The notes under the pieces were generated by a model that was given only the letters and a program-made list of their open reading frames with translations, had not been told where the DNA came from and made no database searches. Source: Candidatus Zixiibacteriota bacterium (GTDB lineage: Bacteria; Zixibacteria; MSB-5A5; GN15; FEB-12). From it: 64,000 nucleotides of DNA. The DNA lies in assembly GCA_022571845.1 (NCBI GenBank), contig JACZXB010000001.1, positions 459,037-523,036 of the forward strand. Reading direction: 5' to 3'. Positions 1-64,000 of the stretch are shown here, piece by piece. Numbering within the stretch: the stretch's first letter is position 1; every line of letters begins with the position of its first letter. Both the position numbers and the translations under genes were made by a program.

Positions 1-74
1 CTCCACATCAGAAATATTCCCAGTAGAAATACTGCTATAAATAAAACAAAGTTCTCCGGCGAAGCAAATCTCAT
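1..74 (-). CDS. 5' end of a BatB-like membrane/VWA protein (partial, runs off the window)
   Basis: ATG at 74..72 is preceded by AGGAAAG. It encodes MRFASPENFVLFIAVFLLGIFLMW, a TM N-terminus. Its position directly after batA fits Bat operon order. Confidence 0.4.
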   Translation of the reverse strand, partial: MRFASPENFVLFIAVFLLGIFLMW

Positions 75-86
75 TCTACTCTTTCC

Positions 87-1133
87 TCATGGTAGTTTCC
101 TGAAGACGGTGTGACCCATAAGCAGCTCCAGCATCAAAAAGAACATGCCTGCGAAACCAAAATACTGAAACAGTTCCCGGTACTGGACATGTGATGCGAT
201 TTCGATTTCGGTCGTTTCGAGATCGTCTATTATTGAATAAATCTTTTCCAGCTGCTCGCCGGAACGGGCCCGGAAATACTTGCCACCGGTGCGAGCTGCA
301 ATCTCTTTGAGCGATTCTTCGTCAATACGAGTTGGCTGATAAACATATCGCTTTCCGAAAATCGGGTCTTGATAAGGGAACATAGCATTACCCGGTTTGC
401 CGGCGCCGATAGTGTAAATTTTGATATCAAAAGCCTGAGCTAAATTTGCGGCTGTAATTGGGTCGATCTCTCCGGCATTGTTGTCGCCGTCGGTCAGGAG
501 TACTATAATTTTTGATTCCGAGGTAGACTCGCGCAGGCGGTTTACGGCATTGGCAATGGCCATGCCGATGGCAGTACCGTCTTCTACCATACCAAAATCT
601 ACCTGATCAATGAAACTGAGGAGAACGCCATAGTCTGTGGTTAAGGGACATTGCGTAAATGAATGGCGGGCAAATACTACCAGACCGATGCGGTCATTGA
701 CCCGTCTGTGGACGAATTTTTTCATCTCTTCTTTTGAGACATAAAGGCGATTGTGAGGTTTAAAATCTTCGGCCTGCATAGACGAAGATACATCCAGGCA
801 CATCATAATATCGATACCTTCGGACTTTACTTCGTGGTATTCGGTGCCCGACCTTGGACGTGCCAGAGCTACTATTAATAAAACGAGAGCCGCCATTCGA
901 GAAGCAGTCAATAGAAAGCGGAATTTCTGTTTAGTAGTACGACCGGCGCGTTTGACAATTTTTACGTCCGAGTACATGATGGTAGCGGACTTTACTCGGC
1001 GATATTTGAAATGATACCAGAGCATAAGTATCAAAAGCAGCAGACCAGAAATGAAAATCGCTAAAGCCGGTATGGTGGTACTGTACTTTTCAAGCAGAGA
1101 AAAACTTAATCCCGCGAATTCCCAGAAATTCAT
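87..1133 (-). CDS. batA: VWA-domain membrane protein, BatA-like
   Basis: N-terminal TM helices are followed by a VWA fold with the MIDAS motif CLDVSSSM and LLTDGDNN. The start overlaps the upstream gene by ATGA. The neighbours are moxR and DUF58. Confidence 0.85.
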   Translation of the reverse strand: MNFWEFAGLSFSLLEKYSTTIPALAIFISGLLLLILMLWYHFKYRRVKSATIMYSDVKIVKRAGRTTKQKFRFLLTASRMAALVLLIVALARPRSGTEYHEVKSEGIDIMMCLDVSSSMQAEDFKPHNRLYVSKEEMKKFVHRRVNDRIGLVVFARHSFTQCPLTTDYGVLLSFIDQVDFGMVEDGTAIGMAIANAVNRLRESTSESKIIVLLTDGDNNAGEIDPITAANLAQAFDIKIYTIGAGKPGNAMFPYQDPIFGKRYVYQPTRIDEESLKEIAARTGGKYFRARSGEQLEKIYSIIDDLETTEIEIASHVQYRELFQYFGFAGMFFLMLELLMGHTVFRKLP

Positions 1134-2164
1134 AGACTACCCTCTTCGACATTAGCTGGCTGCTTATCAGGAGTATCAAGCGGTTCCTGCTCTGACTCTT
1201 TTTGAAACTCTCGCCTGATCAGTTCAATAAAATCGTGTGCATAAACAAAATCTGCATCAGCGCGCTCAGTTCGAGGAATATATTTGGCGAATTTTACAAA
1301 ATCGGCATGGTCAAAAAACTCTTTAAGTTCTTGTTCTGCATCGGTCGGTAAGCCTGTGCTCATGTAAATACAGAAAAATTCTTCGGTAGTCATATCAACA
1401 ATATTTCTGGCGTACATCCGTCCAAGATAAGCTCTGAGAATGTCAGTAAGTTCCAGATAGAAGGCTTTGAACTTGTTTTCATCAATAAGTTTTTTCTGTT
1501 CCAATATTGCCAGTTTTTCAAATGCAATTTCCCAGGCCGAGCGCAGGTCAATAAATTCAGTTTCACCTTTGCCTCGCAGCTTTCTCCAGAGCAAAAAGCC
1601 GGCTAAGACAAGAATTAAAAATGCCAGAGCCCCCCAGATAAAATACCTGGTATAATTCCTTTCAAATTCGTACTGCGCTTTAAGAGGTTTTATATCGAGT
1701 GAGTCATCGGTATTAAGCAAGAGCGACTGTACTTTTATCAGCACAGACTCAGATAGGATAACTTTTCTGGTGCCGTCTTGGAATTCAAATACCATCGGAA
1801 TAGGCGGTATCAGGTAGTTTCCGGTAGTAAAAGTGCTTAAGACAAACCTGTTTTCGCTTTTGATTCTGCCGCCCCGAAGTCTGGTAGTAATATCTGTTTC
1901 ATAATCTTTGACATCGAAAGCTCCCAGATTGGCACCCAGCGGCGGCGGCAGAAGTTCTATGCTGCTATCGTATTCAATCGTGACTGTATAGTTTATCAGA
2001 TCGCCGACATACATTTCAGCGCGGTCAACCGCTGTTACGATTTCGATACCTGTTATTGAAGCAACAGTATCAACTTCTTCTGCTGCTCTCGGACAAGTTG
2101 AAGTCATTGCTGTTAATAGAATCAGCAGGGAGGCACGCATTATTTTACCCACGGCTAACAGCAT
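1130..2164 (-). CDS. Membrane protein with an exported beta-rich N-domain, one central TM and a helical C-domain (BatD/DUF4381-like)
   Basis: It has a signal-like N-terminus, a central TM (YFIWGALAFLILVLAGFLLW) and a helical tail. It lies between DUF58 and batA, as in Bat operons. Confidence 0.5.
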   Translation of the reverse strand: MLLAVGKIMRASLLILLTAMTSTCPRAAEEVDTVASITGIEIVTAVDRAEMYVGDLINYTVTIEYDSSIELLPPPLGANLGAFDVKDYETDITTRLRGGRIKSENRFVLSTFTTGNYLIPPIPMVFEFQDGTRKVILSESVLIKVQSLLLNTDDSLDIKPLKAQYEFERNYTRYFIWGALAFLILVLAGFLLWRKLRGKGETEFIDLRSAWEIAFEKLAILEQKKLIDENKFKAFYLELTDILRAYLGRMYARNIVDMTTEEFFCIYMSTGLPTDAEQELKEFFDHADFVKFAKYIPRTERADADFVYAHDFIELIRREFQKESEQEPLDTPDKQPANVEEGSL

Positions 2165-2219
2165 TTTCTATTTGATAAATTAAGCAGGATTATCAAAACT
2201 GCATTAATACGAAAGTTCA

Positions 2220-3095
2220 TTAGTGACGTTTCTCCCTCATCTTAAAGAAATTAATAAGTGGAGAAATATATGACTGGTCGGTGCGGATATTGATAAAGTC
2301 CAGGTTGATTGCCCTGAACCCTTTTTTCAGTCCGGCCACATCTTCTGCGGACTGAGCAGCAAACTCTTTTCGAAATTCTTTCGAACCGGTATCTATTATC
2401 AGCACTTCACCGGTCTCGGCATCTTCCAGTTCGATAAGTCCGACATTCTCAAAAGTTATCTCACGCGGGTCAGAAACTTTTATGGCTATGATATCATGTT
2501 TGTTGTTTGCTATCTGAAGCGGCTTGGTAAAGCCTTCAGACAGAAAATCCGAAACAAGAAAAACTACCGACTTGCGCCGGATTACTTTGTTAAAGTATTC
2601 CAGGGCAGCTGCGATGTTTGTGCCTTTCCCTTGTGGCTTGAAATAAAGAATCTCCCGTATTATGCGCAGCACGTGTGCCCGTCCTTTTTTAGGAGGCACA
2701 AATATCTCTATCTGGTCAGTAAAAATAATCAAGCCGACTTTGTCATTATTCTTAATTGCAGAAAAGGCCAGCAACGCTCCCAGCTCCGCGGCAGTTTCGT
2801 TTTTGAATCTATCACGGGTTCCGAATTGTCCCGAAGATGACACATCAATCAGCAAAATAACCGTTAGCTCCCGCTCTTCTCTGAATTTCTTGATATAAGG
2901 TAGTCCCATGCGGGCAGTTACGTTCCAGTCAATCAGGCGGACATCGTCCCCCGGTTCATACTGGCGAACTTCCTCAAACTCCATCCCCTGTCCCTTGAAA
3001 GTTGAATGGTACTCGCCGCTAAAAAGTTCGTTAACTAATTTCTTGGTCCGAATCTCTATCCGGCGGATCTTTTTGATTACTTCTTTGGGGAGCAT
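2220..3095 (-). CDS. DUF58 domain protein (MoxR partner)
   Basis: The hallmark EFEEVRQYEPGDDVRLIDWNVTAR is present, with a VWA-like LIDVSSS. It lies immediately downstream of moxR. Confidence 0.85.
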   Translation of the reverse strand: MLPKEVIKKIRRIEIRTKKLVNELFSGEYHSTFKGQGMEFEEVRQYEPGDDVRLIDWNVTARMGLPYIKKFREERELTVILLIDVSSSGQFGTRDRFKNETAAELGALLAFSAIKNNDKVGLIIFTDQIEIFVPPKKGRAHVLRIIREILYFKPQGKGTNIAAALEYFNKVIRRKSVVFLVSDFLSEGFTKPLQIANNKHDIIAIKVSDPREITFENVGLIELEDAETGEVLIIDTGSKEFRKEFAAQSAEDVAGLKKGFRAINLDFINIRTDQSYISPLINFFKMREKRH

Positions 3096-3104
3096 GGTGG
3101 ATCT

Positions 3105-4094
3105 TTAGGGAACCTCGACTGCGTCAAAAATCTTATTTACGATATCATCACTCTTTATTTCTTCCGCTTCGGCTTCATAAGAAACGATAATCCGGTGTCT
3201 CAATATATCATGCCCGATTGCCTTAATATCTTCCGGTGTTATATAGCCTCGTCCCTTTAAGAAAGCATGAGCTTTGGCTGCAAGATTGAGGAATATAGAG
3301 GCACGTGGCGAGGCACCATAGGCAATGAGATCGGTTAAATCATCGAGTCCGTACTTGGCCGGTTCGCGCGAAGCAAAAACAATGTTTACAATATATTCTT
3401 TAACTTTGTCATCAACATAAATGTCCCGGATTACGTCACGGGCTCTGAGAATATCTTTGGGCTTGATAACTTTCTTGGCCGTTGGAACCTCTTTGACAGT
3501 ATAGCGATCCATAATTTCGCGCTCTTCGGTCGGTGAGGGATAGTCAATCTTGACCATCAGCATAAACCTGTCTATCTGCGCTTCCGGTAGCGGGTAAGTG
3601 CCTTCCTGCTCTATCGGGTTTTGCGTGGCCAGGACTAAGAACGGGTCATCCAGTTTATGAGTTTCGCCGCCTATGGTAACCTGTCTTTCCTGCATAGCTT
3701 CCAGGAGTGCTGACTGAACTTTGGCAGGAGCGCGGTTTATTTCATCGGCCAGAATTATGTTGGCAAAAATAGGTCCCTTTTTGACGGTAAACTGGGAAGT
3801 TTTCGGATTGTAGACCATGGTGCCGATCAGGTCAGCCGGTAAAAGATCAGGCGTGAACTGGATCCGCCGAAATTTTGCGTCTATGGTATCGGACAAAGTC
3901 TGAACAGCCAGAGTCTTGGCCAGCCCCGGCACTCCTTCTATGAGGATGTGGCCGTTGGCCAGAACACCGATTAAGAGTCTTTCAATCAGAATCTTCTGAC
4001 CCACTATTACTTGGCTCATCTGTTCTGTCAGTTGTTTGACAAACACAGATTCCTTCTCAACTTGTTTTTGAATCTGTTCAATATCAGTATGCAT
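3105..4094 (-). CDS. moxR: MoxR-family AAA+ ATPase
   Basis: Walker A is GVPGLAKT. Walker B and sensor read ILADEINRAPAKVQSALLEAMQERQVT. The length of 329 aa is typical. Confidence 0.9.
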   Translation of the reverse strand: MHTDIEQIQKQVEKESVFVKQLTEQMSQVIVGQKILIERLLIGVLANGHILIEGVPGLAKTLAVQTLSDTIDAKFRRIQFTPDLLPADLIGTMVYNPKTSQFTVKKGPIFANIILADEINRAPAKVQSALLEAMQERQVTIGGETHKLDDPFLVLATQNPIEQEGTYPLPEAQIDRFMLMVKIDYPSPTEEREIMDRYTVKEVPTAKKVIKPKDILRARDVIRDIYVDDKVKEYIVNIVFASREPAKYGLDDLTDLIAYGASPRASIFLNLAAKAHAFLKGRGYITPEDIKAIGHDILRHRIIVSYEAEAEEIKSDDIVNKIFDAVEVP

Positions 4095-4126
4095 CAGACC
4101 TCCGGAAGTAGTTTATCAATAAATCC

Positions 4127-5014
4127 CTATATACTCTCTAAAAATTTTCTAATCTCGTTCTCCAGACGAACTGTTTCGCCTACAGAGGCCACAGCAGGTC
4201 TGAATTTATCTTTTTGGGCTCTGACAATCCAGCCCTTAATCTGTCTCTTACGAGTCTCATCAAGATTTGTGTCAGCAAAAGCTGTTTCAATTTCTGCTTC
4301 AGATTTTCCGGCTGTCTCAATCCGGTAGTTTTCTTTTGAAAATTTTGTTAACAGCCTGTAAACACCAGCCTGAAATTTCTTAAAATCTGTCCCGGAATCT
4401 TCTTTGACTTTGGCCAACTCCTGCAAGGCAATTTGTACTGGTGTGAAGACTTCTTCTTCTATTCCGCCACCCTTAATTAAAAAGAAAGCTGCGGCCACAC
4501 CGCCAATCAACAGAAAGCCCCCCATTGCTAAGAACCAGAGCGGGAAACTTTCAGATTCTTCTACAATTATCGGGTCGGCAACATTAATGATAACAGGCTC
4601 GGTCAATAGCTGACCTCGACTTGAGTCCGGCAAGCTTATAAAACTTATTACAATCGGGTCAATTTTGGCTGAGCCGCTTGAGGTAGGTAGCAGAGTATAG
4701 CTGAATTTTTTTATAGTCTTTTCACTGTTTCCGGTCCCGGTCGAATTAATAGATGACGAAAATTGGCGTACTTTTAGTCTGTCGAAGTAAGGATTTAAGG
4801 GGCCTTCGAAGAGATAGGCAAACTGCGATCCTACCCACTCGAGTCTGATTTCAAAAATCAGGCTGTCTTCAAATTTCATCTCCGTCTTGTTTATTGACTG
4901 TGACAAGCCAATAGCCAGAGCGGTTGCATTTGAAAGCAAAAAGATTATTGAAAGCAGGGCTGCAAATATGAACAGAGCCAGGCTGATTTTGAGCGGTTTG
5001 GTTTTAATTCTCAT
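4127..5014 (-). CDS. Membrane protein (exported beta domain + TM + cytoplasmic helical tail), first gene of the MoxR operon
   Basis: It has a signal/TM N-terminus, a central TM (FPLWFLAMGGFLLIGGVAAAFFLI), and the same architecture as ORF 1130..2164. Confidence 0.45.
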   Translation of the reverse strand: MRIKTKPLKISLALFIFAALLSIIFLLSNATALAIGLSQSINKTEMKFEDSLIFEIRLEWVGSQFAYLFEGPLNPYFDRLKVRQFSSSINSTGTGNSEKTIKKFSYTLLPTSSGSAKIDPIVISFISLPDSSRGQLLTEPVIINVADPIIVEESESFPLWFLAMGGFLLIGGVAAAFFLIKGGGIEEEVFTPVQIALQELAKVKEDSGTDFKKFQAGVYRLLTKFSKENYRIETAGKSEAEIETAFADTNLDETRKRQIKGWIVRAQKDKFRPAVASVGETVRLENEIRKFLESI

Positions 5015-5110
5015 TAGCGATTCTGTTTATAACTCAATTTCCTCAATTTGATCACAAATCAGTATTATAAAAGGCTTATACTCGATTGCACGGCATAGGT
5101 TTCACCATTT

Positions 5111-5959
5111 TCAGCGAGCCACTATTAATGCCACAATTCCCAGCAGCATGCCGGCTTTGAGACCTATTGAGCCCATTCTCAGCATTCTGCGGCTGGGATT
5201 ACCCCAGATGGAAATTAAAAGGAGCAATAAAGGCAGGTCAATTATGTAAATAGTCAGTATCTCGTAAGCCTTTCCGAACCAGCCGGCAATGATGGGTATG
5301 AATGTTAAGACAACCATGATGAAAAACAGAATAAGCACCGCCAGCACAGCTCTGGATTCTCCAACTACCTGGGGAAATGTCCTGATTCCCACCCGCCTGT
5401 CACCTTCGATATCCTCAACGTCCTTCAATATTTCTCTGGCCAGATGAAAGAAAAAGGCAAAAAGTGCCGGTATCATTGGTCCGGGCAATGCAAAAGTCAG
5501 CAGCTCATCTACTGCCAGCCCGCCTGTTAGAAAAGTGAGAGCGCCCAGTAGTGCGATTATCAAATTTCCAAATATAGGTATCTTCTTAGCCTTAAAATTG
5601 TAAAGTGCCAGCAAGGCAATTGCCAGAACAACCGCGGTTAACACCTGCCAGTTGATCGCCAGAGCGACGACTAATGCCAGTAGTGTCAAAGCTATGGCCA
5701 GTTTTGTTGCCGCACTTTTTGAAATATCACCAGCGGGCAGAACGCGTTTTGGCTGGTTGATCAGGTCAACGTCAATATCCACAATATCATTTACAACATT
5801 GCCGGCGGCACAAACGAGAAAAGCTGCAACCGCAGACATTACCGGCGCATAATAGACTGTTGACGTCCAGGTGAAATATGCGCCAATTAAGACTGCCGAA
5901 GCTGCAATGATGCAGTTTATAGCGCGAATAAGTTTTAGATAATCCAGGAAAGCCCACAT
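5111..5959 (-). CDS. UbiA-family prenyltransferase (DGGGP-synthase-like size and motifs)
   Basis: The protein is polytopic. The first Asp-rich motif is NDIVDIDVDLINQPKRVLPAG and the second is KDVEDIEGDRRVG. Length is 282 aa. Confidence 0.8.
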   Translation of the reverse strand: MWAFLDYLKLIRAINCIIAASAVLIGAYFTWTSTVYYAPVMSAVAAFLVCAAGNVVNDIVDIDVDLINQPKRVLPAGDISKSAATKLAIALTLLALVVALAINWQVLTAVVLAIALLALYNFKAKKIPIFGNLIIALLGALTFLTGGLAVDELLTFALPGPMIPALFAFFFHLAREILKDVEDIEGDRRVGIRTFPQVVGESRAVLAVLILFFIMVVLTFIPIIAGWFGKAYEILTIYIIDLPLLLLLISIWGNPSRRMLRMGSIGLKAGMLLGIVALIVAR

Positions 5960-5997
5960 CTAAAAAGAATAGAACCGGCAGATGTTACAGTCAACTT

Positions 5998-7638
5998 TCA
6001 AATGTCCGAAGAGAGTTCTATGGAGAGCCGGGGCTGGTCGAATCCGGCCTGCGGTTCCCATCCCAGCGACAACAGCACAGAGCGCAGATTAGTGCCGACA
6101 CCAAGACCAAGTCCGTAGCTCCATTTAAAATCTTCAACAGTTTCAATTTCCCCGCTTTGAACCATCATCCTGTTGTTCAGATAGGCCGCATCGTAAAAAA
6201 GAAAGCCGAATCCTGAGCCAAATCTAAGCCTCGGTTCAATTGTTCCGTAAACAGTCCTGATTGCTGCAAACTGTTCGTTGCGATAACCGCGGAGAGTCCC
6301 AGGTCCGCCTATCAAGATTAACTCTGAGAGGGGGGGTAGATCTTCTTTGGTTTCCAATCCCTGGTATCGAATTTTGCTGTACCAGATAAAATGTCCTGCA
6401 AACTTTCGGAAAATAGAAACCGAGAAATTGTTGCGCGTTTCGTAAAATGACCTCTGCTTGATAAATTCTGGTAGGTTATCAGACACATATTTTCTGAATC
6501 TGAAATCAATCGCCCAGTTAACAGCTAAACCGTCTACGGGATTAAAAGAAGCCGGCTTGGTTCGCTTTGAAAGCGCCAGCTGTCCGCTGACGGCTCTGTA
6601 ATTCAGATTCCCAGTTTCGGGAATAACAGATTTCCAGCCCAATTTAATGCCGGTAGTGAAACTGCTGTTTAACCGGGTAGCATAGCCAGCTGCTATATCA
6701 AACTCGTAGAATTCATCCCGGTAGTTTCTTGTCAGGACTTCAAACTTCAGTTCTCCGGTTCCTGCCATAAACGAAGGCTGACTATACTGCACACGAAGCA
6801 GATTCCGCCCGCTCTCTCTTTTTTCAGAAACAATTTCCACTCTCTTACCTGAACCGAACAAATTATTTATGGCCAGATCAATAGACCAGACAGCATTGTT
6901 TTCTTCTCCTGAAATTCCGGCGGCGCCTTTGAAACTGACAGGAGTTTGCTCCAGAAAGTTAAAGACAATATCCGATACGGTATAACCCGGCCGTGGAGCC
7001 AGCTTTAGAGGCGGCTTGAAAGTCAAAAAAGGCACATTTCCTGCTGCTGTTTCGGCTTGCTTGATGAGTGCCGGCGTGACGTTTTTGCCGGCCAAATTGG
7101 GAACATATTTTGAGATTATGTCGGGGTCGGTTCTCGTAAGTCCGGCGTAGATTTGTTGGCCGATTTCAACCAGCGGCCCCATATTTATATTCAGCTCAAG
7201 CGACACCAGGCTGTCTTGAATTGATATATCTTTTGTTTCGGCTGAAACATAAAGATAGCCCTGGTCTCTAAATTTCTGTAGTTGATGATTGATTGCAAGG
7301 CTGACACTGGCGCTGTCAAAAGGAATATGTATGTCGTCTGTCTGCTGATTCGAGTCGGCTATTAAGATAATCTTTGAGACAAAATATTTGCTGCCTGCCC
7401 GAATAATTAAGTTGCCGCTTTTTATTTCGATGGCAGCATCTATATAGCCGCGACCGACCAGGTCAGTTACTATCGAATCCAGCAGCGCAAACGAAGGGTC
7501 AGGCGAACTCTCAACTGCCTTTTTTATTTCTCCGCTGTTCTCTGGTACTCTGCCCTCGAAAAGCAGTTCAACCGACTGCGCAGATTCAACAATAAGCGCA
7601 GTCAGAACATACACTATGAAAAATAGTCGTACAAACAT
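5998..7638 (-). CDS. Omp85/BamA-TamA family outer-membrane protein
   Basis: It has a signal peptide and a C-terminal barrel with GGPGTLRGYRNEQF, FLFYDAAYL and SYGLGLGV. It overlaps the upstream barrel gene by 1 nt. Confidence 0.65.
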   Translation of the reverse strand: MFVRLFFIVYVLTALIVESAQSVELLFEGRVPENSGEIKKAVESSPDPSFALLDSIVTDLVGRGYIDAAIEIKSGNLIIRAGSKYFVSKIILIADSNQQTDDIHIPFDSASVSLAINHQLQKFRDQGYLYVSAETKDISIQDSLVSLELNINMGPLVEIGQQIYAGLTRTDPDIISKYVPNLAGKNVTPALIKQAETAAGNVPFLTFKPPLKLAPRPGYTVSDIVFNFLEQTPVSFKGAAGISGEENNAVWSIDLAINNLFGSGKRVEIVSEKRESGRNLLRVQYSQPSFMAGTGELKFEVLTRNYRDEFYEFDIAAGYATRLNSSFTTGIKLGWKSVIPETGNLNYRAVSGQLALSKRTKPASFNPVDGLAVNWAIDFRFRKYVSDNLPEFIKQRSFYETRNNFSVSIFRKFAGHFIWYSKIRYQGLETKEDLPPLSELILIGGPGTLRGYRNEQFAAIRTVYGTIEPRLRFGSGFGFLFYDAAYLNNRMMVQSGEIETVEDFKWSYGLGLGVGTNLRSVLLSLGWEPQAGFDQPRLSIELSSDI

Positions 7639-10600
7639 CAGAATTGTGCCACCACTTCTGTTCGTCCGGTTATGCGGGCAGTAGTTTTATCTGAGTGACG
7701 CCCGCTCAGCCTCAGATTAATACGCATATCTTTCTTGATGCCATAGTTAAACGCGGCAGTCCACAAAATTCCTCTGCTGCCGAATTTGTTGCCTGTCAGC
7801 TGATATGACGGAGCCAAGTTTACGTTATCAAGGCTCTGGGCGTAAAGTTCCAGAGAAGTTCTTATCTCTCCTTTTTTCATCATTCGGATTTTAATTTTTG
7901 TTTCAATTGAGAAGATTTCTGATTTTTCATTAATGGATGACTGCGCCTTGCGAAATGACAGACCTAGCGCATATTCGTTTGAAGAGGCTAACTTGCGCAG
8001 TGTCAGCGCACTTTTGAAACCGTCGATATCTCCGCTGCCTATGAAATAATTATCGCGGTTGCTGCGGAACAATTTTATTTCCTCGACGAAAAAATAATCC
8101 TTTAAGGTTTGCTTCAGAGAAAGAGTCCCGTCAAAATCGCGCCTGATTCTGTCGACACCCGCGATATTTCTAATTTCGATTCTCTGCTTGAGACTAATAT
8201 TGATCACATGGCCGCTTTTTATTTGTATAAGGCGGATGTCGCTGCTGTGGCGACGGTTGTAGACCAGATAAGGCTGAGCGTCGTCTGAATAAAAAGGCAG
8301 AAACCACCAGAATGTGCGTTGACCGTTTTCCAGTAATTCTTCTTCGACTACGCTGTTCAGCTGAATTTGAGCAAACGACCAACTCTTGCTTAAGTGAAAA
8401 CTCTTTTCACCCCGGCGTACTTTTGACTTTTCAGACAGGATTTCCTCCGTCTGAATAAAGTTACCGTCCGGGTCAGGCAGGTAGCGGCCGTTTTCGAAGA
8501 TATACTTGCCCTGGCCGGGTGCAACCTCCAGATAAGTAATACCCCGGGCGTTCCTGGTTTCTTCCGAAAGTGTATAAGAAGAACTTATACTGAGCCTCTT
8601 TTTATTATTAGTGTAGCGCCAGTCGGCTCTCGACAAAAACGACTCCTCTCTGGCGTTTTCCCGGGAGAGCCATTGATAGCCAAGATAAACATTATAATTA
8701 AGGCGGCCGATTGTCCGCCCGGATGACCCAATCAGACGGTTTCTGGTCATCAGCTGCGACCAGCCGTTAGTTAAAGAATCTTCGGTATAATACTCGACTG
8801 TTACTTTTTCTTTGCTGTTTAAGAGCGTGGCAGCGTACCTGTCGTATTTCAAGCCTTGTGGAGCGACATTGTAATCGTTGTTTCTGCTGTCATGCTCATA
8901 TCTTGCCTGAAATTTCAGTTTTCGTATTATAGGAATTTCTAAGTTACTGATATAGCTTTGTGAATTACCGGCGGAGATTGTGCCGTCGGTTAATCTTGAT
9001 TTCGTAGCTCTTATGAGAAAGCTCCCCGATAGCAGATTTTCAAATTCGATATCAGTTTTGACCGTGATTTTATTGGCAGAGAAGTTGTTATCATAATTGA
9101 GTCTTCCATAAGATGGTGACAGTTTTAAAAAACTAAATGGCGAGAGCGTTGCATTGGTTTCTATTAATCTTTCATCACTGTCCGCCTTAAACGCTTTTGG
9201 CAATAAGTAATGACGGCCGAAATCTGCTGGGTTGATTCTTGAATCTGAAGAATATGCAGCCTCTTTGAAACGGGCCGTGACAGACAGATTGTTCTCCTGT
9301 CCGTTCCAGTTAAAAGTCTTTCTGGAGCGGAGATTCGCCAGTAGTCCTTCGTTGTCAGAATCGTCAAGCGCAGAAAACTGATTCTTGTCGTAGCGTGAAA
9401 AGTTTATTTCGGCCTGTACCTCGCCGACAATTCTGTTTTGCAGGCCCAGACTGGCAGAGTAATAATTTTTTTGCTCTGGTGCGGACAGCTTTACTACTGG
9501 CAGATACTCCCCCTTGCCACTGCCGGCATATTGGTACTGCTCTCCCCCGACAAATAGATAATCCCCTTGTCCTGCGCCAACATACGAAAAGGAAATTTTA
9601 TAGTCGCCGTTGCCCTGACCTGCAAATTGGTAAAGGCTATCCGGTAAACTGTCTGTTACCAGCAGGTAACTTCCGGCGCTGTCCAATAAGACCCCAGACC
9701 TAAAAGCGTTTTCAATATTGTCACCAACCGCAGAGAGCAGTTGTAAGTCAGAGTTTGATAGTTCTCCTGTTTGAGGCTGGTCTTTGGAGTCACCTTCGCG
9801 ATACCATTCTACGGCAAAATTAAAAACAGAGTCGCCATATTGGTAGCTGCTGGCGGCGCTGAAGAGCTCTGTTTTATAGGCTGTTAGCAGCGGTTCATAG
9901 TCAATTTCTATTCTGCTGCGACTGTCTATTTGATTTTTGACTGAAAATGTAATTCTTCCGCTGGCATAATCCATGGTGTAATCTTTGTCCGCACCCCTGC
10001 TAAGTTTTCGTCCGTCCAGCCAGATGTTTTCTGAATTTGGCACGATCGACGATGCGCTCTTGCTTGCTCCAATTTGATAGGGACCCTGAACGCCGTCCAG
10101 TCCGTTAAATGTCTCTGTCTGAAATCTTCCTTTGGGCCGACCTGCAACAGCGCTATAACTGAAGTTGCCAGTTTTCAGGTCTGCGGCAACCCCCGACAGT
10201 TGTTTATTCATCCACTGAGATTTACGAAATCCTCGACTAATTTGAATATCACCAATCTGCGCCAGAAAAGACCGGGACTCGAGCCTGAGATTTATCTTAT
10301 CCAGTTCCTCAAGGCGGCTGTTGGCCGTACCGTACGAGGGATTAAAGCCGCGGTCAGATATTGAACCTGATATTGTTAAGTTTTCTGTTAAGTCCCCGGC
10401 TATGTTCAAATCCAGCGATTGACCAAATTCTGAAACCCCGGCCGACTGCGTAGAGAACCGGAAAGTCTTGGCGCCGGAGATATTTATATCACTTAACTTC
10501 GCAGCCGAAGAAACGCTGCGATTATTAAACACACTCTCCGGTTTTGCTCTTGATAAAAGCGGCTGTATCTCCGGCGGCTGCTGGCCGAATGATTTTGCCA

Positions 10601-10931
10601 GCCAGAGCGGTGCCTGTCGGTATCTGATGACTAAAGTGTCAGTAGAGCTAAGTCGGATTTTTGAAAGATCCAGGCTTTGGGTTTGTCTGTTAAATTTATA
10701 ATCTTCGTTTCTGGTGAGTAGTCTGCCGTTTAAGAAAAGCGAGTCAGATTCTGAAAATATCAATCCTGTCATAAAACTATTTGATTGTTCGGTCGCAGCT
10801 GTAACGATTCTTTCAATCTGAGCCGCAAAAGACGAAACTGGTTTTAGAATTGTGCAAAATATTACTAGAGAACATGCTAAATTATTTAACAGATTCCTGA
10901 ATCCGGGGCTGTGGCAAAATCTGAACCGCAT
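7638..10931 (-). CDS. Very large predicted outer-membrane beta-barrel protein, family not recognised
   Basis: The 1097-aa product has a signal peptide ending SSFAAQ, alternating beta-strand-like Y/R/N/S-rich sequence throughout, and a terminal aromatic (..VVAQF). Confidence 0.5.
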   Translation of the reverse strand: MRFRFCHSPGFRNLLNNLACSLVIFCTILKPVSSFAAQIERIVTAATEQSNSFMTGLIFSESDSLFLNGRLLTRNEDYKFNRQTQSLDLSKIRLSSTDTLVIRYRQAPLWLAKSFGQQPPEIQPLLSRAKPESVFNNRSVSSAAKLSDINISGAKTFRFSTQSAGVSEFGQSLDLNIAGDLTENLTISGSISDRGFNPSYGTANSRLEELDKINLRLESRSFLAQIGDIQISRGFRKSQWMNKQLSGVAADLKTGNFSYSAVAGRPKGRFQTETFNGLDGVQGPYQIGASKSASSIVPNSENIWLDGRKLSRGADKDYTMDYASGRITFSVKNQIDSRSRIEIDYEPLLTAYKTELFSAASSYQYGDSVFNFAVEWYREGDSKDQPQTGELSNSDLQLLSAVGDNIENAFRSGVLLDSAGSYLLVTDSLPDSLYQFAGQGNGDYKISFSYVGAGQGDYLFVGGEQYQYAGSGKGEYLPVVKLSAPEQKNYYSASLGLQNRIVGEVQAEINFSRYDKNQFSALDDSDNEGLLANLRSRKTFNWNGQENNLSVTARFKEAAYSSDSRINPADFGRHYLLPKAFKADSDERLIETNATLSPFSFLKLSPSYGRLNYDNNFSANKITVKTDIEFENLLSGSFLIRATKSRLTDGTISAGNSQSYISNLEIPIIRKLKFQARYEHDSRNNDYNVAPQGLKYDRYAATLLNSKEKVTVEYYTEDSLTNGWSQLMTRNRLIGSSGRTIGRLNYNVYLGYQWLSRENAREESFLSRADWRYTNNKKRLSISSSYTLSEETRNARGITYLEVAPGQGKYIFENGRYLPDPDGNFIQTEEILSEKSKVRRGEKSFHLSKSWSFAQIQLNSVVEEELLENGQRTFWWFLPFYSDDAQPYLVYNRRHSSDIRLIQIKSGHVINISLKQRIEIRNIAGVDRIRRDFDGTLSLKQTLKDYFFVEEIKLFRSNRDNYFIGSGDIDGFKSALTLRKLASSNEYALGLSFRKAQSSINEKSEIFSIETKIKIRMMKKGEIRTSLELYAQSLDNVNLAPSYQLTGNKFGSRGILWTAAFNYGIKKDMRINLRLSGRHSDKTTARITGRTEVVAQF

Positions 10932-10937
10932 AGCATT

Positions 10938-11903
10938 CTATTTCGCTTCCCCTTTTACGATTCGACATATCAGGAGCCGGTTGTTGCCGGTGTCGACAAT
11001 CACCAGTCTGTCATTTTCAAGCAGTGCGATATCGGACGGCTGCTTCAGCGACAGATTTGTCCCCGGTAGATTTGGCCCGAATGAAGACAATATTTTGCCA
11101 TTTTTTGATACAGAAAACAGTTTGGAATCTCCGCCATCAAGAACCCAAAGCATATCATCCGCTATGACTATAGAGATTGGATAATTTATCTGATTAAAGG
11201 CGTAGGTCCGGAGGTGCGAGCCGAATTCATCATAGACAACAATCCTGCTGTGTCCGGCGTCACAGACAAAAAAATTACCGGCATCATCTTTGACGATTTT
11301 TTCAGGGCTTAACATCTGCCCTCCGGACGAACCGAAATCACCAATGAATCTGTCAAATTTGCTGATATTATCGAAGACACACACTCTGTTTTTTTCATTG
11401 TCTGCAATCCATATTTCGCCGTACGAAGTAATGCCGATCCCAGAAGGATAACCAAACTTGAACGGGTCTTCTTCATCTTCGAACCTGATTTCATCTACAA
11501 AATTCAGCCGCGCATCAAACCTTGCCACCCGGCGGTTGCCTTCATCAGCTACAAACAAATTTAAGCCGTTGTCCATAACTACAAATGACGGTCGGTTAAA
11601 TAGCTCGGTGCCGTGTCCATAACCCCCGATTTGTTTTTCCGGATTCATCTCTGAATCGAACTTGACAACCCGGTTGTTGCCTCTGTCTACAATAAAGACA
11701 GCACCGTCTCTGCCTATAGTAATTCCTGTAGGTTCTTTAAAAGTCTGGCCCAGAATTAGGCCATTTATCTCCCTTTCTACAAAGAGAAAGATGTTATTAG
11801 AAACCTCAGTTGAACTTGATTCCTCTGCCAAAGCAGCTGTTTTTTTACAAGATGTGAATGACAGGGCAGTTATTAATAAAATGCTTATAGTAGAGCTATA
11901 CAC
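10938..11903 (-). CDS. NHL-repeat beta-propeller lipoprotein
   Basis: A lipobox-like LSFTSC is followed by six repeats of the type AVFIVDRGNNRVVKFD, LFVADEGNRRVARFD, IWIADNEKNRVCVFD and LVIVDTGNNRLLI. Confidence 0.8.
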   Translation of the reverse strand: MYSSTISILLITALSFTSCKKTAALAEESSSTEVSNNIFLFVEREINGLILGQTFKEPTGITIGRDGAVFIVDRGNNRVVKFDSEMNPEKQIGGYGHGTELFNRPSFVVMDNGLNLFVADEGNRRVARFDARLNFVDEIRFEDEEDPFKFGYPSGIGITSYGEIWIADNEKNRVCVFDNISKFDRFIGDFGSSGGQMLSPEKIVKDDAGNFFVCDAGHSRIVVYDEFGSHLRTYAFNQINYPISIVIADDMLWVLDGGDSKLFSVSKNGKILSSFGPNLPGTNLSLKQPSDIALLENDRLVIVDTGNNRLLICRIVKGEAK

Positions 11904-11914
11904 CGCTTGGGTTC

Positions 11915-12724
11915 CTAAAAGCGGGCGACCAGGGCGAAACTGACGGGCTTGTTGTTACTGAACGGATGTATTTCTAATCTGTACTTGATTTTGCCAACCA
12001 GGGAAAAGTCGGCCTCTTTTATTTCGCTGTTGGTCCTTTTTGCATCACGGACTGCATCAATGATAGATACAATTCTGTTAACAACAGCCAATCCAACCAG
12101 GAAATTTGCACGGCGGAACGCCTCGCGACTGCTGTTTTTCAAACGCCGATAATTGGCTCTGTCGTCATCGGACTGCCAGCGCCAGTGGTTTACAGAATTG
12201 TCAACCAGATAGGGCCTGTCCTGATCCTGAACCCGCCCGAGTGAGTTGTACTGGTCAATATCATCGTAGAACCCGACCCAGTCCTGAAACTCCTGGCTCT
12301 TCCCCTCAAGATTTGCATCAGCGTACTCACTCGCGAAACTAATCAGGTCGTCTTCTTTCCAGTTACCGTAAATTCTATAAGACAGAAAACCAATCCAGGC
12401 AGTAGCTTCTACCGCAAAAAACACTCTGGCTTTGTGGCGGTTGCCGACATAGTATTCGCCCAAACCCGGCAGCAGCGCCGAATAAAAGGCTGCTTTAACG
12501 ATTGATATTTTCTCGGTGTTGTCAGATACTCGTTGCGAATTAATTTCATTATCAAATTCATCAAGACTCGCAAATATTTGTTCATTATAAAAACTGTTAA
12601 TGTTGCTTGCCAATTGATCCTGAAGAGGGGTTCTTTTAAGTTCAATTGCCTCTGCTGCTGAAGTTGTTATAACTGACGCCAGAACAGATATCAGAACTAC
12701 TATTATGCTTATCTTAGTCTGCAT
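11915..12724 (-). CDS. Exported protein with a PGLGxYY motif (DUF5683-like), paralog of the upstream gene
   Basis: It has a signal peptide and SALLPGLGEYYVGNRHKARVFFAVEATAWIGFL. It ends ..FALVARF. Confidence 0.45.
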   Translation of the reverse strand: MQTKISIIVVLISVLASVITTSAAEAIELKRTPLQDQLASNINSFYNEQIFASLDEFDNEINSQRVSDNTEKISIVKAAFYSALLPGLGEYYVGNRHKARVFFAVEATAWIGFLSYRIYGNWKEDDLISFASEYADANLEGKSQEFQDWVGFYDDIDQYNSLGRVQDQDRPYLVDNSVNHWRWQSDDDRANYRRLKNSSREAFRRANFLVGLAVVNRIVSIIDAVRDAKRTNSEIKEADFSLVGKIKYRLEIHPFSNNKPVSFALVARF

Positions 12725-12727
12725 AAA

Positions 12728-13642
12728 TTAAAACTTATAGCCTACGCTAAGATAGGGTGTATCTCTCCAGCCATAGGTGGACTTGATGTTGGTTTCGACA
12801 TTTAGCCTTGAGAATTCCGGGTCATAGCTACTACTTTCATTTCTTTTCTTGGTCGAAAGAAATGCTTCTACCGCCGAAATCAAGTGATTTGCAAAAACCA
12901 TCATCAGCATTTTGTTCGCTTTATCAAATTTCTTATTAGCATCATTGCGCATTGTTTCATAGGAGAGCCTGTTGACAGAAGTAGGTACGGTTGAGTCACC
13001 GATAACTGTTGGAGGAAAAGATGCATCCCAGTCTTTGTACTTTAGACTGTCAAGTTCGGCGTCATCCCAACCCCATGAAAACTGGTCATATTTGCCGGTC
13101 ATTTCATAATATTGCTGAGTGCGCGTATCAGGCAGATGATGGCTGGCCTCTGGCGCCTTCACAGAGTCGTCATCCGTGAAGCCATAGGCGTGAAAGAGAT
13201 ATTCTTCGTAAACTGTTTCTGACCAATGGTCACGGTTAAACTTTTCAAATTCGGCAGTTAGATCTGTTCCCTCGGAGTTCCATTTACCACGCATCAGCCA
13301 GGCGAAAGCTTCTACTCCCAAAAACGCCACCGGTTTAATTCTGCTGCCATAGTAATATTGTCCCAATCCCGGTAGAGCCAGTGACAATAGAAATGCCTTT
13401 GAGGGCGATTTGTAGCCGCTCTTTGAAACGTTTCGGGAACTATTGTCATCTGAGTTAAATTCAACCTGGGCATAAAACAAATTCTTGTCATCAGACAGTG
13501 CCAAAGCGTAACTGTATTTAATTTTTTGAAGTTCCTGATCAAAACTATTTTGCTCAGATGGCTTGGCGATAGCACTGGCTGCTGTAATCGGAAGCAAGCA
13601 ACCAATCAAAGACGCGACCAAAATCTGATTTATTCTATTCAT
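12728..13642 (-). CDS. Exported protein with a PGLGxYY motif (DUF5683-like), paralog of the downstream gene
   Basis: It has a signal peptide and SLALPGLGQYYYGSRIKPVAFLGVEAFAWL. It ends ..SVGYKF. Confidence 0.45.
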   Translation of the reverse strand: MNRINQILVASLIGCLLPITAASAIAKPSEQNSFDQELQKIKYSYALALSDDKNLFYAQVEFNSDDNSSRNVSKSGYKSPSKAFLLSLALPGLGQYYYGSRIKPVAFLGVEAFAWLMRGKWNSEGTDLTAEFEKFNRDHWSETVYEEYLFHAYGFTDDDSVKAPEASHHLPDTRTQQYYEMTGKYDQFSWGWDDAELDSLKYKDWDASFPPTVIGDSTVPTSVNRLSYETMRNDANKKFDKANKMLMMVFANHLISAVEAFLSTKKRNESSSYDPEFSRLNVETNIKSTYGWRDTPYLSVGYKF

Positions 13643-13664
13643 TCAACCTCTCATTTACCAGCTG

Positions 13665-16600
13665 TTAGCGCAATACAGCTATATCCGTAAAGGCAGTTTC
13701 TATGGAACCGCCGAAATCTACTTCCATTACACAGCGATAGACACCGGGCGTTACATTGCTACAGTTCCAGATAATTTCATTATCAATTCCGCCGGTCACA
13801 TCGCCGCTCATTACTGCAACTTCGACTCCCGACAAATCAAATATCTTAAACGAGACAGAACTGGCATCCTGCCCCAGATAATACCTGATGGTGGTTTGTC
13901 CATCAAGAACCGGATTAGGATAATTATAATATCTTTCCTTTGGCAAGCTGGCTGACTGCGGCTTTGGCGACGGCAGGATAGTCTGATTGAAAACATAAGT
14001 GCCCTCGGGGTCGCTGCCGCCCATTGGCCAGAAATTTCTGGTGCTGTCTGCAGCGACATCCCAGAGATAGAACCAGCCATCGGCGCCTAAATATCCAAGT
14101 TTTCCAGTCAAACCATTTGAAACATAAACCGGCGAGCCGGCACCTATTTCTCCTGCAGAAAGCGGAAAGCCAAATGATGCCTGTTCAGCAAAAGAATAAA
14201 TATTCCCCGTCAATGTAGGAAAGATAATCTCGGACTGTCCGCCTGCTTCAATATTTGCCATTATCGGCGCTGCTATTACTTCGTCTGTCGGAAATCTATC
14301 CGATGGCTCATATGGAAAATCAGTCAATAATCTTAGTTCGCGGTTAAAGGCGTAGATAGCATTTTGCCCGCCGATTATTATATCCGGGTAGCCGTCGAGA
14401 TCGACATCTCCAACTATCGGGTTTGTTGTAAACCTAAATCCGGTTTGGCTTCTTTCCAGAACTATACCAATTCCTGTCAATAGTCCATCTATGCTTAACA
14501 GTACTCCGTCGCCTTCAGGCGTAAACACAGCCACTTCCATGTCACCGTTTAGGTCAAAATCGGCGACAACCGGACCAAGTGAATAATAGCCGTTCAGAGA
14601 GATTGCTCTTGAAATTACGGTATCGGTATAATACAATTTTGTTTCCTGACCATTGCCGGCTAACAAAAGCAAAGCATTGTTTAATTGGGCGATACCGTGA
14701 TATTCATCGTTAGAGAACATTGCAACGGTTCTTAACCCGCCGGAGAGGAAATCTTTGCGCTGAATTGTGCCGTTATCGGTAAGTATCCAGAGAAATCTCC
14801 CAAACGACAGAGCTATCGGTACTCCCGAAGTTCTGTCAAGACTGGCTTCGGCGATCCCGTTTGTATCTGCATCATCTAACTTGTAAACTCGAACGTAATG
14901 CAGCCCGGTAATGTCCCTGACTCCTATCGCAATGAATTTGTTGGAATCAGCCATTCCAAAATCACCTGTGACCGGACTGGTGGTAATCGTATCTCCAAAA
15001 GTATGTGCATATAGCGGCAGAACGTGCGCCACTCCGGGAGAAACTGAGGAAAAGGCGCTGTCTTCAAATATCGGACAGGTTGTGCAGCCGGTATATTGTC
15101 TCAAAAAGTTTTGTCCGTCGAGCGTTATAACGTTTAGATTTGTGCCTGAGGCTACAATCAATTCCGGTGTGCCGTCGCGGTCAAGGTCATCGACAATCGG
15201 GTTTAAGCCAAAGACCGGGTAGCCTGCTCGTACTGGAAAACCTGCGGAACGACCATCGATTTCCAAATTAGCAGTGATAACTGAGTCGTAGTAGATTAAA
15301 CCCTGCGCTGTTGTTGCTGAATCGCGACTTATTTCTGTAAGCCGCACACGGCTGTTATTGCCGGAATTATCTATCGACGGCGGATTCGTGTTGGGAGTAA
15401 AAGAATTGTTACGGTCATCGCGGTACATATCTTCCTCGCGCCCATAGCCTGCCTGGTAATAGCCGCCAAAATTTACAATGCCGTCGGCCTCGACCAATCT
15501 GATAAATCTTCTATTCGGATCACGCTGAAGGTCGTTGTCATCAAAATTATTCTGGCCGTCATTATCATAGTCAAGGGCGGCGACACCTTCATCGATATGG
15601 AATATCAATAGACCTGAGCCGGGCATCAGATTGTCGTACTCGCCGGTAAAATTTTTCTGCAAATCAACCGGGTATTGAAAAACCGAAGTCGCCGAGTCTG
15701 CCAGGAGAGCCGTTTCTTTACCGTCGGTGTCGACCAGTCTGTTTTCTAGTAAATAGTATTCGTTTTCAGAGATTGGAATGCGGGCGATCTTGATTCCATT
15801 TGAGATTACTTCGGCTGCGACTATTCTTAAATCGGCATTCTGCCTGTAATCGACAACTTCGACAAACCCAAGATGCGCGCGAGACCAGGCCATAGGATAT
15901 AATGGAATAGCGCCAAAAATCTGGCCGACCGTGAATCCAAAATCAAGACCTGTTCCAAAACCGTTGTTATCCATAAGCGCAAAGTCACCAAGCTGAGTCA
16001 GGAAGTTCCCGGTATTATACAAATCTACTAAACCGAGTTGATGACCGAACTCGTGGGCGATTACGGCGTTTAGCGCCGTACCGCGGTTATCCTGACTGGC
16101 TGTTTCGGGCAGCATCAAGGCATTTTGAACAAAAGCTGTGTTATTGTCAACCGGTATGGTTGAACCAAACGAAATGAAGCCGGTAAACAGGTCGCTGCAT
16201 GTCTCAGGAAAGCCAATATCGTTCTGGCGGTCAGAGCCGGCATGAAACAAAAATACTGATTGGTAGTTGGAGAACACTATCTCCGGGCTAACCGTATCGG
16301 CCAGTTGAATGCAATCTATAAAATAATTCTCCAGTCCGGTTATGACCGAATCAAAATCGCATCTGCCGTAATAATTCATGGGCTGCGGCAAGGTATAGAG
16401 GCTGTCTTTGGCAGGCGGGAAAATATCCCAGGAGAGAGTAAGTTTCCCTTCGGAAACCGTTTCATAATATTTCCGAAGCGCTCTTAGATGGGCATCAAAA
16501 TATAAAGAATCACGAGGCGGCGGGTCTGCCAGATGACCGACCATGTCATAATATGCTACCGAGTCAGCCGCATTTTCAAACGGGTCATCCAGAATCATCC

Positions 16601-16919
16601 TGCCTCTTCCGGTAGTGTTGGGATCATCGATGGTTTCGTACTGAAAATTGAACCTGAGCACCAGGATGTTAATAGTTTGCAGAAAATCTGCAGCCAGGGC
16701 TTGTTCGGGCAATGACCATTTGTCCTTTCGTTTCAGCCCAAGGTCTATAATATATTCTACGTCGGGCGTCAGGCACTGCTGGCGAACCTTGTTTTCTCCA
16801 GATACCTCAACCTTTTCTTTTCTAAACTGCAAAACTTTCCCGGTGTCCGAGCTTGAAGCTGCGGCACACAGAGAAAGTACTACAACAAATGCTATGCTAA
16901 TCGTTGGTCGTCTGATAAT
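13665..16919 (-). CDS. M6 (immune inhibitor A-like) metalloprotease with FG-GAP/VCBS-like repeats and a T9SS-type C-terminal sorting domain
   Basis: The zinc motif AHEFGHQLGLVDLY is encoded at 16041-16055 for HEFGH. Repeats include DLDRDGTPELIV and DVDLDGYPDIIIGG. The CTD reads YNYPNPV..GVYRCVMEV..DIAVLR. I extended the start to ATT 16919 to include the signal peptide (see findings). The track ORF starts at TTG 16832. Confidence 0.8.
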   Translation of the reverse strand: MIRRPTISIAFVVVLSLCAAASSSDTGKVLQFRKEKVEVSGENKVRQQCLTPDVEYIIDLGLKRKDKWSLPEQALAADFLQTINILVLRFNFQYETIDDPNTTGRGRMILDDPFENAADSVAYYDMVGHLADPPPRDSLYFDAHLRALRKYYETVSEGKLTLSWDIFPPAKDSLYTLPQPMNYYGRCDFDSVITGLENYFIDCIQLADTVSPEIVFSNYQSVFLFHAGSDRQNDIGFPETCSDLFTGFISFGSTIPVDNNTAFVQNALMLPETASQDNRGTALNAVIAHEFGHQLGLVDLYNTGNFLTQLGDFALMDNNGFGTGLDFGFTVGQIFGAIPLYPMAWSRAHLGFVEVVDYRQNADLRIVAAEVISNGIKIARIPISENEYYLLENRLVDTDGKETALLADSATSVFQYPVDLQKNFTGEYDNLMPGSGLLIFHIDEGVAALDYDNDGQNNFDDNDLQRDPNRRFIRLVEADGIVNFGGYYQAGYGREEDMYRDDRNNSFTPNTNPPSIDNSGNNSRVRLTEISRDSATTAQGLIYYDSVITANLEIDGRSAGFPVRAGYPVFGLNPIVDDLDRDGTPELIVASGTNLNVITLDGQNFLRQYTGCTTCPIFEDSAFSSVSPGVAHVLPLYAHTFGDTITTSPVTGDFGMADSNKFIAIGVRDITGLHYVRVYKLDDADTNGIAEASLDRTSGVPIALSFGRFLWILTDNGTIQRKDFLSGGLRTVAMFSNDEYHGIAQLNNALLLLAGNGQETKLYYTDTVISRAISLNGYYSLGPVVADFDLNGDMEVAVFTPEGDGVLLSIDGLLTGIGIVLERSQTGFRFTTNPIVGDVDLDGYPDIIIGGQNAIYAFNRELRLLTDFPYEPSDRFPTDEVIAAPIMANIEAGGQSEIIFPTLTGNIYSFAEQASFGFPLSAGEIGAGSPVYVSNGLTGKLGYLGADGWFYLWDVAADSTRNFWPMGGSDPEGTYVFNQTILPSPKPQSASLPKERYYNYPNPVLDGQTTIRYYLGQDASSVSFKIFDLSGVEVAVMSGDVTGGIDNEIIWNCSNVTPGVYRCVMEVDFGGSIETAFTDIAVLR

Positions 16920-16940
16920 TCACGCCTCGGTCAACAATTT

Positions 16941-19763
16941 CTACAGTCCCATTGAGAAAGAATATCTAAGTGTATTTGACAACGCCGAGGAACTGTTGCT
17001 GGGAATGTATGAAAAATCAATACTGGTGTTAGGAAGCGGCTTTAGTCCTGCACCAAGGGTCAGACTCTTGACTTTACCTTCCTGGTCATAAATATAACCG
17101 CTTCTTATGGCAAAAATTCCAGCATACATAAATTCGGCGCCACCGTTAAAAACGGTCTCTTCAAGTTCCTGGCCAAGGTTTTTCAAATCGACACCTACCA
17201 GCAATTTATTCATTTCGGCGGTAATCAAAAAGCTATAATACTCACTTTGGATCAGCTTGTAGGCAAAACCTAATCCCAAATTCCTGGGAAGAGGATCTGA
17301 CTGATTAGCATCAATATAGGCCATCTGAGGACCAAGATTGGTGACTGCTAAACCTAATGTCAACCTGGAATTCATATGGTACATAAGCCCCAGGTCAATG
17401 GCAAATCCGCTTGATGTCCCTTTACCCTGTTCAATTCCGGCACCCTGTGGGGAAAGTTTGGAATAGATAAATTTGCCTGTAACCCCGAATGCCATTTTTT
17501 GAGTCAACGGAGCGCCGAATGATGCCGAAACTGCGAAATCAAATGAATCAAATTCACCAATAACAGTCGGACTTCCTTCGGTTCTGGCGAATTTTCCATA
17601 AGATATATAAGAGACACCGATTCCCAACGTTCCCCATCCTGCCACTGGGGTCACAGCCGAACCATACATATAGTACAAGTCATCAGCAAGTTCCGGCAGC
17701 CATTTGACATACATCACTGAAAAATCACTCTTGCCGTTTGCTTTGACGACAATTTTATTATCACTGGCAACCCAGAGCTCTTCACCAATTGAGCGAATGT
17801 CAATGGCGTTGGACCTGTCCATTCCTCTTAAGTTAGAGCGACGCCATTTTTCACCATCATAATCAATAAGCCCGTCTGATGTTGCAAAATACACTTTATT
17901 ATCACGACGGCTAATTTCGTTTACGGGGGAAGCAGCCGGGTTCTTAGGGAGTTTAACAATTGAACCGGATTCTACCATGTCTCCATCGATGCCGTTTACA
18001 ACAGCAAAGTTCGCTGCAGACATTTTGTAGGACGACTGGGCAGACTTGGATTCGATCAAAGCAGTGATAGATATTGCGCTGTCTATCCTGTTATTGCTGT
18101 AGCCGGGCATATTCCATTTGCCGCCATCAAAATAAACTACACCATATTCTGTACCGAGCCAGATATTGCCACGCTCTACCAGTATAGCGTTGACATCCCC
18201 TTTTACTTCGGCCAGATATGGTACCCGAATCTTTTCACCCGGCTTCAGAGAAAACGCCGGCTCTGGCACGGCTTCGATCTGCTCATCATTAGCAGCTACT
18301 GCGACAAATGTATCCTCGGTCGAGGCCATAGCTTCAGATCCATCGCTTGTCAGCTCTACTGCAACACCAGCAACACCGGCAGAATCTACTGACTCTTCTT
18401 CGGTCTGAATACTGTCTGGAGGAGCGTTCATCTCCCGCATAAGCTCAAGCAAACCTTTTCGTTCACCAAGCTCTTCGAATTTCTTTGATGCAACTGCCTG
18501 CCCTTGATTAGCTTCAATAAGTTTTGCAATATACATTTCATTTTCAGATGCAGTACCGTAAACACTGAACTTTTCGGCAATAGATTCAGGAGTGTCATCA
18601 ATTACCACAGTATATTCTCTGGTGTTGCGCCAGTTTACACCATTAAAATGATACAAATCATTATTTTGAACAATCCAGATATCACTAAAATCTGTTCCAC
18701 CGATTGCTGTCACATTGCCCGAGGGCAGCTGCTCACTTTTAACAACCGGCTTAAGCTTTGCACCTGAAAACTGCATCAAACCTTTATCTGTACCAACCAG
18801 AATATATCTGTCCATGCCATAGAGCGTATTAACAGTCGTAAAAGCAGCAGTGTCGTCGGCTTTCTGCAGCGGACGCCAGCGGCGGCCATCAAAAGCATAG
18901 ATATTTGCGGTGGTGGCAACCAGCAGAAGTTCTGTCGAAGCTGCGATATCAAATGGTTCTCCGTCCAGTACTGCCGAATAAGGTATACTTATCTCTTCCG
19001 GGATAAACCTGTTGCGCGATTTCTCTACGGCAAAACTCAGGCGATCCAGTTCCTGTTCAGAAAGCTGGCCATCTTTCATGCCTTTCTTAAAATTATCATC
19101 AATCTCTTTCACTTTTGACCAGTTTATCAATAGCCGGTCATAAACAGCTAACAGGCTGTCAAAATCATTCTGTAGTCTTTCACGAAACTTGTAACTTTCC
19201 GGTGCCGAAGCCAGCACAGAATCATGAAGGTTCTGCAAATACTCAAAAGTTTTTTTACTATTTATTGCTGCTACCTTCTTTACTATCTGGTCAAATTGTT
19301 CTCCGTCGGAAATATTGAAATAGCTTCTCACCTTGGAAACCAGCGTCTCATCTGTACGAGTTGAAAAAACTTCACCCAGATTCCAGTTTTTGTTATCGTA
19401 GCGCACCATTCCTTTGGGAGAAATAGCCCAGATATCATATGCTAAGTGACCGCTGCCGCCGCCTTCTTTCTTGAGAGCAGCCAGAGCTTTGATCGGCCTC
19501 AAATGAAAAGGTATGCTGGCTTCTTTCCAGGAATCGGCCAGAGGGTAACTTCCCAGCCCGGCCGGGTTCCAGTGGGTGGCCGTGGCATCATCGGCGATTG
19601 CCACATATGATTCGCCCAGAGCAGCCGGACGTGCACCGGGGGCAATGCGCAGAAACAGTACCGCTGCGTTTGATATTTCGGCTTTGGTTTCGCTCACGAT
19701 CACTATGGACAGGCAAAACGTCATCGCTAAAGTTAACATGATAAGTAATTTGAGTGGTTTCAT
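16941..19763 (-). CDS. porV: PorV-like outer-membrane barrel protein carrying a roughly 600-aa propeller-like insertion
   Basis: The N-terminal PorV signature AAVLFLRIAPGARPAALGESYVAIADDATATHWNPAGLG lies at about 19555-19672. The C-terminal 250 aa look like barrel strands (GFAIDLGLMY, LGLAVTNLGP, GGAEFMY, IRSGYIY, LRYSFSMGL). I chose the ATG at 19763 with GGAGA upstream. The track uses TTG 19775. Confidence 0.7.
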   Translation of the reverse strand: MKPLKLLIMLTLAMTFCLSIVIVSETKAEISNAAVLFLRIAPGARPAALGESYVAIADDATATHWNPAGLGSYPLADSWKEASIPFHLRPIKALAALKKEGGGSGHLAYDIWAISPKGMVRYDNKNWNLGEVFSTRTDETLVSKVRSYFNISDGEQFDQIVKKVAAINSKKTFEYLQNLHDSVLASAPESYKFRERLQNDFDSLLAVYDRLLINWSKVKEIDDNFKKGMKDGQLSEQELDRLSFAVEKSRNRFIPEEISIPYSAVLDGEPFDIAASTELLLVATTANIYAFDGRRWRPLQKADDTAAFTTVNTLYGMDRYILVGTDKGLMQFSGAKLKPVVKSEQLPSGNVTAIGGTDFSDIWIVQNNDLYHFNGVNWRNTREYTVVIDDTPESIAEKFSVYGTASENEMYIAKLIEANQGQAVASKKFEELGERKGLLELMREMNAPPDSIQTEEESVDSAGVAGVAVELTSDGSEAMASTEDTFVAVAANDEQIEAVPEPAFSLKPGEKIRVPYLAEVKGDVNAILVERGNIWLGTEYGVVYFDGGKWNMPGYSNNRIDSAISITALIESKSAQSSYKMSAANFAVVNGIDGDMVESGSIVKLPKNPAASPVNEISRRDNKVYFATSDGLIDYDGEKWRRSNLRGMDRSNAIDIRSIGEELWVASDNKIVVKANGKSDFSVMYVKWLPELADDLYYMYGSAVTPVAGWGTLGIGVSYISYGKFARTEGSPTVIGEFDSFDFAVSASFGAPLTQKMAFGVTGKFIYSKLSPQGAGIEQGKGTSSGFAIDLGLMYHMNSRLTLGLAVTNLGPQMAYIDANQSDPLPRNLGLGFAYKLIQSEYYSFLITAEMNKLLVGVDLKNLGQELEETVFNGGAEFMYAGIFAIRSGYIYDQEGKVKSLTLGAGLKPLPNTSIDFSYIPSNSSSALSNTLRYSFSMGL

Positions 19764-19775
19764 CGAGTTCTCCAA

Positions 19776-22700
19776 TTATTGATTAATAACTACAATTTTT
19801 CCGAATTCTTCAACCGCCTCGCCGATAGCCGGCTGTGCCGTTGCTTTGAAAATATAAACACCGGTTGCTACCCGGTCGCCATAGGCATCGCGCCCGTCCC
19901 AGACTATATCATCATAATAGGCGGCTGCCAGAGCAAAGCGCTGAAAACTATTTATTTTACGGCCTGAGAGAGTAAATATCTCAAGCGTTAATTTTTCCAC
20001 TGTCTGAGTCAAGGAATATGAAAAAATCGTCTTATCTACCATCGGATTGGGATAATTCAGAAGTTGCTGAATCGCGAGGAAAGAACTATTAACAATATCA
20101 ACGGTAAACGATACAGACGATGAATTATTGGCGTTATCCCAGGCTTTTATTTTGATACTATGAAGCCCCGGTTCAAGCTGCTCCAGTGTGTAGGACAATC
20201 TGCCGGTTGTGAAATCATCCTGATCAAAATTGAAAAGGGATGTCAAATTGATTGCCGAAGCTGCCTCGCCGTCAAATTCAATTGAAATTCCATGTCCTAA
20301 TCCGCCGGCTAAGTTTATCCCTGAAGGGTCGGAGAGCTCTATTTCCAGTATGTCCCCCGGACTGACCGAATTACCTGCGGGTATAAATGGCTTACCGGAG
20401 AAACTAAGACTGATATTTGGCCCCGTGCTGTCAGTCGAATTTGCCACTGTTGTGGCAACTGTGATTGAATCAATAATTCCCACAGCATCAATGGCGCCGA
20501 GCACAGCATACATGGAAACTTTTGCACCGCTGCCCCCATAGCCTATATCGAGCGGCGGAATAAAACTAAAATCATAGCTGCCGCCGGTGATTGAGGCAGT
20601 TCCCCGAAAAATTGTCGGACCGGCCGTTTTGTAATCTATTGTCTGTATCACGTTGCCGCTATTATTTACCAGCCTGTAGGTTTTATCTCTCTCAGAATCA
20701 AATACTGTGATCGTCAATTGTCCGTCTGCTGTAATAATATTACCGCCGGCATCTACTACTCTACCACTAATATTGGCCGGTCTTAAGGCCTCCAGAGAAT
20801 CGAGAGTGGAATCAACCGTGACATCGCTAGTTGGAATAGCCAGACGCAAAAAGGGATCACCAAAATACATATAATTGCGGTCATTCAAAACTGGTGACGG
20901 CGGACTAAATGTGGCGTATTGTCTCTTAACTTTGGCAGAATAAACAGCTTCACTCATGGTAAGTGAATCGTCGTACAACATAAAATCAAAGACTTCACGG
21001 TTAAAAGCTGCGTTGTCTGAAGAATAAACCAAACGGGTAGCTGAAATTACCGAGATAGCTCCGGCCTGCATGGCTATAAAATCTTCAGCCATGCCTTCAC
21101 GCTTGGGGTCATCAAAGAAGCCTATCGCGCAGGAAGCTGTAAACACAAGAGGCAATCTGTCGTAGTTGGTCATACGCGGCAGATCGGAAGTTCTTATTAG
21201 TACAAGTTCATGTGCCCAAAGCTCAGGGCTGCCGTGCCCAACATAGTTGAGAATCAGAGTCCCCTGATTAACTGAATTTACAATAGCGTCGTTAACTTCG
21301 GGCTTTGCCCCGTTCAATAGTGGATACTCCCACAAATAAATTTTCTCTTTATTAATATAATTGGGAACATGACTGTTCCCGAGTTCTTCCGATTGAGTCG
21401 TATGAAATGCTTCGTTATCAAAAGTACCAATCTCATCATCGGCGACCAGCGTAATATTAGTCCGCCAGCTTCCAAACGACTGCGGTGATTCGTAGGCGAT
21501 CAGCTTGGAAGTAATATTGGCAATCTCAGAACTTGTCCTGACCGGCCATCTGGAGGGAATCATATCAAAGCCCCTATCACGGGAAATAAAAGTGGTGTCG
21601 TAGGTGGTGTCGCTGTCAATCAGACCATACTCGCCAAAATAAACGTAGTTGTCATCGGACATAGTCTTATCAAACGGCAAGAGGTAGGCCGGTACAAAAT
21701 TCACTACGCCTGTGCCCAGTCTGTCTATGAAATCATAGTTGGCGTCTCCGACGAACAAAACATGCGCGGGCGCCGGTGAGGCGTAATTCTCATAAGCATA
21801 TTTTAAGAAATCTCTTATCGCGGTCGGGTCGTACAGACCAAAAGCAAAGTTATCCATAATGTCGCTTACTATGACAATTTTTATAGAACGTCCCTGAGCG
21901 CTTCGATAGCCGACATAACCGCTTAAAGCAGAAGCCAGTCCGGCTGTCGTTATTATTATCATATCGGTCTGAGAGCCGCTTACATAGAGGTCAGCAGGAG
22001 TTGATTTTGTGAAAGCAAAAGGCTGTCTTATTTCCCCTGTTGCAATTGCAAAAAACCGGTTTGCTGAGCCGGCAGCTAAGTTTGCTTCGAAAGACAATAA
22101 TCCGTTCTGTCTCTCGAAACCTGTTAATTTAAGCGGCTGGCCGGGGTTATCAAGATTATATAGCACGGGCTGAGACGTAAAATTGTCGATAATGTCTATA
22201 CGAACTCTGCCATTGTATGACGCAATAAAGGCATCAATCTTATTTCCTGACGGAGTCAGGAAGGCATCGTAGTCAATTTCCAAATAATCGAAATACGGGT
22301 CAGCTATTATGGCACCCCAGAGAGTCAAATCAAATTGGTTCAATCCGGCAACAAGGTTATTTGCCTGGTAGCTGCAGGAAAACTGATCGCATATCTTTGA
22401 CGATGCTGCCTGCCCATTCACAATCAAATCCATAAAACCAACTGCGTCCAGAATTCCGGTGGTATCGTAGGTGCGACCACCCAGGAATATGTTCGCGGTC
22501 TGGCCTGATACCCGGTCCGAAGTAGACACAAACAGAGTTAGACTATCACCAACAGCCCAGTACCAATTGTAATAATCGTCGGGTGCGCCATCAGAGAAAC
22601 GTCTTAGCAAATTATCCTGCTCTACCCTCAAATAGCGCCGGTAGCTGTTCATGGTATCAATTGCCGTGCCATTGGGGGTGACATCAACAGCAGAAATTCT

Positions 22701-23669
22701 CAGAGGTGATTCCGGAATAGACGATGAGACCGCTAACCAGTAAACATTTCTGTCGGTGTAAGTATTTTTGACATACCTTCCGCCGGCGCTGTCATACTCC
22801 CAGCGATTAACAGATTCACCATAGAATAAAATTCTGTCACCGGCATCAAAGCTGCCGTTGCTGTTGTTATCTTCAATCTCAATTGCTATCTGATCAAATG
22901 TTGGGCGAGGATTTTGAAGCAGCGGGTCAACGTGCCTGCCGCCCCCGTAGTACAAAAACAAATCAGCAGTAGGTATCGACTGCAAAAGCGAACCGGCAGC
23001 AGTCAGATCACTAAAACCCAGATAATAAATTGCATTGCTGTTAATTTCTATTTTATACCACTCGGCCGCATAAGAAAAGGGGGCAGCAATAGAGGCAGCC
23101 TTGGCCAGTAATCTTGGGGCAACAGTCCAGTTGCGACAGACCTGCCAATTAGCTATCGAGTTTGAGAAAATTCTTTCAAAAATTCGGTCATCAGGAGAAT
23201 TTCCTGTCTCAGCTCTGGCACCTTCAAAAACAACTTTGATTTCGACATTATTGAAAACAGAACCAGCCGAAACAGGCGAGACAACAACTGTCACAAATTG
23301 TCTGTGGCGCATCTCCCAGTTTTCAGAAAGCCTGGCCAGTGGGGCGACTGCTACAATGCGATTTTGGTCTGAGAGACTCAGCAAACTTTTGCTTATAGAA
23401 ACTTGTCCGCTTCCACTGACAGCTGCAAGTCTGGCGGTGGCGCCATAGGGAACGCCGATCTGAACAGCTCGACTTAAGTATAAAAGGGAATTTTCGCCTA
23501 CAAACTTATTGAGCTTACCCAAGCCGCCATCAAAATGCATCACAAAGTGAAATTCTTCAGAGGTTGAGCTGAGAACTGTTATTTCATTTATCGCAGCCAT
23601 CGAAAGAGAGTATCCCCATAGAATAGCTGGTAAAATAAGAAGTGGAAGTTTGTGAAAAACTTTTTTCAT
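19776..23669 (-). CDS. porU: PorU-like peptidase C25 (gingipain-fold) protein with a T9SS-type C-terminal domain
   Basis: The clan-CD dyad is present. NYVGHGS has its His codon at 21234-21236, and FTASCAIGFF has its Cys codon at 21129-21131. The CTD reads LLNYPNPM..GVYIFKA..KIVVINQ. It lies directly upstream of the PorV-like gene with no gap. Confidence 0.75.
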   Translation of the reverse strand: MKKVFHKLPLLILPAILWGYSLSMAAINEITVLSSTSEEFHFVMHFDGGLGKLNKFVGENSLLYLSRAVQIGVPYGATARLAAVSGSGQVSISKSLLSLSDQNRIVAVAPLARLSENWEMRHRQFVTVVVSPVSAGSVFNNVEIKVVFEGARAETGNSPDDRIFERIFSNSIANWQVCRNWTVAPRLLAKAASIAAPFSYAAEWYKIEINSNAIYYLGFSDLTAAGSLLQSIPTADLFLYYGGGRHVDPLLQNPRPTFDQIAIEIEDNNSNGSFDAGDRILFYGESVNRWEYDSAGGRYVKNTYTDRNVYWLAVSSSIPESPLRISAVDVTPNGTAIDTMNSYRRYLRVEQDNLLRRFSDGAPDDYYNWYWAVGDSLTLFVSTSDRVSGQTANIFLGGRTYDTTGILDAVGFMDLIVNGQAASSKICDQFSCSYQANNLVAGLNQFDLTLWGAIIADPYFDYLEIDYDAFLTPSGNKIDAFIASYNGRVRIDIIDNFTSQPVLYNLDNPGQPLKLTGFERQNGLLSFEANLAAGSANRFFAIATGEIRQPFAFTKSTPADLYVSGSQTDMIIITTAGLASALSGYVGYRSAQGRSIKIVIVSDIMDNFAFGLYDPTAIRDFLKYAYENYASPAPAHVLFVGDANYDFIDRLGTGVVNFVPAYLLPFDKTMSDDNYVYFGEYGLIDSDTTYDTTFISRDRGFDMIPSRWPVRTSSEIANITSKLIAYESPQSFGSWRTNITLVADDEIGTFDNEAFHTTQSEELGNSHVPNYINKEKIYLWEYPLLNGAKPEVNDAIVNSVNQGTLILNYVGHGSPELWAHELVLIRTSDLPRMTNYDRLPLVFTASCAIGFFDDPKREGMAEDFIAMQAGAISVISATRLVYSSDNAAFNREVFDFMLYDDSLTMSEAVYSAKVKRQYATFSPPSPVLNDRNYMYFGDPFLRLAIPTSDVTVDSTLDSLEALRPANISGRVVDAGGNIITADGQLTITVFDSERDKTYRLVNNSGNVIQTIDYKTAGPTIFRGTASITGGSYDFSFIPPLDIGYGGSGAKVSMYAVLGAIDAVGIIDSITVATTVANSTDSTGPNISLSFSGKPFIPAGNSVSPGDILEIELSDPSGINLAGGLGHGISIEFDGEAASAINLTSLFNFDQDDFTTGRLSYTLEQLEPGLHSIKIKAWDNANNSSSVSFTVDIVNSSFLAIQQLLNYPNPMVDKTIFSYSLTQTVEKLTLEIFTLSGRKINSFQRFALAAAYYDDIVWDGRDAYGDRVATGVYIFKATAQPAIGEAVEEFGKIVVINQ

Positions 23670-24077
23670 CAACCAGGCATAATTCCCGGCCAGGAAGCTT
23701 GCAGATATAAATCTACAGTTTCAGGGCCTTTTAGGCGTTTAATTTCAATCCAGCTCTATTTGAGCCATTTACACCAAAAAACACATTAACTGTAGAACTA
23801 TATATTTTCTCCTGTTTGCATTTTATAAACCGCTGTAATGTAGCAAGTTCCCTTAATTAAGTCAATATCATTGCAGGGTTTATTGTAATCTATCTATAGC
23901 AATACATCGGCCAATTATGCCTGACCTTTAGGATGTCATAATTAAGTACCTGTATTGCAACAACTTAGGTGCATTTGTGACAAAGGGGAAACACCGGCAA
24001 TATCTGCGATTCTTGAGAAAAAAGGCAGATTTTATGACAACCGTTGCACAAAAAGGAAGTCTAAAAGCACCGCCAGT

Positions 24078-24665
24078 TCAATTGTTGTAGGAACTCAGCC
24101 TGCGGTCAAGTTCCCCGCTTAATTGGTGCATTCTTCGCTCTGTATCTATTAGGACCTCCTCGTAAGTCTCAACATTATTATTTGGATAAAAGACGGCGCT
24201 ATGGCAATCGTAGTAGGCCCGGGCGAGCTGGTCGAAGAGATCCATAGTGCTCTGGTCATAATGCCTGCTATCACGAACGAGCCTTAGACCATATTCAAGG
24301 TTATCTTCGTAAGCTTTCAGAATTGGCTTTTCGGCGACCACCCAGCTGTTGACTACTTCGCGCATTTCGGAGGCATCCACCGGTTGCCCCCGGCCCTCGT
24401 TACCCTGCTGCCATTGGTCGACTATCTGGAAGCCGTAGCGGATGTACATCGCTGAAACCGAATCGATATGAGTTTTGACCAGCCCGGCCATTGTCGTCGG
24501 CGGTTTATTTCTTAGCTCTTCTGCCCAATTTGAGCGAATCCTGCCGGCACGTTGCTGGTTTGACTCGGTGGCTTCATCGACAGTTTGACCTGTTTCAATT
24601 TTCAGTCCGCAGGACGAAACCGCCAGCAAGAAACTCACCAAAATCAGAGCATATGATAATTTCAC
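24078..24665 (-). CDS. Lipoprotein, unknown function
   Basis: The signal plus lipobox reads LLAVSSC. It lies 5 nt downstream of the lyase gene. Confidence 0.6.
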   Translation of the reverse strand: MKLSYALILVSFLLAVSSCGLKIETGQTVDEATESNQQRAGRIRSNWAEELRNKPPTTMAGLVKTHIDSVSAMYIRYGFQIVDQWQQGNEGRGQPVDASEMREVVNSWVVAEKPILKAYEDNLEYGLRLVRDSRHYDQSTMDLFDQLARAYYDCHSAVFYPNNNVETYEEVLIDTERRMHQLSGELDRRLSSYNN

Positions 24666-24670
24666 TTCGA

Positions 24671-26077
24671 TTATCCCACCGGAGTCATGACAGATTCGAC
24701 CGGCTGTAAATCGCAGGTGAAATGGCGGAGTATTTCCGGAGCACGTTTTATCTTGTAACCTTTGAGATTTTCTTTGTTACTGACAATTTTCTCGGCAACT
24801 TCGGCAACATAATCAAAATGAGAATTGGTATAAACCCGACGAGGTAAAGCCAGCCGCACAAGTTCACGCAGGGCCATTGTATTTTCACCCGTATTCGGAT
24901 CAATCCCACCAAGCATCAGCGAACCAATCTCAGCAGAGCGAATCCCTCCCTCTCGGTAAAACTCAACTACCAAGGATTGCCCGGGAAACTGCTCGACCGG
25001 AATATGCGGCAGAAACTTTCCGGCATCGATAAAGACAGCGTTACCGCCGGTCGGCTCAATTATCGGCATTCCTTTTTCAATAAGCCTTTCACCAAAATAT
25101 CTGACCTGGTCAACCCGGAAATCAAGATAGTCGTAGTCCAGAACTTCTTCTAAGCCAACAGCTAAAATCTCCATATCTCTTCCGGCAAGACCTCCATAAG
25201 TTGGGAAACCCTCGATGATAACCATCAGTTCAGTAATTTTCTCGTACAATTTTTCGTCGTTGACAGCCAGAAATCCGCCGATATTCGCCAGTCCGTCCTT
25301 TTTGGCCGACATCAGAACTCCATCGCACTGTTCGAATAACTCCTGAGCAATTTCTTTGATCGGTTTCTGGGCATAACCTGACTCGTTCTTTTTGATGAAG
25401 AAACAGTTCTCGGCAAAACGGGCACTGTCGATAAAAAATGGCAGCTTCTGTCTGTAGCAGATTTCTGATACTTCTTTGATGTTTTTCATCGATACCGGCT
25501 GACCACCGACTGAGTTGTTGGTGATAGTCATCAGTACCAGCGGAATTTTATCGGCGCCATGCTCGGCAACAAACTGCTCAAACTTCTCGATATCCATATT
25601 CCCTTTGAAGGACAAAGGCTCAGCCGACATACTTTCTGCACAGGGAAAATCTACCGGTATGCCCTGCTTGTGCTGGGTATTTCCTTTGGTAGTGTCGAAA
25701 TGAGTGTTGTTCGGCACATACTTGCCCTTGGTATCTAAAACCGAAAAGAGTAAATTTTCGGCTGCTCTCCCCTGATGACAGGGAATGATAAATTCTTTTC
25801 GGAAAATATCTTTGACGACCCGCTCAAATTTTCTGAATGAAGTTGAGCCGGCGTATGATTCGTCACCTAACATCAGCGCCGCCCACTGCTGGGCCGACAT
25901 AGCGCTGGTGCCGGAATCTGTCAGCAGGTCGATATAGATATCCGCAGCATCTATCTTAAAGACATTATAATTTGCTTTGATTATTTTTTCTTCCCGTAAG
26001 TGACGGGGAAGTAGCTTGATTGGTTCGACCGACTTGATCCGATATGGCTCAGCCGGTTGACGTGTTCGTTTCATCAT
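24671..26077 (-). CDS. Beta-eliminating lyase of the tryptophanase/tyrosine phenol-lyase family
   Basis: It is colinear with TnaA/TPL over the full length, with motifs PAEPYRIKSVEP, IYIDLLTDSGTSAMS, HQGRAAENL, SAKKDGL (PLP lysine region), FPTYGGLAGRDME and LRHFT. Confidence 0.9.
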   Translation of the reverse strand: MMKRTRQPAEPYRIKSVEPIKLLPRHLREEKIIKANYNVFKIDAADIYIDLLTDSGTSAMSAQQWAALMLGDESYAGSTSFRKFERVVKDIFRKEFIIPCHQGRAAENLLFSVLDTKGKYVPNNTHFDTTKGNTQHKQGIPVDFPCAESMSAEPLSFKGNMDIEKFEQFVAEHGADKIPLVLMTITNNSVGGQPVSMKNIKEVSEICYRQKLPFFIDSARFAENCFFIKKNESGYAQKPIKEIAQELFEQCDGVLMSAKKDGLANIGGFLAVNDEKLYEKITELMVIIEGFPTYGGLAGRDMEILAVGLEEVLDYDYLDFRVDQVRYFGERLIEKGMPIIEPTGGNAVFIDAGKFLPHIPVEQFPGQSLVVEFYREGGIRSAEIGSLMLGGIDPNTGENTMALRELVRLALPRRVYTNSHFDYVAEVAEKIVSNKENLKGYKIKRAPEILRHFTCDLQPVESVMTPVG

Positions 26078-26214
26078 TGTCTCCTTTAAATTTTCGTTTA
26101 ACTATTTAGACGATCAAAAAAAGAAGGCAACTCAGGTGTAACTTTTTATCCTCCGGCGATGATAACCCAACCCCAGATGAAGCTGGCTTGACTCTGTGTT
26201 AAGATACTTTATCA

Positions 26215-27234
26215 TCAGACTTTTCTTAGCTCAAAAACCGGCTCTATTTTACCGGTTACTTTCTTGGTATAGTTTTTCACTTCCGGCCTGTCATATATCT
26301 GTAGAAAAGGAAATTTATCAATGCTGTCAACAATATCTAACTGCCTTAAAATTTCCATACAGACCGGCCACAAGGCCCGGGAATTGCCGTCATCTATTTT
26401 TACGGCTATGCCGATTTTTTGTTTCGCAAAACCTATCCCCTCAACCGCTTCCGCCCCTACTTTACAGACTGCATTATCTGGAAGTGAGCGCATCAGGTCA
26501 TAATCAAAGTGCTTTTCTCCTGCTACCATTTTAGGATAGCCGGTCATAGCTTCAAATATTCGCTTAAGAGCTTTCTGCATTTCGGGGGTTTTCCCCTGCC
26601 CGATAGCAAGGTTTTTGAATCCCCTGGCAAGAGCTACAAGCGGAAAAGAGAAGGCCGGAGCGCTACAGCCATCGATTGCCACGCCTATTTTGTCGACCGG
26701 ATATTCGCACATATCGGCCACCGCCTGTTTTATCAGTTTTTGCATTTTGCTTTCCGGGTTCAGGTATTCTTTGGTGTTTTCACCCAGAAATTTTGTCAGC
26801 GCCAGAAAACCAGAATGCTTGCCTGAACAATTATGCCGCAGCCGGTCGTTCTCTTCTTCTTCAGTCGGATAGATGCCGTCAAGACGCAGTCCCATCGGCC
26901 AGTGAGATCCACATTGTAAATCTTCGGCGCTGTTGCCTGCAGCTTTGAGATTCGAAATCACCAATTCTCTGTGTTCATCGGTGCCGTTATGCGAGGCGCA
27001 CATGATTGCTAACTGTTTAACCGAAAAGCCGAAATGGTCAAACCCGCCGGACAATAGCAGCGGCAGCGCCTGAAACGGCTTGACCGATGAGCGCATCGAA
27101 ATCACCATATCCGGTTCACCGGCGTAGCGGGTCAATTCGCCTTGTGCATTGACTACGGCAATCGAACCATAGTGCACCGCTTCAACAGCAGAGCCGCGAT
27201 AGACTTTTGCGAGGGTATCAGGCTGATTTTTCAT
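26215..27234 (-). CDS. Asparaginase-II family (PF06089-like) protein
   Basis: Motifs RSSVKPFQALPLL, ASHNGTDEH and SGKHSGFLAL match my recollection of the thermolabile asparaginase II family. Confidence 0.7.
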   Translation of the reverse strand: MKNQPDTLAKVYRGSAVEAVHYGSIAVVNAQGELTRYAGEPDMVISMRSSVKPFQALPLLLSGGFDHFGFSVKQLAIMCASHNGTDEHRELVISNLKAAGNSAEDLQCGSHWPMGLRLDGIYPTEEEENDRLRHNCSGKHSGFLALTKFLGENTKEYLNPESKMQKLIKQAVADMCEYPVDKIGVAIDGCSAPAFSFPLVALARGFKNLAIGQGKTPEMQKALKRIFEAMTGYPKMVAGEKHFDYDLMRSLPDNAVCKVGAEAVEGIGFAKQKIGIAVKIDDGNSRALWPVCMEILRQLDIVDSIDKFPFLQIYDRPEVKNYTKKVTGKIEPVFELRKV

Positions 27235-27276
27235 GGAGGGAATATAGGAATTTGAAAGTGTGTGCCAAAGTTTTAT

Positions 27277-27304
27277 TGTAGGTCAGGACCCTTGTGGTCC
27301 TGAC
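27277..27304 (-). repeat. REP unit a, left copy
   Basis: The sequence is tGTAGGTCAGGACCcttgtGGTCCTGAC, a 9-bp stem with a 5-nt loop. It is the reverse complement of the unit at 27992-28019 except for one compensatory base pair. Confidence 0.85.
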
Positions 27305-27318
27305 TATTATTTTCAATC

Positions 27319-27358
27319 TCTTGACGACCAGTAACCCGCCTCCTTGGCGTGGTCCCGA
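27319..27358 (-). repeat. REP unit b, left copy (degenerate)
   Basis: CCCGCCTCCTTGGCGTGGTCCcGAC matches the reverse complement of 27899-27925 with 1 mismatch. The outer arm and GTAG have decayed. Confidence 0.7.
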
Positions 27359-27363
27359 CTATT

Positions 27364-27867
27364 TTATTCTCCGAAGCCCTGTGACATATTTGCTTCCTCA
27401 ACTACTCCCCAATCTTTCTGATAATAACCTCTTGCCAAATAATCATGAATCGACGAATGTTCATGCTCAAACGGGCTTCGCGTCAATCCATGCTTGACCG
27501 GATTGTAATGTATATAATCCAAATGCTTTTTTAAATCATCTTCGTTACGAATAATATGATCCCAGAATCTGTGCTGCCAGACCCTGCCGCTAGTTAGTCC
27601 TAATTTTGAGCGATACAGACCGGAAAACTTCTGCTTTATGCCTTTCATAATTTTTGAGATGTCGTTCTGCATTGTGTCAATTATAAGATGGAAATGGTCG
27701 GGTAGTATCACCCAGGCCTTAAGACCCAATGGGAATTTTGCTTTGGTATGATTCAGCGCCGCCCAAAATTCATTTATGTTCTTGATGAGAATAGGCTTTC
27801 GGTTTAACGTTACGCAGGTGACGAAGATTTCTTTGCCGTTCGGATTATATCGCCGAAGATTTGACAC
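27364..27867 (-). CDS. REP-associated tyrosine transposase (RAYT, IS200/Y1 HUH family)
   Basis: It is colinear with E. coli TnpA-REP (YafM). The HUH motif is LPDHFHLII, and other motifs are RFWDH and the catalytic-Tyr motif DYIHYNPVKHG. The start is GTG. Confidence 0.9.
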   Translation of the reverse strand: MSNLRRYNPNGKEIFVTCVTLNRKPILIKNINEFWAALNHTKAKFPLGLKAWVILPDHFHLIIDTMQNDISKIMKGIKQKFSGLYRSKLGLTSGRVWQHRFWDHIIRNEDDLKKHLDYIHYNPVKHGLTRSPFEHEHSSIHDYLARGYYQKDWGVVEEANMSQGFGE

Positions 27868-27898
27868 CTTTCGTTGTTCCTTCTCTTTTTAGATAATC

Positions 27899-27938
27899 GT
27901 CAGGACCACGCCAAGGAGGCGGGATCCTGACCTACAAG
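27899..27938 (+). repeat. REP unit b, right copy (long-loop variant)
   Basis: The sequence is GTCAGGAccaCGCCaaggaGGCGggaTCCTGACCTACAag, an imperfect hairpin ending in CTAC, which is GTAG on the other strand. Confidence 0.8.
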
Positions 27939-27991
27939 AACTTTCAATCGAAAAATTGCAAAGGAAGAAACCGATTGTCAATCACATTCAA

Positions 27992-28019
27992 TTAGTCAGG
28001 ACTACAAGAGTCCTGACCT
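27992..28019 (+). repeat. REP unit a, right copy
   Basis: The sequence is GTCAGGACTacaagAGTCCTGACCTACA. Confidence 0.85.
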
Positions 28020-28023
28020 ACAA

Positions 28024-28740
28024 TTAATTGCCGCTATTTAGCACTACTCCCCCGCTCTGAAACTCAACGCCCCGGACCGGTTTGTTTTGTGCTTTTGGAC
28101 TGATACAGGAATCTGGCGCGCCGGTTCTCGACGGCAGGACGCGTAGCGTCATTTTTTCATTATCTGACTTTAGTGATAAGTATAAACTGTCACCTGATAT
28201 ATTAGTAACCGTATTGTCGCCGCAGTCCTGCCAATAGAAAAAGATTTTGAGAATCGAGTCGGTTTCTAAATCAATTTGTGAGCTGTCGACATGGATAACA
28301 AGTTTTGCTATTGAGGCTTTTCTGTCAAAACCGTAACAGACCGGACGGACGGTGTCTCCGCCGAACTCGGCCATGGCCAATATCTGCCAGACTCCTATGG
28401 GAGCCTCGCCGGAAGTCTTGAAAGAGACATCGCGAGTGTTAAAAAATTTCCACCCGCAGGAATCGGGTATTTCTCCGGGAATGATTTCGAGTATCTCCAG
28501 CGCTGGTGAATCAAAACCAATTTTGATATCAACACCGCCGATAGGCTTGCCCGATGATTCGATGTCGATATCTATTGTATCGATTAGTTGTCCCAAAGAA
28601 TACGATTCACTTTCGATCGTGATTTTATAGTATGGCATATTAGCCTTCGTGGAATCTTCTGAAAAGATATCACCGGCCGTTAAAATCACTATTAGAAAAA
28701 TAATGCGGCAGAGATAGTTTGTTCTTAGCAGTCTTATCAT
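28024..28740 (-). CDS. Exported protein, unknown function (beta-sandwich-like)
   Basis: It has a signal/TM N-terminus (IIFLIVILTAGDIF). I recognise no catalytic motif. Confidence 0.5.
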   Translation of the reverse strand: MIRLLRTNYLCRIIFLIVILTAGDIFSEDSTKANMPYYKITIESESYSLGQLIDTIDIDIESSGKPIGGVDIKIGFDSPALEILEIIPGEIPDSCGWKFFNTRDVSFKTSGEAPIGVWQILAMAEFGGDTVRPVCYGFDRKASIAKLVIHVDSSQIDLETDSILKIFFYWQDCGDNTVTNISGDSLYLSLKSDNEKMTLRVLPSRTGAPDSCISPKAQNKPVRGVEFQSGGVVLNSGN

Positions 28741-28763
28741 ACCTGTTTAGAATTTCACAAAAA

Positions 28764-28795
28764 AACCCGCCATATAAGACGGGGTTTTTTTCGAT
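28764..28795 (-). terminator. Putative intrinsic terminator (A-run/T-run flanked, could act in both directions)
   Basis: The sequence is aaaaaaaCCCGccatataagaCGGGGttttttt, about 10 nt downstream of the stop of 28806..29411. Confidence 0.5.
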
Positions 28796-28805
28796 TCAAA
28801 TCTTT

Positions 28806-29411
28806 CTATTCTTTTATTGTCGCAGGCGCTTCTTTGACAACCTTAAATTTGTACGGCCCGCCCCATTCGGGATAGTGCGCAGTCTGATTAGGACCGGCAT
28901 AAATCCATCTTCCGCTCGGAGGCCAGTAGCTGGAGTCTATGACAAATGTTCCCACGGTTGGAATCATCAAATCCAACGAAAGCTGTTTTTGCTTTTCGTG
29001 CGCCTCGTAAGATTTTTTGATGCTTACTCCGCCAAAGCCGATTGTATCTGCCAGTTTGCCATCCCAGCTTCTTTCGACAACAAAAATACCCTGCATATCC
29101 CAGACAGAATTATCTTCCCAGCCGTTGTAGGCTTTGATGTCACCGGTTTCATTAAGACCATTACCGCTGTCTGCAATATGGACAATCTCTTTGATGTCAT
29201 CTGATTTTAGACAGAAACCGATTGTAAAACCCAGCCGCGTAGTTTCATTGGTAAAGTAAAAGTCGGCTGAAAACGGTTTGCCAGCTATAATCGTGCTGTC
29301 GTTAAGCGCCCCTTCGCCTGATATCTGAACGCTAATTGAGGCACTCTGAACTGAGCCAATCGTTAGTATCAGCCCTGATACAACAAGGGACAGAAGTTTA
29401 AGTTTTGACAT
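28806..29411 (-). CDS. Exported protein, unknown function
   Basis: It has a signal peptide (LILTIGSVQSAS). It is beta-rich with no recognised motif. Confidence 0.55.
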   Translation of the reverse strand: MSKLKLLSLVVSGLILTIGSVQSASISVQISGEGALNDSTIIAGKPFSADFYFTNETTRLGFTIGFCLKSDDIKEIVHIADSGNGLNETGDIKAYNGWEDNSVWDMQGIFVVERSWDGKLADTIGFGGVSIKKSYEAHEKQKQLSLDLMIPTVGTFVIDSSYWPPSGRWIYAGPNQTAHYPEWGGPYKFKVVKEAPATIKE

Positions 29412-29545
29412 TTTCTTCTCCTAAATTTCTCATGAAAACTGGTAGTATTTTCTATTGAATATCGATTCTTCTACAGAAATTAGTATGGATTGTTCCTCCT
29501 GTCAACAGCCGATATTGAAGGCGCAAAAACTGCCCAATATGGGCA

Positions 29546-30316
29546 TTATAGAGGCAGCTCCAAACCATCTTCGGCAATCGAGACATTTGATACCCCGCTC
29601 TTGCTAATGGCCTGCTTGATCTGTTCTACTTCTTCAGACGATCCAAGATGTGTTAAAATATACCGGCCAACATTATATTCTCCTGAGACCATCAAGAATT
29701 TTTCAATATTAATATGGGTTGTTTCAATTATAACGTAGTCGTTATTTCTTAAATATTTGGTGACATCTTCGAACTCCCCCAAATCGGCCGAATAAAAAAG
29801 TCGTTTGTCTGCAATCTCTATTTGAAAACAATGGCATTGCATCTTATTAGGGATATCAAGCCCGTCAATATCTTCTGCATATCTTTTTAAGTGATTCGTC
29901 TCATACGCTTTGAGGCTGAAGCCGTTATCAAATTCAAATCCTGATTCATAGCCGATAAGTTTAAGCTCAAACGGCATTCTCTCCGGCCAAAGATAGACTG
30001 CATAGAGATACTGCCTGAATATTTCAACAAATTCTGACGGAAGATAAACATCGAGTCTGTCCGTCCGCCCATTAAGATATATCAGCTGAATGAATAGCGA
30101 CAGTTCACAGACATGGTCTGAATGGGTATGGCTGATAAATATTCTGTCAACTTTGAGTGGATCAGCGCCTGTTCTTAAAAATGAACTGGTTACCCCGCCG
30201 CCGCAATCTATCAGGCTGCAGCTGCCTCCAACTTTTAGAAGGTAGCCGGAGCAGGACCTTTCGGCCTGCGCAAAACCGGACGATGAACCCAGGACTGTAA
30301 ATGAATTTTTTGACAT
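29546..30316 (-). CDS. MBL-fold metallo-hydrolase (RNase Z/BN-like small form)
   Basis: It carries the motif ISHTHSDHV (HxHxDH), a downstream ETNH, and a C-terminal THL. Confidence 0.8.
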   Translation of the reverse strand: MSKNSFTVLGSSSGFAQAERSCSGYLLKVGGSCSLIDCGGGVTSSFLRTGADPLKVDRIFISHTHSDHVCELSLFIQLIYLNGRTDRLDVYLPSEFVEIFRQYLYAVYLWPERMPFELKLIGYESGFEFDNGFSLKAYETNHLKRYAEDIDGLDIPNKMQCHCFQIEIADKRLFYSADLGEFEDVTKYLRNNDYVIIETTHINIEKFLMVSGEYNVGRYILTHLGSSEEVEQIKQAISKSGVSNVSIAEDGLELPL

Positions 30317-30338
30317 TTATAAATCACAGATGCTGAAT

Positions 30339-31367
30339 TTAACTGAATGCTTTTGAAATCCGCTCCAGAGCTTCATTGCAGTCCTCTTCTGAAACATCGA
30401 GATGCGTAACAAATCGAATTTTGGTCTCGCTGTAAGCTACTGCTCTGATACCTATCGAAGTCATCTTTTCTATTACCTCAGCGGCATTTCTTCCTGATTT
30501 CAAATATATGGCTATTATGTTTGTCTGCACTTTATCCAAATCAATTTCGAACGTTTCCAGAGCATTTAATCCTTCGCCCAAAATTCTGGCATTAGAGTGA
30601 TCTTTAGCCAAGCCTTCAATATTATTCTTGGCAGCATACAATCCTGCAGCGGCAATAATTCCGGCCTGACGCATTGCTCCACCGAACAGCTTTCTTTCTC
30701 GGCGGCATTTTTCAATAAACTCGCTGCTGCCGATAATCATCGAACCGACCGGCGCTCCCAGTCCTTTTGACAAGCAGACCGAGATAGAATCAAACGGGTC
30801 TGTCAGTTCTTTTAACGAAAGATCTGTGGCAACATGAACATTCCATATTCTGGCGCCATCAAGGTGAAAAATTAGTTCATGCTCTTTACATAATTTTGCC
30901 AGCTCGACAATTTCGTTTTGAGGAATTATTGTACCGCCATGCCGGTTGTGTGAGTTCTCAACTGCTACTATTTTGGTTAATGGTGAGTGAATGTTTCTTG
31001 GCCTGATATTCTTTCTCACCAAGTCAGCGGTTAATGATCCCGAATCTGTAGTCAGCAGGTTTACTAGTAACCCCGCATGAACTGCCGGTCCGGCGACCTC
31101 GTAGTTGACCAGGTGACACTCTCTTTCACATAAGAGCTCCCAGCCCGGCTGGCTATTTGTTTTCAGGCAGATCTGATTGGCCATAGTACCAGACGGCACA
31201 AAAAGAGACGAATCCCTGTCAAACAGTTCAGCTATAAAATTTTCAAGTTCGTTTACTGTCGGGTCGTCGCCAAAAACATCATCACCTACTTCGGCCGTTT
31301 GCATAGCCTGGCGCATCGCTTCGGATGGCTTGGTGACGGTATCTGATCGTAAATCAATTATTTTCAT
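30339..31367 (-). CDS. ltaE: Low-specificity L-threonine aldolase
   Basis: The N-terminus is IDLRSDTVTKPSEAMRQAM..GDDVFGDDPTVNELE. Other motifs are ENSHNRHGG and the LSKGLGAP lysine region. Confidence 0.85.
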   Translation of the reverse strand: MKIIDLRSDTVTKPSEAMRQAMQTAEVGDDVFGDDPTVNELENFIAELFDRDSSLFVPSGTMANQICLKTNSQPGWELLCERECHLVNYEVAGPAVHAGLLVNLLTTDSGSLTADLVRKNIRPRNIHSPLTKIVAVENSHNRHGGTIIPQNEIVELAKLCKEHELIFHLDGARIWNVHVATDLSLKELTDPFDSISVCLSKGLGAPVGSMIIGSSEFIEKCRRERKLFGGAMRQAGIIAAAGLYAAKNNIEGLAKDHSNARILGEGLNALETFEIDLDKVQTNIIAIYLKSGRNAAEVIEKMTSIGIRAVAYSETKIRFVTHLDVSEEDCNEALERISKAFS

Positions 31368-31435
31368 TCTTGCGAATATAAGTGGTTTTAAAAGTTAGGC
31401 AACTTCAGGGAGAGGCTAATTTTTCTAATTTAAAT

Positions 31436-31461
31436 AAAAAAAGCCACCATGTTAAAGCGGC
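31436..31461 (-). terminator. Putative csp terminator
   Basis: The minus strand reads GCCGCtttaacatGGTGGC followed by T7. The G-U wobble in the stem exists only on the minus strand. Confidence 0.45.
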
Positions 31462-31490
31462 ATTAACAAATTTGGCAATTGCTTAATTTT

Positions 31491-31709
31491 TTACTCGGCC
31501 AATTCCGCCAGGGTCACGTTGAGAGCTCTTGGACCCTGCTCTGTTTTGGTCAATTCGTATTGGACTTCCTGTCCTTCTTTGAGTGTTTTAAATCCCTCCA
31601 TTTTAATAGCACTATAATGGACGAATATATCCTGTTCGATTCCCTCGCTGGTTATAAAACCCCAGCCTTTTAAGTCATTGAAGTATTTAACTCTACCTTT
31701 GGACATCAA
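31491..31709 (-). CDS. csp: Cold-shock protein (CspA family)
   Basis: The sequence GRVKYFNDLKGWGFI..DIFVHYSAI contains the RNP1/RNP2 motifs. Length is 72 aa. Confidence 0.9.
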   Translation of the reverse strand: MMSKGRVKYFNDLKGWGFITSEGIEQDIFVHYSAIKMEGFKTLKEGQEVQYELTKTEQGPRALNVTLAELAE

Positions 31710-31754
31710 TTCCTCCGAGGCTTAGCGACTAACATCTGTACCCCCTATAATGTT

Positions 31755-31783
31755 ATTATAAATATGGATTAGCTTCTTGCCAA
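31755..31783 (-). promoter_or_regulatory. Sigma70-type promoter for csp
   Basis: The minus strand reads TTGGCA-N17-TATAAT, with the -10 about 45 nt upstream of the ATG. Confidence 0.5.
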
Positions 31784-31800
31784 CAAAAATTTGGCAGAAA

Positions 31801-32433
31801 TCAGTTAATTGAGCTCAAAACTATAAACATAGTCATGGCCAGCCCTGACAAAAGCGGCACCGAGACATTATCGTCCACTCCCATCGGCCAAGCTTCAACT
31901 AAAGTGGCAACTAACGCCCCTAAGAGAGCTACCTGCAACGATATGCCTGGAGTAAAAACAGCTACTAAAAATGTCGCTGCCAGACAGCCGAGGGAACCTT
32001 CCAGAGTCTTATTTCCTATTTTAGTACGGCCAAATTTCCGTCCAATCAAAGCGGCAGCGACATCGCCAACTATAATGAAAGAAATCGCTGCAATTGCTAC
32101 CGGCTTGCTGAATAAGGCTACCGAGACTGAAGCAGTCAGGAGAATATATGTTGCCCCGGTCAGGTCACCATCTTGCTCATGTTTACGCAGCATATGCGAG
32201 ATAACTCGGCTGCCCAGGACTCTCCAGAACCACCACTTCCTCAATCTGGAAATATCAATGACCAGCATGAGCAGTGTGATACCGGACAGAATCCAGAATG
32301 CTGTCGCTTGTTCCAGCCCTAGAAAGTAATATCCACCGGGGATAACCAGAGCGCCTATATGCGTTGACTTTCTTAAAAGTTCCTGTTTAAAACTTATGTT
32401 ACCACCAGATGTACTAGGAACCGTTTCCTTCAT
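31801..32433 (-). CDS. Polyprenol/phytol/dolichol kinase-family membrane protein (CTP-dependent, CdsA-like fold)
   Basis: It is polytopic, with motifs LRKSTHI and GRKFGRTKIGNKTLEGSLG. Confidence 0.65.
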   Translation of the reverse strand: MKETVPSTSGGNISFKQELLRKSTHIGALVIPGGYYFLGLEQATAFWILSGITLLMLVIDISRLRKWWFWRVLGSRVISHMLRKHEQDGDLTGATYILLTASVSVALFSKPVAIAAISFIIVGDVAAALIGRKFGRTKIGNKTLEGSLGCLAATFLVAVFTPGISLQVALLGALVATLVEAWPMGVDDNVSVPLLSGLAMTMFIVLSSIN

Positions 32434-34201
32434 CTGATTCTCTGCGCTGACCTAAAGGTTTTAAGTGTATGGGAAAAATTCTATTTGAAATCGAAACGTT
32501 ATACTTTGTAAAAAGCTTTTTCTTCACTTCAACTTTCTGTCTTTCAAAATCTATGATCTTTAGTATTTTTTGGATTTCTGGTACCGCTCCTTTGAACGAA
32601 ACAGTCATTTTCTTCTCTATAACCTTTATTATGTGATAACCATACTCGGTCTGAACCGGTCTGCTTATTTGTCCTGCACCTGTTACACGCGCGGTTTCAA
32701 AAAACTCCGCTGATACATCGTCCGGTCCGATAAATCCAAGATCGGCTAGCTCAATTCTTATCTCTTCTTCGCCGGGATAGTAGTCTCTGGCTAGTTTCAT
32801 GAAATCAGCACCTGCAATCGCCTGATCTCTGACAAACTCAGCAAACAGGGAATCTTCGACAAGTATGTGCTGGACATTGAAAGGCTTTTCTACAACATAC
32901 TTATCAATGTTTTCTTGATAGTAATCTTTCATCTGTTCTGTGGTCGGTTCCCAGCGATGATTGATAATTCTACTTTCAACAATATGCCTTGAAAAAGTGT
33001 GCTTAATACCGGCTATCTGTTTGGTAATGTGCGGCAAAGTATCCAGTTTCATCTTTCGAGCTTGCTGGACAATGACCCACTTCCGGGCAATTATTCTGAC
33101 CATCTCCTTTTTCATCTCGACGGTCGAACTGGATACGTTATATGTCTTCTTGATTTTCTCTTCGCCGACTCTTAGATCACCAAAATCAATTGTATCTGCC
33201 TGGTTTACTATGGCTGCCCAGATCGGTTTATCTACTTTGTAAATATTCGTATCATAGAGAGGTTCGTTGTACTCAACCTCCATATCGGAAAAGAGTGTAT
33301 CAAAAACCAGCATGCTGTATTCCCGGATCTTATCGCTCAAAACTTTTGACCGGGCAATAGCATACTGCTCCGGATTCAAGGCGGGTACGCCTTCGGGAAT
33401 ATAGTGCTCAATGTACAGAATCTGCCAGCCGTCTTTATCTCTATAAGGGCCAACGATATCTCCAGGCCTTGCCGCAAAGGCTACGGAGTCAAACGGCCAG
33501 GCAAAAAAACCGGGTTGAACCCATTCAATTAATCCGCCTCTGCGGGCAGAAACTTCATCATGAGAAAACTTTTTTGCCGCTTCAATAAATTCATCTTTAG
33601 AATTAATGCCTGATTTTAAATGAAAAGCAATTTCTTTTGAGGCTTGCTCAAGCGCACTATCAGACATAGCCCGGTATTTCAGTGAATCCGGCCCGTGTTT
33701 GAGAGATAACTTTGAAATGACGATGTGGCGAGTCTGCATCTGTTCTTTTAGACTGAATTCCTCTGTATGTTCTCTGATATATTTGAATATTTCTGAAGTA
33801 TCCACGGATACTTTGCTATGAATCGCATTATTGTAATAGACATCTGACATTAAAGTAGCATAGCTTGCCCGGTACCTGCTGTAATATTTATAGTGGTTAC
33901 TTAAATCGACCTCTGTTGCCTCAAACCCGAGCAAAGTGTCTACGACCATGCTATCAACCAGCTCCTTTACTATTGATTTTTCAAGTATTCCACCTTTAGG
34001 TAGCATGGTGCTGTTAGCTAATCGTTGATAGAATTGCGCTGTTGTCAGGCTGTAATTATTGTCTGCTCTGGCAATTTCGTTTTCAAACTTGCTCAAATCT
34101 TTCTGATAGATAATTACAGGTACAGGTCGGCAGAACGTTAGAAATACTGTTGCTAAAATAATGGGAAAAAGAATTTTTAATTTTCTCAAAACTAAACACA
34201 C
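32414..34201 (-). CDS. Periplasmic parvulin-type peptidyl-prolyl isomerase (SurA/PpiD-like, two PPIase modules)
   Basis: It has an N-terminal anchor and two rotamase-like segments (TRHIVISK..GGLIEW..GWQILY and VQHILVED..LGFIG..YGYHIIKV). Confidence 0.75.
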   Translation of the reverse strand: MCLVLRKLKILFPIILATVFLTFCRPVPVIIYQKDLSKFENEIARADNNYSLTTAQFYQRLANSTMLPKGGILEKSIVKELVDSMVVDTLLGFEATEVDLSNHYKYYSRYRASYATLMSDVYYNNAIHSKVSVDTSEIFKYIREHTEEFSLKEQMQTRHIVISKLSLKHGPDSLKYRAMSDSALEQASKEIAFHLKSGINSKDEFIEAAKKFSHDEVSARRGGLIEWVQPGFFAWPFDSVAFAARPGDIVGPYRDKDGWQILYIEHYIPEGVPALNPEQYAIARSKVLSDKIREYSMLVFDTLFSDMEVEYNEPLYDTNIYKVDKPIWAAIVNQADTIDFGDLRVGEEKIKKTYNVSSSTVEMKKEMVRIIARKWVIVQQARKMKLDTLPHITKQIAGIKHTFSRHIVESRIINHRWEPTTEQMKDYYQENIDKYVVEKPFNVQHILVEDSLFAEFVRDQAIAGADFMKLARDYYPGEEEIRIELADLGFIGPDDVSAEFFETARVTGAGQISRPVQTEYGYHIIKVIEKKMTVSFKGAVPEIQKILKIIDFERQKVEVKKKLFTKYNVSISNRIFPIHLKPLGQRRESDEGNGS

Positions 34202-34252
34202 CTCTCAGGTTGAAGTCTGTTAAATTATACAGCTGCAGAGAAAAAACAAGTC

Positions 34253-35980
34253 CTAAAAGGAAATTGATTCCTCAGATAATGAGCCGGAAATCTTACTGGT
34301 GCGCCGGGCCAGATCAGCCAGTCCAAGCTGCGAGTAAGTCTTAAAGTCAAGAATAAACGAAGTCCCGAGGTTCTCTTCTGATTCTATCCTGATATCAATT
34401 CCCAGAACTTCTGCTAATCTGTGCACAATAGCTAATCCCAGGCCAGTACCCCCTTTTCTGGTCGAGAAAAACGGCTGAAAAGCTTTATTGGTTAATTCTG
34501 CCGACATACCGGGGCCATTATCTATTACTTCCAATCTTACGATTTGCTGCTCAGCAAGGTATAAGACTTTGAAAGTTATCTCGCCCGGTTGACCTTCGAA
34601 AGCCTGACAGGCATTAACCGCCAAATTTATCAAAATCTGCTTAATAAGATCTTCATCACCGATCACATAAACTATTGACTCTTCTGAATCAAGATTTACT
34701 TTGATATTTGAATTTATTGATTCGTCCCGGTAAAGAATTTCCATAGTTTCTGAAATCAGATGACACAATTCAACTTTGTTGAATGTCCTATGCTCAATAC
34801 TGGCATATTGAAGAAATTTTGTTAGCATTTTGGTTAAGCGATCAGATTCCTTAATTATCAGGTCCATCAGCTGCTGATTACTGCCTTCCAGATTCAATTC
34901 ATTTTTTATTACTTCTACAGAGCCAGATATTGCTGCCAGGGGGTTTCTGATTTCATGGGCGATACAGGCCGATAATTCGCCAATAGCCGACAATCTGTCT
35001 GCTGACCTGACCTTGTGTTCTAATTCTTTGGCTTCAGTCAAGTCAGTAAATATCACAATAAGTCCGCGCAGCCCACCATCGGGTTCTGTTAATACAGATG
35101 TTGACAGTCCCAATGGAATAACATTACCTTTGCTTACTTCGATCTGCAATTCCTTTCTGGGAAATTCGATTCTTTCGTTTATACCTGCCTTAAGACATCT
35201 GGCGAGTTCTGGCATCTTCTTTTGAAAAACGGTGTGGCAATCCTTGCCCCTGATATCCTTTTCTTTGAAACCCGTGATTATCTCTGCGGCTCTGTTAAAA
35301 AATATAATCACGCCTCTGGCATCGATGCTCATCAGCCCCGAACTGAGATGTCTGAGGATGTCGTCTGTTTCAAGTTTGGCAATTCTAAGCGCTCTTGAAG
35401 TATCTTCCAGTTGCCTGGCGCCGGACTTAATTCTTTCAGCCAGATAGCCTGAGATAAATGCTACCAGATAGAAGATCAAAAAATGGAAAAAGATAGCATA
35501 GAACAATCGTTCCTTGCCGGCAAAAAACCTGGTCAGTTCTTCGATTGATAAAGACAAATGAGCATCTATGATATAAACAAGCCATACTATTATGCTCAAA
35601 GCCGAAGAAACAATTGTGGCCATCAAAAGTGTACCAGCCAGCCGGTAAACCAGAGCGGCAGAGGCTATGGTCAAAACAAACATCGCTGTAAGTGGAGAAC
35701 TTATGTCACCGGTGGAGTAGACAACAACTGACTCTAAAGCAATTTCGCATACAAAGTGAAGCGCCACAACCCAGGGAGTTATCATCGAAAGCTTGCGCTT
35801 GAACTTCTTTGTAAGAGATACTCCTACAGCAAGAGTCAGAAGTGAATAGATAATGACAGGCAGCTGGATAAAGCCGGGGAAATCCATCCAGAGCACAATT
35901 GCCGCAAATAGAATTACATAAGACGCCAGTCTGAGCGGCAGAAACCAGTCAATTCTTTCCAGATGTCTATTTCTTGTCAT
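34253..35980 (-). CDS. Sensor histidine kinase (multi-TM + PAS + HisKA + HATPase), PilS-like architecture
   Basis: It has about 6 N-terminal TM helices, a PAS region (GLMSIDARGVIIFFNRAAEIITG), the H-box CIAHEIRNPLAAISG, and N/G boxes NLAVNA and DNGPGM..GTGLGLAIV. I chose the ATG at 35980. The track uses TTG 35989. Confidence 0.85.
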   Translation of the reverse strand: MTRNRHLERIDWFLPLRLASYVILFAAIVLWMDFPGFIQLPVIIYSLLTLAVGVSLTKKFKRKLSMITPWVVALHFVCEIALESVVVYSTGDISSPLTAMFVLTIASAALVYRLAGTLLMATIVSSALSIIVWLVYIIDAHLSLSIEELTRFFAGKERLFYAIFFHFLIFYLVAFISGYLAERIKSGARQLEDTSRALRIAKLETDDILRHLSSGLMSIDARGVIIFFNRAAEIITGFKEKDIRGKDCHTVFQKKMPELARCLKAGINERIEFPRKELQIEVSKGNVIPLGLSTSVLTEPDGGLRGLIVIFTDLTEAKELEHKVRSADRLSAIGELSACIAHEIRNPLAAISGSVEVIKNELNLEGSNQQLMDLIIKESDRLTKMLTKFLQYASIEHRTFNKVELCHLISETMEILYRDESINSNIKVNLDSEESIVYVIGDEDLIKQILINLAVNACQAFEGQPGEITFKVLYLAEQQIVRLEVIDNGPGMSAELTNKAFQPFFSTRKGGTGLGLAIVHRLAEVLGIDIRIESEENLGTSFILDFKTYSQLGLADLARRTSKISGSLSEESISF

Positions 35981-35988
35981 ATATAGCA

Positions 35989-36010
35989 ACGGCGCCCTGG
36001 TGGGCGCCGT
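35989..36010 (-). other. GC-rich 9-bp hairpin between pilC and the kinase gene
   Basis: The sequence is ACGGCGCCCtggtGGGCGCCGT. No clear T-run follows on either strand, so its role (terminator, attenuator or stabiliser) is unclear. Confidence 0.4.
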
Positions 36011-36051
36011 CCTGCTTAGTTTATTATCAAATCAGCTACAATTTCTTATCG

Positions 36052-37248
36052 TTAGATTTTTCCAATGATGTCGAACATTGGCAGATACATAGCTATCAAT
36101 ATACCACCAATGACAATACCCATAAATACAATAATGATTGGCTCTATTATAGAAGTCAGAGCAGTTACAGCTTCATCCACTTCTTCGTCATAGAAATCTG
36201 CAATCTTGCTGAGCATGTCATCCAGGCCACCTGTCTTTTCACCAACAGCAATCATTTGAGTGACCATTGGAGGAAAAACTCCAGATTCTTTCAGCGGGCC
36301 GGTAATCGTATCACCTTCGGCGATTGACAGAACTGACTTGTTTATCGCGTTTGCGATAACCACGTTACCTGCGGTTTTAGCAGTAATCTCCATAGCTTCA
36401 ATAATTGACACACCAGACGATAGCAGGGTTCCCAAGGTACGAGTAAACCTTGCCACCGCAGATTTTCTAATCAAGTTTCCAAATATTGGTGTCATAAGCA
36501 TGAACTTATCAAATAGAAGCGCACCAGTCGGAGTTTTCTTCCACCATAAAAGACCGACAACAGATCCTATCGAACCGACTATCAGGTAAAGAAAGTAGTC
36601 TTGCAAGAAATGCGAAATTCCCAAAACATACTGAGTAGGCATCGGCAGTTCCGCGTTTAGCCCTCCGAACATCTTAGCAAAGACAGGAACGATAAACGTC
36701 AACATACCAACTGTTACACCAGCGGCCACTACTACGATAACGGACGGATAGACCATGGCGCCTTTTACCTTACGAATCAGCTGGTCTGATTTTTCGCGAT
36801 ATGCTGCCAAACGCATAAGAATGACATCCAGTGCACCACCGACCTCACCTGCCTGTACCATATTTGAATAGAGCTGGTCAAATACTTTGGGATGGCGTGC
36901 CAGAGCATCGGCCAGAGTAGCACCGCCCTGTACACCTTCTTTTACCTGTGTGATAACCTTAGCGAGTTCAACACTATCAGTCTGAGACGCCATGATTTCC
37001 AAGCATTGGACCATGGGCAGCCCGGCGCCAATCATGGTAGCAAACTGGCGGGTAAACCGGGATATATCTAAGCGACTTATGCCGGTTCCGAATTTTATGT
37101 TTAGGTCCGGAGCTTTCCTGGTTATCGAGGTAACCAGAATACGGTTCTGCCTTAAAACACGCTCAAGATCCTCTTTGCTTTTCGCTTTAAGCGAGCCCTG
37201 GACTGGTGCTCCGGCTAATGTTTTTCCTTTGTATTCAAAAACTGCCAT
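36052..37248 (-). CDS. pilC: Type IV pilus platform protein PilC (GspF family)
   Basis: It shows the duplicated T2SS-F architecture with three TM segments and motifs such as GEVGGALD and GEKTGGLDDML. Confidence 0.9.
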   Translation of the reverse strand: MAVFEYKGKTLAGAPVQGSLKAKSKEDLERVLRQNRILVTSITRKAPDLNIKFGTGISRLDISRFTRQFATMIGAGLPMVQCLEIMASQTDSVELAKVITQVKEGVQGGATLADALARHPKVFDQLYSNMVQAGEVGGALDVILMRLAAYREKSDQLIRKVKGAMVYPSVIVVVAAGVTVGMLTFIVPVFAKMFGGLNAELPMPTQYVLGISHFLQDYFLYLIVGSIGSVVGLLWWKKTPTGALLFDKFMLMTPIFGNLIRKSAVARFTRTLGTLLSSGVSIIEAMEITAKTAGNVVIANAINKSVLSIAEGDTITGPLKESGVFPPMVTQMIAVGEKTGGLDDMLSKIADFYDEEVDEAVTALTSIIEPIIIVFMGIVIGGILIAMYLPMFDIIGKI

Positions 37249-37275
37249 TTACTTAGCCTCTTTCAACCTGCACAA

Positions 37276-38373
37276 CTAACTGAATGCAGGAGATCTTTGA
37301 ACTTTACTTTTCTGGAGCATTTCCGTCAACTCCTGAGTTGAACCGCTATGCGCCATTGCATCGTTTATTGTAATTTTGCCGGTCTCGTATAATTCTGCCA
37401 GTGATTGATTCATTGTCTTCATGCCATATTTTTGCCCGGCCTGTATCATGGAATACAGTTGATGAACTTTATCATCACGTATCAGTGCCCGAATAGCAGG
37501 CGTTACCACCAATATTTCCATGGCCAACACACGTCCGCCGCCAATTTTGGGAATCAACGTCTGTGATACTATCGCCTGAAGAGTGAACGAAAGCGTAACC
37601 CGTACTTGCTCCTGCTGATTTGCGGGAAAAGAATCTACTATTCTGTTGACAGATTCTGCAGCAGAGTTTGTATGCAATGTAGCAAAAGCAAGGTGTCCGG
37701 TCTCTGAAATTGATAGCGCCGACTCAATTGTCTCCAGATCTCTCATCTCACCCACCAGTACTACATCTGGGTCTTCCCTTAACGCGTATTTTAGAGCTGT
37801 GGCGAAAGAGGCTGTGTCAGAATACACCTCGCGCTGGTTAACCAGAGATTTCTTATGGCGATGCAGGTATTCAATCGGGTCTTCTATGGTAATTATATGA
37901 ACGGCTCTTTCTCTGTTAATTTTGTCAATCACAGACGCCAGGGATGTTGATTTCCCTGAACCGGTGGGTCCGGTAATGAGTACCAGCCCGCGAGGAAGAT
38001 CTGCAAAATCCGCGATTACTTTGGGCAATCCGAGCTCTTCAAACGTCTTTACTTCATAAGGAATCTGCCGCAGTACCACTGCAACGTTGCCTCGCTGCAT
38101 GAACATATTGGCGCGAAACCTGCTCATCTGCTCAATTCCGAATGAAAAATCCAGTTCGGAGTTTTGTTCAAATTTGAGCTTCTGCTTTTCGTTGAGCATC
38201 GTATAAGCTATCTTCTTGGTATCTTCACTTGTCAGCGGGTCATAATTCAGAGGCTGAAGCTTTCCATCGACCCGGACGACCGGAGGAGCCCCGACAGTAA
38301 TATGTAAATCAGAAGCTCCCATCTTGAACATTTCTTCAAGCAGTTCACGCAGACCTACCATGGTTTTCCCCAT
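37276..38373 (-). CDS. pilT: Twitching-motility retraction ATPase PilT
   Basis: The N-terminus contains GASDLHITVGAPPVVRVDG. Walker A is GPTGSGKST. Other motifs are VGEMRDLETI and ATLHTNSAAESVNRI. Confidence 0.9.
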   Translation of the reverse strand: MGKTMVGLRELLEEMFKMGASDLHITVGAPPVVRVDGKLQPLNYDPLTSEDTKKIAYTMLNEKQKLKFEQNSELDFSFGIEQMSRFRANMFMQRGNVAVVLRQIPYEVKTFEELGLPKVIADFADLPRGLVLITGPTGSGKSTSLASVIDKINRERAVHIITIEDPIEYLHRHKKSLVNQREVYSDTASFATALKYALREDPDVVLVGEMRDLETIESALSISETGHLAFATLHTNSAAESVNRIVDSFPANQQEQVRVTLSFTLQAIVSQTLIPKIGGGRVLAMEILVVTPAIRALIRDDKVHQLYSMIQAGQKYGMKTMNQSLAELYETGKITINDAMAHSGSTQELTEMLQKSKVQRSPAFS

Positions 38374-38502
38374 ATTTAAACGGTTTAATCGGCTCTTTGG
38401 ATACTTACTATTTATCGGTAAAAAACGAAGGTTCCTTGAGTTTTATTTGTAGAATCAGGGCTGTAAGTTGCTGAAAGACAAAGCCCTACAATAGCGATAT
38501 TT

Positions 38503-40203
38503 TTATATGACAGACGCCGTATTGGCGAAGACCTCATCAATGCTGACCAGACCCTGCTTCATCTTTTCAATAGCAGACATGCGCAGGCTGTACATACCTT
38601 CATCCAGGGCCGTCTTTTGAATTTGAGCATCGCTGCCTCTATCAAGAATCAGCTTTTCAATAGCTTGGGATATAGGCATGATTTCAAATATAGCTGTTCT
38701 GCCCGACTGTCCGGAATCACCGCACTCGTCGCAGCCAGTTCCTTTGAAAGCTCTTAGATTTGACAAGCAGATTGACGGTACGCCGAGACTCTCTACTTGA
38801 TCTTTAGTCAGATTGATCTCCGTTTTACAGTTCTGGCAGATTTTTCGAACCATTCTTTGTGCCAATATTAATTTTGTGGCCGAAGCTACCAGATAAAACG
38901 GTACATCCATATCCATCAAACGGTTAATAGATGACGGAGCATCATTAGTATGCAAGGTGGAAAAGACAAGGTGACCGGTAAGAGCTGCGCGAATGGCTAT
39001 TTCTGCTGTCTCGCCGTCACGAATTTCTCCAAGCATTATAATATCCGGGTCCTGTCGCAAAAACGACCTGAGGGTATTTGCAAATGTTAGACCTATATCG
39101 GATTTGACAGCGACCTGATTGATGCCATCGAAGTTAAATTCAACGGGGTCTTCGGCTGTCATAATATTAACGTCCACAGTATTGATTGTTTTTAAGGCAG
39201 AATACAAAGTCGTAGTTTTACCGGAACCCGTCGGTCCGGTAACCAAAATTATGCCATATGGCAGGTGAACAGCTCTTCTGAAACTATCGAGATCTTCGGT
39301 TCTAAATCCGAGCTTGGTCATATCGACCATCAAAGCCATCGGGTCCAGGATTCGCATGACAACTTTTTCTCCGAATATCGTTGGCAGACAAGAAACACGA
39401 AGGTCTACTGTTCTTCCGGCGATTTTGACTTTTACACGGCCGTCCTGAGGCAGACGACGTTCGGATATATCCAGCTCTGCCATAATTTTAATACGTGAAA
39501 TAATCGCCGCCCTGTACTTGAAAGGCAGTGGCGGCAGTTCTCGTAAATCACCGTCTACACGGTAGCGGACACGAATCCGCTTTTCATAGGTTTCAAGGTG
39601 AATATCAGAGGCTCCTATTCGAATAGCATCGGCAATTATTGAATCAACCAGTTTTACCAGCGGCTTATCCTGAATGGCAGAAAGCAGGTCAGACTCATCA
39701 GGAGCCGACTCACTTGAGACTACTTCTAAACTATCATCCGCATCAAGGCTGGCAACAATGTCAGAAAGCGCTCCTGTATCTCTATACTGTGCTTCGATAG
39801 CTTTTTCGATGGCGTTTTCGGGTGAAATGACTGGCTGAACGGTGCAGCCAGTTATAAATTTTATAGCGTCTAATACATAAACATTATTGGGATCACCTAT
39901 AGCGACCAGAAGGTTTTTGCCAATTTTCGAGATTGCTATGACTTTGAACTTGCGGGCGATATCCAGCGGAATCATCTTGACGATATCCGGATTCAGCTCA
40001 ATGTCACTAAGCTTAAGGGCGCCAATCTTCAAGTGCTTTCCGATAAACTGCGCTATGTCATATTCTGACTCAACAGCGCCGATTTTGACCAGGGCAGCTT
40101 CAAATTTCTCGCTCTCGCTTTTGACCAGCTTTAGCGCTTTGTCGGCCTGTTCCTGAGTAATCTTGCCGTGTTTTACTAGTATGTTGCTGAGTTCTATAGC
40201 CAT
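38503..40203 (-). CDS. pilB: Type IV pilus assembly ATPase PilB (GspE family)
   Basis: It has an N-terminal T2SSE_N-like domain, GASDIHLE, Walker A GPTGSGKTT, LGEIRDGETA, and the tetracysteine CQNC..CDEC. Confidence 0.9.
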   Translation of the reverse strand: MAIELSNILVKHGKITQEQADKALKLVKSESEKFEAALVKIGAVESEYDIAQFIGKHLKIGALKLSDIELNPDIVKMIPLDIARKFKVIAISKIGKNLLVAIGDPNNVYVLDAIKFITGCTVQPVISPENAIEKAIEAQYRDTGALSDIVASLDADDSLEVVSSESAPDESDLLSAIQDKPLVKLVDSIIADAIRIGASDIHLETYEKRIRVRYRVDGDLRELPPLPFKYRAAIISRIKIMAELDISERRLPQDGRVKVKIAGRTVDLRVSCLPTIFGEKVVMRILDPMALMVDMTKLGFRTEDLDSFRRAVHLPYGIILVTGPTGSGKTTTLYSALKTINTVDVNIMTAEDPVEFNFDGINQVAVKSDIGLTFANTLRSFLRQDPDIIMLGEIRDGETAEIAIRAALTGHLVFSTLHTNDAPSSINRLMDMDVPFYLVASATKLILAQRMVRKICQNCKTEINLTKDQVESLGVPSICLSNLRAFKGTGCDECGDSGQSGRTAIFEIMPISQAIEKLILDRGSDAQIQKTALDEGMYSLRMSAIEKMKQGLVSIDEVFANTASVI

Positions 40204-40278
40204 ACCTATTGCCTGTACTTAGCTCCTGTCCATTTACAGCTTAAACAAGTCTACGAGTTTTGGTATAAGCGTTAGTGC

Positions 40279-40770
40279 TTAGTCCTGAAAAATATCGTCC
40301 AGCTTTTCCTGAGCACGCTCGACAAAATCACCTTCAACAGCGCTCTTACGGCCTGAGGCAGACTTCTCTTTTATCTCCTCAAAAATCTTAGTTAAGCCGT
40401 TAGCGGTTTCCTTGGCATATAGGCGGACCATTCCGATTGTTGTACGGTCGTCAAAAATAACTACTAAAATTGAACGATCTCCGACTATAGACATGTGGAT
40501 ATGGTCTTTCTTGCCTTGATGAAATAAAACCGAAAACTCCGGTTCGCCGACCAGCCTTGCTATCTCTTTTGTCGAAGCAAACGAACCGGCCAGAAGGGCT
40601 GCCAGCGCAGTAGTATCAAGAGAGTGCGTGAACCCCAGACGGGTAATAAGGTGGCCGTCTTTATCGACCAACAGAGCACACTTTGCTTCTGCTCCTTTAA
40701 GCATCTTGGATATCAGAGCTTCTATCTGATTTATTTCTTCTTCGTAAATTATCAGGCTATCATCAGACAT
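40279..40770 (-). CDS. mglB: MglB (Roadblock/LC7 GTPase-activating partner of MglA)
   Basis: It is colinear with Myxococcus MglB, with motifs YEEEINQI, LLVDKDGHLI, LDTTALAALLAG, ILVVIFDDRTTIGMVRL and LTKIFEE. Confidence 0.85.
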   Translation of the reverse strand: MSDDSLIIYEEEINQIEALISKMLKGAEAKCALLVDKDGHLITRLGFTHSLDTTALAALLAGSFASTKEIARLVGEPEFSVLFHQGKKDHIHMSIVGDRSILVVIFDDRTTIGMVRLYAKETANGLTKIFEEIKEKSASGRKSAVEGDFVERAQEKLDDIFQD

Positions 40771-40787
40771 TCCTGCCTCCTAAATAT

Positions 40788-41987
40788 TTATTTAATTCCA
40801 AACAATTTCTTAAATATGCTGCGCTTCTTCTGCTCTCGTCGTTTAAGCGAAGGCGCCATCTTGGGAGCGTGTGTACCATAATCTTCCATAGCGGCCGAAT
40901 CGCCTGAGGCTGAATCACTACTTGTGATATTTTTTTCACTTTGATTCATGCCGGGATACGGTCTATCATCCATTTCAGAATTTTCCTCTCCTGAAGGGTC
41001 CGCCTGTTTTGCGCCCGGATAAGGACGATACGCAGGAATTCTGTCGTCAGTCGCCGATGTCGCCGGCGTATCGGCTGTAGCCACTTCGGCTGATGGTTGG
41101 CCCTGAACCTGAGGAGTAGCAGTCGGCGCTGCATAGGGATCGTTACCTAAGGGTTGAACCGAAGGATCGGCCAGCGGCCCATCTGGGTCTGGCTGACCGG
41201 CTGGCGGGGCTACAACTTGAGCAGAAGGCTCTGCTACAGCCGGCTGTGATACCGCAGGTGCCTGAGGCGCCGCAGGCACCTGAGGTGCCGCAGGTGCCTG
41301 AGGTGCCGCAGGTGCCTGAGGTGCCGCAGGTGCCTGAGGTGCCGCAGGTGCCTGAGGTGCCGCAGGTGCTTCGACAGCTGTTTTCGAAGTATTGCTTGAT
41401 ACCTGAGAATTTTTAGCTTTTTCCAGGACAAGTTTGATAATCAGTTTGAGCGTATCAAAAACTCCAGTTCCCACAGTAGCTGAAGCCTCAAAAGTAGGGA
41501 AATTATAAGTATTAAGCTTTTGATCCATCTCTTCCGTTGTCATTATATTGGGAAGGTCTCGTTTGTTATATTGAATGACCAGTGGCAGCTGACTAATATC
41601 GTAACCATATTCTTTGAGGTTATCTATCAGGTTCGCCAAAGCTTCAATATTTTCGTCCATTTTGTCAGGCTGACTGTCAGCAACAAATACAACGCCGTCT
41701 ACACCCCGCAAAACTAATTTACGAGTAGCATTGTAGTAGACCTGGCCGGGCACAGTATAGAGCTGAAACTTGGCCTGAAATCCATTGATTGTACCAATAT
41801 TAATTGGTAGGAAATCAAAATAGAGAGTCCGGTCTGCTTCAGTCGCCAGAGATATAAGATCTCCACGTGTTGTGCTGGGCACTTTGGTGTGGACATATTG
41901 CAAGTTGGTAGTCTTGCCCGATAAGCCCGGACCATAATAGACAATTTTGCAGCAGACCTCTCGCGCCGAGTAGTTTATTGATACCAT
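40788..41987 (-). CDS. mglA: MglA-family Ras-like GTPase with a roughly 200-aa proline-rich C-terminal extension
   Basis: Residues 1-195 are near-colinear with M. xanthus MglA ([68 protein letters not shown]). An (APAAPQ)n low-complexity tail follows. Confidence 0.9.
41252..41368 (-). repeat. 18-bp in-frame tandem repeat, about 6.5 copies, encoding (APAAPQ)n
   Basis: The plus-strand unit CCGCAGGTGCCTGAGGTG is repeated head to tail. Four central copies are identical, and the first two carry 1-2 substitutions. Confidence 0.95.
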
Positions 41988-42013
41988 TTACTTCTTCCTG
42001 CTATGCTTAGTTT

Positions 42014-42355
42014 TTAACTTACCGTTTTTAATCGTGATATTGCGTTCTTAATTTCAAGTCGGATTAGACCAATATTCACTTCTTTATCTGTAGTTACTAC
42101 CAAAATGCCGAGTCCGGCATCGCTGAAAAATAGCTTGGCGTCATCAGCTTCTATTGTAACATGTTTTAAAGGGCTGCTCTGGAGACGCTTCAATGATTTG
42201 TGGATGTTGGCTGTTATCGATGCCGCCAGGGCTCCGATTGTGTCGTCTTCCACATTTTCCTGCAGGTTTGCCGCAATAACGATACCATCATTGCCGACCA
42301 CCATTGAGCCGGTAATGCCAGTTGTTTTGTTAAGTTCACTTAGTATTTCATGCAT
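42014..42355 (-). CDS. Stand-alone Roadblock/LC7 domain protein (MglC-like)
   Basis: The 113-aa product has GITGSMVVGNDGIVIA..DTIGALAASI..FFSDAGLGILVVTTDKEVNIGLIRLEI. It overlaps the upstream gene by 8 nt. Confidence 0.75.
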   Translation of the reverse strand: MHEILSELNKTTGITGSMVVGNDGIVIAANLQENVEDDTIGALAASITANIHKSLKRLQSSPLKHVTIEADDAKLFFSDAGLGILVVTTDKEVNIGLIRLEIKNAISRLKTVS

Positions 42356-43331
42356 ATGATTTCTCCATTGCCGGGCGCAGCATCTCGCTGTACCTCTCGG
42401 ACATATATTTCTTAACCATTTCCATTGCTTGATTTATGCGAATATTTAATAAATCATCACTATGTCTTTCTGCTATTACCATAAGACAATATGACTCTTC
42501 ATAGCAGAGGACTACCCTGTCATTACTTAACTGAAATTCTACTCTTTCCGGACAGCCGTAGCTAAGGAAGTTCATGCTTCCGGCTCCGTCTGCCTTAATA
42601 AGCAAAGCAAAGGGAGCAACATCCTCTGCAATTATTCCGCCGCGTGTAAAGTTCGATAACAGCAGACCTTCATGGTCAACTACTGCGGCCAGCTTAACAG
42701 AGCTATGTTCACCAATATATCTGGTAGCCTTATCAAATCCCTGAGCGTCTCCGCCAATCACTGGTGACTCTGTTGCAGGTCGGTTTTCGAGACCTGATTG
42801 ATTCTGAACCGGACTGGGAGGCGGAGAATCGGGTCTGCTAGCGTTTTTTTCTTTAGTAACTACAAAGGTAGAAGTTCCGGTCTCTACTGAATCAGCTGTG
42901 ATAATATCTGACGGCCGTGGGCGACGAATACGCGGTCGACTGAAAAATATCTCATCCATAGTGCTCTTGATTATGAACTGGGTTGCAAAAACCTGGAAAA
43001 GCAAACTCGGCAAATATCCGTACATCCCCATAGAAAAGGCAACACCGCTGCTTATGTTATAAAAGGCAGAAAGCAAAACAGAAAATATTGAACTTATTAG
43101 CAATCTGTAGCCCAGCCCAATAAAAACGATTGCTACCATTTGCATGGCGTTACCCTGTCTGTATAAAACGAAAGTAAGCAGCAAATAGAAAAGAAGCTCC
43201 AGGACAATATTAGTCGAAGAATAGTTCTGCAGAAATGTTCCGAGGTTTTCCGGATACAATATCAGCGGCACGACCAATAAGATTAGCGAATACAACAGTA
43301 GTCGTTTTGCAGCTTCAACTGATAAGTTCAT
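42348..43331 (-). CDS. Polytopic membrane protein with a C-terminal Roadblock/LC7-like domain
   Basis: It has about 5 TM helices in the first 130 aa, then a Pro/Ser linker, then KLAAVVDHEGLLLSNF..APFALLIKA..VVLCYEESYCLMVIAERHSDDLLNIRINQAME. Confidence 0.6.
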   Translation of the reverse strand: MNLSVEAAKRLLLYSLILLVVPLILYPENLGTFLQNYSSTNIVLELLFYLLLTFVLYRQGNAMQMVAIVFIGLGYRLLISSIFSVLLSAFYNISSGVAFSMGMYGYLPSLLFQVFATQFIIKSTMDEIFFSRPRIRRPRPSDIITADSVETGTSTFVVTKEKNASRPDSPPPSPVQNQSGLENRPATESPVIGGDAQGFDKATRYIGEHSSVKLAAVVDHEGLLLSNFTRGGIIAEDVAPFALLIKADGAGSMNFLSYGCPERVEFQLSNDRVVLCYEESYCLMVIAERHSDDLLNIRINQAMEMVKKYMSERYSEMLRPAMEKSYA

Positions 43332-44212
43332 ATAGCACCTGCTGTTTTTGCATAATTTGACATCAGTCCGTCAATTTTCATGCGAACGTTGCCCAAATTA
43401 GCTTTTTTACCTGCCACGAAAATAAAAATACCTTTAGAGTTCTGATTTATATAAAAAGTTGATTCTGCTGCTTCTATAAGAACGTTTTGCACGTTGCCAA
43501 AGGAGTTATTTACAAGTTCACTGCTGAGCATTTTCCAGATTTCTGACAAAACAGCCCCGCAGTCATTTACTTCCAGAGGACTTCTCCATTCAGAATCAGC
43601 TACCAGACCGTCCTGGCTAACAAGCATAGCGCCTTTTAGTCCTTTTATTGTCAGAGCTTCGGTAAGCATGTCATGCAGTTCAAATGGCTTGGCTGGCTTA
43701 GTTTCTGTTTCATCTATCCTGTCAGCTGAATCTGAGCTGCTGCCTGACGGGGCTCCGGTAATTATGGTCTCGTCCAAATAGGCATTTTGTTCTTCCGGAA
43801 TTTTCTGTGCAATCTCCAGTAGTTTTTGAATCTGCGGATTTTCGGGGTCGCGGCTGAGGAGTTCCTTCAAGAGCTTTATGGCATGCGAAAATTCGCCTTT
43901 ATAGATGTAGATTTCTGACAGTAGAAGTTCAACTGAGCGGGTACGACCGTCAAGATCAGCTGCACGTTTGGCTTCAATCTCTGCCCAGTCATATTGACCA
44001 CGGTCGAGATTTATTTTAGACATAACGACATGAGCAGAGCCGTAATCGTCATGCACTTTCAGTCCGTTTTTACACACTTTAAATGCCAGGTCCAAGTCTC
44101 CCTTTTTGCGATATGCCTCCGCCAAGGCGGCAAAAATCTGTGAGTTAGGATCAGAGTCTAAAATTCTCTGACACTTCTCTATTCTATCATCTAATTCTGA
44201 TACAGTCGCCAT
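43328..44212 (-). CDS. TPR repeat + Roadblock/LC7-like fusion protein
   Basis: N-terminal TPR-like repeats read AEAYRKKGDLDLAFKVCKNGLKV and SEIYIYKGEFSHAIKLLKELL. The C-terminal domain reads LKGAMLVSQDGLVADS..GAVLSEI..IFIFVAGKKANLGNVRMKI. It overlaps the downstream gene by ATGA. Confidence 0.65.
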   Translation of the reverse strand: MATVSELDDRIEKCQRILDSDPNSQIFAALAEAYRKKGDLDLAFKVCKNGLKVHDDYGSAHVVMSKINLDRGQYDWAEIEAKRAADLDGRTRSVELLLSEIYIYKGEFSHAIKLLKELLSRDPENPQIQKLLEIAQKIPEEQNAYLDETIITGAPSGSSSDSADRIDETETKPAKPFELHDMLTEALTIKGLKGAMLVSQDGLVADSEWRSPLEVNDCGAVLSEIWKMLSSELVNNSFGNVQNVLIEAAESTFYINQNSKGIFIFVAGKKANLGNVRMKIDGLMSNYAKTAGAI

Positions 44213-44326
44213 AAAAACAAATACTCATTGTAACTTGTTTTGCCATAAGTTCTTGCGCAATTAAAAATTCCGCCTTGCGCCCACTTTATTTCAAGCCAGA
44301 TTTAACGCCAAATAACAAGTAAATTC

Positions 44327-44698
44327 TCAGCTTAACGTATTTCTGGCGCTAAAAACCCCAAATGCAAAAAGTCCCGACATCAGAAGCAGCATTAATGGAG
44401 CAAATAGCTCCGGCAGTGTAAAAAACTCCATCGCCGAAGCGATACTTGCCAGCTGGCTTATAGCCAGAAGCACGAAACCAAGGAAAAACATCTGCCAGCT
44501 CCTGCTCAGATAACCACCTTTTACCTGTCCCAGTACCTGGAAAGAACCAAACAAACAGGCTCCGGCAACTATCAATACGAACAGGCTGAACATCGTCGGC
44601 GGACTGGCTATAACTGCCAGGTTGGCGGCCTGGACATCACTGCCCAACCCTGCACTAATTAAAATTCCAATAAATAAACACTTTTTCATCTTAATCAC
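44327..44698 (-). CDS. Small membrane protein (signal peptide + 3 TM)
   Basis: The signal ends DVQAA and three hydrophobic helices follow. It overlaps the DUF4388 gene by 8 nt. Confidence 0.55.
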   Translation of the reverse strand: MIKMKKCLFIGILISAGLGSDVQAANLAVIASPPTMFSLFVLIVAGACLFGSFQVLGQVKGGYLSRSWQMFFLGFVLLAISQLASIASAMEFFTLPELFAPLMLLLMSGLFAFGVFSARNTLS

Positions 44699-45896
44699 CT
44701 CGTACCATATGAACTACTTTTTCTGCCCTTTTTAAGGATCTATAGTAATCGTTTTCTATTCCATATTTCTTGACTAAATCTCGCTTCTTTGCCAGCGGCT
44801 CGGATATTTCTCTTTTTACTCCGTTAAGCGTGCGCCGGAATGGACCTTCGCCCAAAATCATGAATACATATTCCAGTTGTTCGGTGAGCATGCCGGTTAA
44901 ACCGCTAAGCAATACATGCACCCGGATATGAGTAGGAATTGATCTGACTGCGCTAAGGAATTTTTCCTGTGAGGGCATCAATTCTGAGCCCGGATCTACC
45001 CCCGGAAAATAACTCAAAATTCCTGAGCGATACTGAGAAGCAAAATTTGAAAACCTGGTGTTGTTCTCTCCCAGTAAATCCTCTACCGTAGTACGAATCC
45101 TGTAAAAGGCGTTGCTGAACAGATAAAAGATTAGAGACAGAACCGCTTCTTCTTCATCCTCTTTTTCTTCAGAACTTTCTTCCCGTTCGCCAGTTACTTC
45201 TATCAAATTTCCTAATATCAACTTGTAAACTGCACGACAAGTGACGAACTCTCCAAAAGGCGAAGCTTGTATCATTTCCGGCAAAGTTCTTTCGCCATTT
45301 ATCATAGACAGTACCCGAAATTCTTCCATAGTCAGTCTGACTTCATCACTGTTTGTCTTGGGTGAAGCGACTACAGACAACATCATTTCATCTGGCGGCA
45401 GCACCTTTTGAATTTCCAGCCATTCATCAATACGGCGGGTACCTTCCATGACGATACTCATGGTGGTGAGCTCTACTAAAAAAGGTGCGTTTTTGGGACT
45501 GGTGCCTTCGTGGAAAACGAAGTTTCCTTCCTGCCAAGAAAACAAATTATAGACTATTTCTTCAATTTGGAATTTCAGACACTCTGCGATTTCATCTTTT
45601 TCAAAAAGATTCATATCCACCAGTGTGGTACCCAGCTGTCTGCCGGTCTGCTTGTGCAGAGTTATGGCACGCTCTAACTGGTCCTTGGAAAGTTTTCCCT
45701 TACGCAGCAGCATATTCCCCAGCAAATCTTCGCTAGTATTTAATGACGAAGCGTAAATGATGTTGCCGTTTTTAAACGCTACTTCCTTTTGCCTGGCACT
45801 GGTGTTTACTTCCAGAACTCCTGTCTTCTTGCCAGTTGACAATAACTGCAGGATATCCGAGAATGAGACTGTTTTTAAATTCCCTGACAAACTCAT
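44691..45896 (-). CDS. DUF4388 (PATAN-like) domain protein
   Basis: The N-terminal hallmark is GNLKTVSFSDILQLLSTGKKTGVLEV....VAFKNGNIIYASS. It is the first gene of the MglA block. Confidence 0.7.
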   Translation of the reverse strand: MSLSGNLKTVSFSDILQLLSTGKKTGVLEVNTSARQKEVAFKNGNIIYASSLNTSEDLLGNMLLRKGKLSKDQLERAITLHKQTGRQLGTTLVDMNLFEKDEIAECLKFQIEEIVYNLFSWQEGNFVFHEGTSPKNAPFLVELTTMSIVMEGTRRIDEWLEIQKVLPPDEMMLSVVASPKTNSDEVRLTMEEFRVLSMINGERTLPEMIQASPFGEFVTCRAVYKLILGNLIEVTGEREESSEEKEDEEEAVLSLIFYLFSNAFYRIRTTVEDLLGENNTRFSNFASQYRSGILSYFPGVDPGSELMPSQEKFLSAVRSIPTHIRVHVLLSGLTGMLTEQLEYVFMILGEGPFRRTLNGVKREISEPLAKKRDLVKKYGIENDYYRSLKRAEKVVHMVRGD

Positions 45897-46000
45897 TTTT
45901 TATTCCCTCTGACAGACCCGATATTATTGAATATTCCCTCATTCGGGCTCAATTCCCTTTATTTATCGGGTATTTCAGGGGATAACTTAAGGTAGAATCG

Positions 46001-46669
46001 TCAAAACTGAGAGACTTGGAAACTACTGTCAGTTCGGTTCTTAAGCTTGATCCGACAGCCTCCGGTTTGCCCAATATCCGTAACTATTTTCTGGTATTTT
46101 TCAGCAGGCAAAAAACCAGCGTCTTTCTGTTCAATTCTTGAACAGACCAGCTGCTCTAAGTTGCTTTGACTTTCGATAATTTTTTCAATTTCCGAGCGGG
46201 CGATCTTACTTCTTCCGCAATAAATAACCAGTGACTGCTTTGCTAAGGAAACTTTATTATCCCCGGACAGAATATTCTCATTTGCTATCAATATCGATGA
46301 ATTATCCAATTCAAGCTCTATTAGATTTTTCGAGGGATAATAGCCCGGCAATAATTTATTAGAATTCTCTGCCGAAAATGACTCAATCGTGATTGTGCCG
46401 TAATTTGCAAAAAGTGTCCGGCTGATGTCCGAAAAGCTCTTTTCTATCCTGGCGTCTACTATGACAGATTTGGCCTGATAGCTAAGGCAGAGTCTGTAAA
46501 TGTCATCGATAGCTCCATACTCCGATGACATCACAAAAACCTGGCCGAGCCCCTCCACACCTAATTCATCAAAGGCCGAGCTGAAAATTCGTTCATCTAT
46601 TGGGTACGGTTTCCGAGTCAAGCCGCTGATTATCAAGTCTGGCACCTGGCTTTGATTCTGATAAATCAA
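46001..46669 (-). CDS. Hypothetical protein, possibly a degenerate C-terminal (MBL-like) remnant of ComEC/Rec2
   Basis: Only a TTG start is available. The frame stays open upstream to the stop at 46736 and there reads IDIFNIPGGTAILIY..LIISG, which resembles the DVGQGDAxLI..LIDxG entry of the ComEC lactamase domain. The C-terminus TDIGQTGGCRIKL resembles TDxxGAI. The metal ligands are not conserved. Confidence 0.4.
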   Translation of the reverse strand: MIYQNQSQVPDLIISGLTRKPYPIDERIFSSAFDELGVEGLGQVFVMSSEYGAIDDIYRLCLSYQAKSVIVDARIEKSFSDISRTLFANYGTITIESFSAENSNKLLPGYYPSKNLIELELDNSSILIANENILSGDNKVSLAKQSLVIYCGRSKIARSEIEKIIESQSNLEQLVCSRIEQKDAGFLPAEKYQKIVTDIGQTGGCRIKLKNRTDSSFQVSQF

Positions 46670-46762
46670 AATTGCAGTGCCACCGGGAATGTTAAAAATA
46701 TCGATTGTGCAAAAGTCATTAGAGCGGGAGCGTAGCTACCCCCGCTCAGATTCAATTATTAG

Positions 46763-46791
46763 TTGACATTTGGTGGTGCTCTGATTATATA
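46763..46791 (+). promoter_or_regulatory. Sigma70-type promoter (TTGACA-N17-TATATA)
   Basis: There is a perfect -35 at 46763-46768, a 17-nt spacer, and a -10 TATATA at 46786-46791. Confidence 0.55.
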
Positions 46792-46797
46792 CCAAAT

Positions 46798-46888
46798 GTA
46801 AGGGTCATAGAACCTTTGCATTGGAAACTCCTTTCTTTTCGCTTGAGTGTTTCCAAATTTGGCCGGTAGCTCAAACTACCGGCTTTTT
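46798..46888 (+). ncRNA. Candidate small RNA of about 90 nt, bounded by a promoter and a terminator
   Basis: It starts about 7 nt after the -10 and has no ORF (ATG-TAA only). Internal hairpins are CCAAATG..CATTGG and GGAAACTC..GAGTgTTTCC. It ends in the terminator at 46861-46888. Confidence 0.35.
46861..46888 (+). terminator. Intrinsic terminator
   Basis: The sequence is gGCCGGTAGctcaaaCTACCGGC followed by TTTTT. Confidence 0.65.
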
Positions 46889-47034
46889 ATAATATCTGTA
46901 CACCCCAAATTTAAGTCAAGTACTTTTTAAATTAAGTTACAATTTATATTCCCCACAAGTCGGGCATATTAACTGATTTGGCGGTAGCTGTAAGGGCTTC
47001 AACTAAAAGCAGTTACGTGCCCAACAGATTTTAC

Positions 47035-47062
47035 TTGACAAAGCCCGATAAATATGTAGCTT
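47035..47062 (+). promoter_or_regulatory. Possible sigma70-type promoter for the HTH-like gene
   Basis: It reads TTGACA-N16-TAGCTT, where the -10 keeps only T1, A2 and T6. It lies about 40 nt upstream of the GGAGG-ATG. Confidence 0.35.
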
Positions 47063-47102
47063 TGCGTTGTCATTACTTAAGCGAAAAACAGGAGGACTTA
47101 CA

Positions 47103-47669
47103 ATGGTAAAAGGTATCGGAAATGACCCTATGGTAAAAGCTCTGACTAAAGAGCTTGAAGAAATACTTCGTAGGGCGGCAGAGATTAAAAAATTCATCAA
47201 TGACACTTACGTTTATCGGGGAGCTTCTCCACTCTATACAGATGTTGATTATGTCCCCGCTGGCGGTACACTAAACCTTGCTCACGATCAATATTTTGGT
47301 AAAGGGCTGGCTACTGCTGGAAAAGAATTTCTTCAAGCTAAGGGACGGGCTGCCCCCTCTGACGAAATTTTTGAAGCTTTCAATAAAGGAGGCTTCGAGT
47401 GGCCTACAAACTGGAAAGAACGAGACAGATTAAAGAATCTTGCAATATCACTAAGCAAGAATCGCTATGATTTTGTTATTGTTCGAACAAGCAAAGGCCA
47501 AGCGTATGGATTGTATGAATTCTATCCTGAAAAAATGAAAGAAAGGGAACGGAAAAAACAGGGGAAATCTAATGAAACTGAGTCTGCCAATAATGGCTCC
47601 CCCGCAACAATTGAAAAGGTTGAATCAACAGAAACTAAGATTGAAGAGAGTAAAAATGAGGGGAATTAA
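47103..47669 (+). CDS. Hypothetical DNA-binding protein with a HARE-HTH-like winged-helix core and a Lys/Glu-rich tail
   Basis: The ATG at 47103 lies 7 nt after GGAGG. The track ORF starts at an upstream TTG. The segment AGKEFLQAKGRAAPSDEIFEAF...YDFVIVRTSKGQAYGLYEFYPE follows the HARE-HTH pattern (compare RpoE ..WGLRSWYP). This assignment rests on pattern recall only. Confidence 0.55.
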   Translation: MVKGIGNDPMVKALTKELEEILRRAAEIKKFINDTYVYRGASPLYTDVDYVPAGGTLNLAHDQYFGKGLATAGKEFLQAKGRAAPSDEIFEAFNKGGFEWPTNWKERDRLKNLAISLSKNRYDFVIVRTSKGQAYGLYEFYPEKMKERERKKQGKSNETESANNGSPATIEKVESTETKIEESKNEGN

Positions 47670-47699
47670 TTTGACTTTAAAGGCTGTATAGTCTACTTA

Positions 47700-47960
47700 G
47701 TGAACGGGCGGGTAATGCCCTGCCTCCCAAAATTATGTTGTCCGTCACACAACGGAGAATAGGGCGGCTCCAGTTGTGACGGAGCCCAAGTAAGCAGTGA
47801 AGCTTACCTGTACAACATAATGGAGGTGCTAATGCAAAGTACCCCAAAGGACAATCTTGCCAAGATTGTCTTGGGCTCAATCACTCGGATAGTGATAGAG
47901 CTTATTCGGAAACTGTTTTAGTAGAAAGAGGCAGGGTAACCCCGCCTATAATTTTGGGAA
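47700..47960 (+). ncRNA. Candidate structured RNA (multi-helix, family not recognised)
   Basis: Nested perfect helices are 47707-47726/47928-47946, 47732-47741/47812-47821, and hairpins at 47741-47783, 47790-47807, 47843-47875 and 47880-47896. An alternative 11-bp pairing joins 47726-47736 and 47948-47958. I chose the plus strand because a hairpin with a T7 run follows at 47996-48020. Confidence 0.45.
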
Positions 47961-47995
47961 ATTCGCTCCTTTCAGTATCTTACAATACCAATTTC

Positions 47996-48020
47996 ACTTG
48001 ACTCATTCAAGTCTTTTTTT
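47996..48020 (+). terminator. Weak intrinsic terminator
   Basis: The sequence is ACTTGActcatTCAAGT, then c, then TTTTTTT. The stem is 6 bp and AT-rich. Confidence 0.4.
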
Positions 48021-48128
48021 GCTAAAAGTCAAACTATTTTTTGCTCCTACCAAAAAATATGTCGGCCAAATTCCCTTAACTCTTAGCAATCCCCATACCT
48101 ATTGTACACTTTTTGCCCCAAAAATAGA

Positions 48129-48156
48129 TTGACAGAGATGGGATAGCCAGTATTCT
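48129..48156 (+). promoter_or_regulatory. Possible sigma70-type promoter (TTGACA-N16-TATTCT)
   Basis: The -35 is perfect. The -10 ends 7 nt before the ATG at 48164, which implies a leaderless mRNA. Confidence 0.4.
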
Positions 48157-48163
48157 TGAGATT

Positions 48164-48424
48164 ATGCAGGTAGTGCTCAATAAAGCTCAGAAAGTGATTC
48201 TTATAATCAGCTTAGCTCTGATAGCTTTCTCTTTTCTATTCCCAACGTGGGAATTTCGCCGAACGGAAATCACCAGAGTCTTAAAGAGGGTTGATTATCA
48301 ATTTATTCTTGCTCCCCCCAAATATAAGACACATCCGATGCAAATAGACTATGGCCGTATGCTGATCCAGATAGTGGTTATCGTAATTGTCGGGGGTGGA
48401 TTGATTCTTGTTAAGAAGTCTTAG
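48164..48424 (+). CDS. Small two-TM membrane protein, unknown function
   Basis: The 86-aa product has TM1 VILIISLALIAFSFLF and TM2 LIQIVVIVIVGGGLILV. There is no Shine-Dalgarno sequence. Confidence 0.5.
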   Translation: MQVVLNKAQKVILIISLALIAFSFLFPTWEFRRTEITRVLKRVDYQFILAPPKYKTHPMQIDYGRMLIQIVVIVIVGGGLILVKKS

Positions 48425-48439
48425 CAATTCTCAAAAATC

Positions 48440-48775
48440 TCAAAATAGCCCACTACCAAATATTTGATAGGTTTGCTTCTCCGAAATAAATCGGGCAACA
48501 TGATTTGAACCAAAATTATAGGTTTTGAGACCGTAATGAAAACCGCTGAAAAAAAAGAGACAAAGAGCAAATAAGATAATCGAAAACCGGGCTGACTCTT
48601 TTTTAAACAGAACCAGTCCGCCAATAAACGAAATCAGACAGAGCAGCAGGAAGAGCCAGCCTGGCGGGCGGACAAAATCTGTGAACAGAATTCCGGCCAC
48701 TACCGGAATCAGAAAAAAAAGACCAGGATATTTTTTTAGCACAACTACATACGGAAAATAATTTTCAGGATCCAC
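48440..48775 (-). CDS. Truncated ComEC/Rec2 N-terminal (DUF4131-like) fragment
   Basis: LKKYPGLFFLIPVVAGILF plus two more TM helices and ..HVARFISEKQTYQIFG resemble the start of ComEC. The ORF stops after 111 aa. The GTG start overlaps the murJ end, and an alternative GTG lies at 48742. Confidence 0.45.
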   Translation of the reverse strand: MDPENYFPYVVVLKKYPGLFFLIPVVAGILFTDFVRPPGWLFLLLCLISFIGGLVLFKKESARFSIILFALCLFFFSGFHYGLKTYNFGSNHVARFISEKQTYQIFGSGLF

Positions 48776-50319
48776 TTGCCGATTTTAACGGCTTCTGAGA
48801 CCCCAAAGATAAGGCAGAAAATAAAATATGCAACGCCCCCGATGCAAAGAATTGAAGTTAGCTCGGCGGCTCTGTTTAAGACCTCGAATTCAATTGAGAA
48901 ACTCAAGTGTGTAATTTTGGCCAGATAAAAGGCCAATGATGCCGCTAAGGCCACTCTGAAAAGATTCAGTAGAATTCTTCCCCAGTTAATTTCAATCGGC
49001 TTGGTTGATAAAAAAACGAGTAACAAAGTTGCGTTTAACAGCCCGGCCAACGATGTAGCCGCCGCCAGACCAGCGAAATCCAGCACCTGAATCAAGGGAT
49101 AATACAAAAGCAAGTTGACTACGACTGTCACCAGAGAAACTCGCATGGGCAGGCGGGAATCACCAAAAGCGTAATAGAAGGGAGCTACAACTCTTACAAC
49201 TGCGAAACCTATCAAACCGTAGGAATAGTGCAATAAAGCCAGCGATACTTTAGAAGTATCTAACTCGTTAAACGCTCCCCACTGATAAATCAATTTGATT
49301 ATCATCGGCGCAATCAAGGCCAGCACTACCGCCGATGGTATCACGATAAAAAAGTTCAGTCCGATTGCCTGCTGAAATGTTTTGCTTAGGTTATCGAAAT
49401 CTTTTTTGGCGACCAGTTCAGATACCTTTGGAAGGGCAACTGTTCCCAGGGCAACGGCAAAGACACCCAGCGGGAAATGCATTAATCGAAAAGAGTAATT
49501 CAAATAAGACAATGACCCCTCAGCCAGAAACGATGCCAGAATAGTACTGACCAATATATTGACTCTACCGGCCGATAGCCCCACGACCATAGGCACAAAG
49601 AGCTTGGTTATTCTTTTCATGCCTTCGTCCAAAAAGTTAAGGCTGGGATAAAAGCGGTATCCGGTCTTAAAAAGTGCCGGAAGTTGTATAGCCAGCTGCG
49701 CCACACCTCCGATAACGACACCTATAGCAAGAGCATATATAGGCTGCTCAAAAAACCGGTGAAATACCAGAACAGTCAGGACTGTACCAAGATTGAAAAG
49801 TGCCGGAGAAATGGCCGGAATGGCAAACTTGCCGTAGGAGTTCAACATCCCCATTACCAGCGAAGACAAAGAGACGAGTAGCAGATAAACCATCATTATT
49901 CTGGTCAGGTTGACAGTAAGATCATATTTTAAGGGATCTGACGTAAATCCGTTGGCTGAGATATAGACTATCACCGGAGCCGCTACTATCCCCAATAGCA
50001 CAATTAGCCCTACAAAAAGCAGTATCGAAGTCGCCACAATATTCGCCAGGCTTCTGGCTTCAGATTCCGACTCATTCACTAATTTTTGCTTGAAAACAGG
50101 CACAAAAGCCGAAGATAAGGCCCCCTCGGCAAACATATCCCTGAGCAGGTTGGGAATTCTGAAAGCAACTACAAAAGCGTCAGTGGCAATTCCCGCCCCG
50201 AAATAGAAAGCCATTACCTGTTCCCTGACAAGCCCCAGTACCCTGGATATAGCTGTTGCGCCCGATACGGAACCGGCTGATTGGGCCAGAGAGCTCTCTT
50301 TCTTATTAACTGTTGACAA
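48745..50319 (-). CDS. murJ: Lipid II flippase MurJ (MviN)
   Basis: The N-terminus reads SRVLGLVREQVMAFYFGAGIATDAFVVAFRIPNLLRDMFAEGALSSAFVPVF. It has about 14 TM helices. Confidence 0.9.
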   Translation of the reverse strand: MSTVNKKESSLAQSAGSVSGATAISRVLGLVREQVMAFYFGAGIATDAFVVAFRIPNLLRDMFAEGALSSAFVPVFKQKLVNESESEARSLANIVATSILLFVGLIVLLGIVAAPVIVYISANGFTSDPLKYDLTVNLTRIMMVYLLLVSLSSLVMGMLNSYGKFAIPAISPALFNLGTVLTVLVFHRFFEQPIYALAIGVVIGGVAQLAIQLPALFKTGYRFYPSLNFLDEGMKRITKLFVPMVVGLSAGRVNILVSTILASFLAEGSLSYLNYSFRLMHFPLGVFAVALGTVALPKVSELVAKKDFDNLSKTFQQAIGLNFFIVIPSAVVLALIAPMIIKLIYQWGAFNELDTSKVSLALLHYSYGLIGFAVVRVVAPFYYAFGDSRLPMRVSLVTVVVNLLLYYPLIQVLDFAGLAAATSLAGLLNATLLLVFLSTKPIEINWGRILLNLFRVALAASLAFYLAKITHLSFSIEFEVLNRAAELTSILCIGGVAYFIFCLIFGVSEAVKIGKWILKIIFRM

Positions 50320-50340
50320 TTTTTGATAAAAGATTAAATT
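50313..50340 (+). promoter_or_regulatory. Possible rpsT promoter (TTGACA-N16-TAAATT)
   Basis: It lies in the murJ/rpsT divergent region. GAGGA sits 8 nt before the GTG start. Confidence 0.4.
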
Positions 50341-50383
50341 TGTCGGGCGAAATAGGATAACAAATGTTTAGAGGAACAAAATT

Positions 50384-50638
50384 GTGCCACTTCATAAATC
50401 TTGTGTCAAGCGGGTGAAAACTTCCGCCAAAGCGCGCGAGCGCAACCGGGGCAAACGAAGCCGACTCCGGGCAGCTATTAAAGAGCTGCGCCTGGCGACC
50501 AGCAAAGACGAAGCTCTGAAGCTTTATAAGCAGGTAACTCGCCTTCTGGACCGGGCGGCATCTGACGGCCTTATTCATAAGAAGAATGCCGATAGAAACA
50601 AGTCCAGGTTTGCAGCAGTTGTCAGCCGTATCAGTTAG
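50384..50638 (+). CDS. rpsT: 30S ribosomal protein S20
   Basis: The product is an 84-aa basic helical protein with KSCVKRVKTSAKARERN and HKKNADRNKSR. The start is GTG. Confidence 0.9.
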   Translation: MPLHKSCVKRVKTSAKARERNRGKRSRLRAAIKELRLATSKDEALKLYKQVTRLLDRAASDGLIHKKNADRNKSRFAAVVSRIS

Positions 50639-50664
50639 TACCATTATCCCTGCCAATATTTTAG

Positions 50665-51105
50665 CTAATCTGTCGAGCTGATCGACTTCATCAGCTCGGC
50701 TTTTAGTTGTGACTTTGCTTCAATACATTTGGCCTCAGCCGAGGCAACCACTTCACCATTCTGTCGAAGAGCCCGTGCTTCAGTAAAGAAAAGCCGTCCC
50801 TTTTTACTGCATACTCGTCCGCTGATCTTGAGCTCTTCCCCTGTAATTATAGGTTTCTTGAAGCGGACTTTCATCTCGGCCGTAACGGCATACTTGCTTT
50901 CGGCCAAGATGGCCTTAATCATTACTTCATCCAGCAATGACGATATTATGCCGCCATGGTAAATCCCGCGATAGCCTTCAAACCGCTTGTCTGCAACAAC
51001 TCTGGTAATTGCTTCACCATTCTCATAGTAGAATTTTGCTTTAAGTCCAAAATCGTTATCATCCCCACATACGAAACAGCCGGGATATTTTATTATCTCG
51101 TTCAT
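50665..51105 (-). CDS. PaaI/hotdog-fold thioesterase
   Basis: Motifs are CFVCG, YHGGIISSLLDEVM and a long beta-sheet C-terminus. I moved the start to ATG 51105 because the track's upstream extension runs through a terminator hairpin. Confidence 0.8.
   Translation of the reverse strand: MNEIIKYPGCFVCGDDNDFGLKAKFYYENGEAITRVVADKRFEGYRGIYHGGIISSLLDEVMIKAILAESKYAVTAEMKVRFKKPIITGEELKISGRVCSKKGRLFFTEARALRQNGEVVASAEAKCIEAKSQLKAELMKSISSTD
50674..50704 (+). terminator. Putative rpsT terminator embedded in the 3' end of the convergent gene
   Basis: The sequence is CGAGCTGATcgacttcATCAGCTCG followed by gcTTTT. Confidence 0.45.
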
Positions 51106-51143
51106 CAGACTAAAAGAATCTATAAATCCTATTTTGGGCAAAT

Positions 51144-51169
51144 AAAAAAGCCCGGTAGTTAGCCGGGCT
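51144..51169 (-). terminator. Intrinsic terminator after the lipoprotein gene
   Basis: The minus strand reads AGCCCGGctaactaCCGGGCT followed by TTTTT. It lies 27 nt after the stop at 51196. Confidence 0.65.
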
Positions 51170-51195
51170 TTCATAATACAATAAAGCTTTTCTTA

Positions 51196-52044
51196 TTATG
51201 ACGGAGCAATACATACCTGCCCTGTATAATACCAGGAGGTGGTTCCCGAAATAGCAGAGACACTAATTAAACCGTCTGTAAACTGGATTGAGAAACTCCA
51301 GTCACTGGTTACAGGATTACTGCTATCTTTAGTATAAGTCATATTGGCAGTCGCCCCGATAGTGCCGCTTAAAGGACAATTCTGAAGCCAGCCGCCAGGA
51401 ACATCGATGATTGCCAGATTTGATACTGTACCTTCAACAGAAATATCTCTCCAGACAGTTGAGTCTACCGTTACTATCTTTATGGAAACATCAATACTGT
51501 GAGAACCGTTGACTGTGGCACTGCCTGAGCCCAAATTATGCAGAGTCAAGGCAACTACGCCTGAGTAATCAGTATAACTTACAGTAGTGTCAATAGTGAT
51601 TTCTACCCACCTGTGCTTATAAATCAGCGTTTCGGTGTTGTCATTATCCTGCTGAGGCTGACCAAGATTATCCAGGAATTGAATGGAGTCCTTAAATGAC
51701 GTTGTCTTTCCTGAAAAATTACCGGTCCAGCTAACAATATGCCAACCGTTTTCATAGACATAATCAGCGCTGACGGAATCTCCGGGGGTCGGTCCATAAG
51801 ACACGATTATTACATCAGTATCACCTGGAAGTACTAATAGATTATTCAATCCTAAGGAAATATACGAAACTGTAGAGTCAATCAGATTGTTAACTTCATT
51901 TTGAACAGCGACAAAATTTGGGTCCGAAAGAGAGCCCGGTGTCAAATTTGATGAGTTGCTGTCGCCCGAGCAACCGATAACCAGCAGACTAAGTCCGGTG
52001 ACAGCGGCAAGCCCAAAAACCAGCAAAGCTTTACGAGGACGCAT
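51196..52044 (-). CDS. Lipoprotein, unknown function
   Basis: The lipobox is LLVIGC. The protein is beta-rich and Ser/Thr/Asn-rich. Confidence 0.6.
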   Translation of the reverse strand: MRPRKALLVFGLAAVTGLSLLVIGCSGDSNSSNLTPGSLSDPNFVAVQNEVNNLIDSTVSYISLGLNNLLVLPGDTDVIIVSYGPTPGDSVSADYVYENGWHIVSWTGNFSGKTTSFKDSIQFLDNLGQPQQDNDNTETLIYKHRWVEITIDTTVSYTDYSGVVALTLHNLGSGSATVNGSHSIDVSIKIVTVDSTVWRDISVEGTVSNLAIIDVPGGWLQNCPLSGTIGATANMTYTKDSSNPVTSDWSFSIQFTDGLISVSAISGTTSWYYTGQVCIAPS

Positions 52045-52097
52045 ACGGTGATACTCCTTTCGTCTCTGCCTGCAGCCGAAGCCTGCTGTTGGCGGCG

Positions 52098-53000
52098 CTA
52101 TTTCAAAAGGAACTTCATAATTCCTTTTTGGATATGCAGCCGGTTTTCGGCCTGGTCGAACACTTTCGACTGGGGACCGTCCATCACTTCGTCAGTAATT
52201 TCTTTTCCCCGCTCAGCCGGCAGACAGTGCAAAACCATCGCATCAGAATTGGCCTCAGCAAGCAGAGAGCTATTTAATTGAAATCCTTTTAATTTCTCTG
52301 CCTTTTCTTGACCCAGATGTTTCTGCCCCATTGAGGCCCAAACATCGGTATAGACTACATCGGCAGCTGCTATTGCTTCTTTAGGGTCGTGTGTAATTAC
52401 TATTTTGCTGTCGCCGTTGACTTTAGCCCGCTTGAGAATTTCTGAATCCGGCTCAAATCCTTCGGCCGTGCCAATTCGTAATTCCATTGGTATGAGAGAA
52501 GCCAGATTAAGCCAGCTATTGGTGATGTTGTTAGCATCACCTAAATAAGAGATTACGAATCTATCTTTTTCGCCTTTTGCCTCTAAAACCGTAAAATAGT
52601 CTCCGAGAATCTGACAGGGATGCACCAAATCAGTCAGGCCGTTTATTATTGGTACCGAAGCATATTTTGCCAGTTCTTCAACATCAGATTGCTTAAAAGT
52701 TCTGATCATAATCATCGAAACATATCGGGATAAGACCCGGGCGATGTCGGCTACAGATTCTCTCTGCCCCAGCTTGATTTCGGCATCAGTGATATAGATC
52801 GCATTACCCCCCAGCTGGCTGATACCAACTTCAAAAGAAACTCGGGTTCTGAGTGATTCTTTAGTAAAAATACAGGCTACCGATTTTCCTGCGAGAGGTT
52901 TTGAACTGTCCTGTCCTGATTTCATTCGCTTAGTTATCTCAAAGATTTCTTTAACTTCGGCTGCGCTAAAGTCTGTTATCTGGCAAAGTGAACGCGGCAT
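52098..53000 (-). CDS. argF: Ornithine carbamoyltransferase family enzyme
   Basis: Motifs are ESLRTRVSFE (S-x-R-T-R), HPCQ, DVWASMGQ and HCLPAERG. Confidence 0.85.
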   Translation of the reverse strand: MPRSLCQITDFSAAEVKEIFEITKRMKSGQDSSKPLAGKSVACIFTKESLRTRVSFEVGISQLGGNAIYITDAEIKLGQRESVADIARVLSRYVSMIMIRTFKQSDVEELAKYASVPIINGLTDLVHPCQILGDYFTVLEAKGEKDRFVISYLGDANNITNSWLNLASLIPMELRIGTAEGFEPDSEILKRAKVNGDSKIVITHDPKEAIAAADVVYTDVWASMGQKHLGQEKAEKLKGFQLNSSLLAEANSDAMVLHCLPAERGKEITDEVMDGPQSKVFDQAENRLHIQKGIMKFLLK

Positions 53001-53189
53001 ATTGCCTCCTTTATGTCAAATAGTTGTCGTCTTAATTCTGAGCAAATTGCGCAGAATAAAGAAGAGAACCAGCGAAATGTCAAGTAAAGTTGTCCGGGTT
53101 TGACGCTGCTTCTCTAAATACTTGCCAGAGCCAACTGTTGGACTGATATTACGTAAGTAAACCCTGAGAGAATTATGGGTTAGAAAAAT

Positions 53190-53936
53190 ATGAATAAATC
53201 TACATTTGTCATAGGCGGACTTCTGATTTTTTTTGGGCTGTTTTTCTTGATGGAGTCTATTGGACTTTTCTGGTTTGACTTTGGCGAATTTATCTCGTTT
53301 ATGATTCCGTTTGGTTTGATAGCCTTCGGGGTCTGGTTAATCGTTCGCAAAAAGGACAAAGAGAGTAAAGCGATTACGGTTACAATTCATGAAGACATCA
53401 AAAGCTATGATTCTTCTGCGCCCAAGCCACCAAAAACCGAATACACTTCAGATTCAGTTGCCACTCCTGCCCAGCCTGCAAGTCCAACCCCCCCGGAAAG
53501 CCCGAAGAAACCTGCCGAATTTTTCGGCGCTGAATCCAGCGACAATGCTCAGTCCGAAACTTACGGCAGACTCCGCTATAGTAAGATGTTTGGGGATATG
53601 TATATTGATTGCAAAGGGAAAAAACTTAGTAACATAGAAATATCTACTGGTGTTGGAGATCTGGAACTGAATCTAATTGAAGGGATTTTATCTAAAGGTC
53701 TTAACCGCGTCATCATTTCTGGTTTTATTGGTGATATCCGAATCTTTGTCTCTAAGGAAATGTCGTTTTTTTCTCATTGCTCGAATTTTATAGGAGATAT
53801 CGATTTGAGCGGACAAAGAACCTCCGGATTTGGCAATACTCTGGAGCATGATGATCCCGGCTACGATCAGGCAGAATCAAAACTCTATGTTGCCGCCAAT
53901 AGTTTTATAGGTAATATTAAAGTTTACCGAATTTAG
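53190..53936 (+). CDS. LiaF-like membrane protein (DUF5668-type TM N-terminus + toast-rack-like C-domain)
   Basis: The N-terminal TM pair is GGLLIFFGLFFL and FGLIAFGVWLIVRKK. A Pro-rich linker follows. The C-terminus has repeated GD(I/L)xL/F strands (VGDLELNL, IGDIRIFV, IGDIDL, IGNIKVY). Confidence 0.6.
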   Translation: MNKSTFVIGGLLIFFGLFFLMESIGLFWFDFGEFISFMIPFGLIAFGVWLIVRKKDKESKAITVTIHEDIKSYDSSAPKPPKTEYTSDSVATPAQPASPTPPESPKKPAEFFGAESSDNAQSETYGRLRYSKMFGDMYIDCKGKKLSNIEISTGVGDLELNLIEGILSKGLNRVIISGFIGDIRIFVSKEMSFFSHCSNFIGDIDLSGQRTSGFGNTLEHDDPGYDQAESKLYVAANSFIGNIKVYRI

Positions 53937-54131
53937 AAAACCAGACTGAATCCGACTAATTCTTCTTAGAGCCGCATACTTCAGAAACAAAACCAGCGGA
54001 TGGATCACCCTCCACTGTAGAAAATTCCCGGAGCAATTGTGACAAAGTTGCGAACGGCACTTTTGAGGAGATTCTTTGGATTGATCTAGATTGAAGTCGG
54101 AGTCGGCTGAGCCGGTTGACCTTGCTCAGCG

Positions 54132-54416
54132 TCACATCCAAATTCTTTTTTCCCGTATCACGAGCCACCAACGTAATGTGAGACCCAAATAGGCCAGCCC
54201 AACAAGCACGAAGAATATCTCAGAAAATGAAAAGAGCCCCGATGCGCCGAGAATGGTCATCAACGGGAGTGGCCACTCGCGCCAAAGGATTAGCGACAAG
54301 GCGGCGCCGACAAGCGCTACCGGTATTCCGACGATAGAAAGCGGCAAGAGAACGAGCATGCCCAGTGCTTGGCTGTAGTCGAAGAACATAATCCCTATCA
54401 GCGACCCCAGAACCAT
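54132..54416 (-). CDS. Small three-TM membrane protein, unknown function
   Basis: The 94-aa hydrophobic product lies in a G+C-rich patch. It starts 2 nt after the upstream stop. Confidence 0.5.
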   Translation of the reverse strand: MVLGSLIGIMFFDYSQALGMLVLLPLSIVGIPVALVGAALSLILWREWPLPLMTILGASGLFSFSEIFFVLVGLAYLGLTLRWWLVIREKRIWM

Positions 54417-54418
54417 CG

Positions 54419-54958
54419 TTACCCCGACCCAGCTGAAGCAGGCGTAGGAAACATCACCTTACGGGAGGTTTTCACGGGTGGCTGGTGCAGTAAATCAGGC
54501 GGTCTACCTTGGTCGTCCGGCAGATCGCCTAGCTGCAATTCGTCGTTTCTTGACTTCGCATGCTGGGGCATCTCCAACTTCCAAGCGAAATAAAACAGGG
54601 CGACGTCAAGGAGACCACTGAAAAAAAGGAATCCGCCTATTGATTCGGCCAGATACTCACTTGGTAACAGAATAAGTCCGACAACCACTGTGAAAAACGA
54701 GACAACGGCACCAGCCATAACCAAAAATCGTCCCCTTGAATATCCATAGATCAATCCCAGGCCGCCGCTTAGGAATAGTGCCCAAATTACGGCTTCAGGT
54801 GCGCTCTGCCAAGCCGCGAGAAATTTGCTATCGGTGAACATACTCCCGATTAAACCGAGAGCAACTATGACGAGTCCAACCGTGGTCCAGGCAGCAAAAA
54901 TCAGCGATATGATTCCGACTGTCCGTGGGCTAAGTCTATACTTGTCTTTCATCGCCAT
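54419..54958 (-). CDS. Membrane protein (about 5 TM) with a charged C-tail, unknown function
   Basis: The 179-aa product has hydrophobic helices and lies in a G+C-rich patch. Confidence 0.55.
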   Translation of the reverse strand: MAMKDKYRLSPRTVGIISLIFAAWTTVGLVIVALGLIGSMFTDSKFLAAWQSAPEAVIWALFLSGGLGLIYGYSRGRFLVMAGAVVSFFTVVVGLILLPSEYLAESIGGFLFFSGLLDVALFYFAWKLEMPQHAKSRNDELQLGDLPDDQGRPPDLLHQPPVKTSRKVMFPTPASAGSG

Positions 54959-55001
54959 TCAAATTATTCAATAGTGATTCATTATGAAGGGGGAATCCCG
55001 G

Positions 55002-56354
55002 TTAAAGAATATATTTACTCAAATCTTCACTCTCCACTATTTCGGAGAGTCTTTCTTCTACCATCTTAGCAGAAATGGTCACTTTCTTTTTGGATATCGG
55101 AGGATCAAACAGAATATCCTCCAATAGTGTTGTCAGTACAGTATGGAGTCTTCTAGCGCCGATATTTTCAGACGCGGAATTTACCCGCTCAGCATACTCG
55201 GCAATTTTCTTGATAGCAGCGTCAGAGAAAACCAGTTCAACTTCTTCTGACTTTAGCAAAGCGCGGTACTGTTTAACCAGCGATGCTTTTGGCTCGGTCA
55301 GAATGCGTTCAAAATCCTTGGCGGTCAAAGAATCAAGTTCGACCCTGATTGGGAATCGCCCCTGAAGTTCCGGAATCAAATCCGACGGGCTGGTCGAGCT
55401 GAAAGCGCCGGCGGCAATAAATAAAATATGGTCGGTCTGAACCAGGCCGTATTTGGTATTAACACTGCTACCCTCAACAATCGGCAGAATATCTCTCTGG
55501 ACTCCTTCGCGGCTGACATCGGGACCGGATTTTCCTTCGCTGCCTACTATTTTGTCTATCTCGTCGATAAAAATTATGCCTGATTCCTGAACCCGATTCA
55601 GCGCGTCGGGAATGACTTCATCCATATTGACCAGCTTGTTCAGTTCTTCGTTGGCTAAGAATTTTTTAGCCTGATCAACCGGCATTTTGCGTCTTTTTGA
55701 CTTGCGTGGCATCATCCCCGAAAACATCTCCTGAAAATTAACACCCAGCTCTTCCATGCCCATCGGAGAAAAAATTTCAATTACCGGAAACTGGTTTTGC
55801 GGCGCATCGACTTCTATCTCCCGCTTATCGAGTTTGCCTTCAATCAGGCGGCTTTTGAGTTTTTCTCTGGTTCTATCGAAAGTATCTGACTTTTCAGGGT
55901 CAGGCAATTTGGCGTCGATTGCGCTTCTTTTCGGCGGCGGCAGCATTATATCCAGAATCCGTTCTAACGCAATTTCTTGTGCTTTTACTTTTAAATCTTT
56001 TGATTTTTCCTGTTTGACCATGTTGACCGAAATATCCACCAGGTCGCGCACCATTGATTCCACATCGCGTCCGACATAACCGACTTCGGTAAATTTTGAA
56101 GCTTCTACTTTCATAAAAGGGGCATGGGCCAAATCTGCCAGCCGGCGGGCAATTTCTGTCTTACCGACTCCGGTCGGACCCATCATTATAATATTGTTAG
56201 GCATCATCTCCTGCCGAATATCTTCGTCGGCATTCTGTCTGCGCCAGCGGTTCCTGAGAGCTATTGCTACAGATTTTTTGGCGTTGTCCTGGCCGACAAC
56301 ATATTTATCAAGATGGGAGACAATTTCTTTGGGAGTCAGATAACTGTTATTCAT
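55002..56354 (-). CDS. hslU: ATP-dependent protease ATPase subunit HslU
   Basis: Motifs are [59 protein letters not shown] and FIAAGAF. Confidence 0.95.
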
Positions 56355-56887
56355 TTCAACTTCTTCACAATTATTTCGCTGTTAGTATAGACGCAGATAT
56401 CCGCTGCAATTATTAGTGCTTCTTCTGCTATTTTTGCCGCCGAAAATTTCGGATTAAACTTTAAGAGTGCCCTGGCTGCTGCTAAGGCATAGGAACCGCC
56501 CGAACCAATTGCGATAATTCCGTCATCCGGCTCAATGACATCCCCGGTGCCGCTCAAAAGAAAAATGTGCTCTTTGTCGGTTACTGCAATTACTGCATCA
56601 AGTTTTTGCAATGCTTTATCCGTGCGCCACTCTTTGGCCAGTTCTACCGAGGCCCGCTGTAGATTGCCTGAGAACTCTTCGATTTTCTTATCCAGCAGTT
56701 CATACAAAGCCAGAGCATCGGCCGCCCCGCCTGCGAAACCAGAAAGAATCTTATCATCGTACATAGTGCGAATTTTTGACGCTTTGGTTTTTAGAATGGT
56801 GTCATCATAGCTGACCTGTCCGTCACCTGCCATAGCCGCTTCGCCGTTATGTATCAATCCAATAATTGTCGTAGAGCGAATTTTCAT
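56351..56887 (-). CDS. hslV: ATP-dependent protease subunit HslV
   Basis: The Thr-1 context is [22 protein letters not shown], with [14 protein letters not shown]. It overlaps hslU by ATGA. Confidence 0.95.
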
Positions 56888-56895
56888 AGTAATTC

Positions 56896-57810
56896 CTATT
56901 TGCTGAATCCCGAACGGGGATGAGCAGTCTTGTACTGTTTTTTCATAGATTCTGCCGTTACGTGAGTATATTTTTGAGTTGTAGATAGCGAAGCGTGACC
57001 GAGAATTTCTTTTATCAAAAGTAAATCGGCGCCGTTTTCGAGCAGATGGGTAGCAAACGAATGTCTGAGAGTGTGAGGAGTGAATTCCAGACCCTGTTGC
57101 CTGGCATACTTATTGACCAGCCGATTTATCGAGCGCACAGACAACTCTTCACCCGTTTTATTTAAGAACAAATCGGCTCGCATTTTATTTTTCTCTTTTA
57201 AGAAACTTTGTCTGATAGACAAATAATTTTTTATTTCAGCAATTGTATTCTCTCCCATTGGTGCCACTCGTTGCTTGTTCCCTTTGCCAAGCACGGTTAT
57301 TAAACCGGATTTCAGGTCAAGGTCGCTGACTTTCAGATTTTTCAGTTCGGTGCGTCTGATACCGGTTGAATACAAAAGTGCCAGAATGATATAGTCACGA
57401 ATCATCTGGTACTTGTTCATATTCTTAGACTGCATCTTGCCGTCGAATAATCGGCTGGTTTCTTTTTGTGTAAGAAAATCCGGTATTTGTGACTTGTATT
57501 TCATCTTTGGAATTTCAAACAGGTACTCTTTATAACCGCGACGGCCGGTGAGGTACTTCTGGAAACTTGAAAGAGCCGATAAAAACCTGACCATTGAGCG
57601 GTTGCCGATTTTTTTCTCAAATCTCTGCCTTAGATATGATCTCAACAAAACCGGGTCGTTTAGAGAAATGGACGGTGTTTCTTTGTATTGTTTCTCCAAA
57701 AAAGAAACCCAGGGAGTCAGGTCCCGGCGGTAGGCTGCTATGGTGTTATCGGAATATCTACCGCCCGCCTGGAGATATTTGAAGAATTGAGTCAATACAG
57801 ATGTTAGCAT
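56896..57810 (-). CDS. xerC: Tyrosine recombinase XerC/XerD
   Basis: Motifs are YSTGIRRTEL and HTLRHSFATHLLENGADLLLIKEILGHASLSTTQKYTHV. The synteny topA-xerC-hslVU matches the Bacillus codV-clpQY arrangement. Confidence 0.85.
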   Translation of the reverse strand: MLTSVLTQFFKYLQAGGRYSDNTIAAYRRDLTPWVSFLEKQYKETPSISLNDPVLLRSYLRQRFEKKIGNRSMVRFLSALSSFQKYLTGRRGYKEYLFEIPKMKYKSQIPDFLTQKETSRLFDGKMQSKNMNKYQMIRDYIILALLYSTGIRRTELKNLKVSDLDLKSGLITVLGKGNKQRVAPMGENTIAEIKNYLSIRQSFLKEKNKMRADLFLNKTGEELSVRSINRLVNKYARQQGLEFTPHTLRHSFATHLLENGADLLLIKEILGHASLSTTQKYTHVTAESMKKQYKTAHPRSGFSK

Positions 57811-57873
57811 ACTGCTTCAAAGTATTGCCTCAGAGCTGGCTCGTCAATGCAATAAAATCCAGAGGGAAACTGC

Positions 57874-60189
57874 TTAGCTGGTAACAGTTTTTGTCTTCGT
57901 CTTAGGCTTCGCTTCGGCGCTTTGCAGTTCTTTTTCGTATTTACACTCGGGACAGCGCAGGAAATCACCTTTAGATTTGGTGGACTTCTTGACTAAGAAA
58001 GGATGATTGCAGACCGGACATGGTACATCTGTAGGTTTGTCCCATGAAGCGAAATCGCATTTGGGATATTTTGAGCAGCCATAAAACAGACGGCGGCTTT
58101 TAGTCTGTTTTTCTACAATCTTGCCACCACAATTCGGCTTGGGGCACTTGATCCCCAAAGAAAGTGGTTTGGCATTTTTGCAGTCAGGGTAAGCGGAGCA
58201 GGCCATAAAGCGCCCGAAGCGGCCGGTTTTGATAATCATGTCAGAACCACACTTTTCGCACTTTTCATCAGTTTTGGACTTGGCCTCTTCTTCCGGCAAG
58301 GGCCGGGTCGATTTACACTCAGGATAAGCCGAGCAGGCCAGAAAACGACCGTTTCTGCCCCACTTAATAATCATTTTTGATTTACACTTTTCGCATTTGA
58401 TATTGGTCTCTTCTGTCAGAGACTCTTTTATTTTCTTCTCCTGCCCTTTTAAGGAATCAATTGTTTTCTTGAAAGGTTTATAAAAATTGTTTAATACTTT
58501 GACCCAGTCGTCCGTGCCATCCTCGACCAAATCAAGTTCCTTTTCCATTTCGGCGGTAAACTTGACGTTAAAGATATCGGGCAGACTCTCAACCAGAATT
58601 CTGTTAACTGTTTTGCCAAGATCGGTCGGTGTCAGTTTTCTATCTTCACCATCTGCGTATTTACGGTCTTTCAGAGTCGAAATAATCGAAGCATATGTCG
58701 AGGGTCGACCGATTCCATCAGCTTCCAGCCTTTTTACCAGCATCGCTTCGGAGTAGCGCGGAGGAGGTTTGGTGAATGACTGATTCGAGTACAGTTCATT
58801 CAGCCTAATTTTGTCACCCTCTTTGAGCTTGGGAATTTTTCTGTTGCCGTTTTCGCCGCTGCCGTTTTCATCCGGCTCTTTTGTCTCTTCATATACTTTT
58901 AAGAAACCTTCAAACATTACTCTTTGAGCAGATGTCCGGAGCAGGAATTTTCCGCCCTCAATAATAACTGTCTCAACGTCATATTTAGCGTTGTTCATCT
59001 GACTGGCTACGAATCTTTTCCAGATCAAACTATAAAGTTTCAGTTCCTTTGGTTTCAGATACCTTTTGGCATTGGCAGGAGTCAGCAACAAATCAGTCGG
59101 GCGAATTGCTTCGTGCGCGTCCTGGGCACCTTTTTTCTTGCCGTAGAAGTTCGGCTTGGCGGGCAGATAATCTTTGCCATATTCTGATTTAATATGTTCT
59201 CGTACAGATTTTATAGCCGCGTCTGAGATACGGGTTGAGTCTGTACGCATATAAGTTATCAAACCAACAGAGCCTTCCTTGCCCAGTTCTACACCTTCAT
59301 AAAGTTTCTGGGCTATGCCCATTGTCTGTTTGGGTGCAATGCCCATTACTCTGGCTGCTTCCTGCTGCAATGTCGAAGTTATAAACGGCGCGTAAGGCTT
59401 GCGGCTTTTTTCGGTTTTGCTGACTTCTTTGACGGTATAATCGTATTTCTGAAGTTCAGTGATATATTTCTTAACTTCTTTTTCTGATTTGACAATAATC
59501 TTGTTCTTGACAGAATCTGCTGGCGTTCCGACAGTTTTTCCGCCAATCTTGTATACCCGTGCCTCGAAATCGATTTTCTTGACCGTCTCAAGTTTGGCCA
59601 TTATCTGCCAGTATTCTTCTTCCTTAAAGGCATCAATCTCTTCTTCTCGCTCGCAAATCAGGCGAAGAGCTACCGACTGTACCCTACCGGCCGAAAGATT
59701 GCGGGCGATTGTCTTCCATAAAAACGGCGAAACAGTGTAGCCAACTATTCTATCCAGCATACGTCTGGCCTGCTGGGCGTTGACTTTGTTCATATCAATT
59801 TTGCGTGGATTCTTGATTGCCTCAAGTACTGCCGATTTGGTTATTTCATTAAAAGAGATGCGGTAAATTTTGGGTTTGCCTTTGCCCTTGCCATTTAGGA
59901 GTGTGGCTACATGCCAGGCAATAGCCTCACCTTCGCGGTCAGGGTCGGGGGCAAGGAAAATATTCTCGGCACCCCTGGCAGCTTTCTGGAGCTCTTTGAT
60001 TATCTTTTCTTTGCCCTTAATAATGTTGTAGTCTGGCACGAATCCGTTATCAACATCAATACCGAGCCTCGATTTCGGCAGATCCATAATGTGACCAACA
60101 GTTGCTTTGATTTCATACTCTTTGCCCAAAAAACGGCTAAGCGTTTTTGTTTTGGCAGGAGACTCAACTATGACAAGATTTTTGGCCAT
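57874..60189 (-). CDS. topA: DNA topoisomerase I with four C-terminal Cys4 zinc ribbons
   Basis: It has the Toprim N-terminus MAKNLVIVESPAKTKTL and active-site region GLITYMRTDS, followed by repeated CxxC..CxxC modules. I chose the ATG at 60189. The track uses TTG 60195. Confidence 0.95.
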   Translation of the reverse strand: MAKNLVIVESPAKTKTLSRFLGKEYEIKATVGHIMDLPKSRLGIDVDNGFVPDYNIIKGKEKIIKELQKAARGAENIFLAPDPDREGEAIAWHVATLLNGKGKGKPKIYRISFNEITKSAVLEAIKNPRKIDMNKVNAQQARRMLDRIVGYTVSPFLWKTIARNLSAGRVQSVALRLICEREEEIDAFKEEEYWQIMAKLETVKKIDFEARVYKIGGKTVGTPADSVKNKIIVKSEKEVKKYITELQKYDYTVKEVSKTEKSRKPYAPFITSTLQQEAARVMGIAPKQTMGIAQKLYEGVELGKEGSVGLITYMRTDSTRISDAAIKSVREHIKSEYGKDYLPAKPNFYGKKKGAQDAHEAIRPTDLLLTPANAKRYLKPKELKLYSLIWKRFVASQMNNAKYDVETVIIEGGKFLLRTSAQRVMFEGFLKVYEETKEPDENGSGENGNRKIPKLKEGDKIRLNELYSNQSFTKPPPRYSEAMLVKRLEADGIGRPSTYASIISTLKDRKYADGEDRKLTPTDLGKTVNRILVESLPDIFNVKFTAEMEKELDLVEDGTDDWVKVLNNFYKPFKKTIDSLKGQEKKIKESLTEETNIKCEKCKSKMIIKWGRNGRFLACSAYPECKSTRPLPEEEAKSKTDEKCEKCGSDMIIKTGRFGRFMACSAYPDCKNAKPLSLGIKCPKPNCGGKIVEKQTKSRRLFYGCSKYPKCDFASWDKPTDVPCPVCNHPFLVKKSTKSKGDFLRCPECKYEKELQSAEAKPKTKTKTVTS

Positions 60190-60227
60190 TAACAACCCTT
60201 TAGTTAAATTTTAAGAAATATACCTTA

Positions 60228-60455
60228 TTACATCGAATCTGTGCGCTCAAACTTAACCTTTCCATCCAAAACTTCTTTAAGAGCGCGCATAGTAATTTTT
60301 CTGGAATCGATATCAATCGAGGGGTCCTGCTCCAGTAATTCGAGCTGTCTTAGGCGTTTACTGTTCAAAAAACGGGCATGCCGAGCGGTGACAATGATTG
60401 CCTCATAACGATTTAGGCCCAATTTTTCAAGTTTTTCTATCGATGGTCTTTCCAT
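60228..60455 (-). CDS. rpoZ: RNA polymerase omega subunit
   Basis: The 75-aa product contains NRYEAIIVTARHARFL. Confidence 0.85.
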   Translation of the reverse strand: MERPSIEKLEKLGLNRYEAIIVTARHARFLNSKRLRQLELLEQDPSIDIDSRKITMRALKEVLDGKVKFERTDSM

Positions 60456-60482
60456 TTCACATTCTCCTATTAATTTAATAGC

Positions 60483-61118
60483 TTAACTAATAATTGTATT
60501 TATTTGTTCCTTATTAATATTTTCAGTCCGAGATTTTTTTGAGCCCGGGTGGCCGGAAATTATGCTCAGGACTTCAGAAATAGCTGATTCCAACTTTTCA
60601 TTTATAACAGTATACTCAAAATTGCTATACTCTTTCATTTCCTGTTTAGCAGTATTGTAGCGGACATCTAACTGCTGGGAAGTCTCAGTTCCGCGTCTTT
60701 GCAGCCGCTCTTTTAGACTTTCCTTTGATGGCGGCAGTACAAAAATCGAAATCGCATCGGGGTACTTCCGGCGAATTTTGGCCGCTCCCTGCACGTCAAC
60801 ATCCAAAAGTATAACGCCGCCTTCTTCTATTACTTTGTCCAGTTGCTCTTTTGGCGTACCATATTTGTACAAGTGAACCGGGAAGTGCTCAGCAAAAAAG
60901 CCTTCTTCCGCCTTTTTGTCAAACTCCTTTTCTGTTACGAAAAAATATTCCCGGCCGTGGTGTTCACCCTGGCGCTTTTGCCGGGTAGTACAAGAAATCG
61001 AAAATCCCCAGCCCTGGCTTTTACGCTCTTCTGTCAAGAGTCCCTGACAGATAGAAGTTTTACCGCCGCCTGACGGAGATGAAATTATCACTATTTTACC
61101 CACTGCTCCTTTATTCAT
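60483..61118 (-). CDS. gmk: Guanylate kinase
   Basis: The P-loop is SSPSGGGKTS. Other motifs are TTRQKRQGEHHGREYFFV and LDVDVQGA. Confidence 0.9.
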   Translation of the reverse strand: MNKGAVGKIVIISSPSGGGKTSICQGLLTEERKSQGWGFSISCTTRQKRQGEHHGREYFFVTEKEFDKKAEEGFFAEHFPVHLYKYGTPKEQLDKVIEEGGVILLDVDVQGAAKIRRKYPDAISIFVLPPSKESLKERLQRRGTETSQQLDVRYNTAKQEMKEYSNFEYTVINEKLESAISEVLSIISGHPGSKKSRTENINKEQINTIIS

Positions 61119-61138
61119 CCGCCCTGTACCTGAACCTG

Positions 61139-62014
61139 CTACTCCACATTTTGAACCTGTTCGCGAAGTTTCTCAACCTCTTCTTTCATCTCCAGGGCTA
61201 CTTTGGCAACCGAATACTCTGAACACTTTGAGGACATAGTATTTACTTCACGATTCATCTCCTGCAAAATAAAATTCAGCTTTTTGCCAATTTCACCTTT
61301 TGCTTTCAAAGTTTTTCCGAACTGTCGTGCGTGGCTCTCAAAGCGGGTGCATTCTTCGGAGATGTCTGCCTTTTCTGCAAGAATCGCCACCTCCTGCTCC
61401 AGACGTGTACGGTCAAATTTACCATTGCTGAGAACTTCCTCAATACGCTTCGAAAGTTTTTTGCGGTAGTTTTTAGCAGAATTTGATGTGGCAGATTTTA
61501 CCGCTTTGAGCATAATTAGAGTTCTTCCGACTCGAGATGCCATATCTTTTACCAGGGCAGAGCCTTCAATAGAGCGCATTTTTGATAATTGCGCCAGTGC
61601 CTGCTCAACAGCTTTTTTGACCTGAGGCCAGATTTCTTTGACATTGGTCGAATTTGGAGGTAAATCGGAAATCGAAGGAAACGAAAGCAGGTCCCCTATT
61701 TCGATCTCCCCTTTTAGACCCAGCTTCTTTTTGATTTTTTTAAGCTGACTGTTATAGGCTTCTAAAGCTTCGGTATTAATACTGTATTTTTGAGAATTTG
61801 GGCCGATTCTCTCGTAGTTTACAAAAACCGTGACTTTGCCGCGGCTTATTTTTTTAGATATCAGTTCTCTCAGCGGAGCCTCCAGAGCTGAAATCTGCCT
61901 GGGCAATCTGATAGACAATTCCAAAAAACGGTTATTGAAACTGGTAATCTCCGCAGAACATTGAACTGATTGTGTCTTGATATCGGCTTTGCCGAAACCG
62001 GTCATTGAATTCAT
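61139..62014 (-). CDS. yicC: YicC-family stress-induced protein (RNase-related)
   Basis: The N-terminus is MNSMTGFG. The C-terminal DUF1732-like segment is GKKLNFILQEMNREVNTMSSK. Confidence 0.85.
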   Translation of the reverse strand: MNSMTGFGKADIKTQSVQCSAEITSFNNRFLELSIRLPRQISALEAPLRELISKKISRGKVTVFVNYERIGPNSQKYSINTEALEAYNSQLKKIKKKLGLKGEIEIGDLLSFPSISDLPPNSTNVKEIWPQVKKAVEQALAQLSKMRSIEGSALVKDMASRVGRTLIMLKAVKSATSNSAKNYRKKLSKRIEEVLSNGKFDRTRLEQEVAILAEKADISEECTRFESHARQFGKTLKAKGEIGKKLNFILQEMNREVNTMSSKCSEYSVAKVALEMKEEVEKLREQVQNVE

Positions 62015-62146
62015 TAGCTTTCCTGGTTCTCTCTATTATAAGGAAGCTCGAAAGAAAGCGGTCTGTTCGATTTTGTCAAGTGGGATAATCACTTAGGAAT
62101 GATATTTGAACAATTCTCTTCAAAAATCGGCCAAAATTGCTGCCAA

Positions 62147-62998
62147 TCAATCAATATTATCGATTAGGTCAATCAATTTTTGAAGTATTTTCGAGCCTAT
62201 AGCAGCTTTGTTGACTGCCGCAACTGCCTCATTTCCCTCAATTTTGTCATCGTAAATAAACCGTAAGACATACTGATTGTTTGAGTTAGTGATAAACGAA
62301 GTTATGAATTCCTGCGGCGCACTACCGCTCTTTTCGATAGCTTTCTGGATGGCCTTTTCATCAGTAAAGCTGTATTTGTTACCGGAATCGGCCACCATGA
62401 GATGTACAATAGAAGTAGAGGGCATTTCAGAGTTAGCATATTGAGCATCGTTCTCATCATTTACTGATTTCTTTAAAGACATAGTGCTGCTGTCGTAATC
62501 ATAAATTCCCAGCTGCCCTGCGCCGGCAAAGCCGAGTATTAATTGTAATAGCTCATTCAGATTTTTAAAATCATCCATTTCGGACAGGTTTGAGAGGAAA
62601 TCTGAAGAGGTCTGATCCGGGTTCGCGTAAATTTCGGTGCGGCTGGCGCCACTTGCTTTGGTAAGAATCATCTGCAGATTTACCGGGTTACCGCCAATGA
62701 AATTTAAGGATACAACTGCGCATAAACTCAATTTTCTGTTTTGCTTAGTAATAAGGGTCAGCCTTACAGAGTCAAAAAAAGTATCGTAGTGGTTTCGGTC
62801 AGTGACCAGACTGCGAATCAGCTCACCACTATCGGCATCAAGAATTTTAGAGATTGACTTGCCGAGCAGCTCCTCATCGCTGTATCCGGTGAGCGACGTG
62901 AACTCTTCGTCCAGATAAGCAAAGCGACCTTTCAGATCGATTTTACAAAGAGCGCACCTCTCAATTATAACAGCATTTTTTGAAACAGCTGAGGCCAT
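62147..62998 (-). CDS. PAS-like domain protein, unknown function
   Basis: The N-terminal segment DLKGRFAYLDEEFTSLTGYSDEELLGKSISKIL is PAS-like. I do not recognise the C-terminal half. Confidence 0.5.
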   Translation of the reverse strand: MASAVSKNAVIIERCALCKIDLKGRFAYLDEEFTSLTGYSDEELLGKSISKILDADSGELIRSLVTDRNHYDTFFDSVRLTLITKQNRKLSLCAVVSLNFIGGNPVNLQMILTKASGASRTEIYANPDQTSSDFLSNLSEMDDFKNLNELLQLILGFAGAGQLGIYDYDSSTMSLKKSVNDENDAQYANSEMPSTSIVHLMVADSGNKYSFTDEKAIQKAIEKSGSAPQEFITSFITNSNNQYVLRFIYDDKIEGNEAVAAVNKAAIGSKILQKLIDLIDNID

Positions 62999-63025
62999 AG
63001 CAATAAAAGAAATCCTTAAGTCTAC

Positions 63026-64000
63026 TTAGTTGGTTTTCAACAACTTAAGACGTCTTTCAGCGTTGCTGGCCATAAAATGCAGGATATAGACGCCGGCAGA
63101 AGTTGCATTCCCCTGGGCGTTTCTGCCATCCCAGATAATAGTAGTATCGGCTGAAACTGTGAAATTATTGACTTTTCCCCAGATTCTTTCTCCGGCAGAA
63201 GTATAAATGGTCAAAGATTGCCATTTCCCTGCTGCTGAGGAAATCAAAAACCTGACTGAGCTTGAAAAGGGGTTAGGAGCTGCTCTGACAAAGTCGGAAG
63301 TCAAAGAACGCACTTCTATTATGAGCCGCGCTGTATCTGCATAATAACCGACATCTGCAACGACGTTCAAAATAGTCTGAATTCCCAGAGCGGCTGAGCC
63401 CGTCACCGCTAAAGAAGCTGTGCCGTTAAGATTGTCTGTCAGGGAAATTCCGGCCGGAACTACTCCTGTCAGACTAATGACAGGAGTAGTAAGAGAGCGC
63501 CCCGAAGCGCTGATTGCAATGATTCTGGTTTGGCCGGTGGTCACCTGGAATATTCCTGACTGGTCAATCTCAATGATATCTGCCGCCCTGGCAGCGTTAT
63601 ATAGTCCATAACCAAAATCATTGTCGGGGCTTTGTGATTTGCTTGCGGTCTGGCGGATTAGTAACAGGGCTTCATTGGCAGTCATTGTCGAATCATGCTC
63701 TAACGCCAGAGCTGCTCCGCCTGCCACTAGCGGGGTTGAAAGAGATGTTCCGGAGGCGATAGTTGTGCCGCCATTGTGGCGGGCGGTAAAGACATTCACT
63801 CCCAGGGCAGCAATATCCGGCTTTATTCGACCGTCGGCCGTCGGTCCCGGGGAAGAAAAACCAGCCAATGTCGAATCGAAATTTGTTGCTCCGACAGTCA
63901 ATACTGAATCACCATCGGCCGGAAAAGAAATCGTGCCCCAAGATTTCAATCTGGAATTGCCGGCCGAATTCACGACCAGAATATTCATTGAAGCTGCAAT
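63026..64000 (-). CDS. Subtilisin-family (S8) serine protease with a T9SS-type C-terminal domain (5' end beyond the window)
   Basis: The catalytic Ser motif is SGTSLSTPLVAGGAALAL, with an upstream NSAGN. The CTD reads APNPFSS..IIWDGRNAQGN..GVYILHF..LKLLKTN. The ORF is open to the window edge. Confidence 0.8.
   Translation of the reverse strand: MAASMNILVVNSAGNSRLKSWGTISFPADGDSVLTVGATNFDSTLAGFSSPGPTADGRIKPDIAALGVNVFTARHNGGTTIASGTSLSTPLVAGGAALALEHDSTMTANEALLLIRQTASKSQSPDNDFGYGLYNAARAADIIEIDQSGIFQVTTGQTRIIAISASGRSLTTPVISLTGVVPAGISLTDNLNGTASLAVTGSAALGIQTILNVVADVGYYADTARLIIEVRSLTSDFVRAAPNPFSSSVRFLISSAAGKWQSLTIYTSAGERIWGKVNNFTVSADTTIIWDGRNAQGNATSAGVYILHFMASNAERRLKLLKTN

Follow-up and report, generated by a model that had tools for sequence, protein, structure and literature searches.

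PorV has been described as a mobile outer-membrane carrier that brings cargo from the SprA/Sov translocon to the PorU sortase, and to our knowledge the T9SS outside the Bacteroidota has barely been studied. The PorV proteins of the Bacteroidota (F. johnsoniae, PDB 6H3I and 8GL6 chain F; P. gingivalis) are about 400 aa long and consist of a 14-strand FadL-family barrel with an N-terminal …WNPA… segment. In F. johnsoniae, PorV residues N87 and F115 touch the cargo C-terminal domain through extracellular loops, residues 193-199 form a periplasmic loop, and the periplasmic face contacts a helix of SkpA (PMC10994853). In FadL, the hatch plugs the lumen and bears a conserved NPA motif (PMC8407342). 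The barrels of the attachment complex are located above the PorK ring, and it is currently debated whether PorV acts as a shuttle or hands over its cargo at a fixed, ring-associated station (PMC12365241). PorZ is a surface propeller protein of this complex (PMC12773672, PMC7463736). Both PorP and peptidoglycan are bound by PorE, whose domains are TPR, a WD40 propeller, CRD and OmpA_C-like, and a role as cell-wall anchor of the T9SS has been proposed for the PorE-PorP pair of P. gingivalis (PMC12773672, PMC9143113, PMC7463736).

We report that the window (the whole analysed stretch of 64,000 nucleotides from a member of the Zixibacteria) encodes a PorV-family protein of 940 aa, in which a large module is inserted between a hatch-like segment and the first barrel strand. 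The features of the locus are as follows:

13665..16832, minus strand: M6-like metalloprotease, FG-GAP repeats, T9SS C-terminal sorting domain (NF052323, 287 bits, below the cutoff of 600; TIGR03296; Por_Secre_tail, 20.7 bits)
16941..19763, minus strand: long PorV gene, 940 aa (stop codon 16941-16943; alternative TTG start at 19775)
16944..17726, minus strand: complete 14-strand PorV/FadL-type barrel, aa 680-940 (DSSP, Foldseek, PorV alignment)
17727..19532, minus strand: inserted module, aa 78-679: propeller of Reg_prop type with 7 blades, bearing three LysM-derived modules (DSSP, profile, Foldseek)
17940..18101, minus strand: LysM-derived module 3, aa 555-608, emerging after blade V; the copy in the window protein is degenerate (Pfam matches of relatives, hhalign, DSSP)
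18213..18623, minus strand: LysM module 2, aa 381-517, emerging after blade IV and interrupted by an acidic linker (Pfam LysM, DSSP)
18258..18500, minus strand: low-complexity linker, acidic and disordered, aa 422-502, within the α2-β2 loop of module 2 (pLDDT, composition)
18978..19376, minus strand: LysM-derived module 1, aa 130-262, leaving blade I (hhalign, DSSP)
19533..19679, minus strand: PorV/FadL-type hatch-like segment, aa 29-77, with AIADDA-x5-NPA (alignments to PorV and FadL; predicted placement)
19680..19763, minus strand: signal peptide of signal peptidase I type, aa 1-28, with a predicted cleavage site …SETKA/EIS (sequence reading)
19776..23672, minus strand: PorU, the C25-peptidase sortase of the T9SS, which also has a C-terminal sorting domain (NF033707, 631.6 bits, cutoff 420; Peptidase_C25, E 1e-77)

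The long PorV gene is part of one uninterrupted ORF (16941..19775, minus strand), which gives 944 aa from the TTG at 19775 and 940 aa from the ATG at 19763; of the two, the ATG is more likely to be used, as GGAGAA, a Shine-Dalgarno-like site, is positioned 5 nt upstream of it. Every motif quoted in the original prediction was found in the 940-aa protein: FLRIAPGARPAALGESYVAIADDATATHWNPAGLG at aa 37-71 (nt 19551-19655, earlier placed at about 19555-19672), IWIVQNNDLYHFNGVNWRN at aa 362-380, IWLGTEYGVVYFDGGKWNM at aa 534-552, VYFATSDGLIDYDGEKWRR at aa 624-642 and LWVASDNKIVV at aa 663-673. The signal peptide region forms a helix (2-24) in the AlphaFold model, and the family consensus ends …A/DISNAAV.

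The window protein matched the NCBIfam PorV/PorQ family (NF033709) in two stretches with 233.7 bits (cutoff 90) and the Pfam PorV family (PF19572) with 72.4 bits (cutoff 27), and all 54 relatives scanned match the PorV/PorQ family. For the PorV equivalog NF033710 the score was 175.2 bits in three stretches, i.e. below the cutoff of 250, since the insert and the divergence at the phylum level both reduce it. Using phmmer against the PDB, residues 3-69, 679-857 and 863-937 aligned to residues 3-64, 72-259 and 315-392 of F. johnsoniae PorV (E 2e-18), and therefore about 610 residues stand where a canonical PorV has about 7 between the hatch-like segment and strand 1; F. johnsoniae residues 260-314 have no counterpart here. 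The family profile matched PorV in the PDB at E 1e-47, and Foldseek with two AlphaFold models (the window protein and its relative P0115) returned PorV 8gl6_F and 6h3i_F as top matches (8gl6_F: E 5e-18 and 1e-17, TM 0.59-0.60). NF033709, Pfam PorV and phmmer thus agree with the original prediction of a PorV-family protein carrying a large insert between its N-terminal signature and the barrel. Its statement that canonical PorVs have no such insert also holds: F. johnsoniae PorV has 402 aa and the NCBIfam PorV-type models 326-367 positions, as compared with 940 aa here, where a ~600-aa inserted module takes the protein well beyond a single-domain size of ~330-400 aa.

The N-terminal signature had been suggested to be a strand that completes a split barrel. 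A FadL/PorV barrel is expected to have 14 strands, and in both AlphaFold models DSSP assigned 14 strands within the C-terminal 261 aa; the N-terminal motif forms no strand and aligns to the FadL hatch, so the structure prediction speaks against barrel completion. Foldseek also matched this region to the FadL, TodX and TbuX barrels (E about 1e-7). Nowhere is the protein better conserved than in the hatch-like segment (…ARAAGLG…WNPA…), where column identities are 0.86-0.91; the segment aligns to F. johnsoniae PorV 29-64, which precede strand 1. Compared with the E. coli FadL hatch (residues 10-35) it scored 41, against 21.6±4.3 for shuffled sequences (reached by 3 of 2000), and the AIADDA-x5-NPA spacing is identical in the window protein and the FadL hatch. 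Aligning the family profile with the single FadL sequence by hhalign gave no significant match (probability 1%), and Toluene_X (PF03349) matches were obtained in 4 of the 54 relatives. The pLDDT of the segment is low in both models (43-63). Judged from the alignments, the N-terminal motif probably corresponds to the luminal hatch of the FadL family and not to a barrel strand, and it may dock in the lumen. The insertion point is the junction of the hatch-like segment and barrel strand 1.

With respect to topology, the turns that lead from even to odd strands (S2-S3, S4-S5 etc.) span 3-5 aa, and the loops from odd to even strands (S1-S2, S3-S4 etc.) 5-17 aa. Loop L1 (aa 688-695, KWLPELADDLYY) aligns to the cargo-contacting N87 region of PorV; N87 and F115 align to D694 (L1) and Y722 (L2), both in conserved loops, and the counterpart of PorV 193-199 is the turn that joins strands 6 and 7. 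According to these three F. johnsoniae anchors, strand 1 sets out from the periplasmic face. Since only four residues separate the last propeller strand (670-675) from strand 1 in both models, the insert would hang under the barrel in the periplasm. The topology rules and the alignment anchors hence argue strongly that the insert most likely is periplasmic and not extracellular, as had been proposed, and the LysM modules fit a periplasmic, peptidoglycan-facing location. Likewise, the suggestion of a built-in receptor for cargo or ligand on the surface is left without support, because the insert precedes a strand that starts at the periplasmic face. The cargo-binding extracellular loops are retained and strongly conserved, and for this reason the role as cargo carrier and PorU anchor is probably kept.

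The inserted module folds, according to DSSP of the two models, into seven four-stranded blades (I 93-134, II 270-298, III 311-339, IV 351-385, V 524-559, VI 614-642 and VII 653-675, with a closing strand at 78-83), mostly with pLDDT >90. In blade VII the first and last propeller strands come together, which is the arrangement that an inserted domain should show. The predicted resemblance to two-component-regulator propellers was confirmed by searching the PDB with the family profile, which matched BT4663 (4a2l, E 6e-24), BT4673 (3ott and 3va6, E about 2e-17) and 3v9f (likewise E about 2e-17), by Foldseek (3va6, 3ott and 4a2l) and by Reg_prop (PF07494) matches in 22 of the 54 relatives at E <= 0.01 (best E 1.4e-12; 46.4 bits for relative P0174). 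The HMM searches hence recovered both the PorV families and, among the relatives, Reg_prop; the window protein itself stays below the Reg_prop threshold (14.9 bits, gathering score 20.4), and in the Pfam and NCBIfam scans it had no Y_Y_Y and no kinase or regulator domain.

Three LysM-derived β-α-α-β modules leave the propeller at blades I, IV and V. Module 2 matched Pfam LysM (PF01476) with 21.6 bits when intact (gathering score 20.9); splicing out the linker raised the score to 24.9 bits (E 2e-5), with the whole model covered (1-43/43). LysM was matched in this region in 16 of the 54 relatives. In P0115, which has a short linker, DSSP gave a clean β-α-α-β module (E376-380/H387-394/H400-413/E429-433) and a second one (E474-478/H485-489/H497-510/E524-528), with equivalent elements in the window protein. 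The acidic low-complexity linker noted previously is present: it has 23% D+E, is disordered in the model (pLDDT 32-40), falls in poorly conserved, gap-rich columns and varies from 0 to 87 aa in length among the 54 relatives. Module 1 has no Pfam match of its own in the window protein, and its α2-β2 loop contains a ~80-aa insertion (aa 171-245), helical by DSSP in both models; when spliced, it aligned to module 2 by hhalign (probability 92%, E 6e-7, 60 columns), and its helical part is missing from shorter variants of 750-820 aa. For module 3, LysM is the only Pfam family matched (12 of 53 relatives, best E 1.9e-6), the window copy being below threshold (13.6 bits); module 2 aligned to it by hhalign with probability 97.8% (E 1e-12), and both models show its β-α-α-β order. 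The modules are diverged, such that only 12-16 of 53-54 relatives pass E 0.01 for any one of them. In classical LysM the α2-β2 loop contributes to glycan binding. As insertions occupy this loop, peptidoglycan binding by the modules may be weakened or lost.

PorU is encoded directly upstream in the same operon and ends 12 nt before the PorV start; directly downstream is the M6-like metalloprotease, a likely cargo. Among GTDB species genomes we identified 518 relatives, and the locus counts given here were taken over the best 77 of these 518, all of which are long forms. The gene order PorU, PorV, M6-like protease is conserved, PorU being upstream of the long PorV in 72 and the protease downstream in 66 of the 77 loci. 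The long form prevails throughout these 77, with intact ORFs of 776-1147 aa (median 915) at 64 of the 77 independent species loci. When the insert alone was used as query, 56 cluster representatives were found at E <1e-30, and in nearly all matches that include the N-terminus the insert begins near residue 75 of an 850-960-aa protein. The long PorV gene is real and conserved across the Zixibacteria, and the propeller-LysM architecture is typical of this phylum. That an assembly error or frameshift has joined a PorV gene to a separate propeller gene can for practical purposes be dismissed: the ORF has no interruption in the window, assemblies of NCBI, JGI, ENA and Logan supply more than 110 full-length homologs that are collinear with it (40-93% identity), PorV-homologous sequence flanks the insert on either side, and the insert family is found almost only within PorV. 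Together with the intact ORFs at most loci this refutes a fusion artefact, in favour of which we found nothing.

Beyond the domain identities, insertion point, conservation and synteny documented above, we propose that the zixibacterial PorV is a 14-strand FadL-family outer-membrane partner of the sortase PorU, and that the ~600-aa module between the hatch-like segment and strand 1 would be suspended in the periplasm, where it would most likely tether or position the PorV-PorU unit relative to the cell wall and/or periplasmic parts of the T9SS. The LysM modules would bind peptidoglycan and the propeller would serve as a glycan- or protein-binding platform; the protein could thereby be a single-chain counterpart of P. 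gingivalis PorP (FadL-type barrel) and PorE (periplasmic propeller, peptidoglycan-binding domain). Taken as a whole we regard this as the probable explanation, albeit with some reserve. Tethering to peptidoglycan or to a partner would make PorV less mobile. The bolder version, that a phylum-wide T9SS carrier is permanently tethered to the cell wall or periplasmic machinery by a propeller and triple LysM, merging roles that in the Bacteroidota are split between a FadL-type barrel and PorE, is put forward tentatively and is open to considerable doubt.

Alternatively, the module may be a periplasmic docking or sensing platform, whose propeller binds a protein partner (ring, chaperone, PorW/SprE-like), incoming cargo or a soluble glycan; in that case the modules resembling LysM would be structural relics. 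The degenerate modules with insertions in the ligand-side loop would be in keeping with this, as would the propeller, which within the insert shows the highest conservation and the greatest model confidence and has as closest relatives the periplasmic ligand-sensing propellers of hybrid two-component systems; moreover, SkpA contacts the periplasmic face of PorV in F. johnsoniae. However, three LysM-derived modules are kept across the family, modules without interruption exceed the Pfam cutoff for LysM in many relatives (best E 5e-10, 6e-6 and 1.9e-6), and the protein partner is hypothetical. We consider this alternative unlikely, yet serious enough to be kept beside tethering.

Two other readings fare considerably worse. 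An extracellular propeller acting as a surface receptor for cargo or ligand, perhaps PorZ-like, could draw on the weak matches of 2 of the 54 relatives to the PorZ N-terminal propeller family and on the operon, in which no PorZ or PorQ gene was seen. It is highly improbable given that the insert precedes strand 1 and is joined to it by only four residues, that three anchors place the start of this strand at the periplasm, and that the family profile has no PorZ match in the PDB at E <= 1. In intimin and invasin, moreover, an outer-membrane β-barrel is preceded by a periplasmic peptidoglycan-binding LysM domain, a precedent that also argues for the periplasm. The protein might instead be no functional PorV, but another barrel of the FadL/PorV superfamily (PorQ- or PorP-like, or a channel for hydrophobic substrates) that merely is encoded beside PorU; the equivalog score below cutoff (175 versus 250 bits), the partial matches to PorQ, PorV2, DUF5723 and PorP_SprF, and the missing 55-residue segment (F. 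johnsoniae 260-314) point in this direction. Against it, no specific model scores higher than PorV, which is also the top match in the PDB whether sequences or folds are compared; the porU-porV adjacency is kept in 72 of 77 loci, and conservation within the barrel is highest in loop L1, aligned to the cargo-binding N87 region. A barrel of another kind is therefore very unlikely.

The preferred reading, a PorV with a tethering periplasmic module, can be set against several known systems. With Bacteroidota PorV, its best match in sequence and fold, the window protein shares the 14-strand barrel, the …WNPA… segment, the conserved L1 and a gene beside porU, and it differs in length, insert, equivalog score and phylum. 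Like PorE-PorP it is predicted to couple a FadL-type 14-strand barrel, on its periplasmic side, to a β-propeller and a peptidoglycan-binding domain (putative here); there, however, two proteins are involved, whereas here one chain combines a Reg_prop propeller and LysM-like modules with a barrel that is PorV-like and not PorP-like. The resemblance is functional only, and we do not claim homology between the insert and PorE: TPR and OmpA_C had no matches in the window protein in the Pfam and NCBIfam scans, and its signal peptide is of signal peptidase I type, unlike that of the lipoprotein PorE. The Bacteroides hybrid two-component sensors BT4663 (4A2L; glycan-sensing according to its PDB entry title) and BT4673 (3OTT/3VA6) share the 7-bladed Reg_prop-type propeller and are periplasmic sensors, but have two tandem propellers followed by Y_Y_Y, a transmembrane helix and kinase/regulator domains, in contrast to the single, LysM-decorated propeller embedded in an outer-membrane protein. 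FadL, TodX and TbuX have the barrel fold in common with it and bear the NPA motif in an N-terminal hatch, to which the hatch-like segment here would correspond; we found no evidence that the window protein transports hydrophobic substrates as FadL-type channels do. In Treponema FadL-like proteins with extra periplasmic domains the add-on is a small C-terminal helical bundle and not a 600-aa insertion after the hatch. Intimin and invasin have a 12-strand inverse autotransporter barrel and a single LysM, lack a propeller and are unrelated to the T9SS.

A phylum-wide PorV ortholog with a large, probably periplasmic LysM module bears on the shuttle debate, and suggests that in the Zixibacteria the cell wall or periplasmic partners may hold PorV in position from beneath. 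If permanent tethering is true, handover of cargo to the sortase would need no freely diffusing PorV shuttle, and the family would be a natural experiment on shuttle versus fixed station; it offers a natural test of which PorV functions require mobility and is a candidate single-chain analogue of PorE-PorP. It also is an unusual case of a propeller with nested LysM domains at the hatch/barrel junction of a FadL-family protein. In our literature search we found no paper describing a PorV with a propeller-LysM insert and none tying the T9SS or PorV to the Zixibacteria. Homologs of the long protein abound, under the generic annotation "PorV/PorQ family protein".

We report that long PorV has a PorV-type barrel with conserved cargo-side loops and is encoded beside the sortase PorU and a likely cargo. 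Its gene is a single uninterrupted ORF in the window (16941-19775, - strand). A GGAGAA site 5 nt upstream makes ATG 19763 (940 aa) the likely start; the alternative start, TTG 19775, overlaps this site. The motifs quoted in the original prediction were all recovered, within a few residues of where it had placed them. The gene order in window 10938-24665 (-) is:

24078-24665 (-), small lipoprotein (lipobox LAVSSC), upstream of PorU
(-), PorU sortase, 1298 aa, with long PorV 12 nt downstream; NF033707 631.6 bits (cutoff 420), Peptidase_C25 E 1e-77
16941-19763 (-), long PorV, 940 aa
13665-16832 (-), M6-like metalloprotease, 1055 aa, with FG-GAP repeats and a T9SS (type IX secretion) sorting tail; long PorV 108 nt upstream
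12728-13642 (-), DUF5683-like protein with C-terminal aromatic Phe
11915-12724 (-), second DUF5683-like protein with C-terminal aromatic Phe
10938-11903 (-), NHL-repeat protein

No further T9SS core genes were detected among the 23 ORFs of the window scanned with NCBIfam, 10 of which were also scanned with Pfam.

Against the PorV/PorQ family models, long PorV scored 233.7 bits for NF033709 (cutoff 90) and 72.4 bits for PF19572 (cutoff 27); the strict PorV equivalog gave 175 bits, below its cutoff of 250. The sole significant PDB relative of the sequence was F. johnsoniae PorV (402 aa), and with a profile of 54 relatives the PorV match rose to E 1e-47. The alignment consists of three collinear pieces:

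long PorV 3-69, F. johnsoniae PorV 3-64
long PorV 679-857, F. johnsoniae PorV 72-259
long PorV 863-937, F. johnsoniae PorV 315-392

Therefore, ~610 residues stand in place of ~7 residues of canonical PorV. Moreover, F. johnsoniae PorV 260-314 (~55 aa, extracellular loop, strands 9/10) has no counterpart in long PorV, where the gap is filled by just 5 residues (aa 858-862; window ~17178-17192), which leaves long PorV with a reduced cargo-side surface compared with the solved PorV.

The structure of long PorV was predicted using AlphaFold2 (114 homologs, mean pLDDT 81.4, pTM 0.76), and a second model was generated for the relative P0115 (862 aa, 45% identical, pLDDT 85.6). In the long PorV model 14 β-strands lie inside aa 680-940 while aa 25-77 hold no strand, and the P0115 model has the same layout. 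The proposal that the insert splits the barrel, with an N-terminal strand completing it, thus fails in both predicted models, since the C-terminal part alone supplies all 14 strands. PorV and related proteins belong to the FadL family and form 14-strand barrels (PMC9143113), and for the C-terminal part of both models Foldseek retrieved PorV (8gl6_F, 6h3i_F; E 5e-18 to 1e-13, TM ~0.6) as well as FadL, TodX and TbuX.

Conservation across long PorV relatives peaks in the N-terminal motif (column identity 0.86-0.91), which aligns to F. johnsoniae PorV 29-64, ahead of strand 1. It also aligns to the hatch of E. coli FadL, with identical AIADDA-x5-NPA spacing and a local score of 41 (shuffles 21.6±4.3, 3/2000 reaching 41). 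The FadL sequence used agrees with F3, N33-P34-A35, D348 and the length of 421 implied by PDB titles. Comparing the relatives' profile with this single sequence using hhalign gave no significant match (probability 1%), and a phmmer query of the PDB with the 55-aa N-terminal segment returned PorV alone (E 0.015), all of the support for a FadL hatch coming from the local alignment with its shuffle control. Together, the alignments to PorV 29-64 and to the FadL hatch place the insertion at the hatch/strand-1 junction. The FadL hatch is an N-terminal plug of the barrel lumen with a conserved NPA motif (PMC8407342). The hatch-like segment of long PorV is probably likewise docked in the barrel lumen; its pLDDT is low in both models (43-63), and the docking is therefore our inference.

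The insert comprises seven four-stranded blades in both models (DSSP):

aa 93-134, blade I
aa 270-298, blade II
aa 311-339, blade III
aa 351-385, blade IV
aa 524-559, blade V
aa 614-642, blade VI
aa 653-675, blade VII, closed by the N-terminal strand 78-83

Since strand 78-83 closes blade VII, the ends of the insert meet beside the barrel, the arrangement that a domain insertion would give. The analysis assigned the propeller to the Reg_prop type and confirmed the resemblance to two-component-regulator propellers noted in the original prediction: long PorV alone reached 14.9 bits, under the Pfam threshold of 20.4, while 22 of 54 relatives matched Reg_prop (best E 1.4e-12). In the PDB the relatives' profile matched BT4663 (4a2l; E 6e-24) followed by BT4673 (3ott, 3va6) and 3v9f (~2e-17), and Foldseek concurs. 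In Bacteroides, BT4663 and BT4673 are the periplasmic sensor propellers of hybrid two-component systems, BT4663 being a heparin/heparan-sulphate sensor by its PDB title; PorZ was not matched by the propeller in this profile search.

In blades I, IV and V the fourth strand is followed by an extra module, making three in all:

aa 130-262, module 1, with an ~80-aa helical insertion (171-245)
aa 381-517, module 2, LysM domain, 21.6 bits intact
aa 422-502, acidic linker in the α2-β2 loop of module 2
aa 555-608, module 3, degenerate in long PorV, 13.6 bits

Without the acidic linker, module 2 scored 24.9 bits over the whole Pfam LysM model (gathering score 20.9), and 16 of 54 relatives passed E 0.01. 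For module 3, LysM was the only Pfam family matched in relatives (12/53, best E 1.9e-6), and hhalign shows its homology to module 2 (probability 97.8%, E 1e-12). Module 1 had no Pfam match; its tie to LysM is by profile-profile comparison only, in which, minus the helical insertion, it matches module 2 over its full length (probability 92%, E 6e-7). The helical insertion and the acidic linker lie at equivalent points, in the α2-β2 loops of their modules. This linker, correctly foreseen as an acidic low-complexity segment, is disordered and varies from 0 to 87 aa among relatives, and is so a lineage-specific expansion.

The topology of the barrel was set by three anchors from F. johnsoniae PorV. 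Its residues 193-199, described as a periplasmic loop (PMC10994853), align to the strand 6/7 turn (aa 797-800) of long PorV, while N87 and F115, which touch the cargo C-terminal domain via extracellular loops, align to D694 in L1, the loop joining strands 1 and 2, and to Y722 near loop L2, respectively. Consistent with this, even-to-odd strand turns (S2-S3, S4-S5 and so on) have 3-5 residues and odd-to-even loops (S1-S2, S3-S4 and so on) 5-17. It follows that strand 1 (680-687) starts on the periplasmic side. Given that four residues separate strand 1 from the last propeller strand (670-675), as in the P0115 model (592-597 to 602), the insert very probably lies at the periplasmic mouth of the barrel. 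This topology argues strongly against the extracellular propeller originally proposed as a cargo or ligand receptor, and strongly suggests that the propeller/LysM module is periplasmic and fixed to the periplasmic rim.

A search with the full protein gave 465 relatives, of which the best 120 were almost all 860-957 aa (40-93% identity), named "PorV/PorQ family protein" and from Zixibacteria or FCB-group MAGs. With the insert only, 56 cluster representatives were obtained at E < 1e-30; in nearly all of those that include the N-terminus the insert starts near residue 75 of an 850-960-aa protein, and the remoter matches are ordinary Reg_prop proteins aligned over the blades alone. Among GTDB genomes (one per species), 518 stretches encode a relative, and the best 77 of these loci all have long forms and come from Zixibacteria, GN15 and similarly labelled MAGs. 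According to tblastn, these 77 loci carry long PorV (77/77), PorU upstream (72/77), an M6-like protease downstream (66/77), DUF5683-like proteins (48/77 and 45/77) and then an NHL-repeat protein (38/77), with the small lipoprotein upstream of PorU in 22/77. The uninterrupted ORF, the collinear homologs at 40-93% identity and the intact ORFs (776-1147 aa) in 64 of the 77 loci exclude an assembly or frameshift artefact or a one-off fusion.

Size variants include short forms of 750-820 aa (P0174, P0178, P0183, P0188), which lack the helical insertion of module 1 and keep the gene context (for P0178: PorU, long PorV, FG-GAP/T9SS-tail protein), and ~1050-aa forms (P0158, P0159, P0170) in which the first half of the propeller is partly duplicated; locus L078 was grouped with these variants. 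Long PorV also occurs, with the synteny unchanged, in many MAGs whose title is "uncultured Ignavibacteriales" (L007, L008, L011, L014 and others). They are 40-47% identical to those labelled Zixibacteria, which leaves two readings: imprecise or mistaken labels, or an architecture that reaches beyond Zixibacteria.

We suggest that the module probably ties PorV, and PorU with it, to peptidoglycan and/or a periplasmic partner, which would fix or position PorV. A precedent for such tethering to the cell wall is P. gingivalis PorE (TPR, WD40 propeller, CRD, OmpA_C-like), which binds the FadL-type barrel PorP and peptidoglycan, and we also count as precedent the Bacteroides periplasmic sensor domains, the closest relatives of the propeller. 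Two further precedents are the contact of the periplasmic face of PorV with SkpA in the extended translocon and the location of PorV-PorU and PorQ-PorZ above the PorK ring. In the main rival to tethering, the insert would serve as a platform for sensing or for docking proteins, and its LysM modules would be relics; this appears to us rather unlikely.

PorV, Reg_prop and LysM are all known parts; as far as we have found, their combination is new, and so are the site of the insertion, between hatch and barrel, and the presence of three LysM-derived modules nested within a single propeller. Databases label long PorV proteins only as PorV/PorQ family, and we found no relevant literature on PorV or T9SS in Zixibacteria, on PorV together with LysM or on PorV2/PorU2.

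NCBIfam also holds PorU2 and PorV2 models, for an apparent parallel triad. The best NCBIfam model for the M6-like metalloprotease was "T9SS-dependent M6-like inactivated metalloprotease" (287 bits, below the cutoff of 600), and the HEFGH zinc motif is intact. Just downstream of the conserved operon are a 1097-aa protein with no Pfam or NCBIfam match (7638-10931, -) and then a 546-aa Omp85-superfamily barrel (5998-7638, -). A few kb upstream of the operon there is a REP-associated tyrosine transposase (RAYT; 27364-27867, -; NF047646 132 bits, cutoff 80), and the window also carries a row of type IV pilus genes (36052-40203, -), PilC (36052-37248), PilT (37276-38373) and PilB (38503-40203), adjoined by a sensor histidine kinase and a PpiC-type isomerase.

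Follow-up and report, generated by a model that had tools for sequence, protein, structure and literature searches.

A Roadblock-rich MglA/MglB module adjoining type IVa pilus motor genes in Zixibacteria

Does a run of eleven genes on a contig of Candidatus Zixiibacteriota (Zixibacteria) encode a self-contained apparatus for pilus polarity, or is its GTPase module a separate unit that lies beside pilus motor genes? The block was assessed within a window of 64 kb, the whole stretch of DNA analysed; positions are those of the window and the genes and motifs given below are on the minus strand. All eleven predicted ORFs were recovered, in the predicted order: a PATAN (DUF4388) protein, a small membrane protein, a TPR-Roadblock fusion, a membrane-anchored Roadblock protein (TM-Roadblock), a single-domain Roadblock protein, MglA, MglB, PilB, PilT, PilC and a PilS-like kinase, the last of which is encoded outside the interval first assigned to the finding (36052-45896). 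The tight packing was likewise confirmed, with overlaps of 8 nt (PATAN/small membrane protein), 4 nt (TPR-Roadblock/TM-Roadblock) and 8 nt (TM-Roadblock/Roadblock) and gaps of 17-129 nt (114, 26, 17, 75, 129, 27 and 62 nt in block order from small membrane protein/TPR-Roadblock to PilC/kinase). The shared direction of the block carries little weight, because nearly all genes in the window are on the minus strand. No pilin or pilMNOPQ genes, no RomR/RomX-type partner and no homologues of SgmX, FrzS or SopA were seen in the window. PorU/PorV-like T9SS genes were found elsewhere in it.

Four Roadblock-domain proteins had been predicted and all four assignments passed, by Pfam for MglB and the 113-aa protein, by profile-profile comparison for the TPR fusion and by AlphaFold2 and Foldseek for the membrane protein. 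MglB (40279-40770, 163 aa), a GAP-type Roadblock protein with a C-terminal helix, matched Pfam Robl_LC7 (50.6 bits), the NCBIfam MglB model (93 bits, under the 200-bit equivalog cut-off) and, over its full length, Myxococcus xanthus MglB (6izw, 136 bits); judged by sequence, it is a clear orthologue of that characterised protein. The single-domain Roadblock protein (42014-42355, 113 aa) matched Robl_LC7 at 51.7 bits, and its best PDB sequence matches were Asgard Roadblock proteins (7yh1, E = 3.4e-8). The TPR-Roadblock fusion (43328-44212, 294 aa) gave several TPR matches in Pfam (TPR at approximately aa 12-140) and a Robl_LC7 score of 22.3 bits against a cut-off of 23; its C-terminus (Roadblock at approximately aa 183-290) was related to the Roadblock family with an HHalign probability of 97% (P = 2e-11).

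The TM-Roadblock protein (42348-43331, 327 aa) had no Pfam match. AlphaFold2 placed approximately five hydrophobic helices at the N-terminus (aa 5-130), at least three stretches of which clearly span the membrane in a hydropathy scan, followed by a disordered linker (aa 135-195) and a C-terminal domain (aa 198-318) of alpha-beta-beta-alpha-beta-beta-beta-alpha topology modelled with a pLDDT of ~90. The best PDB matches to this domain in Foldseek were M. xanthus MglB and other Roadblock proteins (E 3.5e-7; TM-score on target 0.72-0.83), LAMTOR structures were also among the matches (LAMTOR2/3, E ~1e-6), and a PDB profile match to the dynein light chain roadblock was obtained (E = 0.0056). Eighty-three homologues of TM-Roadblock were found, and all those with a source organism name were from Zixibacteria or the 'FCB group'.

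The prediction of one GTPase amid four Roadblock proteins, one of them membrane-anchored, was therefore supported, and the GTPase is a Group-1-type MglA (40788-41987). Its G domain (41403-41987, aa 1-195) scored 272 bits against M. xanthus MglA (6hjh) and retains the P-loop GPGLSGKT, the intrinsic Arg (ADRTL) and TVPGQ. The G domain is followed by a tail of ~200 residues, comprising a low-complexity Pro/Ala/Gln-rich linker (40860-41402) that contains a tandem repeat located by Tandem Repeats Finder (41252-41369; 18 bp x 6.6, (PAAPQA)n) and a basic amphipathic motif of 23 residues at the C-terminus (40791-40859). The length of MglA orthologues ranged from 320 to 398 aa, while the C-terminal motif was invariant in 59/59 full-length Zixibacteria orthologues and recurred in an out-group locus (L085) as KKKKKKGFFSKLFGFLSGK. 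We take this end to resemble that of E. coli MinD (KGFLKRLFGG), and the motif is a putative membrane-targeting sequence; a hydrophobic-moment calculation on the tail gave no discrimination.

At the start of the block, the PATAN protein (44691-45896, 401 aa; PF14332, 117 bits) was modelled by AF2 with a mean pLDDT of 80. Its PATAN domain contains an insert of four helices; a small alpha/beta domain and, at the C-terminus, an all-alpha domain with no PDB match complete the protein. Identity of the protein across Zixibacteria loci was 60-96%. The insert (45567-45722, aa 59-110) is MshEN/GSPII-like: it scored 51.1 bits with NF053729 of NCBIfam (cut-off 38) and, in a local Foldseek alignment, superposed on the c-di-GMP-bound GSPII-B domain of Thermus thermophilus PilF (8pdk_B) over 52 columns with an rmsd of 1.0 A, 36% identity and a probability of 1.0. 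Inspection of the sequence showed that Leu replaces the Arg of the first c-di-GMP motif; the insert is a possible c-di-GMP site whose motif is degenerate at the first Arg. The small membrane protein (44327-44698, 123 aa) has a signal-peptide-like N-terminus and approximately three hydrophobic helices by hydropathy scan, and matched nothing in Pfam or NCBIfam; it was present in 64 Zixibacteria loci at a median gap of 3 nt from the PATAN gene.

The four remaining genes encode the cytoplasmic motor components of a type IVa pilus system. PilB (38503-40203), the extension ATPase, carries an N-terminal MshEN/GSPII region and matched TIGR02538 (678.6 bits, cut-off 675.65), PF00437 and PF05157; PilT (37276-38373), the retraction ATPase, matched TIGR01420 (503.9 bits, cut-off 319); and the platform protein PilC (36052-37248) matched PF00482 (224.7 bits) and the Myxococcus-type PilC model (496 bits, under the equivalog cut-off). 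The kinase (34253-35989) is a multi-TM sensor histidine kinase with PAS, HisKA and HATPase domains in Pfam and scored 26.0 bits against the PilS-like 6TM domain, just below the 27-bit cut-off. It is kept downstream of pilC across Zixibacteria loci, with no PilR-type partner adjoining it. The order pilB-pilT-pilC-pilS is shared with the Myxococcus/Geobacter-type pil cluster.

Loss of gene order in relatives had been named as a finding that would count against the prediction, and the order was kept. In a neighbourhood comparison of 80 species-level Zixibacteria loci (L001-L080), 46 had the eleven genes in order, and the others are cut by contig ends. Spacing was conserved as well (PATAN to small membrane protein ~3 nt; TM-Roadblock/Roadblock overlap 8-20 nt; mglA-mglB 17 nt; mglB-pilB ~72 nt). 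The housekeeping flanks (MurJ, a 222-aa ORF, a PpiC-type protein and a 210-aa ORF) were found in the same conserved order with equal synteny. Because synteny is just as strong in these flanks as at the mgl-pil junction, conservation within the phylum is no proof of coupling, and the adjacency could be inherited rather than selected.

Outside Zixibacteria, a core of TPR-Roadblock, Roadblock, long MglA, MglB and PATAN recurred in five loci (L085, L088, L089, L090 and L091), the loci with the core spanning 26-60% GC; the TPR-Roadblock fusion itself was found in L088, L089 and L091, and the single-domain Roadblock gene lay directly upstream of mglA in all out-group loci with an expanded module. 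Since the order recurs in L001-L080 and the core in unrelated lineages, the arrangement is more than chance. In the out-group loci sampled the module never adjoined pilBTC. Pilus genes were close by in three of the six out-group loci with a Roadblock-MglA-MglB-PATAN set, as pilM-pilN-pilO beside the set in L086 and as pilin-like N_methyl genes within 10 kb in L089 and L090. The module of L085 lies near flagellar hook genes and that of L088 near a CheA-like kinase. The plain two-gene loci L082 and L083 have mglB then mglA, and L082 encodes a PilB-like ATPase ~6.5 kb from the pair. Because the core is present without pilBTC outside Zixibacteria, the mgl module is a separable unit, repeatedly near pilus genes, and the "direct genomic fusion" and "self-contained apparatus" of the original prediction were overstated.

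Intergenic alignments point the same way. Promoter-like motifs were conserved ahead of the PATAN, TPR-Roadblock and pilT genes; the motif CCGATAAAT lies upstream of PATAN (45961-45969) and again upstream of pilT (38410-38418), and three of its four exact matches in the window are just upstream of a gene on the same strand. These motifs suggest several transcription units, at least three within the block, which with the lack of pilin and pilMNOPQ genes in the window further weakens the idea of a self-contained apparatus. Neither a promoter nor a terminator element was conserved in the aligned mglB-pilB gap. At the pilC/kinase junction (35985-36016, minus strand) a conserved GC-rich stem-loop, with the consensus ACGGCGCC...GGCGCCGT across aligned Zixibacteria loci and a folding energy of -25.2 kcal/mol (z = -4.0), is likely a 3' end, attenuator or stability element.

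Taken together, the block is probably a membrane-tethered MglA/MglB polarity switch controlling the adjoining type IVa pilus motor. Seven genes would form a spatial regulator around the Group-1 MglA, adjoining PilB/PilT/PilC and the PilS-like kinase. MglA may be anchored to the inner membrane through its MinD-like motif, which sits at the tip of a long flexible linker, and would have MglB as its GAP. The other three Roadblock proteins may pair through their Roadblock domains, comparable to MglC with MglB in Myxococcus, where both Roadblock proteins complex with RomR (PMC10329633). The resulting platform, fixed to the membrane by TM-Roadblock, would gather or exclude GAP activity at one cell site, and this distribution would set where MglA-GTP persists; TPR-Roadblock would contribute an arm for binding proteins, in the manner of the TPR effectors SgmX and Bd2492. 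In M. xanthus PilB is recruited by MglA/SgmX (PMC11580455), and in Bdellovibrio a TPR protein is bound by MglA and pilus formation is affected (PMC3983030). The PATAN protein, presumably translationally coupled to the small membrane protein, would be the likely output adaptor, touching PilB at its N-terminus and PilC through its N-terminal domain, in the manner that a preprint reports for Synechocystis, where PATAN domains bind these regions of PilB1 and PilC (bioRxiv 10.1101/2021.06.11.447907); c-di-GMP may provide a further input through its PilF/MshEN-like insert. Overall, pilus extension would be licensed locally, whether for twitching, adhesion or DNA uptake, by a separable and probably older mgl module that became fixed beside pilBTC in Zixibacteria.

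Placing or activating type IV pili is the best reading of the predicted polarity role, although the equally syntenic flanks make the coupling weaker than originally stated. Those flanks also speak for a rather unlikely alternative, in which the module is a general polarity or membrane-site switch whose real output lies outside pili (gliding, T9SS-linked motility and division-site or envelope growth are examples), and its position beside pilBTC is frozen synteny with no functional coupling. The out-group modules without pilBTC, including those near hook genes and a CheA-like kinase, the separate promoter-like motifs and the T9SS genes of the window are consistent with it, as is the control of M. 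xanthus gliding by MglA described in the abstract of PMC9481161. Against it stand the pilus genes near half of the six out-group sets, the PilB-like ATPase near the plain mglBA pair, the demonstrated interaction of a PATAN domain with PilB and PilC (bioRxiv 10.1101/2021.06.11.447907) and the short mglB-pilB gap free of conserved promoter or terminator.

It is more doubtful still that Roadblock heterodimers, anchored by TM-Roadblock, tether MglA as a Ragulator-like scaffold, relaying a metabolic or second-messenger signal, such as c-di-GMP through the PATAN insert or an input from the adjoining kinase, rather than acting in spatial polarity, with pili as one of several outputs. Four Roadblock domains with one membrane anchor, the LAMTOR2/3 matches, the similarity of the insert to c-di-GMP-bound PilF and the conserved downstream kinase would fit such a scaffold, and actinobacterial conservons unite a kinase, Roadblock and MglA-type GTPase (PMC4316618). 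However, MglB and not LAMTOR was the best structural match, the GTPase is a Group-1 polarity MglA that is accompanied by its cognate MglB and lacks the C-terminal Roadblock domain of Rag GTPases, no LAMTOR1-like wrapping subunit was found, a conserved hairpin lies between pilC and the kinase gene, and the c-di-GMP motif is degenerate at its first Arg.

One of the closest known systems is the M. xanthus polarity module with its pilus output (MglA, MglB, MglC, RomR/RomX and RomY; SgmX, FrzS and SopA). In both, MglA belongs to Group 1 and has TVPGQ and an intrinsic Arg finger, and MglB, orthologous between the two, bears the C-terminal helix; the extra Roadblock paralogues here could pair with MglB in the way MglC does, a TPR-containing protein is again a partner, and the PilB extension ATPase is the expected target of the output. 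The block differs in that its genes are clustered and adjoin pilBTC and in that mglA precedes mglB, whereas the M. xanthus operon has mglB then mglA. MglA here carries the 200-residue tail with its MinD-like end, of the Roadblock proteins one is integral to the membrane and another is fused to TPRs, PATAN and a small membrane protein are included, and the RomR/RomX, SgmX, FrzS and SopA homologues are not seen in the window. The Bdellovibrio hub of MglA, Bd2492 (TPR), RomR and CdgA is similar in its TPR partner, its c-di-GMP link and its influence on how type IV pili form at one pole (PMC3983030); Bdellovibrio lacks MglB, and its TPR protein has no Roadblock fusion and is encoded with tamAB rather than mglA. 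The cyanobacterial PatA-type (PATAN-REC) regulators PixG, PixE, PilG and LsiR share a PATAN domain with a two-repeat alpha-helical insert. Here pilB and pilC lie in the neighbourhood of the PATAN gene, which is coupled to that of a small membrane protein, and the Synechocystis PATAN is membrane-localised through a partner protein (bioRxiv 10.1101/2021.06.11.447907). Unlike them, the protein has small alpha/beta and all-alpha domains instead of a receiver domain, and is linked to MglA/MglB instead of a chemotaxis-type system.

The composition had been thought unlike any described system, which went too far. MglC is a known case of an additional Roadblock partner, as SgmX and Bd2492 are of TPR effectors, and Wuichet and Sogaard-Andersen (2015; PMC4316618), who also cite Makarova et al. 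(2006), already report that some Group 1/5 mglA genes lie near PATAN genes and that a subset of the Group 1 MglA proteins is paired with two proteins of the MglB family, a 1:2 MglA:MglB ratio. Text searches of PMC4316618 turned up no TPR-Roadblock fusion, membrane-anchored Roadblock protein, long MglA tail with a MinD-like end or adjacency to pilBTC. The predicted likeness to Ragulator (LAMTOR1-5)/Rag is fair at the level of the fold, in that a small GTPase is accompanied in both by a membrane anchor and several proteins of the Roadblock fold, but what defines Ragulator is missing: the anchor here is a transmembrane helix bundle on a Roadblock protein and not a lipidated LAMTOR1, the GTPase is of the monomeric MglA type without a Roadblock C-terminal domain, MglB is a bona fide GAP-type protein, and the likely output is the pilus motor and not TORC1. 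The resemblance is one of analogy and not of membership.

All eleven minus-strand open reading frames (ORFs) of the block, running from the PATAN (DUF4388) gene through the genes for a small transmembrane protein, TPR-Roadblock, TM-Roadblock, a single-domain Roadblock protein, MglA, MglB, PilB, PilT and PilC to a PilS-like kinase, were present in the window with the overlaps and gaps that had been claimed for them. The original prediction placed them within 36052-45896; the ORFs are real but the kinase gene (34253-35989) falls outside this span. The block is entirely co-directional, as had also been claimed, but the minus strand encodes nearly every gene of the 64-kb window and co-direction alone therefore carries little meaning.

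Domain annotation of the block proteins was performed with Pfam and NCBIfam. The assignment of one GTPase and four Roadblock-domain proteins, one of them membrane-anchored, was correct when assessed by Pfam, HHalign and AlphaFold2 with Foldseek, and the three proteins additional to MglB showed the Roadblock/LC7 fold by profile or by structure. The 113-aa protein matched Robl_LC7 at 51.7 bits (Pfam), and a phmmer search of the PDB matched Asgard Roadblock proteins and MglB, with no chain named MglC at E ≤ 1. The 294-aa protein carries TPR repeats and a borderline Robl_LC7 match (22.3 bits, Pfam cut-off 23), and its C-terminus aligned to the 113-aa Roadblock family with an HHalign probability of 97% (P = 2e-11). 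Pfam gave no match for the 327-aa TM-Roadblock. When the PDB was searched with a profile of 47 homologues of this protein, a dynein light chain Roadblock was matched (E = 0.0056), and a hydropathy scan gave at least three clear membrane-spanning stretches. In the AlphaFold2 model, residues 5-130 form approximately five hydrophobic helices, followed by a disordered linker and a confidently modelled domain of alpha-beta-beta-alpha-beta-beta-beta-alpha topology. Foldseek matches to this C-terminal domain (E down to 3.5e-7, TM-score 0.72-0.83) comprised LAMTOR2/3, M. xanthus MglB and Roadblock proteins of bacterial and Asgard origin. MglB (Robl_LC7, 50.6 bits, Pfam) aligned to M. xanthus MglB (6izw) at 136 bits over residues 5-162, which identifies it as a full-length orthologue including the C-terminal helix; MglB is the GAP of MglA, and the protein encoded here is a putative GAP.

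Profile scores indicate that the type IVa motor set PilB/PilT/PilC is encoded together. PilB passed the equivalog cut-off of TIGR02538 (678.6 bits, cut-off 675.65), PilT matched TIGR01420 at 503.9 bits (cut-off 319) and PilC matched PF00482 (T2SSF) at 224.7 bits. The kinase has a PAS-HisKA-HATPase architecture with a weak PilS-type membrane domain (Pfam/NCBIfam). No PilR-type sigma-54 response regulator gene adjoins it; it is followed by the gene for a 595-aa protein in which two rotamase domains of the PpiC type were recognized and by a 210-aa ORF, both syntenic across the phylum. Pilin, prepilin peptidase and PilMNOPQ were not found among the window ORFs scanned, and the remaining pilus genes may lie elsewhere in the genome. 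Approximately 13 kb from the pilus block, genes for a 1298-aa Peptidase_C25 (PorU-like) protein and a 944-aa PorV-domain protein (16941-23672) suggest that components of type IX secretion are clustered there. At its low-coordinate end (87-5014) the window contains a Bat/MoxR-type cluster (BatA-VWA, DUF58, MoxR AAA_3, BatD), and an IS200-like Y1 transposase ORF was found at 27364-27867.

The G domain of MglA matched M. xanthus MglA at 272 bits over residues 3-192 and retains the P-loop, the intrinsic Arg and TVPGQ; its domain matches were of the Arf/Ras type (Pfam/NCBIfam). Group 1 MglA proteins, as defined by Wuichet and Sogaard-Andersen (2015, PMC4316618), are MglB-coupled, single-domain proteins of ∼195 aa with a Ras-like G domain, P-loop, an Arg finger beside the G2 Thr and a TVPGQ G3. 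By its sequence the window G domain is of the Group-1 type, and its gene is coupled to an MglB gene, mglB lying 17 nt downstream of mglA with this spacing kept in 58 loci. The window protein is, however, 399 aa rather than the ∼195-aa single-domain form, consisting of the G domain and a low-complexity tail that ends in a conserved motif, and is an architectural variant whose G domain remains Group-1.

The linker following the G domain comprises ∼180 Pro/Ala/Gln-rich residues and includes a tandem repeat encoding (PAAPQA)n (41252-41369; 18-bp unit, 6.6 copies, 95% match). MglA is 376 and 365 aa in the two closest relatives (L001 and L002), against 399 aa in the window, so linker length shifts between near-identical genomes; linker sequence and length vary freely among the orthologues, which are 320-398 aa overall. 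The protein ends in a basic amphipathic motif (40791-40859, minus strand; consensus KKRGFFKRLFGIK) that was invariant in 59 of 59 full-length orthologues. This motif closely resembles KGFLKRLFGG, the membrane-targeting helix of E. coli MinD, and its hydrophobic moment was near the MinD value, but low and non-decisive. MglA would be tethered to the membrane through this tail, in a manner akin to the hypervariable region and basic anchor of Ras. In the literature searched, no bacterial MglA with its own membrane-targeting tail was described.

The PATAN protein matched PF14332 at 117 bits, residues 4-159 corresponding to profile positions 1-121, and its AlphaFold2 model contained a four-helix insert and an all-alpha C-terminus. 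[quoted passage not shown] The insert (aa 59-110; 45567-45722, minus strand) scored 51.1 bits with NF053729, an NCBIfam model of the MshE-related c-di-GMP motif (cut-off 38), and its model superposed on the c-di-GMP complex of the T. thermophilus PilF GSPII-B domain with an rmsd of 1.0 Å over 52 columns (36% identity). MshEN c-di-GMP receptors contain two tandem RLGxx(L/V/I)(L/V/I)xxG(L/V/I)(L/V/I)xxxxLxxxLxxQ motifs; in the insert motif 1 starts LLG and not RLG, the first Arg being replaced by Leu, and motif 2 is RQLG...N; the insert is a possible c-di-GMP site. PilB, by contrast, scored 28.2 bits in its N-terminal motif, below the c-di-GMP model cut-off of 38. Foldseek comparison with the PDB gave no global match for the whole PATAN protein and none for its small alpha/beta and all-alpha domains.

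To place the block among relatives, 80 loci from species-level genomes were collected by a search with the MglA G domain (MglA identity 80-99%, the two best at 99% and 97%). These loci were labelled mostly Candidatus Zixiibacteriota/GN15, with a large "uncultured Ignavibacteriales" batch, some unclassified and a few Calditrichota/Calditrichaeota or other. Synteny was assessed with BLAST, in which the window proteins were compared with ORFs from all six frames of the loci. A single gene order was found wherever the contig was long enough: MurJ, 222-aa ORF, PATAN, small TM, TPR-Roadblock, TM-Roadblock, Roadblock, MglA, MglB, PilB, PilT, PilC, PilS-like kinase, PpiC-type protein and 210-aa ORF. 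The conservation in relatives on which the original prediction depended was thus found, with all eleven genes in order in 46 of the 80 loci and the others cut by contig ends, and the intergenic distances were tightly kept. Eight loci were flagged as irregular; mglA lay no more than 1.6 kb from a contig end in all eight, and the irregularity is therefore attributed to the TPR-Roadblock query cross-matching another Roadblock gene. The 222-aa ORF (46001-46669), which precedes the PATAN gene in many of the Zixibacteria loci but at only 22-44% identity, has no family match and is separated from the PATAN gene by ∼120 nt containing a promoter-like motif. It was not seen in the out-group loci and probably lies outside the module.

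Intergenic elements were identified by comparative alignment of the intergenic regions across loci. This replaced a generic sigma-70 and terminator scan, which gave neither an enrichment of promoter-like sites nor a convincing terminator on the minus strand inside the block. A TTGACA...TATA-like promoter is conserved upstream of the TPR-Roadblock gene. A second motif, CCGATA(AAT), lies upstream of the PATAN gene and pilT, and its CCGATA core is conserved across Zixibacteria loci at both positions. Exact CCGATAAAT is located directly upstream of pilT (38410-38418, minus strand), the PATAN gene (45961-45969, minus strand) and a plus-strand ORF at 47067-47669 (47045-47053, plus strand), so that, of the four exact matches in the window, three are followed by a gene on the corresponding strand; the motif may represent a promoter element of the -10 type or a regulator site common to these genes. 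The intergenic alignment showed no conserved element in the mglB-pilB gap. Between pilC and the kinase gene, the aligned Zixibacteria loci share a GC-rich hairpin, ACGGCGCC...GGCGCCGT (35985-36016, minus strand; -25.2 kcal/mol, z = -4.0). It ends ∼5 nt before an in-frame ATG (35980-35978), and the kinase may therefore start there (MTRNRH...) instead of at the listed TTG at 35989. On the question of a single operon, the short gaps across the block are set against the conserved hairpin after pilC and the promoter-like motifs conserved ahead of pilT and of the PATAN and TPR-Roadblock genes. Transcription is likely to proceed in the units [PATAN, small TM], [TPR-Roadblock to MglB, possibly PilB] and [PilT, PilC], with the kinase separate.

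Outside Zixibacteria, word-index searches with a PATAN query and a non-Zixibacteria MglB profile were of limited use, the matches listed being almost all Zixibacteria with few usable out-group MglB sequences. MglB was also used in an exhaustive HMMER search, and the contigs of the representatives obtained (34-54% identity) were re-annotated with HMMs from the Zixibacteria families; the resulting loci (L082-L091) are set apart from Zixibacteria only by GC content (26-60%) and lower MglB identity. Two delta-type loci, L082 and L083, contained mglB-mglA only, with an MglA of 195 aa. The expanded module was found in five loci of 26-60% GC. L085 encodes PATAN, proteins of 225 and 141 aa, Roadblock, MglA (438 aa) and MglB; L088 encodes PATAN, TPR, beta-propeller, TPR-Roadblock, Roadblock, MglA (281 aa) and MglB. 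In L089 and L090 the order is TPR-Roadblock, a multi-TM protein with a Roadblock-like C-terminus, Roadblock, MglA (∼400 aa), extended MglB, PATAN and a REC-containing protein, while L091 has a PATAN-cNMP gene on the opposite strand, TPR-Roadblock, Roadblock, MglA (416 aa) and MglB. In none of these five loci did pilBTC adjoin the module, and the mgl-pilBTC junction was specific to Zixibacteria in this small sample. In a further locus, L086 (1428-7392; 59% GC), genes for Roadblock, MglA (197 aa), MglB, PATAN and a GTPase-like P-loop protein of 188 aa immediately precede pilM-pilN-pilO; here mgl and pilus genes are joined in a second, independent way. Pilin-like genes were found within 10 kb of the module in L089 and L090.

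The L085 MglA (8643-9959) ends in KKKKKKGFFSKLFGFLSGK; the other out-group MglA proteins have different C-terminal additions. In L089 (8525-11134) and L090 (8585-10753) the ∼400-aa MglA has a linker followed by an apparently conserved, folded C-terminal domain of ∼110 aa, with no MinD-like end. The membrane protein of these two loci resembles the Zixibacteria TM-Roadblock in position and architecture, and the HHalign comparison (38%, P = 3e-4, colinear over 239 columns) weakly suggests that the two are equivalent. The L089-type TM-Roadblock gave no matches in metagenome scans, whether used singly or in an alignment of two sequences, and its occurrence outside Zixibacteria is thus known from L089 and L090 only. 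The MglB proteins of the same loci are extended to 377 and 250 aa, and the REC-domain protein encoded after the PATAN gene has a C-terminal TM helix. The 225-aa and 141-aa proteins of L085 and a 449-aa protein of L086 were assessed as Roadblock candidates; profile matches (P = 0.004-0.3) were too weak and they are regarded as positional equivalents only.

Several precedents bear on how the module may operate. In M. xanthus, the leading pole is marked by MglA-GTP, which recruits PilB together with the TPR protein SgmX (PMC11580455, PMC7519303), while the high-GAP pole is built by the Roadblock paralogue MglC, which bridges RomR and MglB (PMC10329633). Normal pilus formation in Bdellovibrio requires MglA, which binds a TPR protein there (PMC3983030). 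[quoted passage not shown] PATAN genes located close to mglA/mglB, and systems with MglA and MglB in a 1:2 ratio, are already noted in the Group 1 survey (PMC4316618). Together with the anatomy of the block, these precedents suggest that its best explanation, which we consider probable, is a membrane-tethered MglA/MglB switch with Roadblock-platform bias and PATAN output to the pilus motor. The switch would be held at the membrane, and the Roadblock platform would set spatial bias, TM-Roadblock acting as anchor, TPR-Roadblock as binding arm and the single-domain Roadblock as bridge. Output would pass to PilB and PilC via the PATAN protein, itself coupled to the small membrane protein. The analysis establishes the identities, the architecture and the conservation of the parts; the mechanism would in addition involve pairings of the Roadblock proteins, GAP or GEF roles, membrane binding, possibly a c-di-GMP input, and the pilus output itself.

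The main rival, which we consider unlikely, is that the mgl-pil adjacency is inherited synteny and that the module serves another output. The housekeeping flanks were as syntenic as the block, and conservation of order in Zixibacteria therefore shows vertical inheritance and not necessarily selection on the mgl-pil association. The five expanded modules without pilBTC, together with the pilus genes near the module in L086, L089 and L090, indicate that mgl/Roadblock/PATAN is an older, separable module that is repeatedly located near pilus genes. Were the rival correct, a new architecture of a known module would remain, which is moderately interesting. The membrane-tethered switch with output to the pilus motor is preferred. 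A more ambitious version, in which TM-Roadblock, TPR-Roadblock, Roadblock and MglB form a fixed heteromeric scaffold, an undescribed and widespread "membrane Roadblock platform" regulating a tail-tethered MglA, with PATAN coupling to PilB/PilC, is offered tentatively and appears doubtful at present. The composition had been put forward as unrecognized. In the literature searched, no description was found of the whole composite or of a transmembrane Roadblock protein, nor did Zixibacteria and MglA occur together in any paper among the results listed, but MglA/MglB, extra Roadblock partners, TPR effectors, PATAN-motor contact and PATAN-Mgl linkage are all known, and there is no new principle unless the Roadblock platform idea holds.

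To our knowledge, MglA/MglB is the best-studied bacterial small-GTPase polarity switch, with nearly all mechanism derived from Myxococcus. In Myxococcus the partners are encoded at dispersed genomic positions, whereas ∼10 kb of the window encodes the switch together with three additional Roadblock partners, the motor and its candidate adaptor (PATAN), in a phylum-wide layout whose core occurs in other lineages. This provides a compact, testable parts list for how a bacterial Ras-like GTPase may be held at the membrane, how a Roadblock platform may assemble and how a signal may reach PilB/PilC. The TM-Roadblock and the Ras-like MglA tail ("hypervariable linker plus basic anchor") may also bear on the pre-eukaryotic evolution of GTPase-Roadblock platforms. 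The suggested resemblance to Ragulator signalling is possible as an analogy, but the features that would mark membership were absent. In Ragulator-Rag, lipidated LAMTOR1 wraps two Roadblock heterodimers and the Rag heterodimer has C-terminal Roadblock domains, whereas the block has no LAMTOR1-like subunit and the MglA tail is low-complexity, not Roadblock; the Gtr1_RagA Pfam match of MglA was below the cut-off (18.4 against 22). If the platform reading were true, the block would fulfil in prokaryotes a function comparable to that of Ragulator-type GTPase platforms, and MglA would be connected to the pilus more simply, and by a more compact set of genes, than through the SgmX/FrzS/SopA network of Myxococcus.

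Follow-up and report, generated by a model that had tools for sequence, protein, structure and literature searches.

The MglA-type GTPase encoded by mglA-long, located within the window (the whole 64-kb stretch of DNA analysed), carries behind its G domain a long tail that probably constitutes a flexible spacer followed by a C-terminal amphipathic membrane anchor at the inner membrane, in a gene lying beside those of the type IV pilus. We would assign this reading, which derives from sequence analysis, a probability of roughly 0.65. Three modules could be distinguished in the protein: a catalytically intact MglA G domain, an acidic Pro/Ala/Ser/Gln-rich linker of ~180 aa, predicted to be disordered and apparently free to evolve in both length and sequence, and a near-invariant module of 25 residues in which a polybasic stretch would precede a short amphipathic MinD-like helix. 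From the cytoplasmic side, the terminal helix would insert into the inner membrane while anionic lipids are bound by the basic residues of the module. The G domain would remain close to membrane-embedded machines on a flexible leash, whose length is roughly estimated by polymer scaling at ~10 nm. The likeliest targets would be the PilB, PilT and PilC motor proteins of the type IV pilus, which are encoded alongside, together with the regulators, namely MglB and two or three other Roadblock-type proteins. Tethering of this kind would convert a three-dimensional search into a two-dimensional one, like the hypervariable region and lipid anchor of eukaryotic Ras/Rho. Binding of the C-terminus to the membrane may depend on the polybasic stretch, on clustering or on a partner.

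The ORF of mglA-long runs for 399 codons without interruption, with an AGGAAG ribosome-binding site preceding its ATG and a TAA stop at positions 40788-40790, after which the mglB start is served by an AGGAGG site of its own (Table 1). The original prediction of an MglA G domain joined in frame to a low-complexity tail of ~200 aa was borne out by both the ORF and the matches in the PDB. Comparison by phmmer aligned aa 3-193 with MglA of Myxococcus xanthus (5ymx/6h17, E = 2e-79) and of Thermus thermophilus (3t12, E = 5e-68), the identity to the former being 63% ungapped. A frameshift splitting the tail from the G domain was looked for and none is present, nor does any close relative stop near residue 195, a second way in which the tail might have proved spurious; intact close homologs all reach the same C-terminal motif. 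GC3 values are 0.41 in the G domain and 0.40 in the tail, an equality that marks the tail as native coding sequence, while the higher GC of the tail arises at positions 1-2 of the codons for Ala and Pro. No second MglA was found within the window. As judged from the homologs compared, the tail is a deeply conserved trait of the family and not a peculiarity of the window gene.

Table 1. Features of the mglA-long locus, with positions in the window, strand and evidence
Feature	Position	Strand	Evidence
mglA-long, whole ORF including TAA	40788..41987	(-)	ORF list, sequence; full-length homologs (327-411 aa) sharing both termini
G domain, aa 1-195, true MglA type	41403..41987	(-)	PDB sequence search, 63% identity, invariant motifs
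Hypervariable linker, aa 196-373, predicted disordered	40869..41402	(-)	Composition, charge, AF2, length variation
18-bp tandem repeat, about 6.5 copies, (APAAPQ)5-VPAAPQ-APA, aa 207-245	41252..41369	(-)	Tandem Repeats Finder
Linear motif Y-R-P-Y-P-G in linker, aa 320-325	41013..41030	(-)	Conservation in homologs
Second motif copy D-R-P-Y-P-G, aa 341-346	40950..40967	(-)	Sequence
P-x-M-A-P-S-L-K-R-R element, aa 375-384, directly N-terminal to the proposed anchor	40836..40865	(-)	Alignment A1
Basic, putatively amphipathic, MinD-like segment, aa 387-399, proposed membrane-targeting sequence	40791..40829	(-)	Family consensus KKRGFFKRLFGIK
mglB, 163 aa, Roadblock/LC7, 17 nt downstream of mglA-long	40279..40770	(-)	Pfam Robl_LC7, E = 1.6e-13
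113-aa Roadblock/LC7 protein, 26 nt upstream of mglA-long	42014..42355	(-)	Pfam Robl_LC7, E = 7.6e-14
327-aa protein, 3-4 N-terminal TM-like segments	42348..43331	(-)	Hydropathy; no family match
294-aa protein, TPR repeats and weak C-terminal Roadblock match	43328..44212	(-)	Pfam, conserved synteny
Type IV pilus motor genes, directly downstream	36052..40203	(-)	Pfam; order kept in L001-L022
pilB-like	38503-40203	(-)	Pfam T2SSE + MshEN
pilT-like	37276-38373	(-)	Pfam T2SSE
pilC-like	36052-37248	(-)	Pfam T2SSF

The G domain displays the P-loop GPGLSGKT, Arg53-Thr54 as intrinsic Arg finger and G2, NKRD as G4, and a G3 motif TVPGQ in which Thr78 replaces Asp (LYTVPGQVY at aa 76-84). Across 56 homologs, T78, V79, P80, G81 and Q82 are invariant, as are D52, R53 and T54, where the Arg finger lies beside the G2 threonine. 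In MglA Group 1, according to PMC3000849, Thr substitutes for the conserved Asp of the G3 motif DxxGQ, and an intrinsic arginine finger adjoins the G2 threonine (PMC4316618). As read from these motifs, the G domain belongs to Group 1 of the MglA family, with its catalytic motifs intact. The whole protein is a long MglA variant, in a size class left out by the reference survey of prokaryotic small GTPases, which did not include proteins of >240 aa (PMC4316618). An mglB (Roadblock/LC7) gene lies within four genes of mglA-long, and its 399-aa product (homologs, 327-411 aa) exceeds the single domain of 150-240 aa by which that survey selected its members, a test of size and not of homology. Such exclusion would explain why tailed MglAs have gone unnoticed so far; no description of a tailed or anchored MglA appeared in the full-text literature searched, which covered few subscription journals.

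The informative part of the tail is its near-invariant 25-residue C-terminal module with a MinD-like sequence, and not the repeat described below. Among the 120 best homologs, all of them 258-433 aa long and 117 between 327 and 411 aa, the protein closes with PxMAPSL[KR]RR-x3-KKRGFFKRLFGIK-COOH in 118, and the 25-residue terminus remains near-invariant though overall identity is about 55%. The PxMAPS element, in which P and M are invariant and A and P conserved at >= 90%, opens the polybasic stretch, the net charge of the last 26 residues being about +9. The C-terminus of E. coli MinD, EEKKGFLKRLFGG as read from NC_000913.3, contains the membrane-targeting sequence KKGFLKRLFGG, an amphipathic helix experimentally established as transplantable (PMC8155659). 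Compared with this C-terminus, the family consensus has K.GF.KRLFG in common, 8 of 12 positions ungapped, and the window protein itself just 5 of 12.

An AF2 run on the peptide predicted a short helix at aa 391-396 (pLDDT about 80). The last 11 residues have a hydrophobic moment of 0.50, the maximum of the tail and above the 0.41 of the MinD sequence; against shuffles of the same residues it gives p about 0.24, the peptide being very short. Hydrophobic residues spaced at i, i+1, i+4, i+5 with Lys/Arg flanks occurred in 21 of 24 distinct termini where shuffles expect 1.8, a statistic inflated by the kinship of the sequences, and the spacing is kept in such drifted termini as FFLFRWF, GFLWRWIQKF, GFFAWLFGKR, GFIKKLFNK and SFLSKFLNK. 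An exhaustive profile search of 1.84 billion cluster representatives detected the C-terminal motif in no place but the extreme end of MglA tails or of their fragments; its 49 matches, mostly gene fragments, gauge the specificity of the motif and not the size of the family, since clustering at 50% collapses full-length proteins onto few representatives. The 27-residue C-terminal consensus had no match at E <= 10 among PDB sequences. Other kinds of anchor were also sought in the window protein. Its tail contains neither a CAAX box nor a cysteine anywhere that could serve for prenylation, so that lipidation is not expected, and the search for a TM segment gave a maximum Kyte-Doolittle 19-residue mean of 0.48.

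Sequence near-invariance of the C-terminal module exceeds what lipid binding would need, for which the hydrophobic pattern alone should be enough, and the PxMAPS element and the RP[YF]PG island of the linker resemble short linear protein-binding motifs. It is conceivable, though on balance unlikely, that the module docks onto a specific protein and is not a lipid helix, the tail being a leash to that protein. Candidate partners would be the co-conserved 327-aa membrane protein, a Roadblock or TPR protein, or PilB/PilT; TPR domains often bind terminal peptides, and the 327-aa membrane protein and the TPR protein accompany the KKRGFFKRLFGIK-type tail in 21 of the 22 loci L001-L022. However, Fibrobacterota and Chitinispirillales keep an amphipathic basic terminus in loci that contain none of the 327-aa, TPR, Roadblock and pilB neighbours, and divergent homologs retain the hydrophobic spacing and basic flanks where the sequence itself has been lost. 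The last 10 residues are nearly those of the MinD membrane-targeting sequence, and a transmembrane segment substitutes for the C-terminal element in Planctomycetota, which also argues against docking. Docking and anchoring are compatible, as PxMAPS and RPYPG may bind proteins while the terminus binds lipid; the invariance of both motifs beyond what lipid binding explains suggests protein partners.

The linker that would space this anchor from the G domain (aa ~194-373) is composed of 22% Ala, 18% Pro, 9% Ser and 9% Gln, with a net charge of about -15 in the window protein and a family median of -6. AF2 predicted no secondary structure for aa 200-391 (pLDDT 44-59). The full-length model, with a mean pLDDT of 56, was used just for this absence of predicted tail structure; its confidence is low, in places within the G domain as well, owing to a shallow alignment of closely related sequences. 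Whole-tail length varies across the family from 134 to 240 aa, and the 110-215 residues ahead of the C-terminal motif are unalignable among homologs, save for the single RP[YF]PG island.

The APAAPQ repeats of this linker had been attributed to ~6.5 copies of an 18-bp unit, and Tandem Repeats Finder returned the same array (6.6 copies of consensus CCGCAGGTGCCTGAGGTG, with 95% matches and without indels). Five successive units GCACCTGCGGCACCTCAG (APAAPQ) are identical in the coding register and are followed by one with two substitutions (VPAAPQ) and by a 10-nt partial unit. The four identical copies originally reported are found in the register of the plus strand, where they are placed at one end of the array and not, as proposed, at its centre. 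The anticipated variation in copy number between strains was observed in contigs L081 and L082 of the same species (97.4-98.8% nucleotide identity over 8-12 kb), which contain exactly 90 bp, or 5 units, fewer in the same gene; more distant relatives have 0-2 units. The role initially suggested for the tail, a spacer or docking region, goes in the right direction. What the repeat represents is an extension private to this strain, in a linker that is hypervariable in any case. The array would be the product of in-frame slippage or unequal recombination, and its growth would have added 30 residues, an estimated ~11 nm of contour length, to the leash of this strain only. Since the unit is a multiple of three bases, the repeat alters the length of the tether and does not turn the gene on or off.

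No other assembly on record contains a product identical to the 399-aa protein, and the 369-aa allele has been assembled on three contigs of separate records, which could mean that assembly created the 6.5-copy array artificially from a true allele of 1.5 copies, the number in the relatives. We consider this quite improbable, and it would concern the repeat and not the tail: the 118-bp array is short enough for ordinary reads to span, its sixth unit bears two substitutions while the array remains in frame, and assembly errors at short tandem repeats are usually collapses and seldom expansions. Independent tandem repeats are also present in other tails of the family (GGAAGSDSS in L026 and PPQGYGT in L064), and repeat growth appears to be a normal mode of linker evolution.

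The opposite charges of the acidic linker and the basic terminus would be compatible with autoregulation as well, the C-terminus folding onto the linker or the G domain and thereby tuning nucleotide exchange, GTP hydrolysis or MglB access, with no role at the membrane. In M. xanthus, MglA is under allosteric regulation by a C-terminal helix of MglB (PMC6785124), and MglA therefore has a surface open to regulatory helices. Nevertheless, a fold-back of this type seems very unlikely, given that the terminus does not dock on the G domain in the AF2 model, itself of low confidence, and that the MinD-like sequence, the extreme C-terminal position and the exchange for a TM segment in Planctomycetota would be left unexplained. 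That the tail is functionless low-complexity sequence tolerated behind MglA, as a mostly unalignable linker of variable length might suggest, is effectively refuted: all close homologs and 22 syntenic loci have the tail, its 25-residue terminus is near-invariant although overall identity is about 55%, and the RPYPG island is invariant.

Around mglA-long, the 12 window genes tested keep one order across 22 loci, with pilB, pilT and pilC immediately downstream. The cluster of at least 12 genes comprises three Roadblock-domain proteins (one borderline), a membrane protein and the pilus motor ATPases. The position of mglB is kept in all tailed loci; its product matches the NCBIfam MglB model with E = 1.6e-26 and 93 bits, under the 200-bit cut-off. 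The gene for the 113-aa Roadblock protein is kept upstream of MglA at loci with an amphipathic anchor and at those with a TM anchor. Among the 22 loci with the amphipathic-type tail, L021 is the one where the 327-aa protein had no match. This neighbour was considered as a possible membrane-anchored Roadblock protein and rejected, as BLASTP against the adjacent Roadblock protein and a Pfam search at E <= 1 were both empty. The 294-aa protein scored above the cut-off for Pfam TPR_2 and reached 22.3 bits for Robl_LC7, just under its 23-bit cut-off. A scan for promoters and terminators between 36.0 and 46.5 kb gave counts at background level, and operon structure is read from gene spacing and overlaps only.

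A different terminus occurs in the MglAs of at least 18 species-representative genomes, 17 of them labelled Planctomycetota. These proteins resemble the window MglA in a G domain 52-67% identical to it, in a Roadblock gene upstream in most loci and in mglB downstream in nearly all, but their low-complexity tails of 118-219 aa terminate in a helix predicted to be transmembrane and not amphipathic. The 19-residue hydrophobic segment, with Kyte-Doolittle means of 1.6-3.3 (1.64-3.26 in 18 loci), has Lys/Arg before it and a median of 5 residues after it, and is by these features a classic tail anchor. Two different membrane-anchoring chemistries are predicted at the same position of the same protein. 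The Planctomycetota MglAs lack the RPYPG and MAPSLKRR motifs as well as pilB/pilT/pilC neighbours, and have apparently not been described so far. The neighbour-joining tree of MglA is a rough one, without support values, and does not establish an independent gain of the two anchor types.

MglA is a model for bacterial front-rear polarity, in which it is soluble and finds the pole via protein partners. The window protein shares with the canonical MglAs of M. xanthus, T. thermophilus and Bdellovibrio the TVPGQ motif with Thr for Asp, the intrinsic Arg finger, the catalytic Gln, an adjacent Roadblock-type MglB and the association with type IV pilus genes, but adds a tail of ~200 aa with a conserved anchor-like module to what is otherwise a bare soluble domain of 195-197 aa (PMC4316618). 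In contrast to the canonical arrangement, mglB lies downstream and not upstream of mglA, which is preceded by two or three extra Roadblock-type genes and a membrane-protein gene. MinD offers a close likeness for the terminus, a short segment at the extreme C-terminus with basic residues beside a predicted hydrophobic face. Its host, however, is a ParA/MinD ATPase unrelated to the Ras-like GTPase found here, for which reason the likeness is most likely convergent. In MinD the helix directly follows the folded domain, whereas in the window MglA it would follow a ~180-aa disordered linker and a polybasic stretch; membrane binding of MinD depends on ATP-driven dimerisation.

A comparable design exists in FtsZ, where a GTPase domain is followed by a disordered linker of variable length and sequence and a short conserved membrane-tethering peptide. 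FtsZ is a tubulin-fold polymerising GTPase not homologous to the window MglA, and as a rule the ligand of its terminal peptide is FtsA or ZipA, and not lipid. In Mycoplasma FtsZ, according to a preprint (bioRxiv 10.1101/2023.08.29.555414), the C-terminal peptide is a direct membrane amphipathic helix.

Eukaryotic Ras, Rho and Rab consist of a G domain, a variable flexible region, a polybasic stretch and a terminal anchor, as in the polybasic region and farnesyl group of K-Ras4B. The window MglA repeats this succession from small G domain to flexible region, polybasic stretch and putative terminal anchor. Unlike Ras/Rho/Rab, it is devoid of CAAX box and tail cysteine, its linker is about ten times the length of the Ras hypervariable region, and the anchor would be peptidic (a helix here, a TM segment in Planctomycetota) and not a lipid. 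The tail is not homologous to that of the eukaryotic proteins and its design is an independent evolution, probably a case of convergence.

A wider proposition, which we regard as equally open to being right or wrong, is that bacterial MglA evolved a Ras/Rho/Rab-like combination of G domain, flexible tail and membrane anchor with at least two interchangeable anchors, the Zixibacteria/Ignavibacteria group using a MinD-like helix and Planctomycetota a transmembrane tail anchor, to form a pilus-wired tether tuned by slippage. If this were true, MglA would act as a switch resident at the membrane and linked to the motor of the type IV pilus via a conserved Roadblock-rich cluster, the length of its tether would be tuned over short evolutionary times by tandem-repeat slippage, and a tail design usually treated as a eukaryotic hallmark would have arisen in bacteria too. 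A large conserved MglA subfamily that is apparently membrane-tethered, permanently or reversibly, would represent a different answer to the polarity problem, and it would be a simple system for the effects of tether length and membrane confinement on a GTPase switch. The C-terminal membrane-anchoring extension of Rab has been argued to have arisen during eukaryogenesis (PMC10933270), and the appearance of the same architecture in bacteria bears on the evolution of small GTPases.

Within the linker, R321, P322, P324 and G325 of the first RPYPG copy are invariant across 56 homologs, and the R-P-[YF]-P motif occurs in 119 of the 120 best homologs, 33 of which have two copies. RP[YF]PG was considered as a mark of all tail types and rejected, being confined to the core Zixi/Ignavi-type subfamily and missing from TM-type tails and from most divergent amphipathic-type tails. 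The Fibrobacter terminus ELRPYVPKKK bears a loose resemblance to it.

The long mglA ORF is open over 399 codons, AGGAAG preceding its start, and the next gene, mglB, begins 17 nt beyond it with an AGGAGG site of its own. Residues 3–193 of the product aligned without gaps to the M. xanthus MglA structures 5ymx and 6h17 (E = 2e-79; 63% identity) and also to T. thermophilus MglA 3t12 (E = 5e-68). The MglA hallmarks P-loop GPGLSGKT, Arg53-Thr54, TVPGQ (with Thr where Asp is usual) and NKRD are present and invariant among homologs, and by every sequence criterion tested the G domain is that of a Group 1 MglA. The original prediction of an MglA G domain and a tail sharing one reading frame was upheld in all particulars. 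Third-position GC is 0.41 in the G domain and 0.40 in the tail, which indicates that the tail is native coding sequence; its high GC stems from Ala and Pro codons. No second MglA was found in the 64-kb window.

Coordinates of features in the window
Feature	Position	Strand	Remarks
Conserved gene cluster	36052-45896		at least 12 genes, kept in L001-L022
Long mglA ORF	40788..41987	-	ATG start, TAA end
PxMAPS element	40836-40865		invariant short motif
RP[YF]PG motif, two copies	41013-41030 and 40950-40967		
18-bp tandem repeat	41252-41369		6.6 copies, 95% matches, no indels (Tandem Repeats Finder)
ComEC-like gene, split	46001-48775		
C-terminal ComEC-like fragment	46001-46669		
200-aa ORF between ComEC-like fragments	47067-47669	opposite	no solid Pfam match
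86-aa ORF between ComEC-like fragments	48164-48424	opposite	hydrophobic
N-terminal ComEC-like fragment	48440-48775		

The tail is a family trait. A search of 5.8 billion proteins gave 7,956 matches at E ≤ 1e-10, and the best 120, on which the tail statistics are based, were 258–433 aa long (327–411 aa in 117 of them), none having ~195 aa. A common terminal sequence closes 118 of these 120 homologs, with the consensus P-x-M-A-P-S-L-[KR]-R-R-x3-K-K-R-G-F-F-K-R-L-F-G-I-K-COOH (counts aligned from the C-terminus), and most of its last 13 positions are >90% conserved though overall identity to the query is ~55%. Between the G domain and this end module the sequences are unalignable except for an invariant island, Y-R-P-Y-P-G, found in 119 of the 120 and duplicated in 33, the window protein among them. 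An HMM of the C-terminal profile, run exhaustively over 1.84 billion cluster representatives, located the motif solely at the very end of MglA tails or of their N-terminally truncated fragments; the few long proteins among the weak matches are unrelated, their matches being internal. The long MglA form is widespread and apparently undescribed, and its tail constitutes a conserved module. One database protein (P0016, 433 aa) shares 99% identity with the window G domain along half of its length, but where the tail would follow it runs into a SufB/SufD-type domain (PF01458); its contig measures 1,966 bp, and chimeric assembly is the probable cause.

Across the family the tail measures 134–240 aa (median 164). 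Ala, Pro, Ser, Glu, Thr and Gln abound in the linker, which is predicted to be disordered and has a net acidic charge (family median −6, about −15 in the window protein), while the last 26 residues carry a charge of about +9. AlphaFold2 predicted no secondary structure for residues 200–391, at low confidence, and a short helix at 391–396 when given the C-terminal 40 residues alone (pLDDT about 80). The C-terminus of the E. coli cell-division ATPase MinD, taken from the K-12 genome record, reads EEKKGFLKRLFGG, and the family consensus KKRGFFKRLFGIK is identical to it at 8 of 12 ungapped positions (K.GF.KRLFG), the window protein's own C-terminus at 5 of 12. Experiments have established this MinD segment as an amphipathic-helix membrane-targeting sequence, active on other proteins when transplanted and binding weakly as a single copy (PMC8155659). 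For the last 11 residues the hydrophobic moment is the maximum of the tail, 0.50 versus 0.41 for MinD, a value not significantly above that of same-residue shuffles. Comparison among termini is the more telling test: hydrophobic residues at i, i+1, i+4 and i+5 with Lys/Arg flanks occur in 21 of 24 distinct amphipathic-type termini from species-representative genomes, versus 1.8 expected from shuffles, a count inflated by relatedness. Divergent termini (FFLFRWF, GFLWRWIQKF, GFFAWLFGKR, GFIKKLFNK, SFLSKFLNK) retain the pattern despite sequence drift, and such conservation of pattern rather than of sequence is what would be expected of a lipid-binding helix. Since the host proteins are unrelated, the resemblance between the terminus of MinD and the predicted membrane tag of long MglA is most likely convergent.

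The interpretation offered in the original prediction is supported. The tail is best read as a flexible linker with a membrane anchor at its end, which would tether MglA to the membrane (probability roughly 0.65). The terminal helix and the polybasic stretch would attach to the inner membrane on its cytoplasmic side, confining the G domain to a shell of ~10 nm, by a polymer-scaling estimate, around membrane-embedded targets; these are likely to be the pilus motor and its regulators. Lipid binding does not account for the PxMAPS and RP[YF]PG motifs, which are probably recruitment sites for protein partners; PxM is kept even where, in divergent homologs, the anchor sequence has drifted. It is unlikely that the terminus serves mainly as a docking peptide for a protein, such as the co-conserved membrane protein. 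An autoregulatory fold-back of the tail, whose linker and end differ in charge as described, seems improbable. That the tail is junk, with an end shared by nearly all the best homologs, can be dismissed almost entirely.

The strongest argument that the tail serves membrane tethering came from the cross-phylum survey, in which one genome per species (GTDB) was searched, the best 80 MglA loci were kept and the ORF was extracted from each. According to record labels, a tail with a basic amphipathic terminus occurs in 25 loci (Zixibacteria, Ignavibacteria, a few Terriglobales, Fibrobacterota and Chitinispirillales) and the bare form of 192–211 aa in 22 (Gemmatimonadota, Eisenbacteria); six ORFs are cut by the contig end. 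Another 18 loci, 17 from Planctomycetota MAGs and one from an "uncultured bacterium", have low-complexity tails of 118–219 aa with a hydrophobic end segment (L024, L025, L027, L031, L034, L035, L040, L043, L044, L047, L049, L056, L059-L063, L071; the MglA ORF starts near position 10001 in most). This segment (19-residue Kyte-Doolittle mean 1.6–3.3) has Lys/Arg before it (median 3 in the preceding 12 residues) and a median of 5 residues after it; it is a predicted transmembrane helix of the textbook tail-anchor kind, and these loci would encode a tail-anchored bacterial Ras-like GTPase, apparently undescribed. Two unlike putative anchoring devices, amphipathic or transmembrane, thus occupy the same position of MglA behind the same kind of linker. 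In a rough neighbour-joining tree without support values each anchor type forms its own clade with short forms between, a topology compatible with a single origin followed by anchor swapping and with independent gains. The remaining nine loci, mainly from Fibrobacter, have other tails, six ending in ...ELRPYVPKKK or a close variant. In these Fibrobacter homologs (L038, L053, L069, L073, L074, L079) the 120–138-aa tail ends in ...DD[DE]IELRPYVPKKK, which has no hydrophobic anchor and loosely recalls the RPYPG island. The MglA tree mixes MAGs labelled Zixibacteria with others labelled Ignavibacteria/Ignavibacteriales, and the tail ends of L009 (Ignavibacteriaceae) and L010 (Zixibacteria) are identical; either some records are mislabelled or the cluster has passed between these groups.

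Long mglA lies in a cluster whose 12 tested genes were sought in 22 amphipathic-tail loci of the Zixibacteria/Ignavibacteria clade (L001-L022). These genes encode, in order, a DUF4388/PATAN protein, a small ORF, a TPR protein with a weak Roadblock match, a 327-aa membrane protein with no family match, a 113-aa Roadblock protein, long MglA, MglB, PilB, PilT, PilC, a PilS-like histidine kinase and a 595-aa ORF; in contig L082, from the same species, this last ORF corresponds to one with PpiC-type rotamase domains. Their order is kept in 22/22 loci where the contig is long enough, at least one interior gene being missing in three. Within the window the genes overlap or are separated by 17–75 nt, which is consistent with a single operon; a promoter/terminator scan of the cluster gave counts at background. 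The core of Roadblock, MglA and downstream MglB is kept in most Planctomycetota loci. Wherever an mglB match adjoins the MglA gene in L001-L080, it lies immediately downstream of tailed MglAs of either anchor type, whereas it lies ~0.5 kb upstream of the short MglAs of Gemmatimonadota and Eisenbacteria, as mglB also does in M. xanthus. The cluster has up to three Roadblock-type proteins per GTPase, one more than the MglB/MglC pair of Myxococcus.

The design has parallels in eukaryotic Ras, Rho and Rab (G domain, hypervariable region, polybasic/hydrophobic anchor), though long MglA, unlike these, has no cysteine for lipidation, and in FtsZ (GTPase domain, disordered variable linker, conserved terminal peptide). 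The full-text literature searched yielded no description of a tailed or membrane-anchored MglA, and public databases name the long forms only "GTPase domain-containing protein", "signal recognition particle receptor subunit beta" or "MglA". The reference survey of small GTPases does not mention C-terminal extensions of MglA and applied a size criterion of 150–240 aa (PMC4316618), the only one from which the window protein departs and one that would have excluded the long-MglA subfamily.

Tandem Repeats Finder confirmed the predicted 18-bp array encoding (APAAPQ)n. In the coding register the unit GCACCTGCGGCACCTCAG (APAAPQ) occurs five times unchanged, followed by a copy bearing two substitutions (VPAAPQ) and by 10 nt of a partial copy; the four identical copies reported originally were recovered in the + strand register. 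Alignment of the window protein with its nearest database match, P0001 (369 aa), shows a few substitutions and a single gap, exactly 30 residues long. The P0001 contigs L081 and L082, separate ENA metagenome assembly records, share 97.4–98.8% DNA identity with the window over 8–12 kb and therefore belong to the same species; in their mglA genes the array is shorter by exactly 90 bp (5 × 18), with 1.5 units remaining, so that the anticipated variation in copy number between strains was borne out. Relatives at 72–85% protein identity have 0–2 units, and the 369-aa allele occurs on three contigs, the exact 399-aa allele being on record nowhere else. The 6.5-copy array is real, recent and variable. 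Its expansion is probably private to the window strain, an assembly artefact being the unlikely alternative. Being in frame, the array alters length, not expression, and its 30 extra residues would add about 11 nm to the contour length of the tether. Planctomycetota MglA tails have unrelated tandem peptide repeats of their own, GGAAGSDSS (L026) and PPQGYGT (L064), so growth of repeats seems to be a normal and recurrent route to length change in MglA linkers.

In L081 a ComEC-like competence gene is whole (766 aa, DUF4131 and Competence domains). Its window counterpart is split into two fragments, and the ~1.7 kb between them, which holds two ORFs, does not align to L081; an insertion or replacement may have inactivated the gene in the window.
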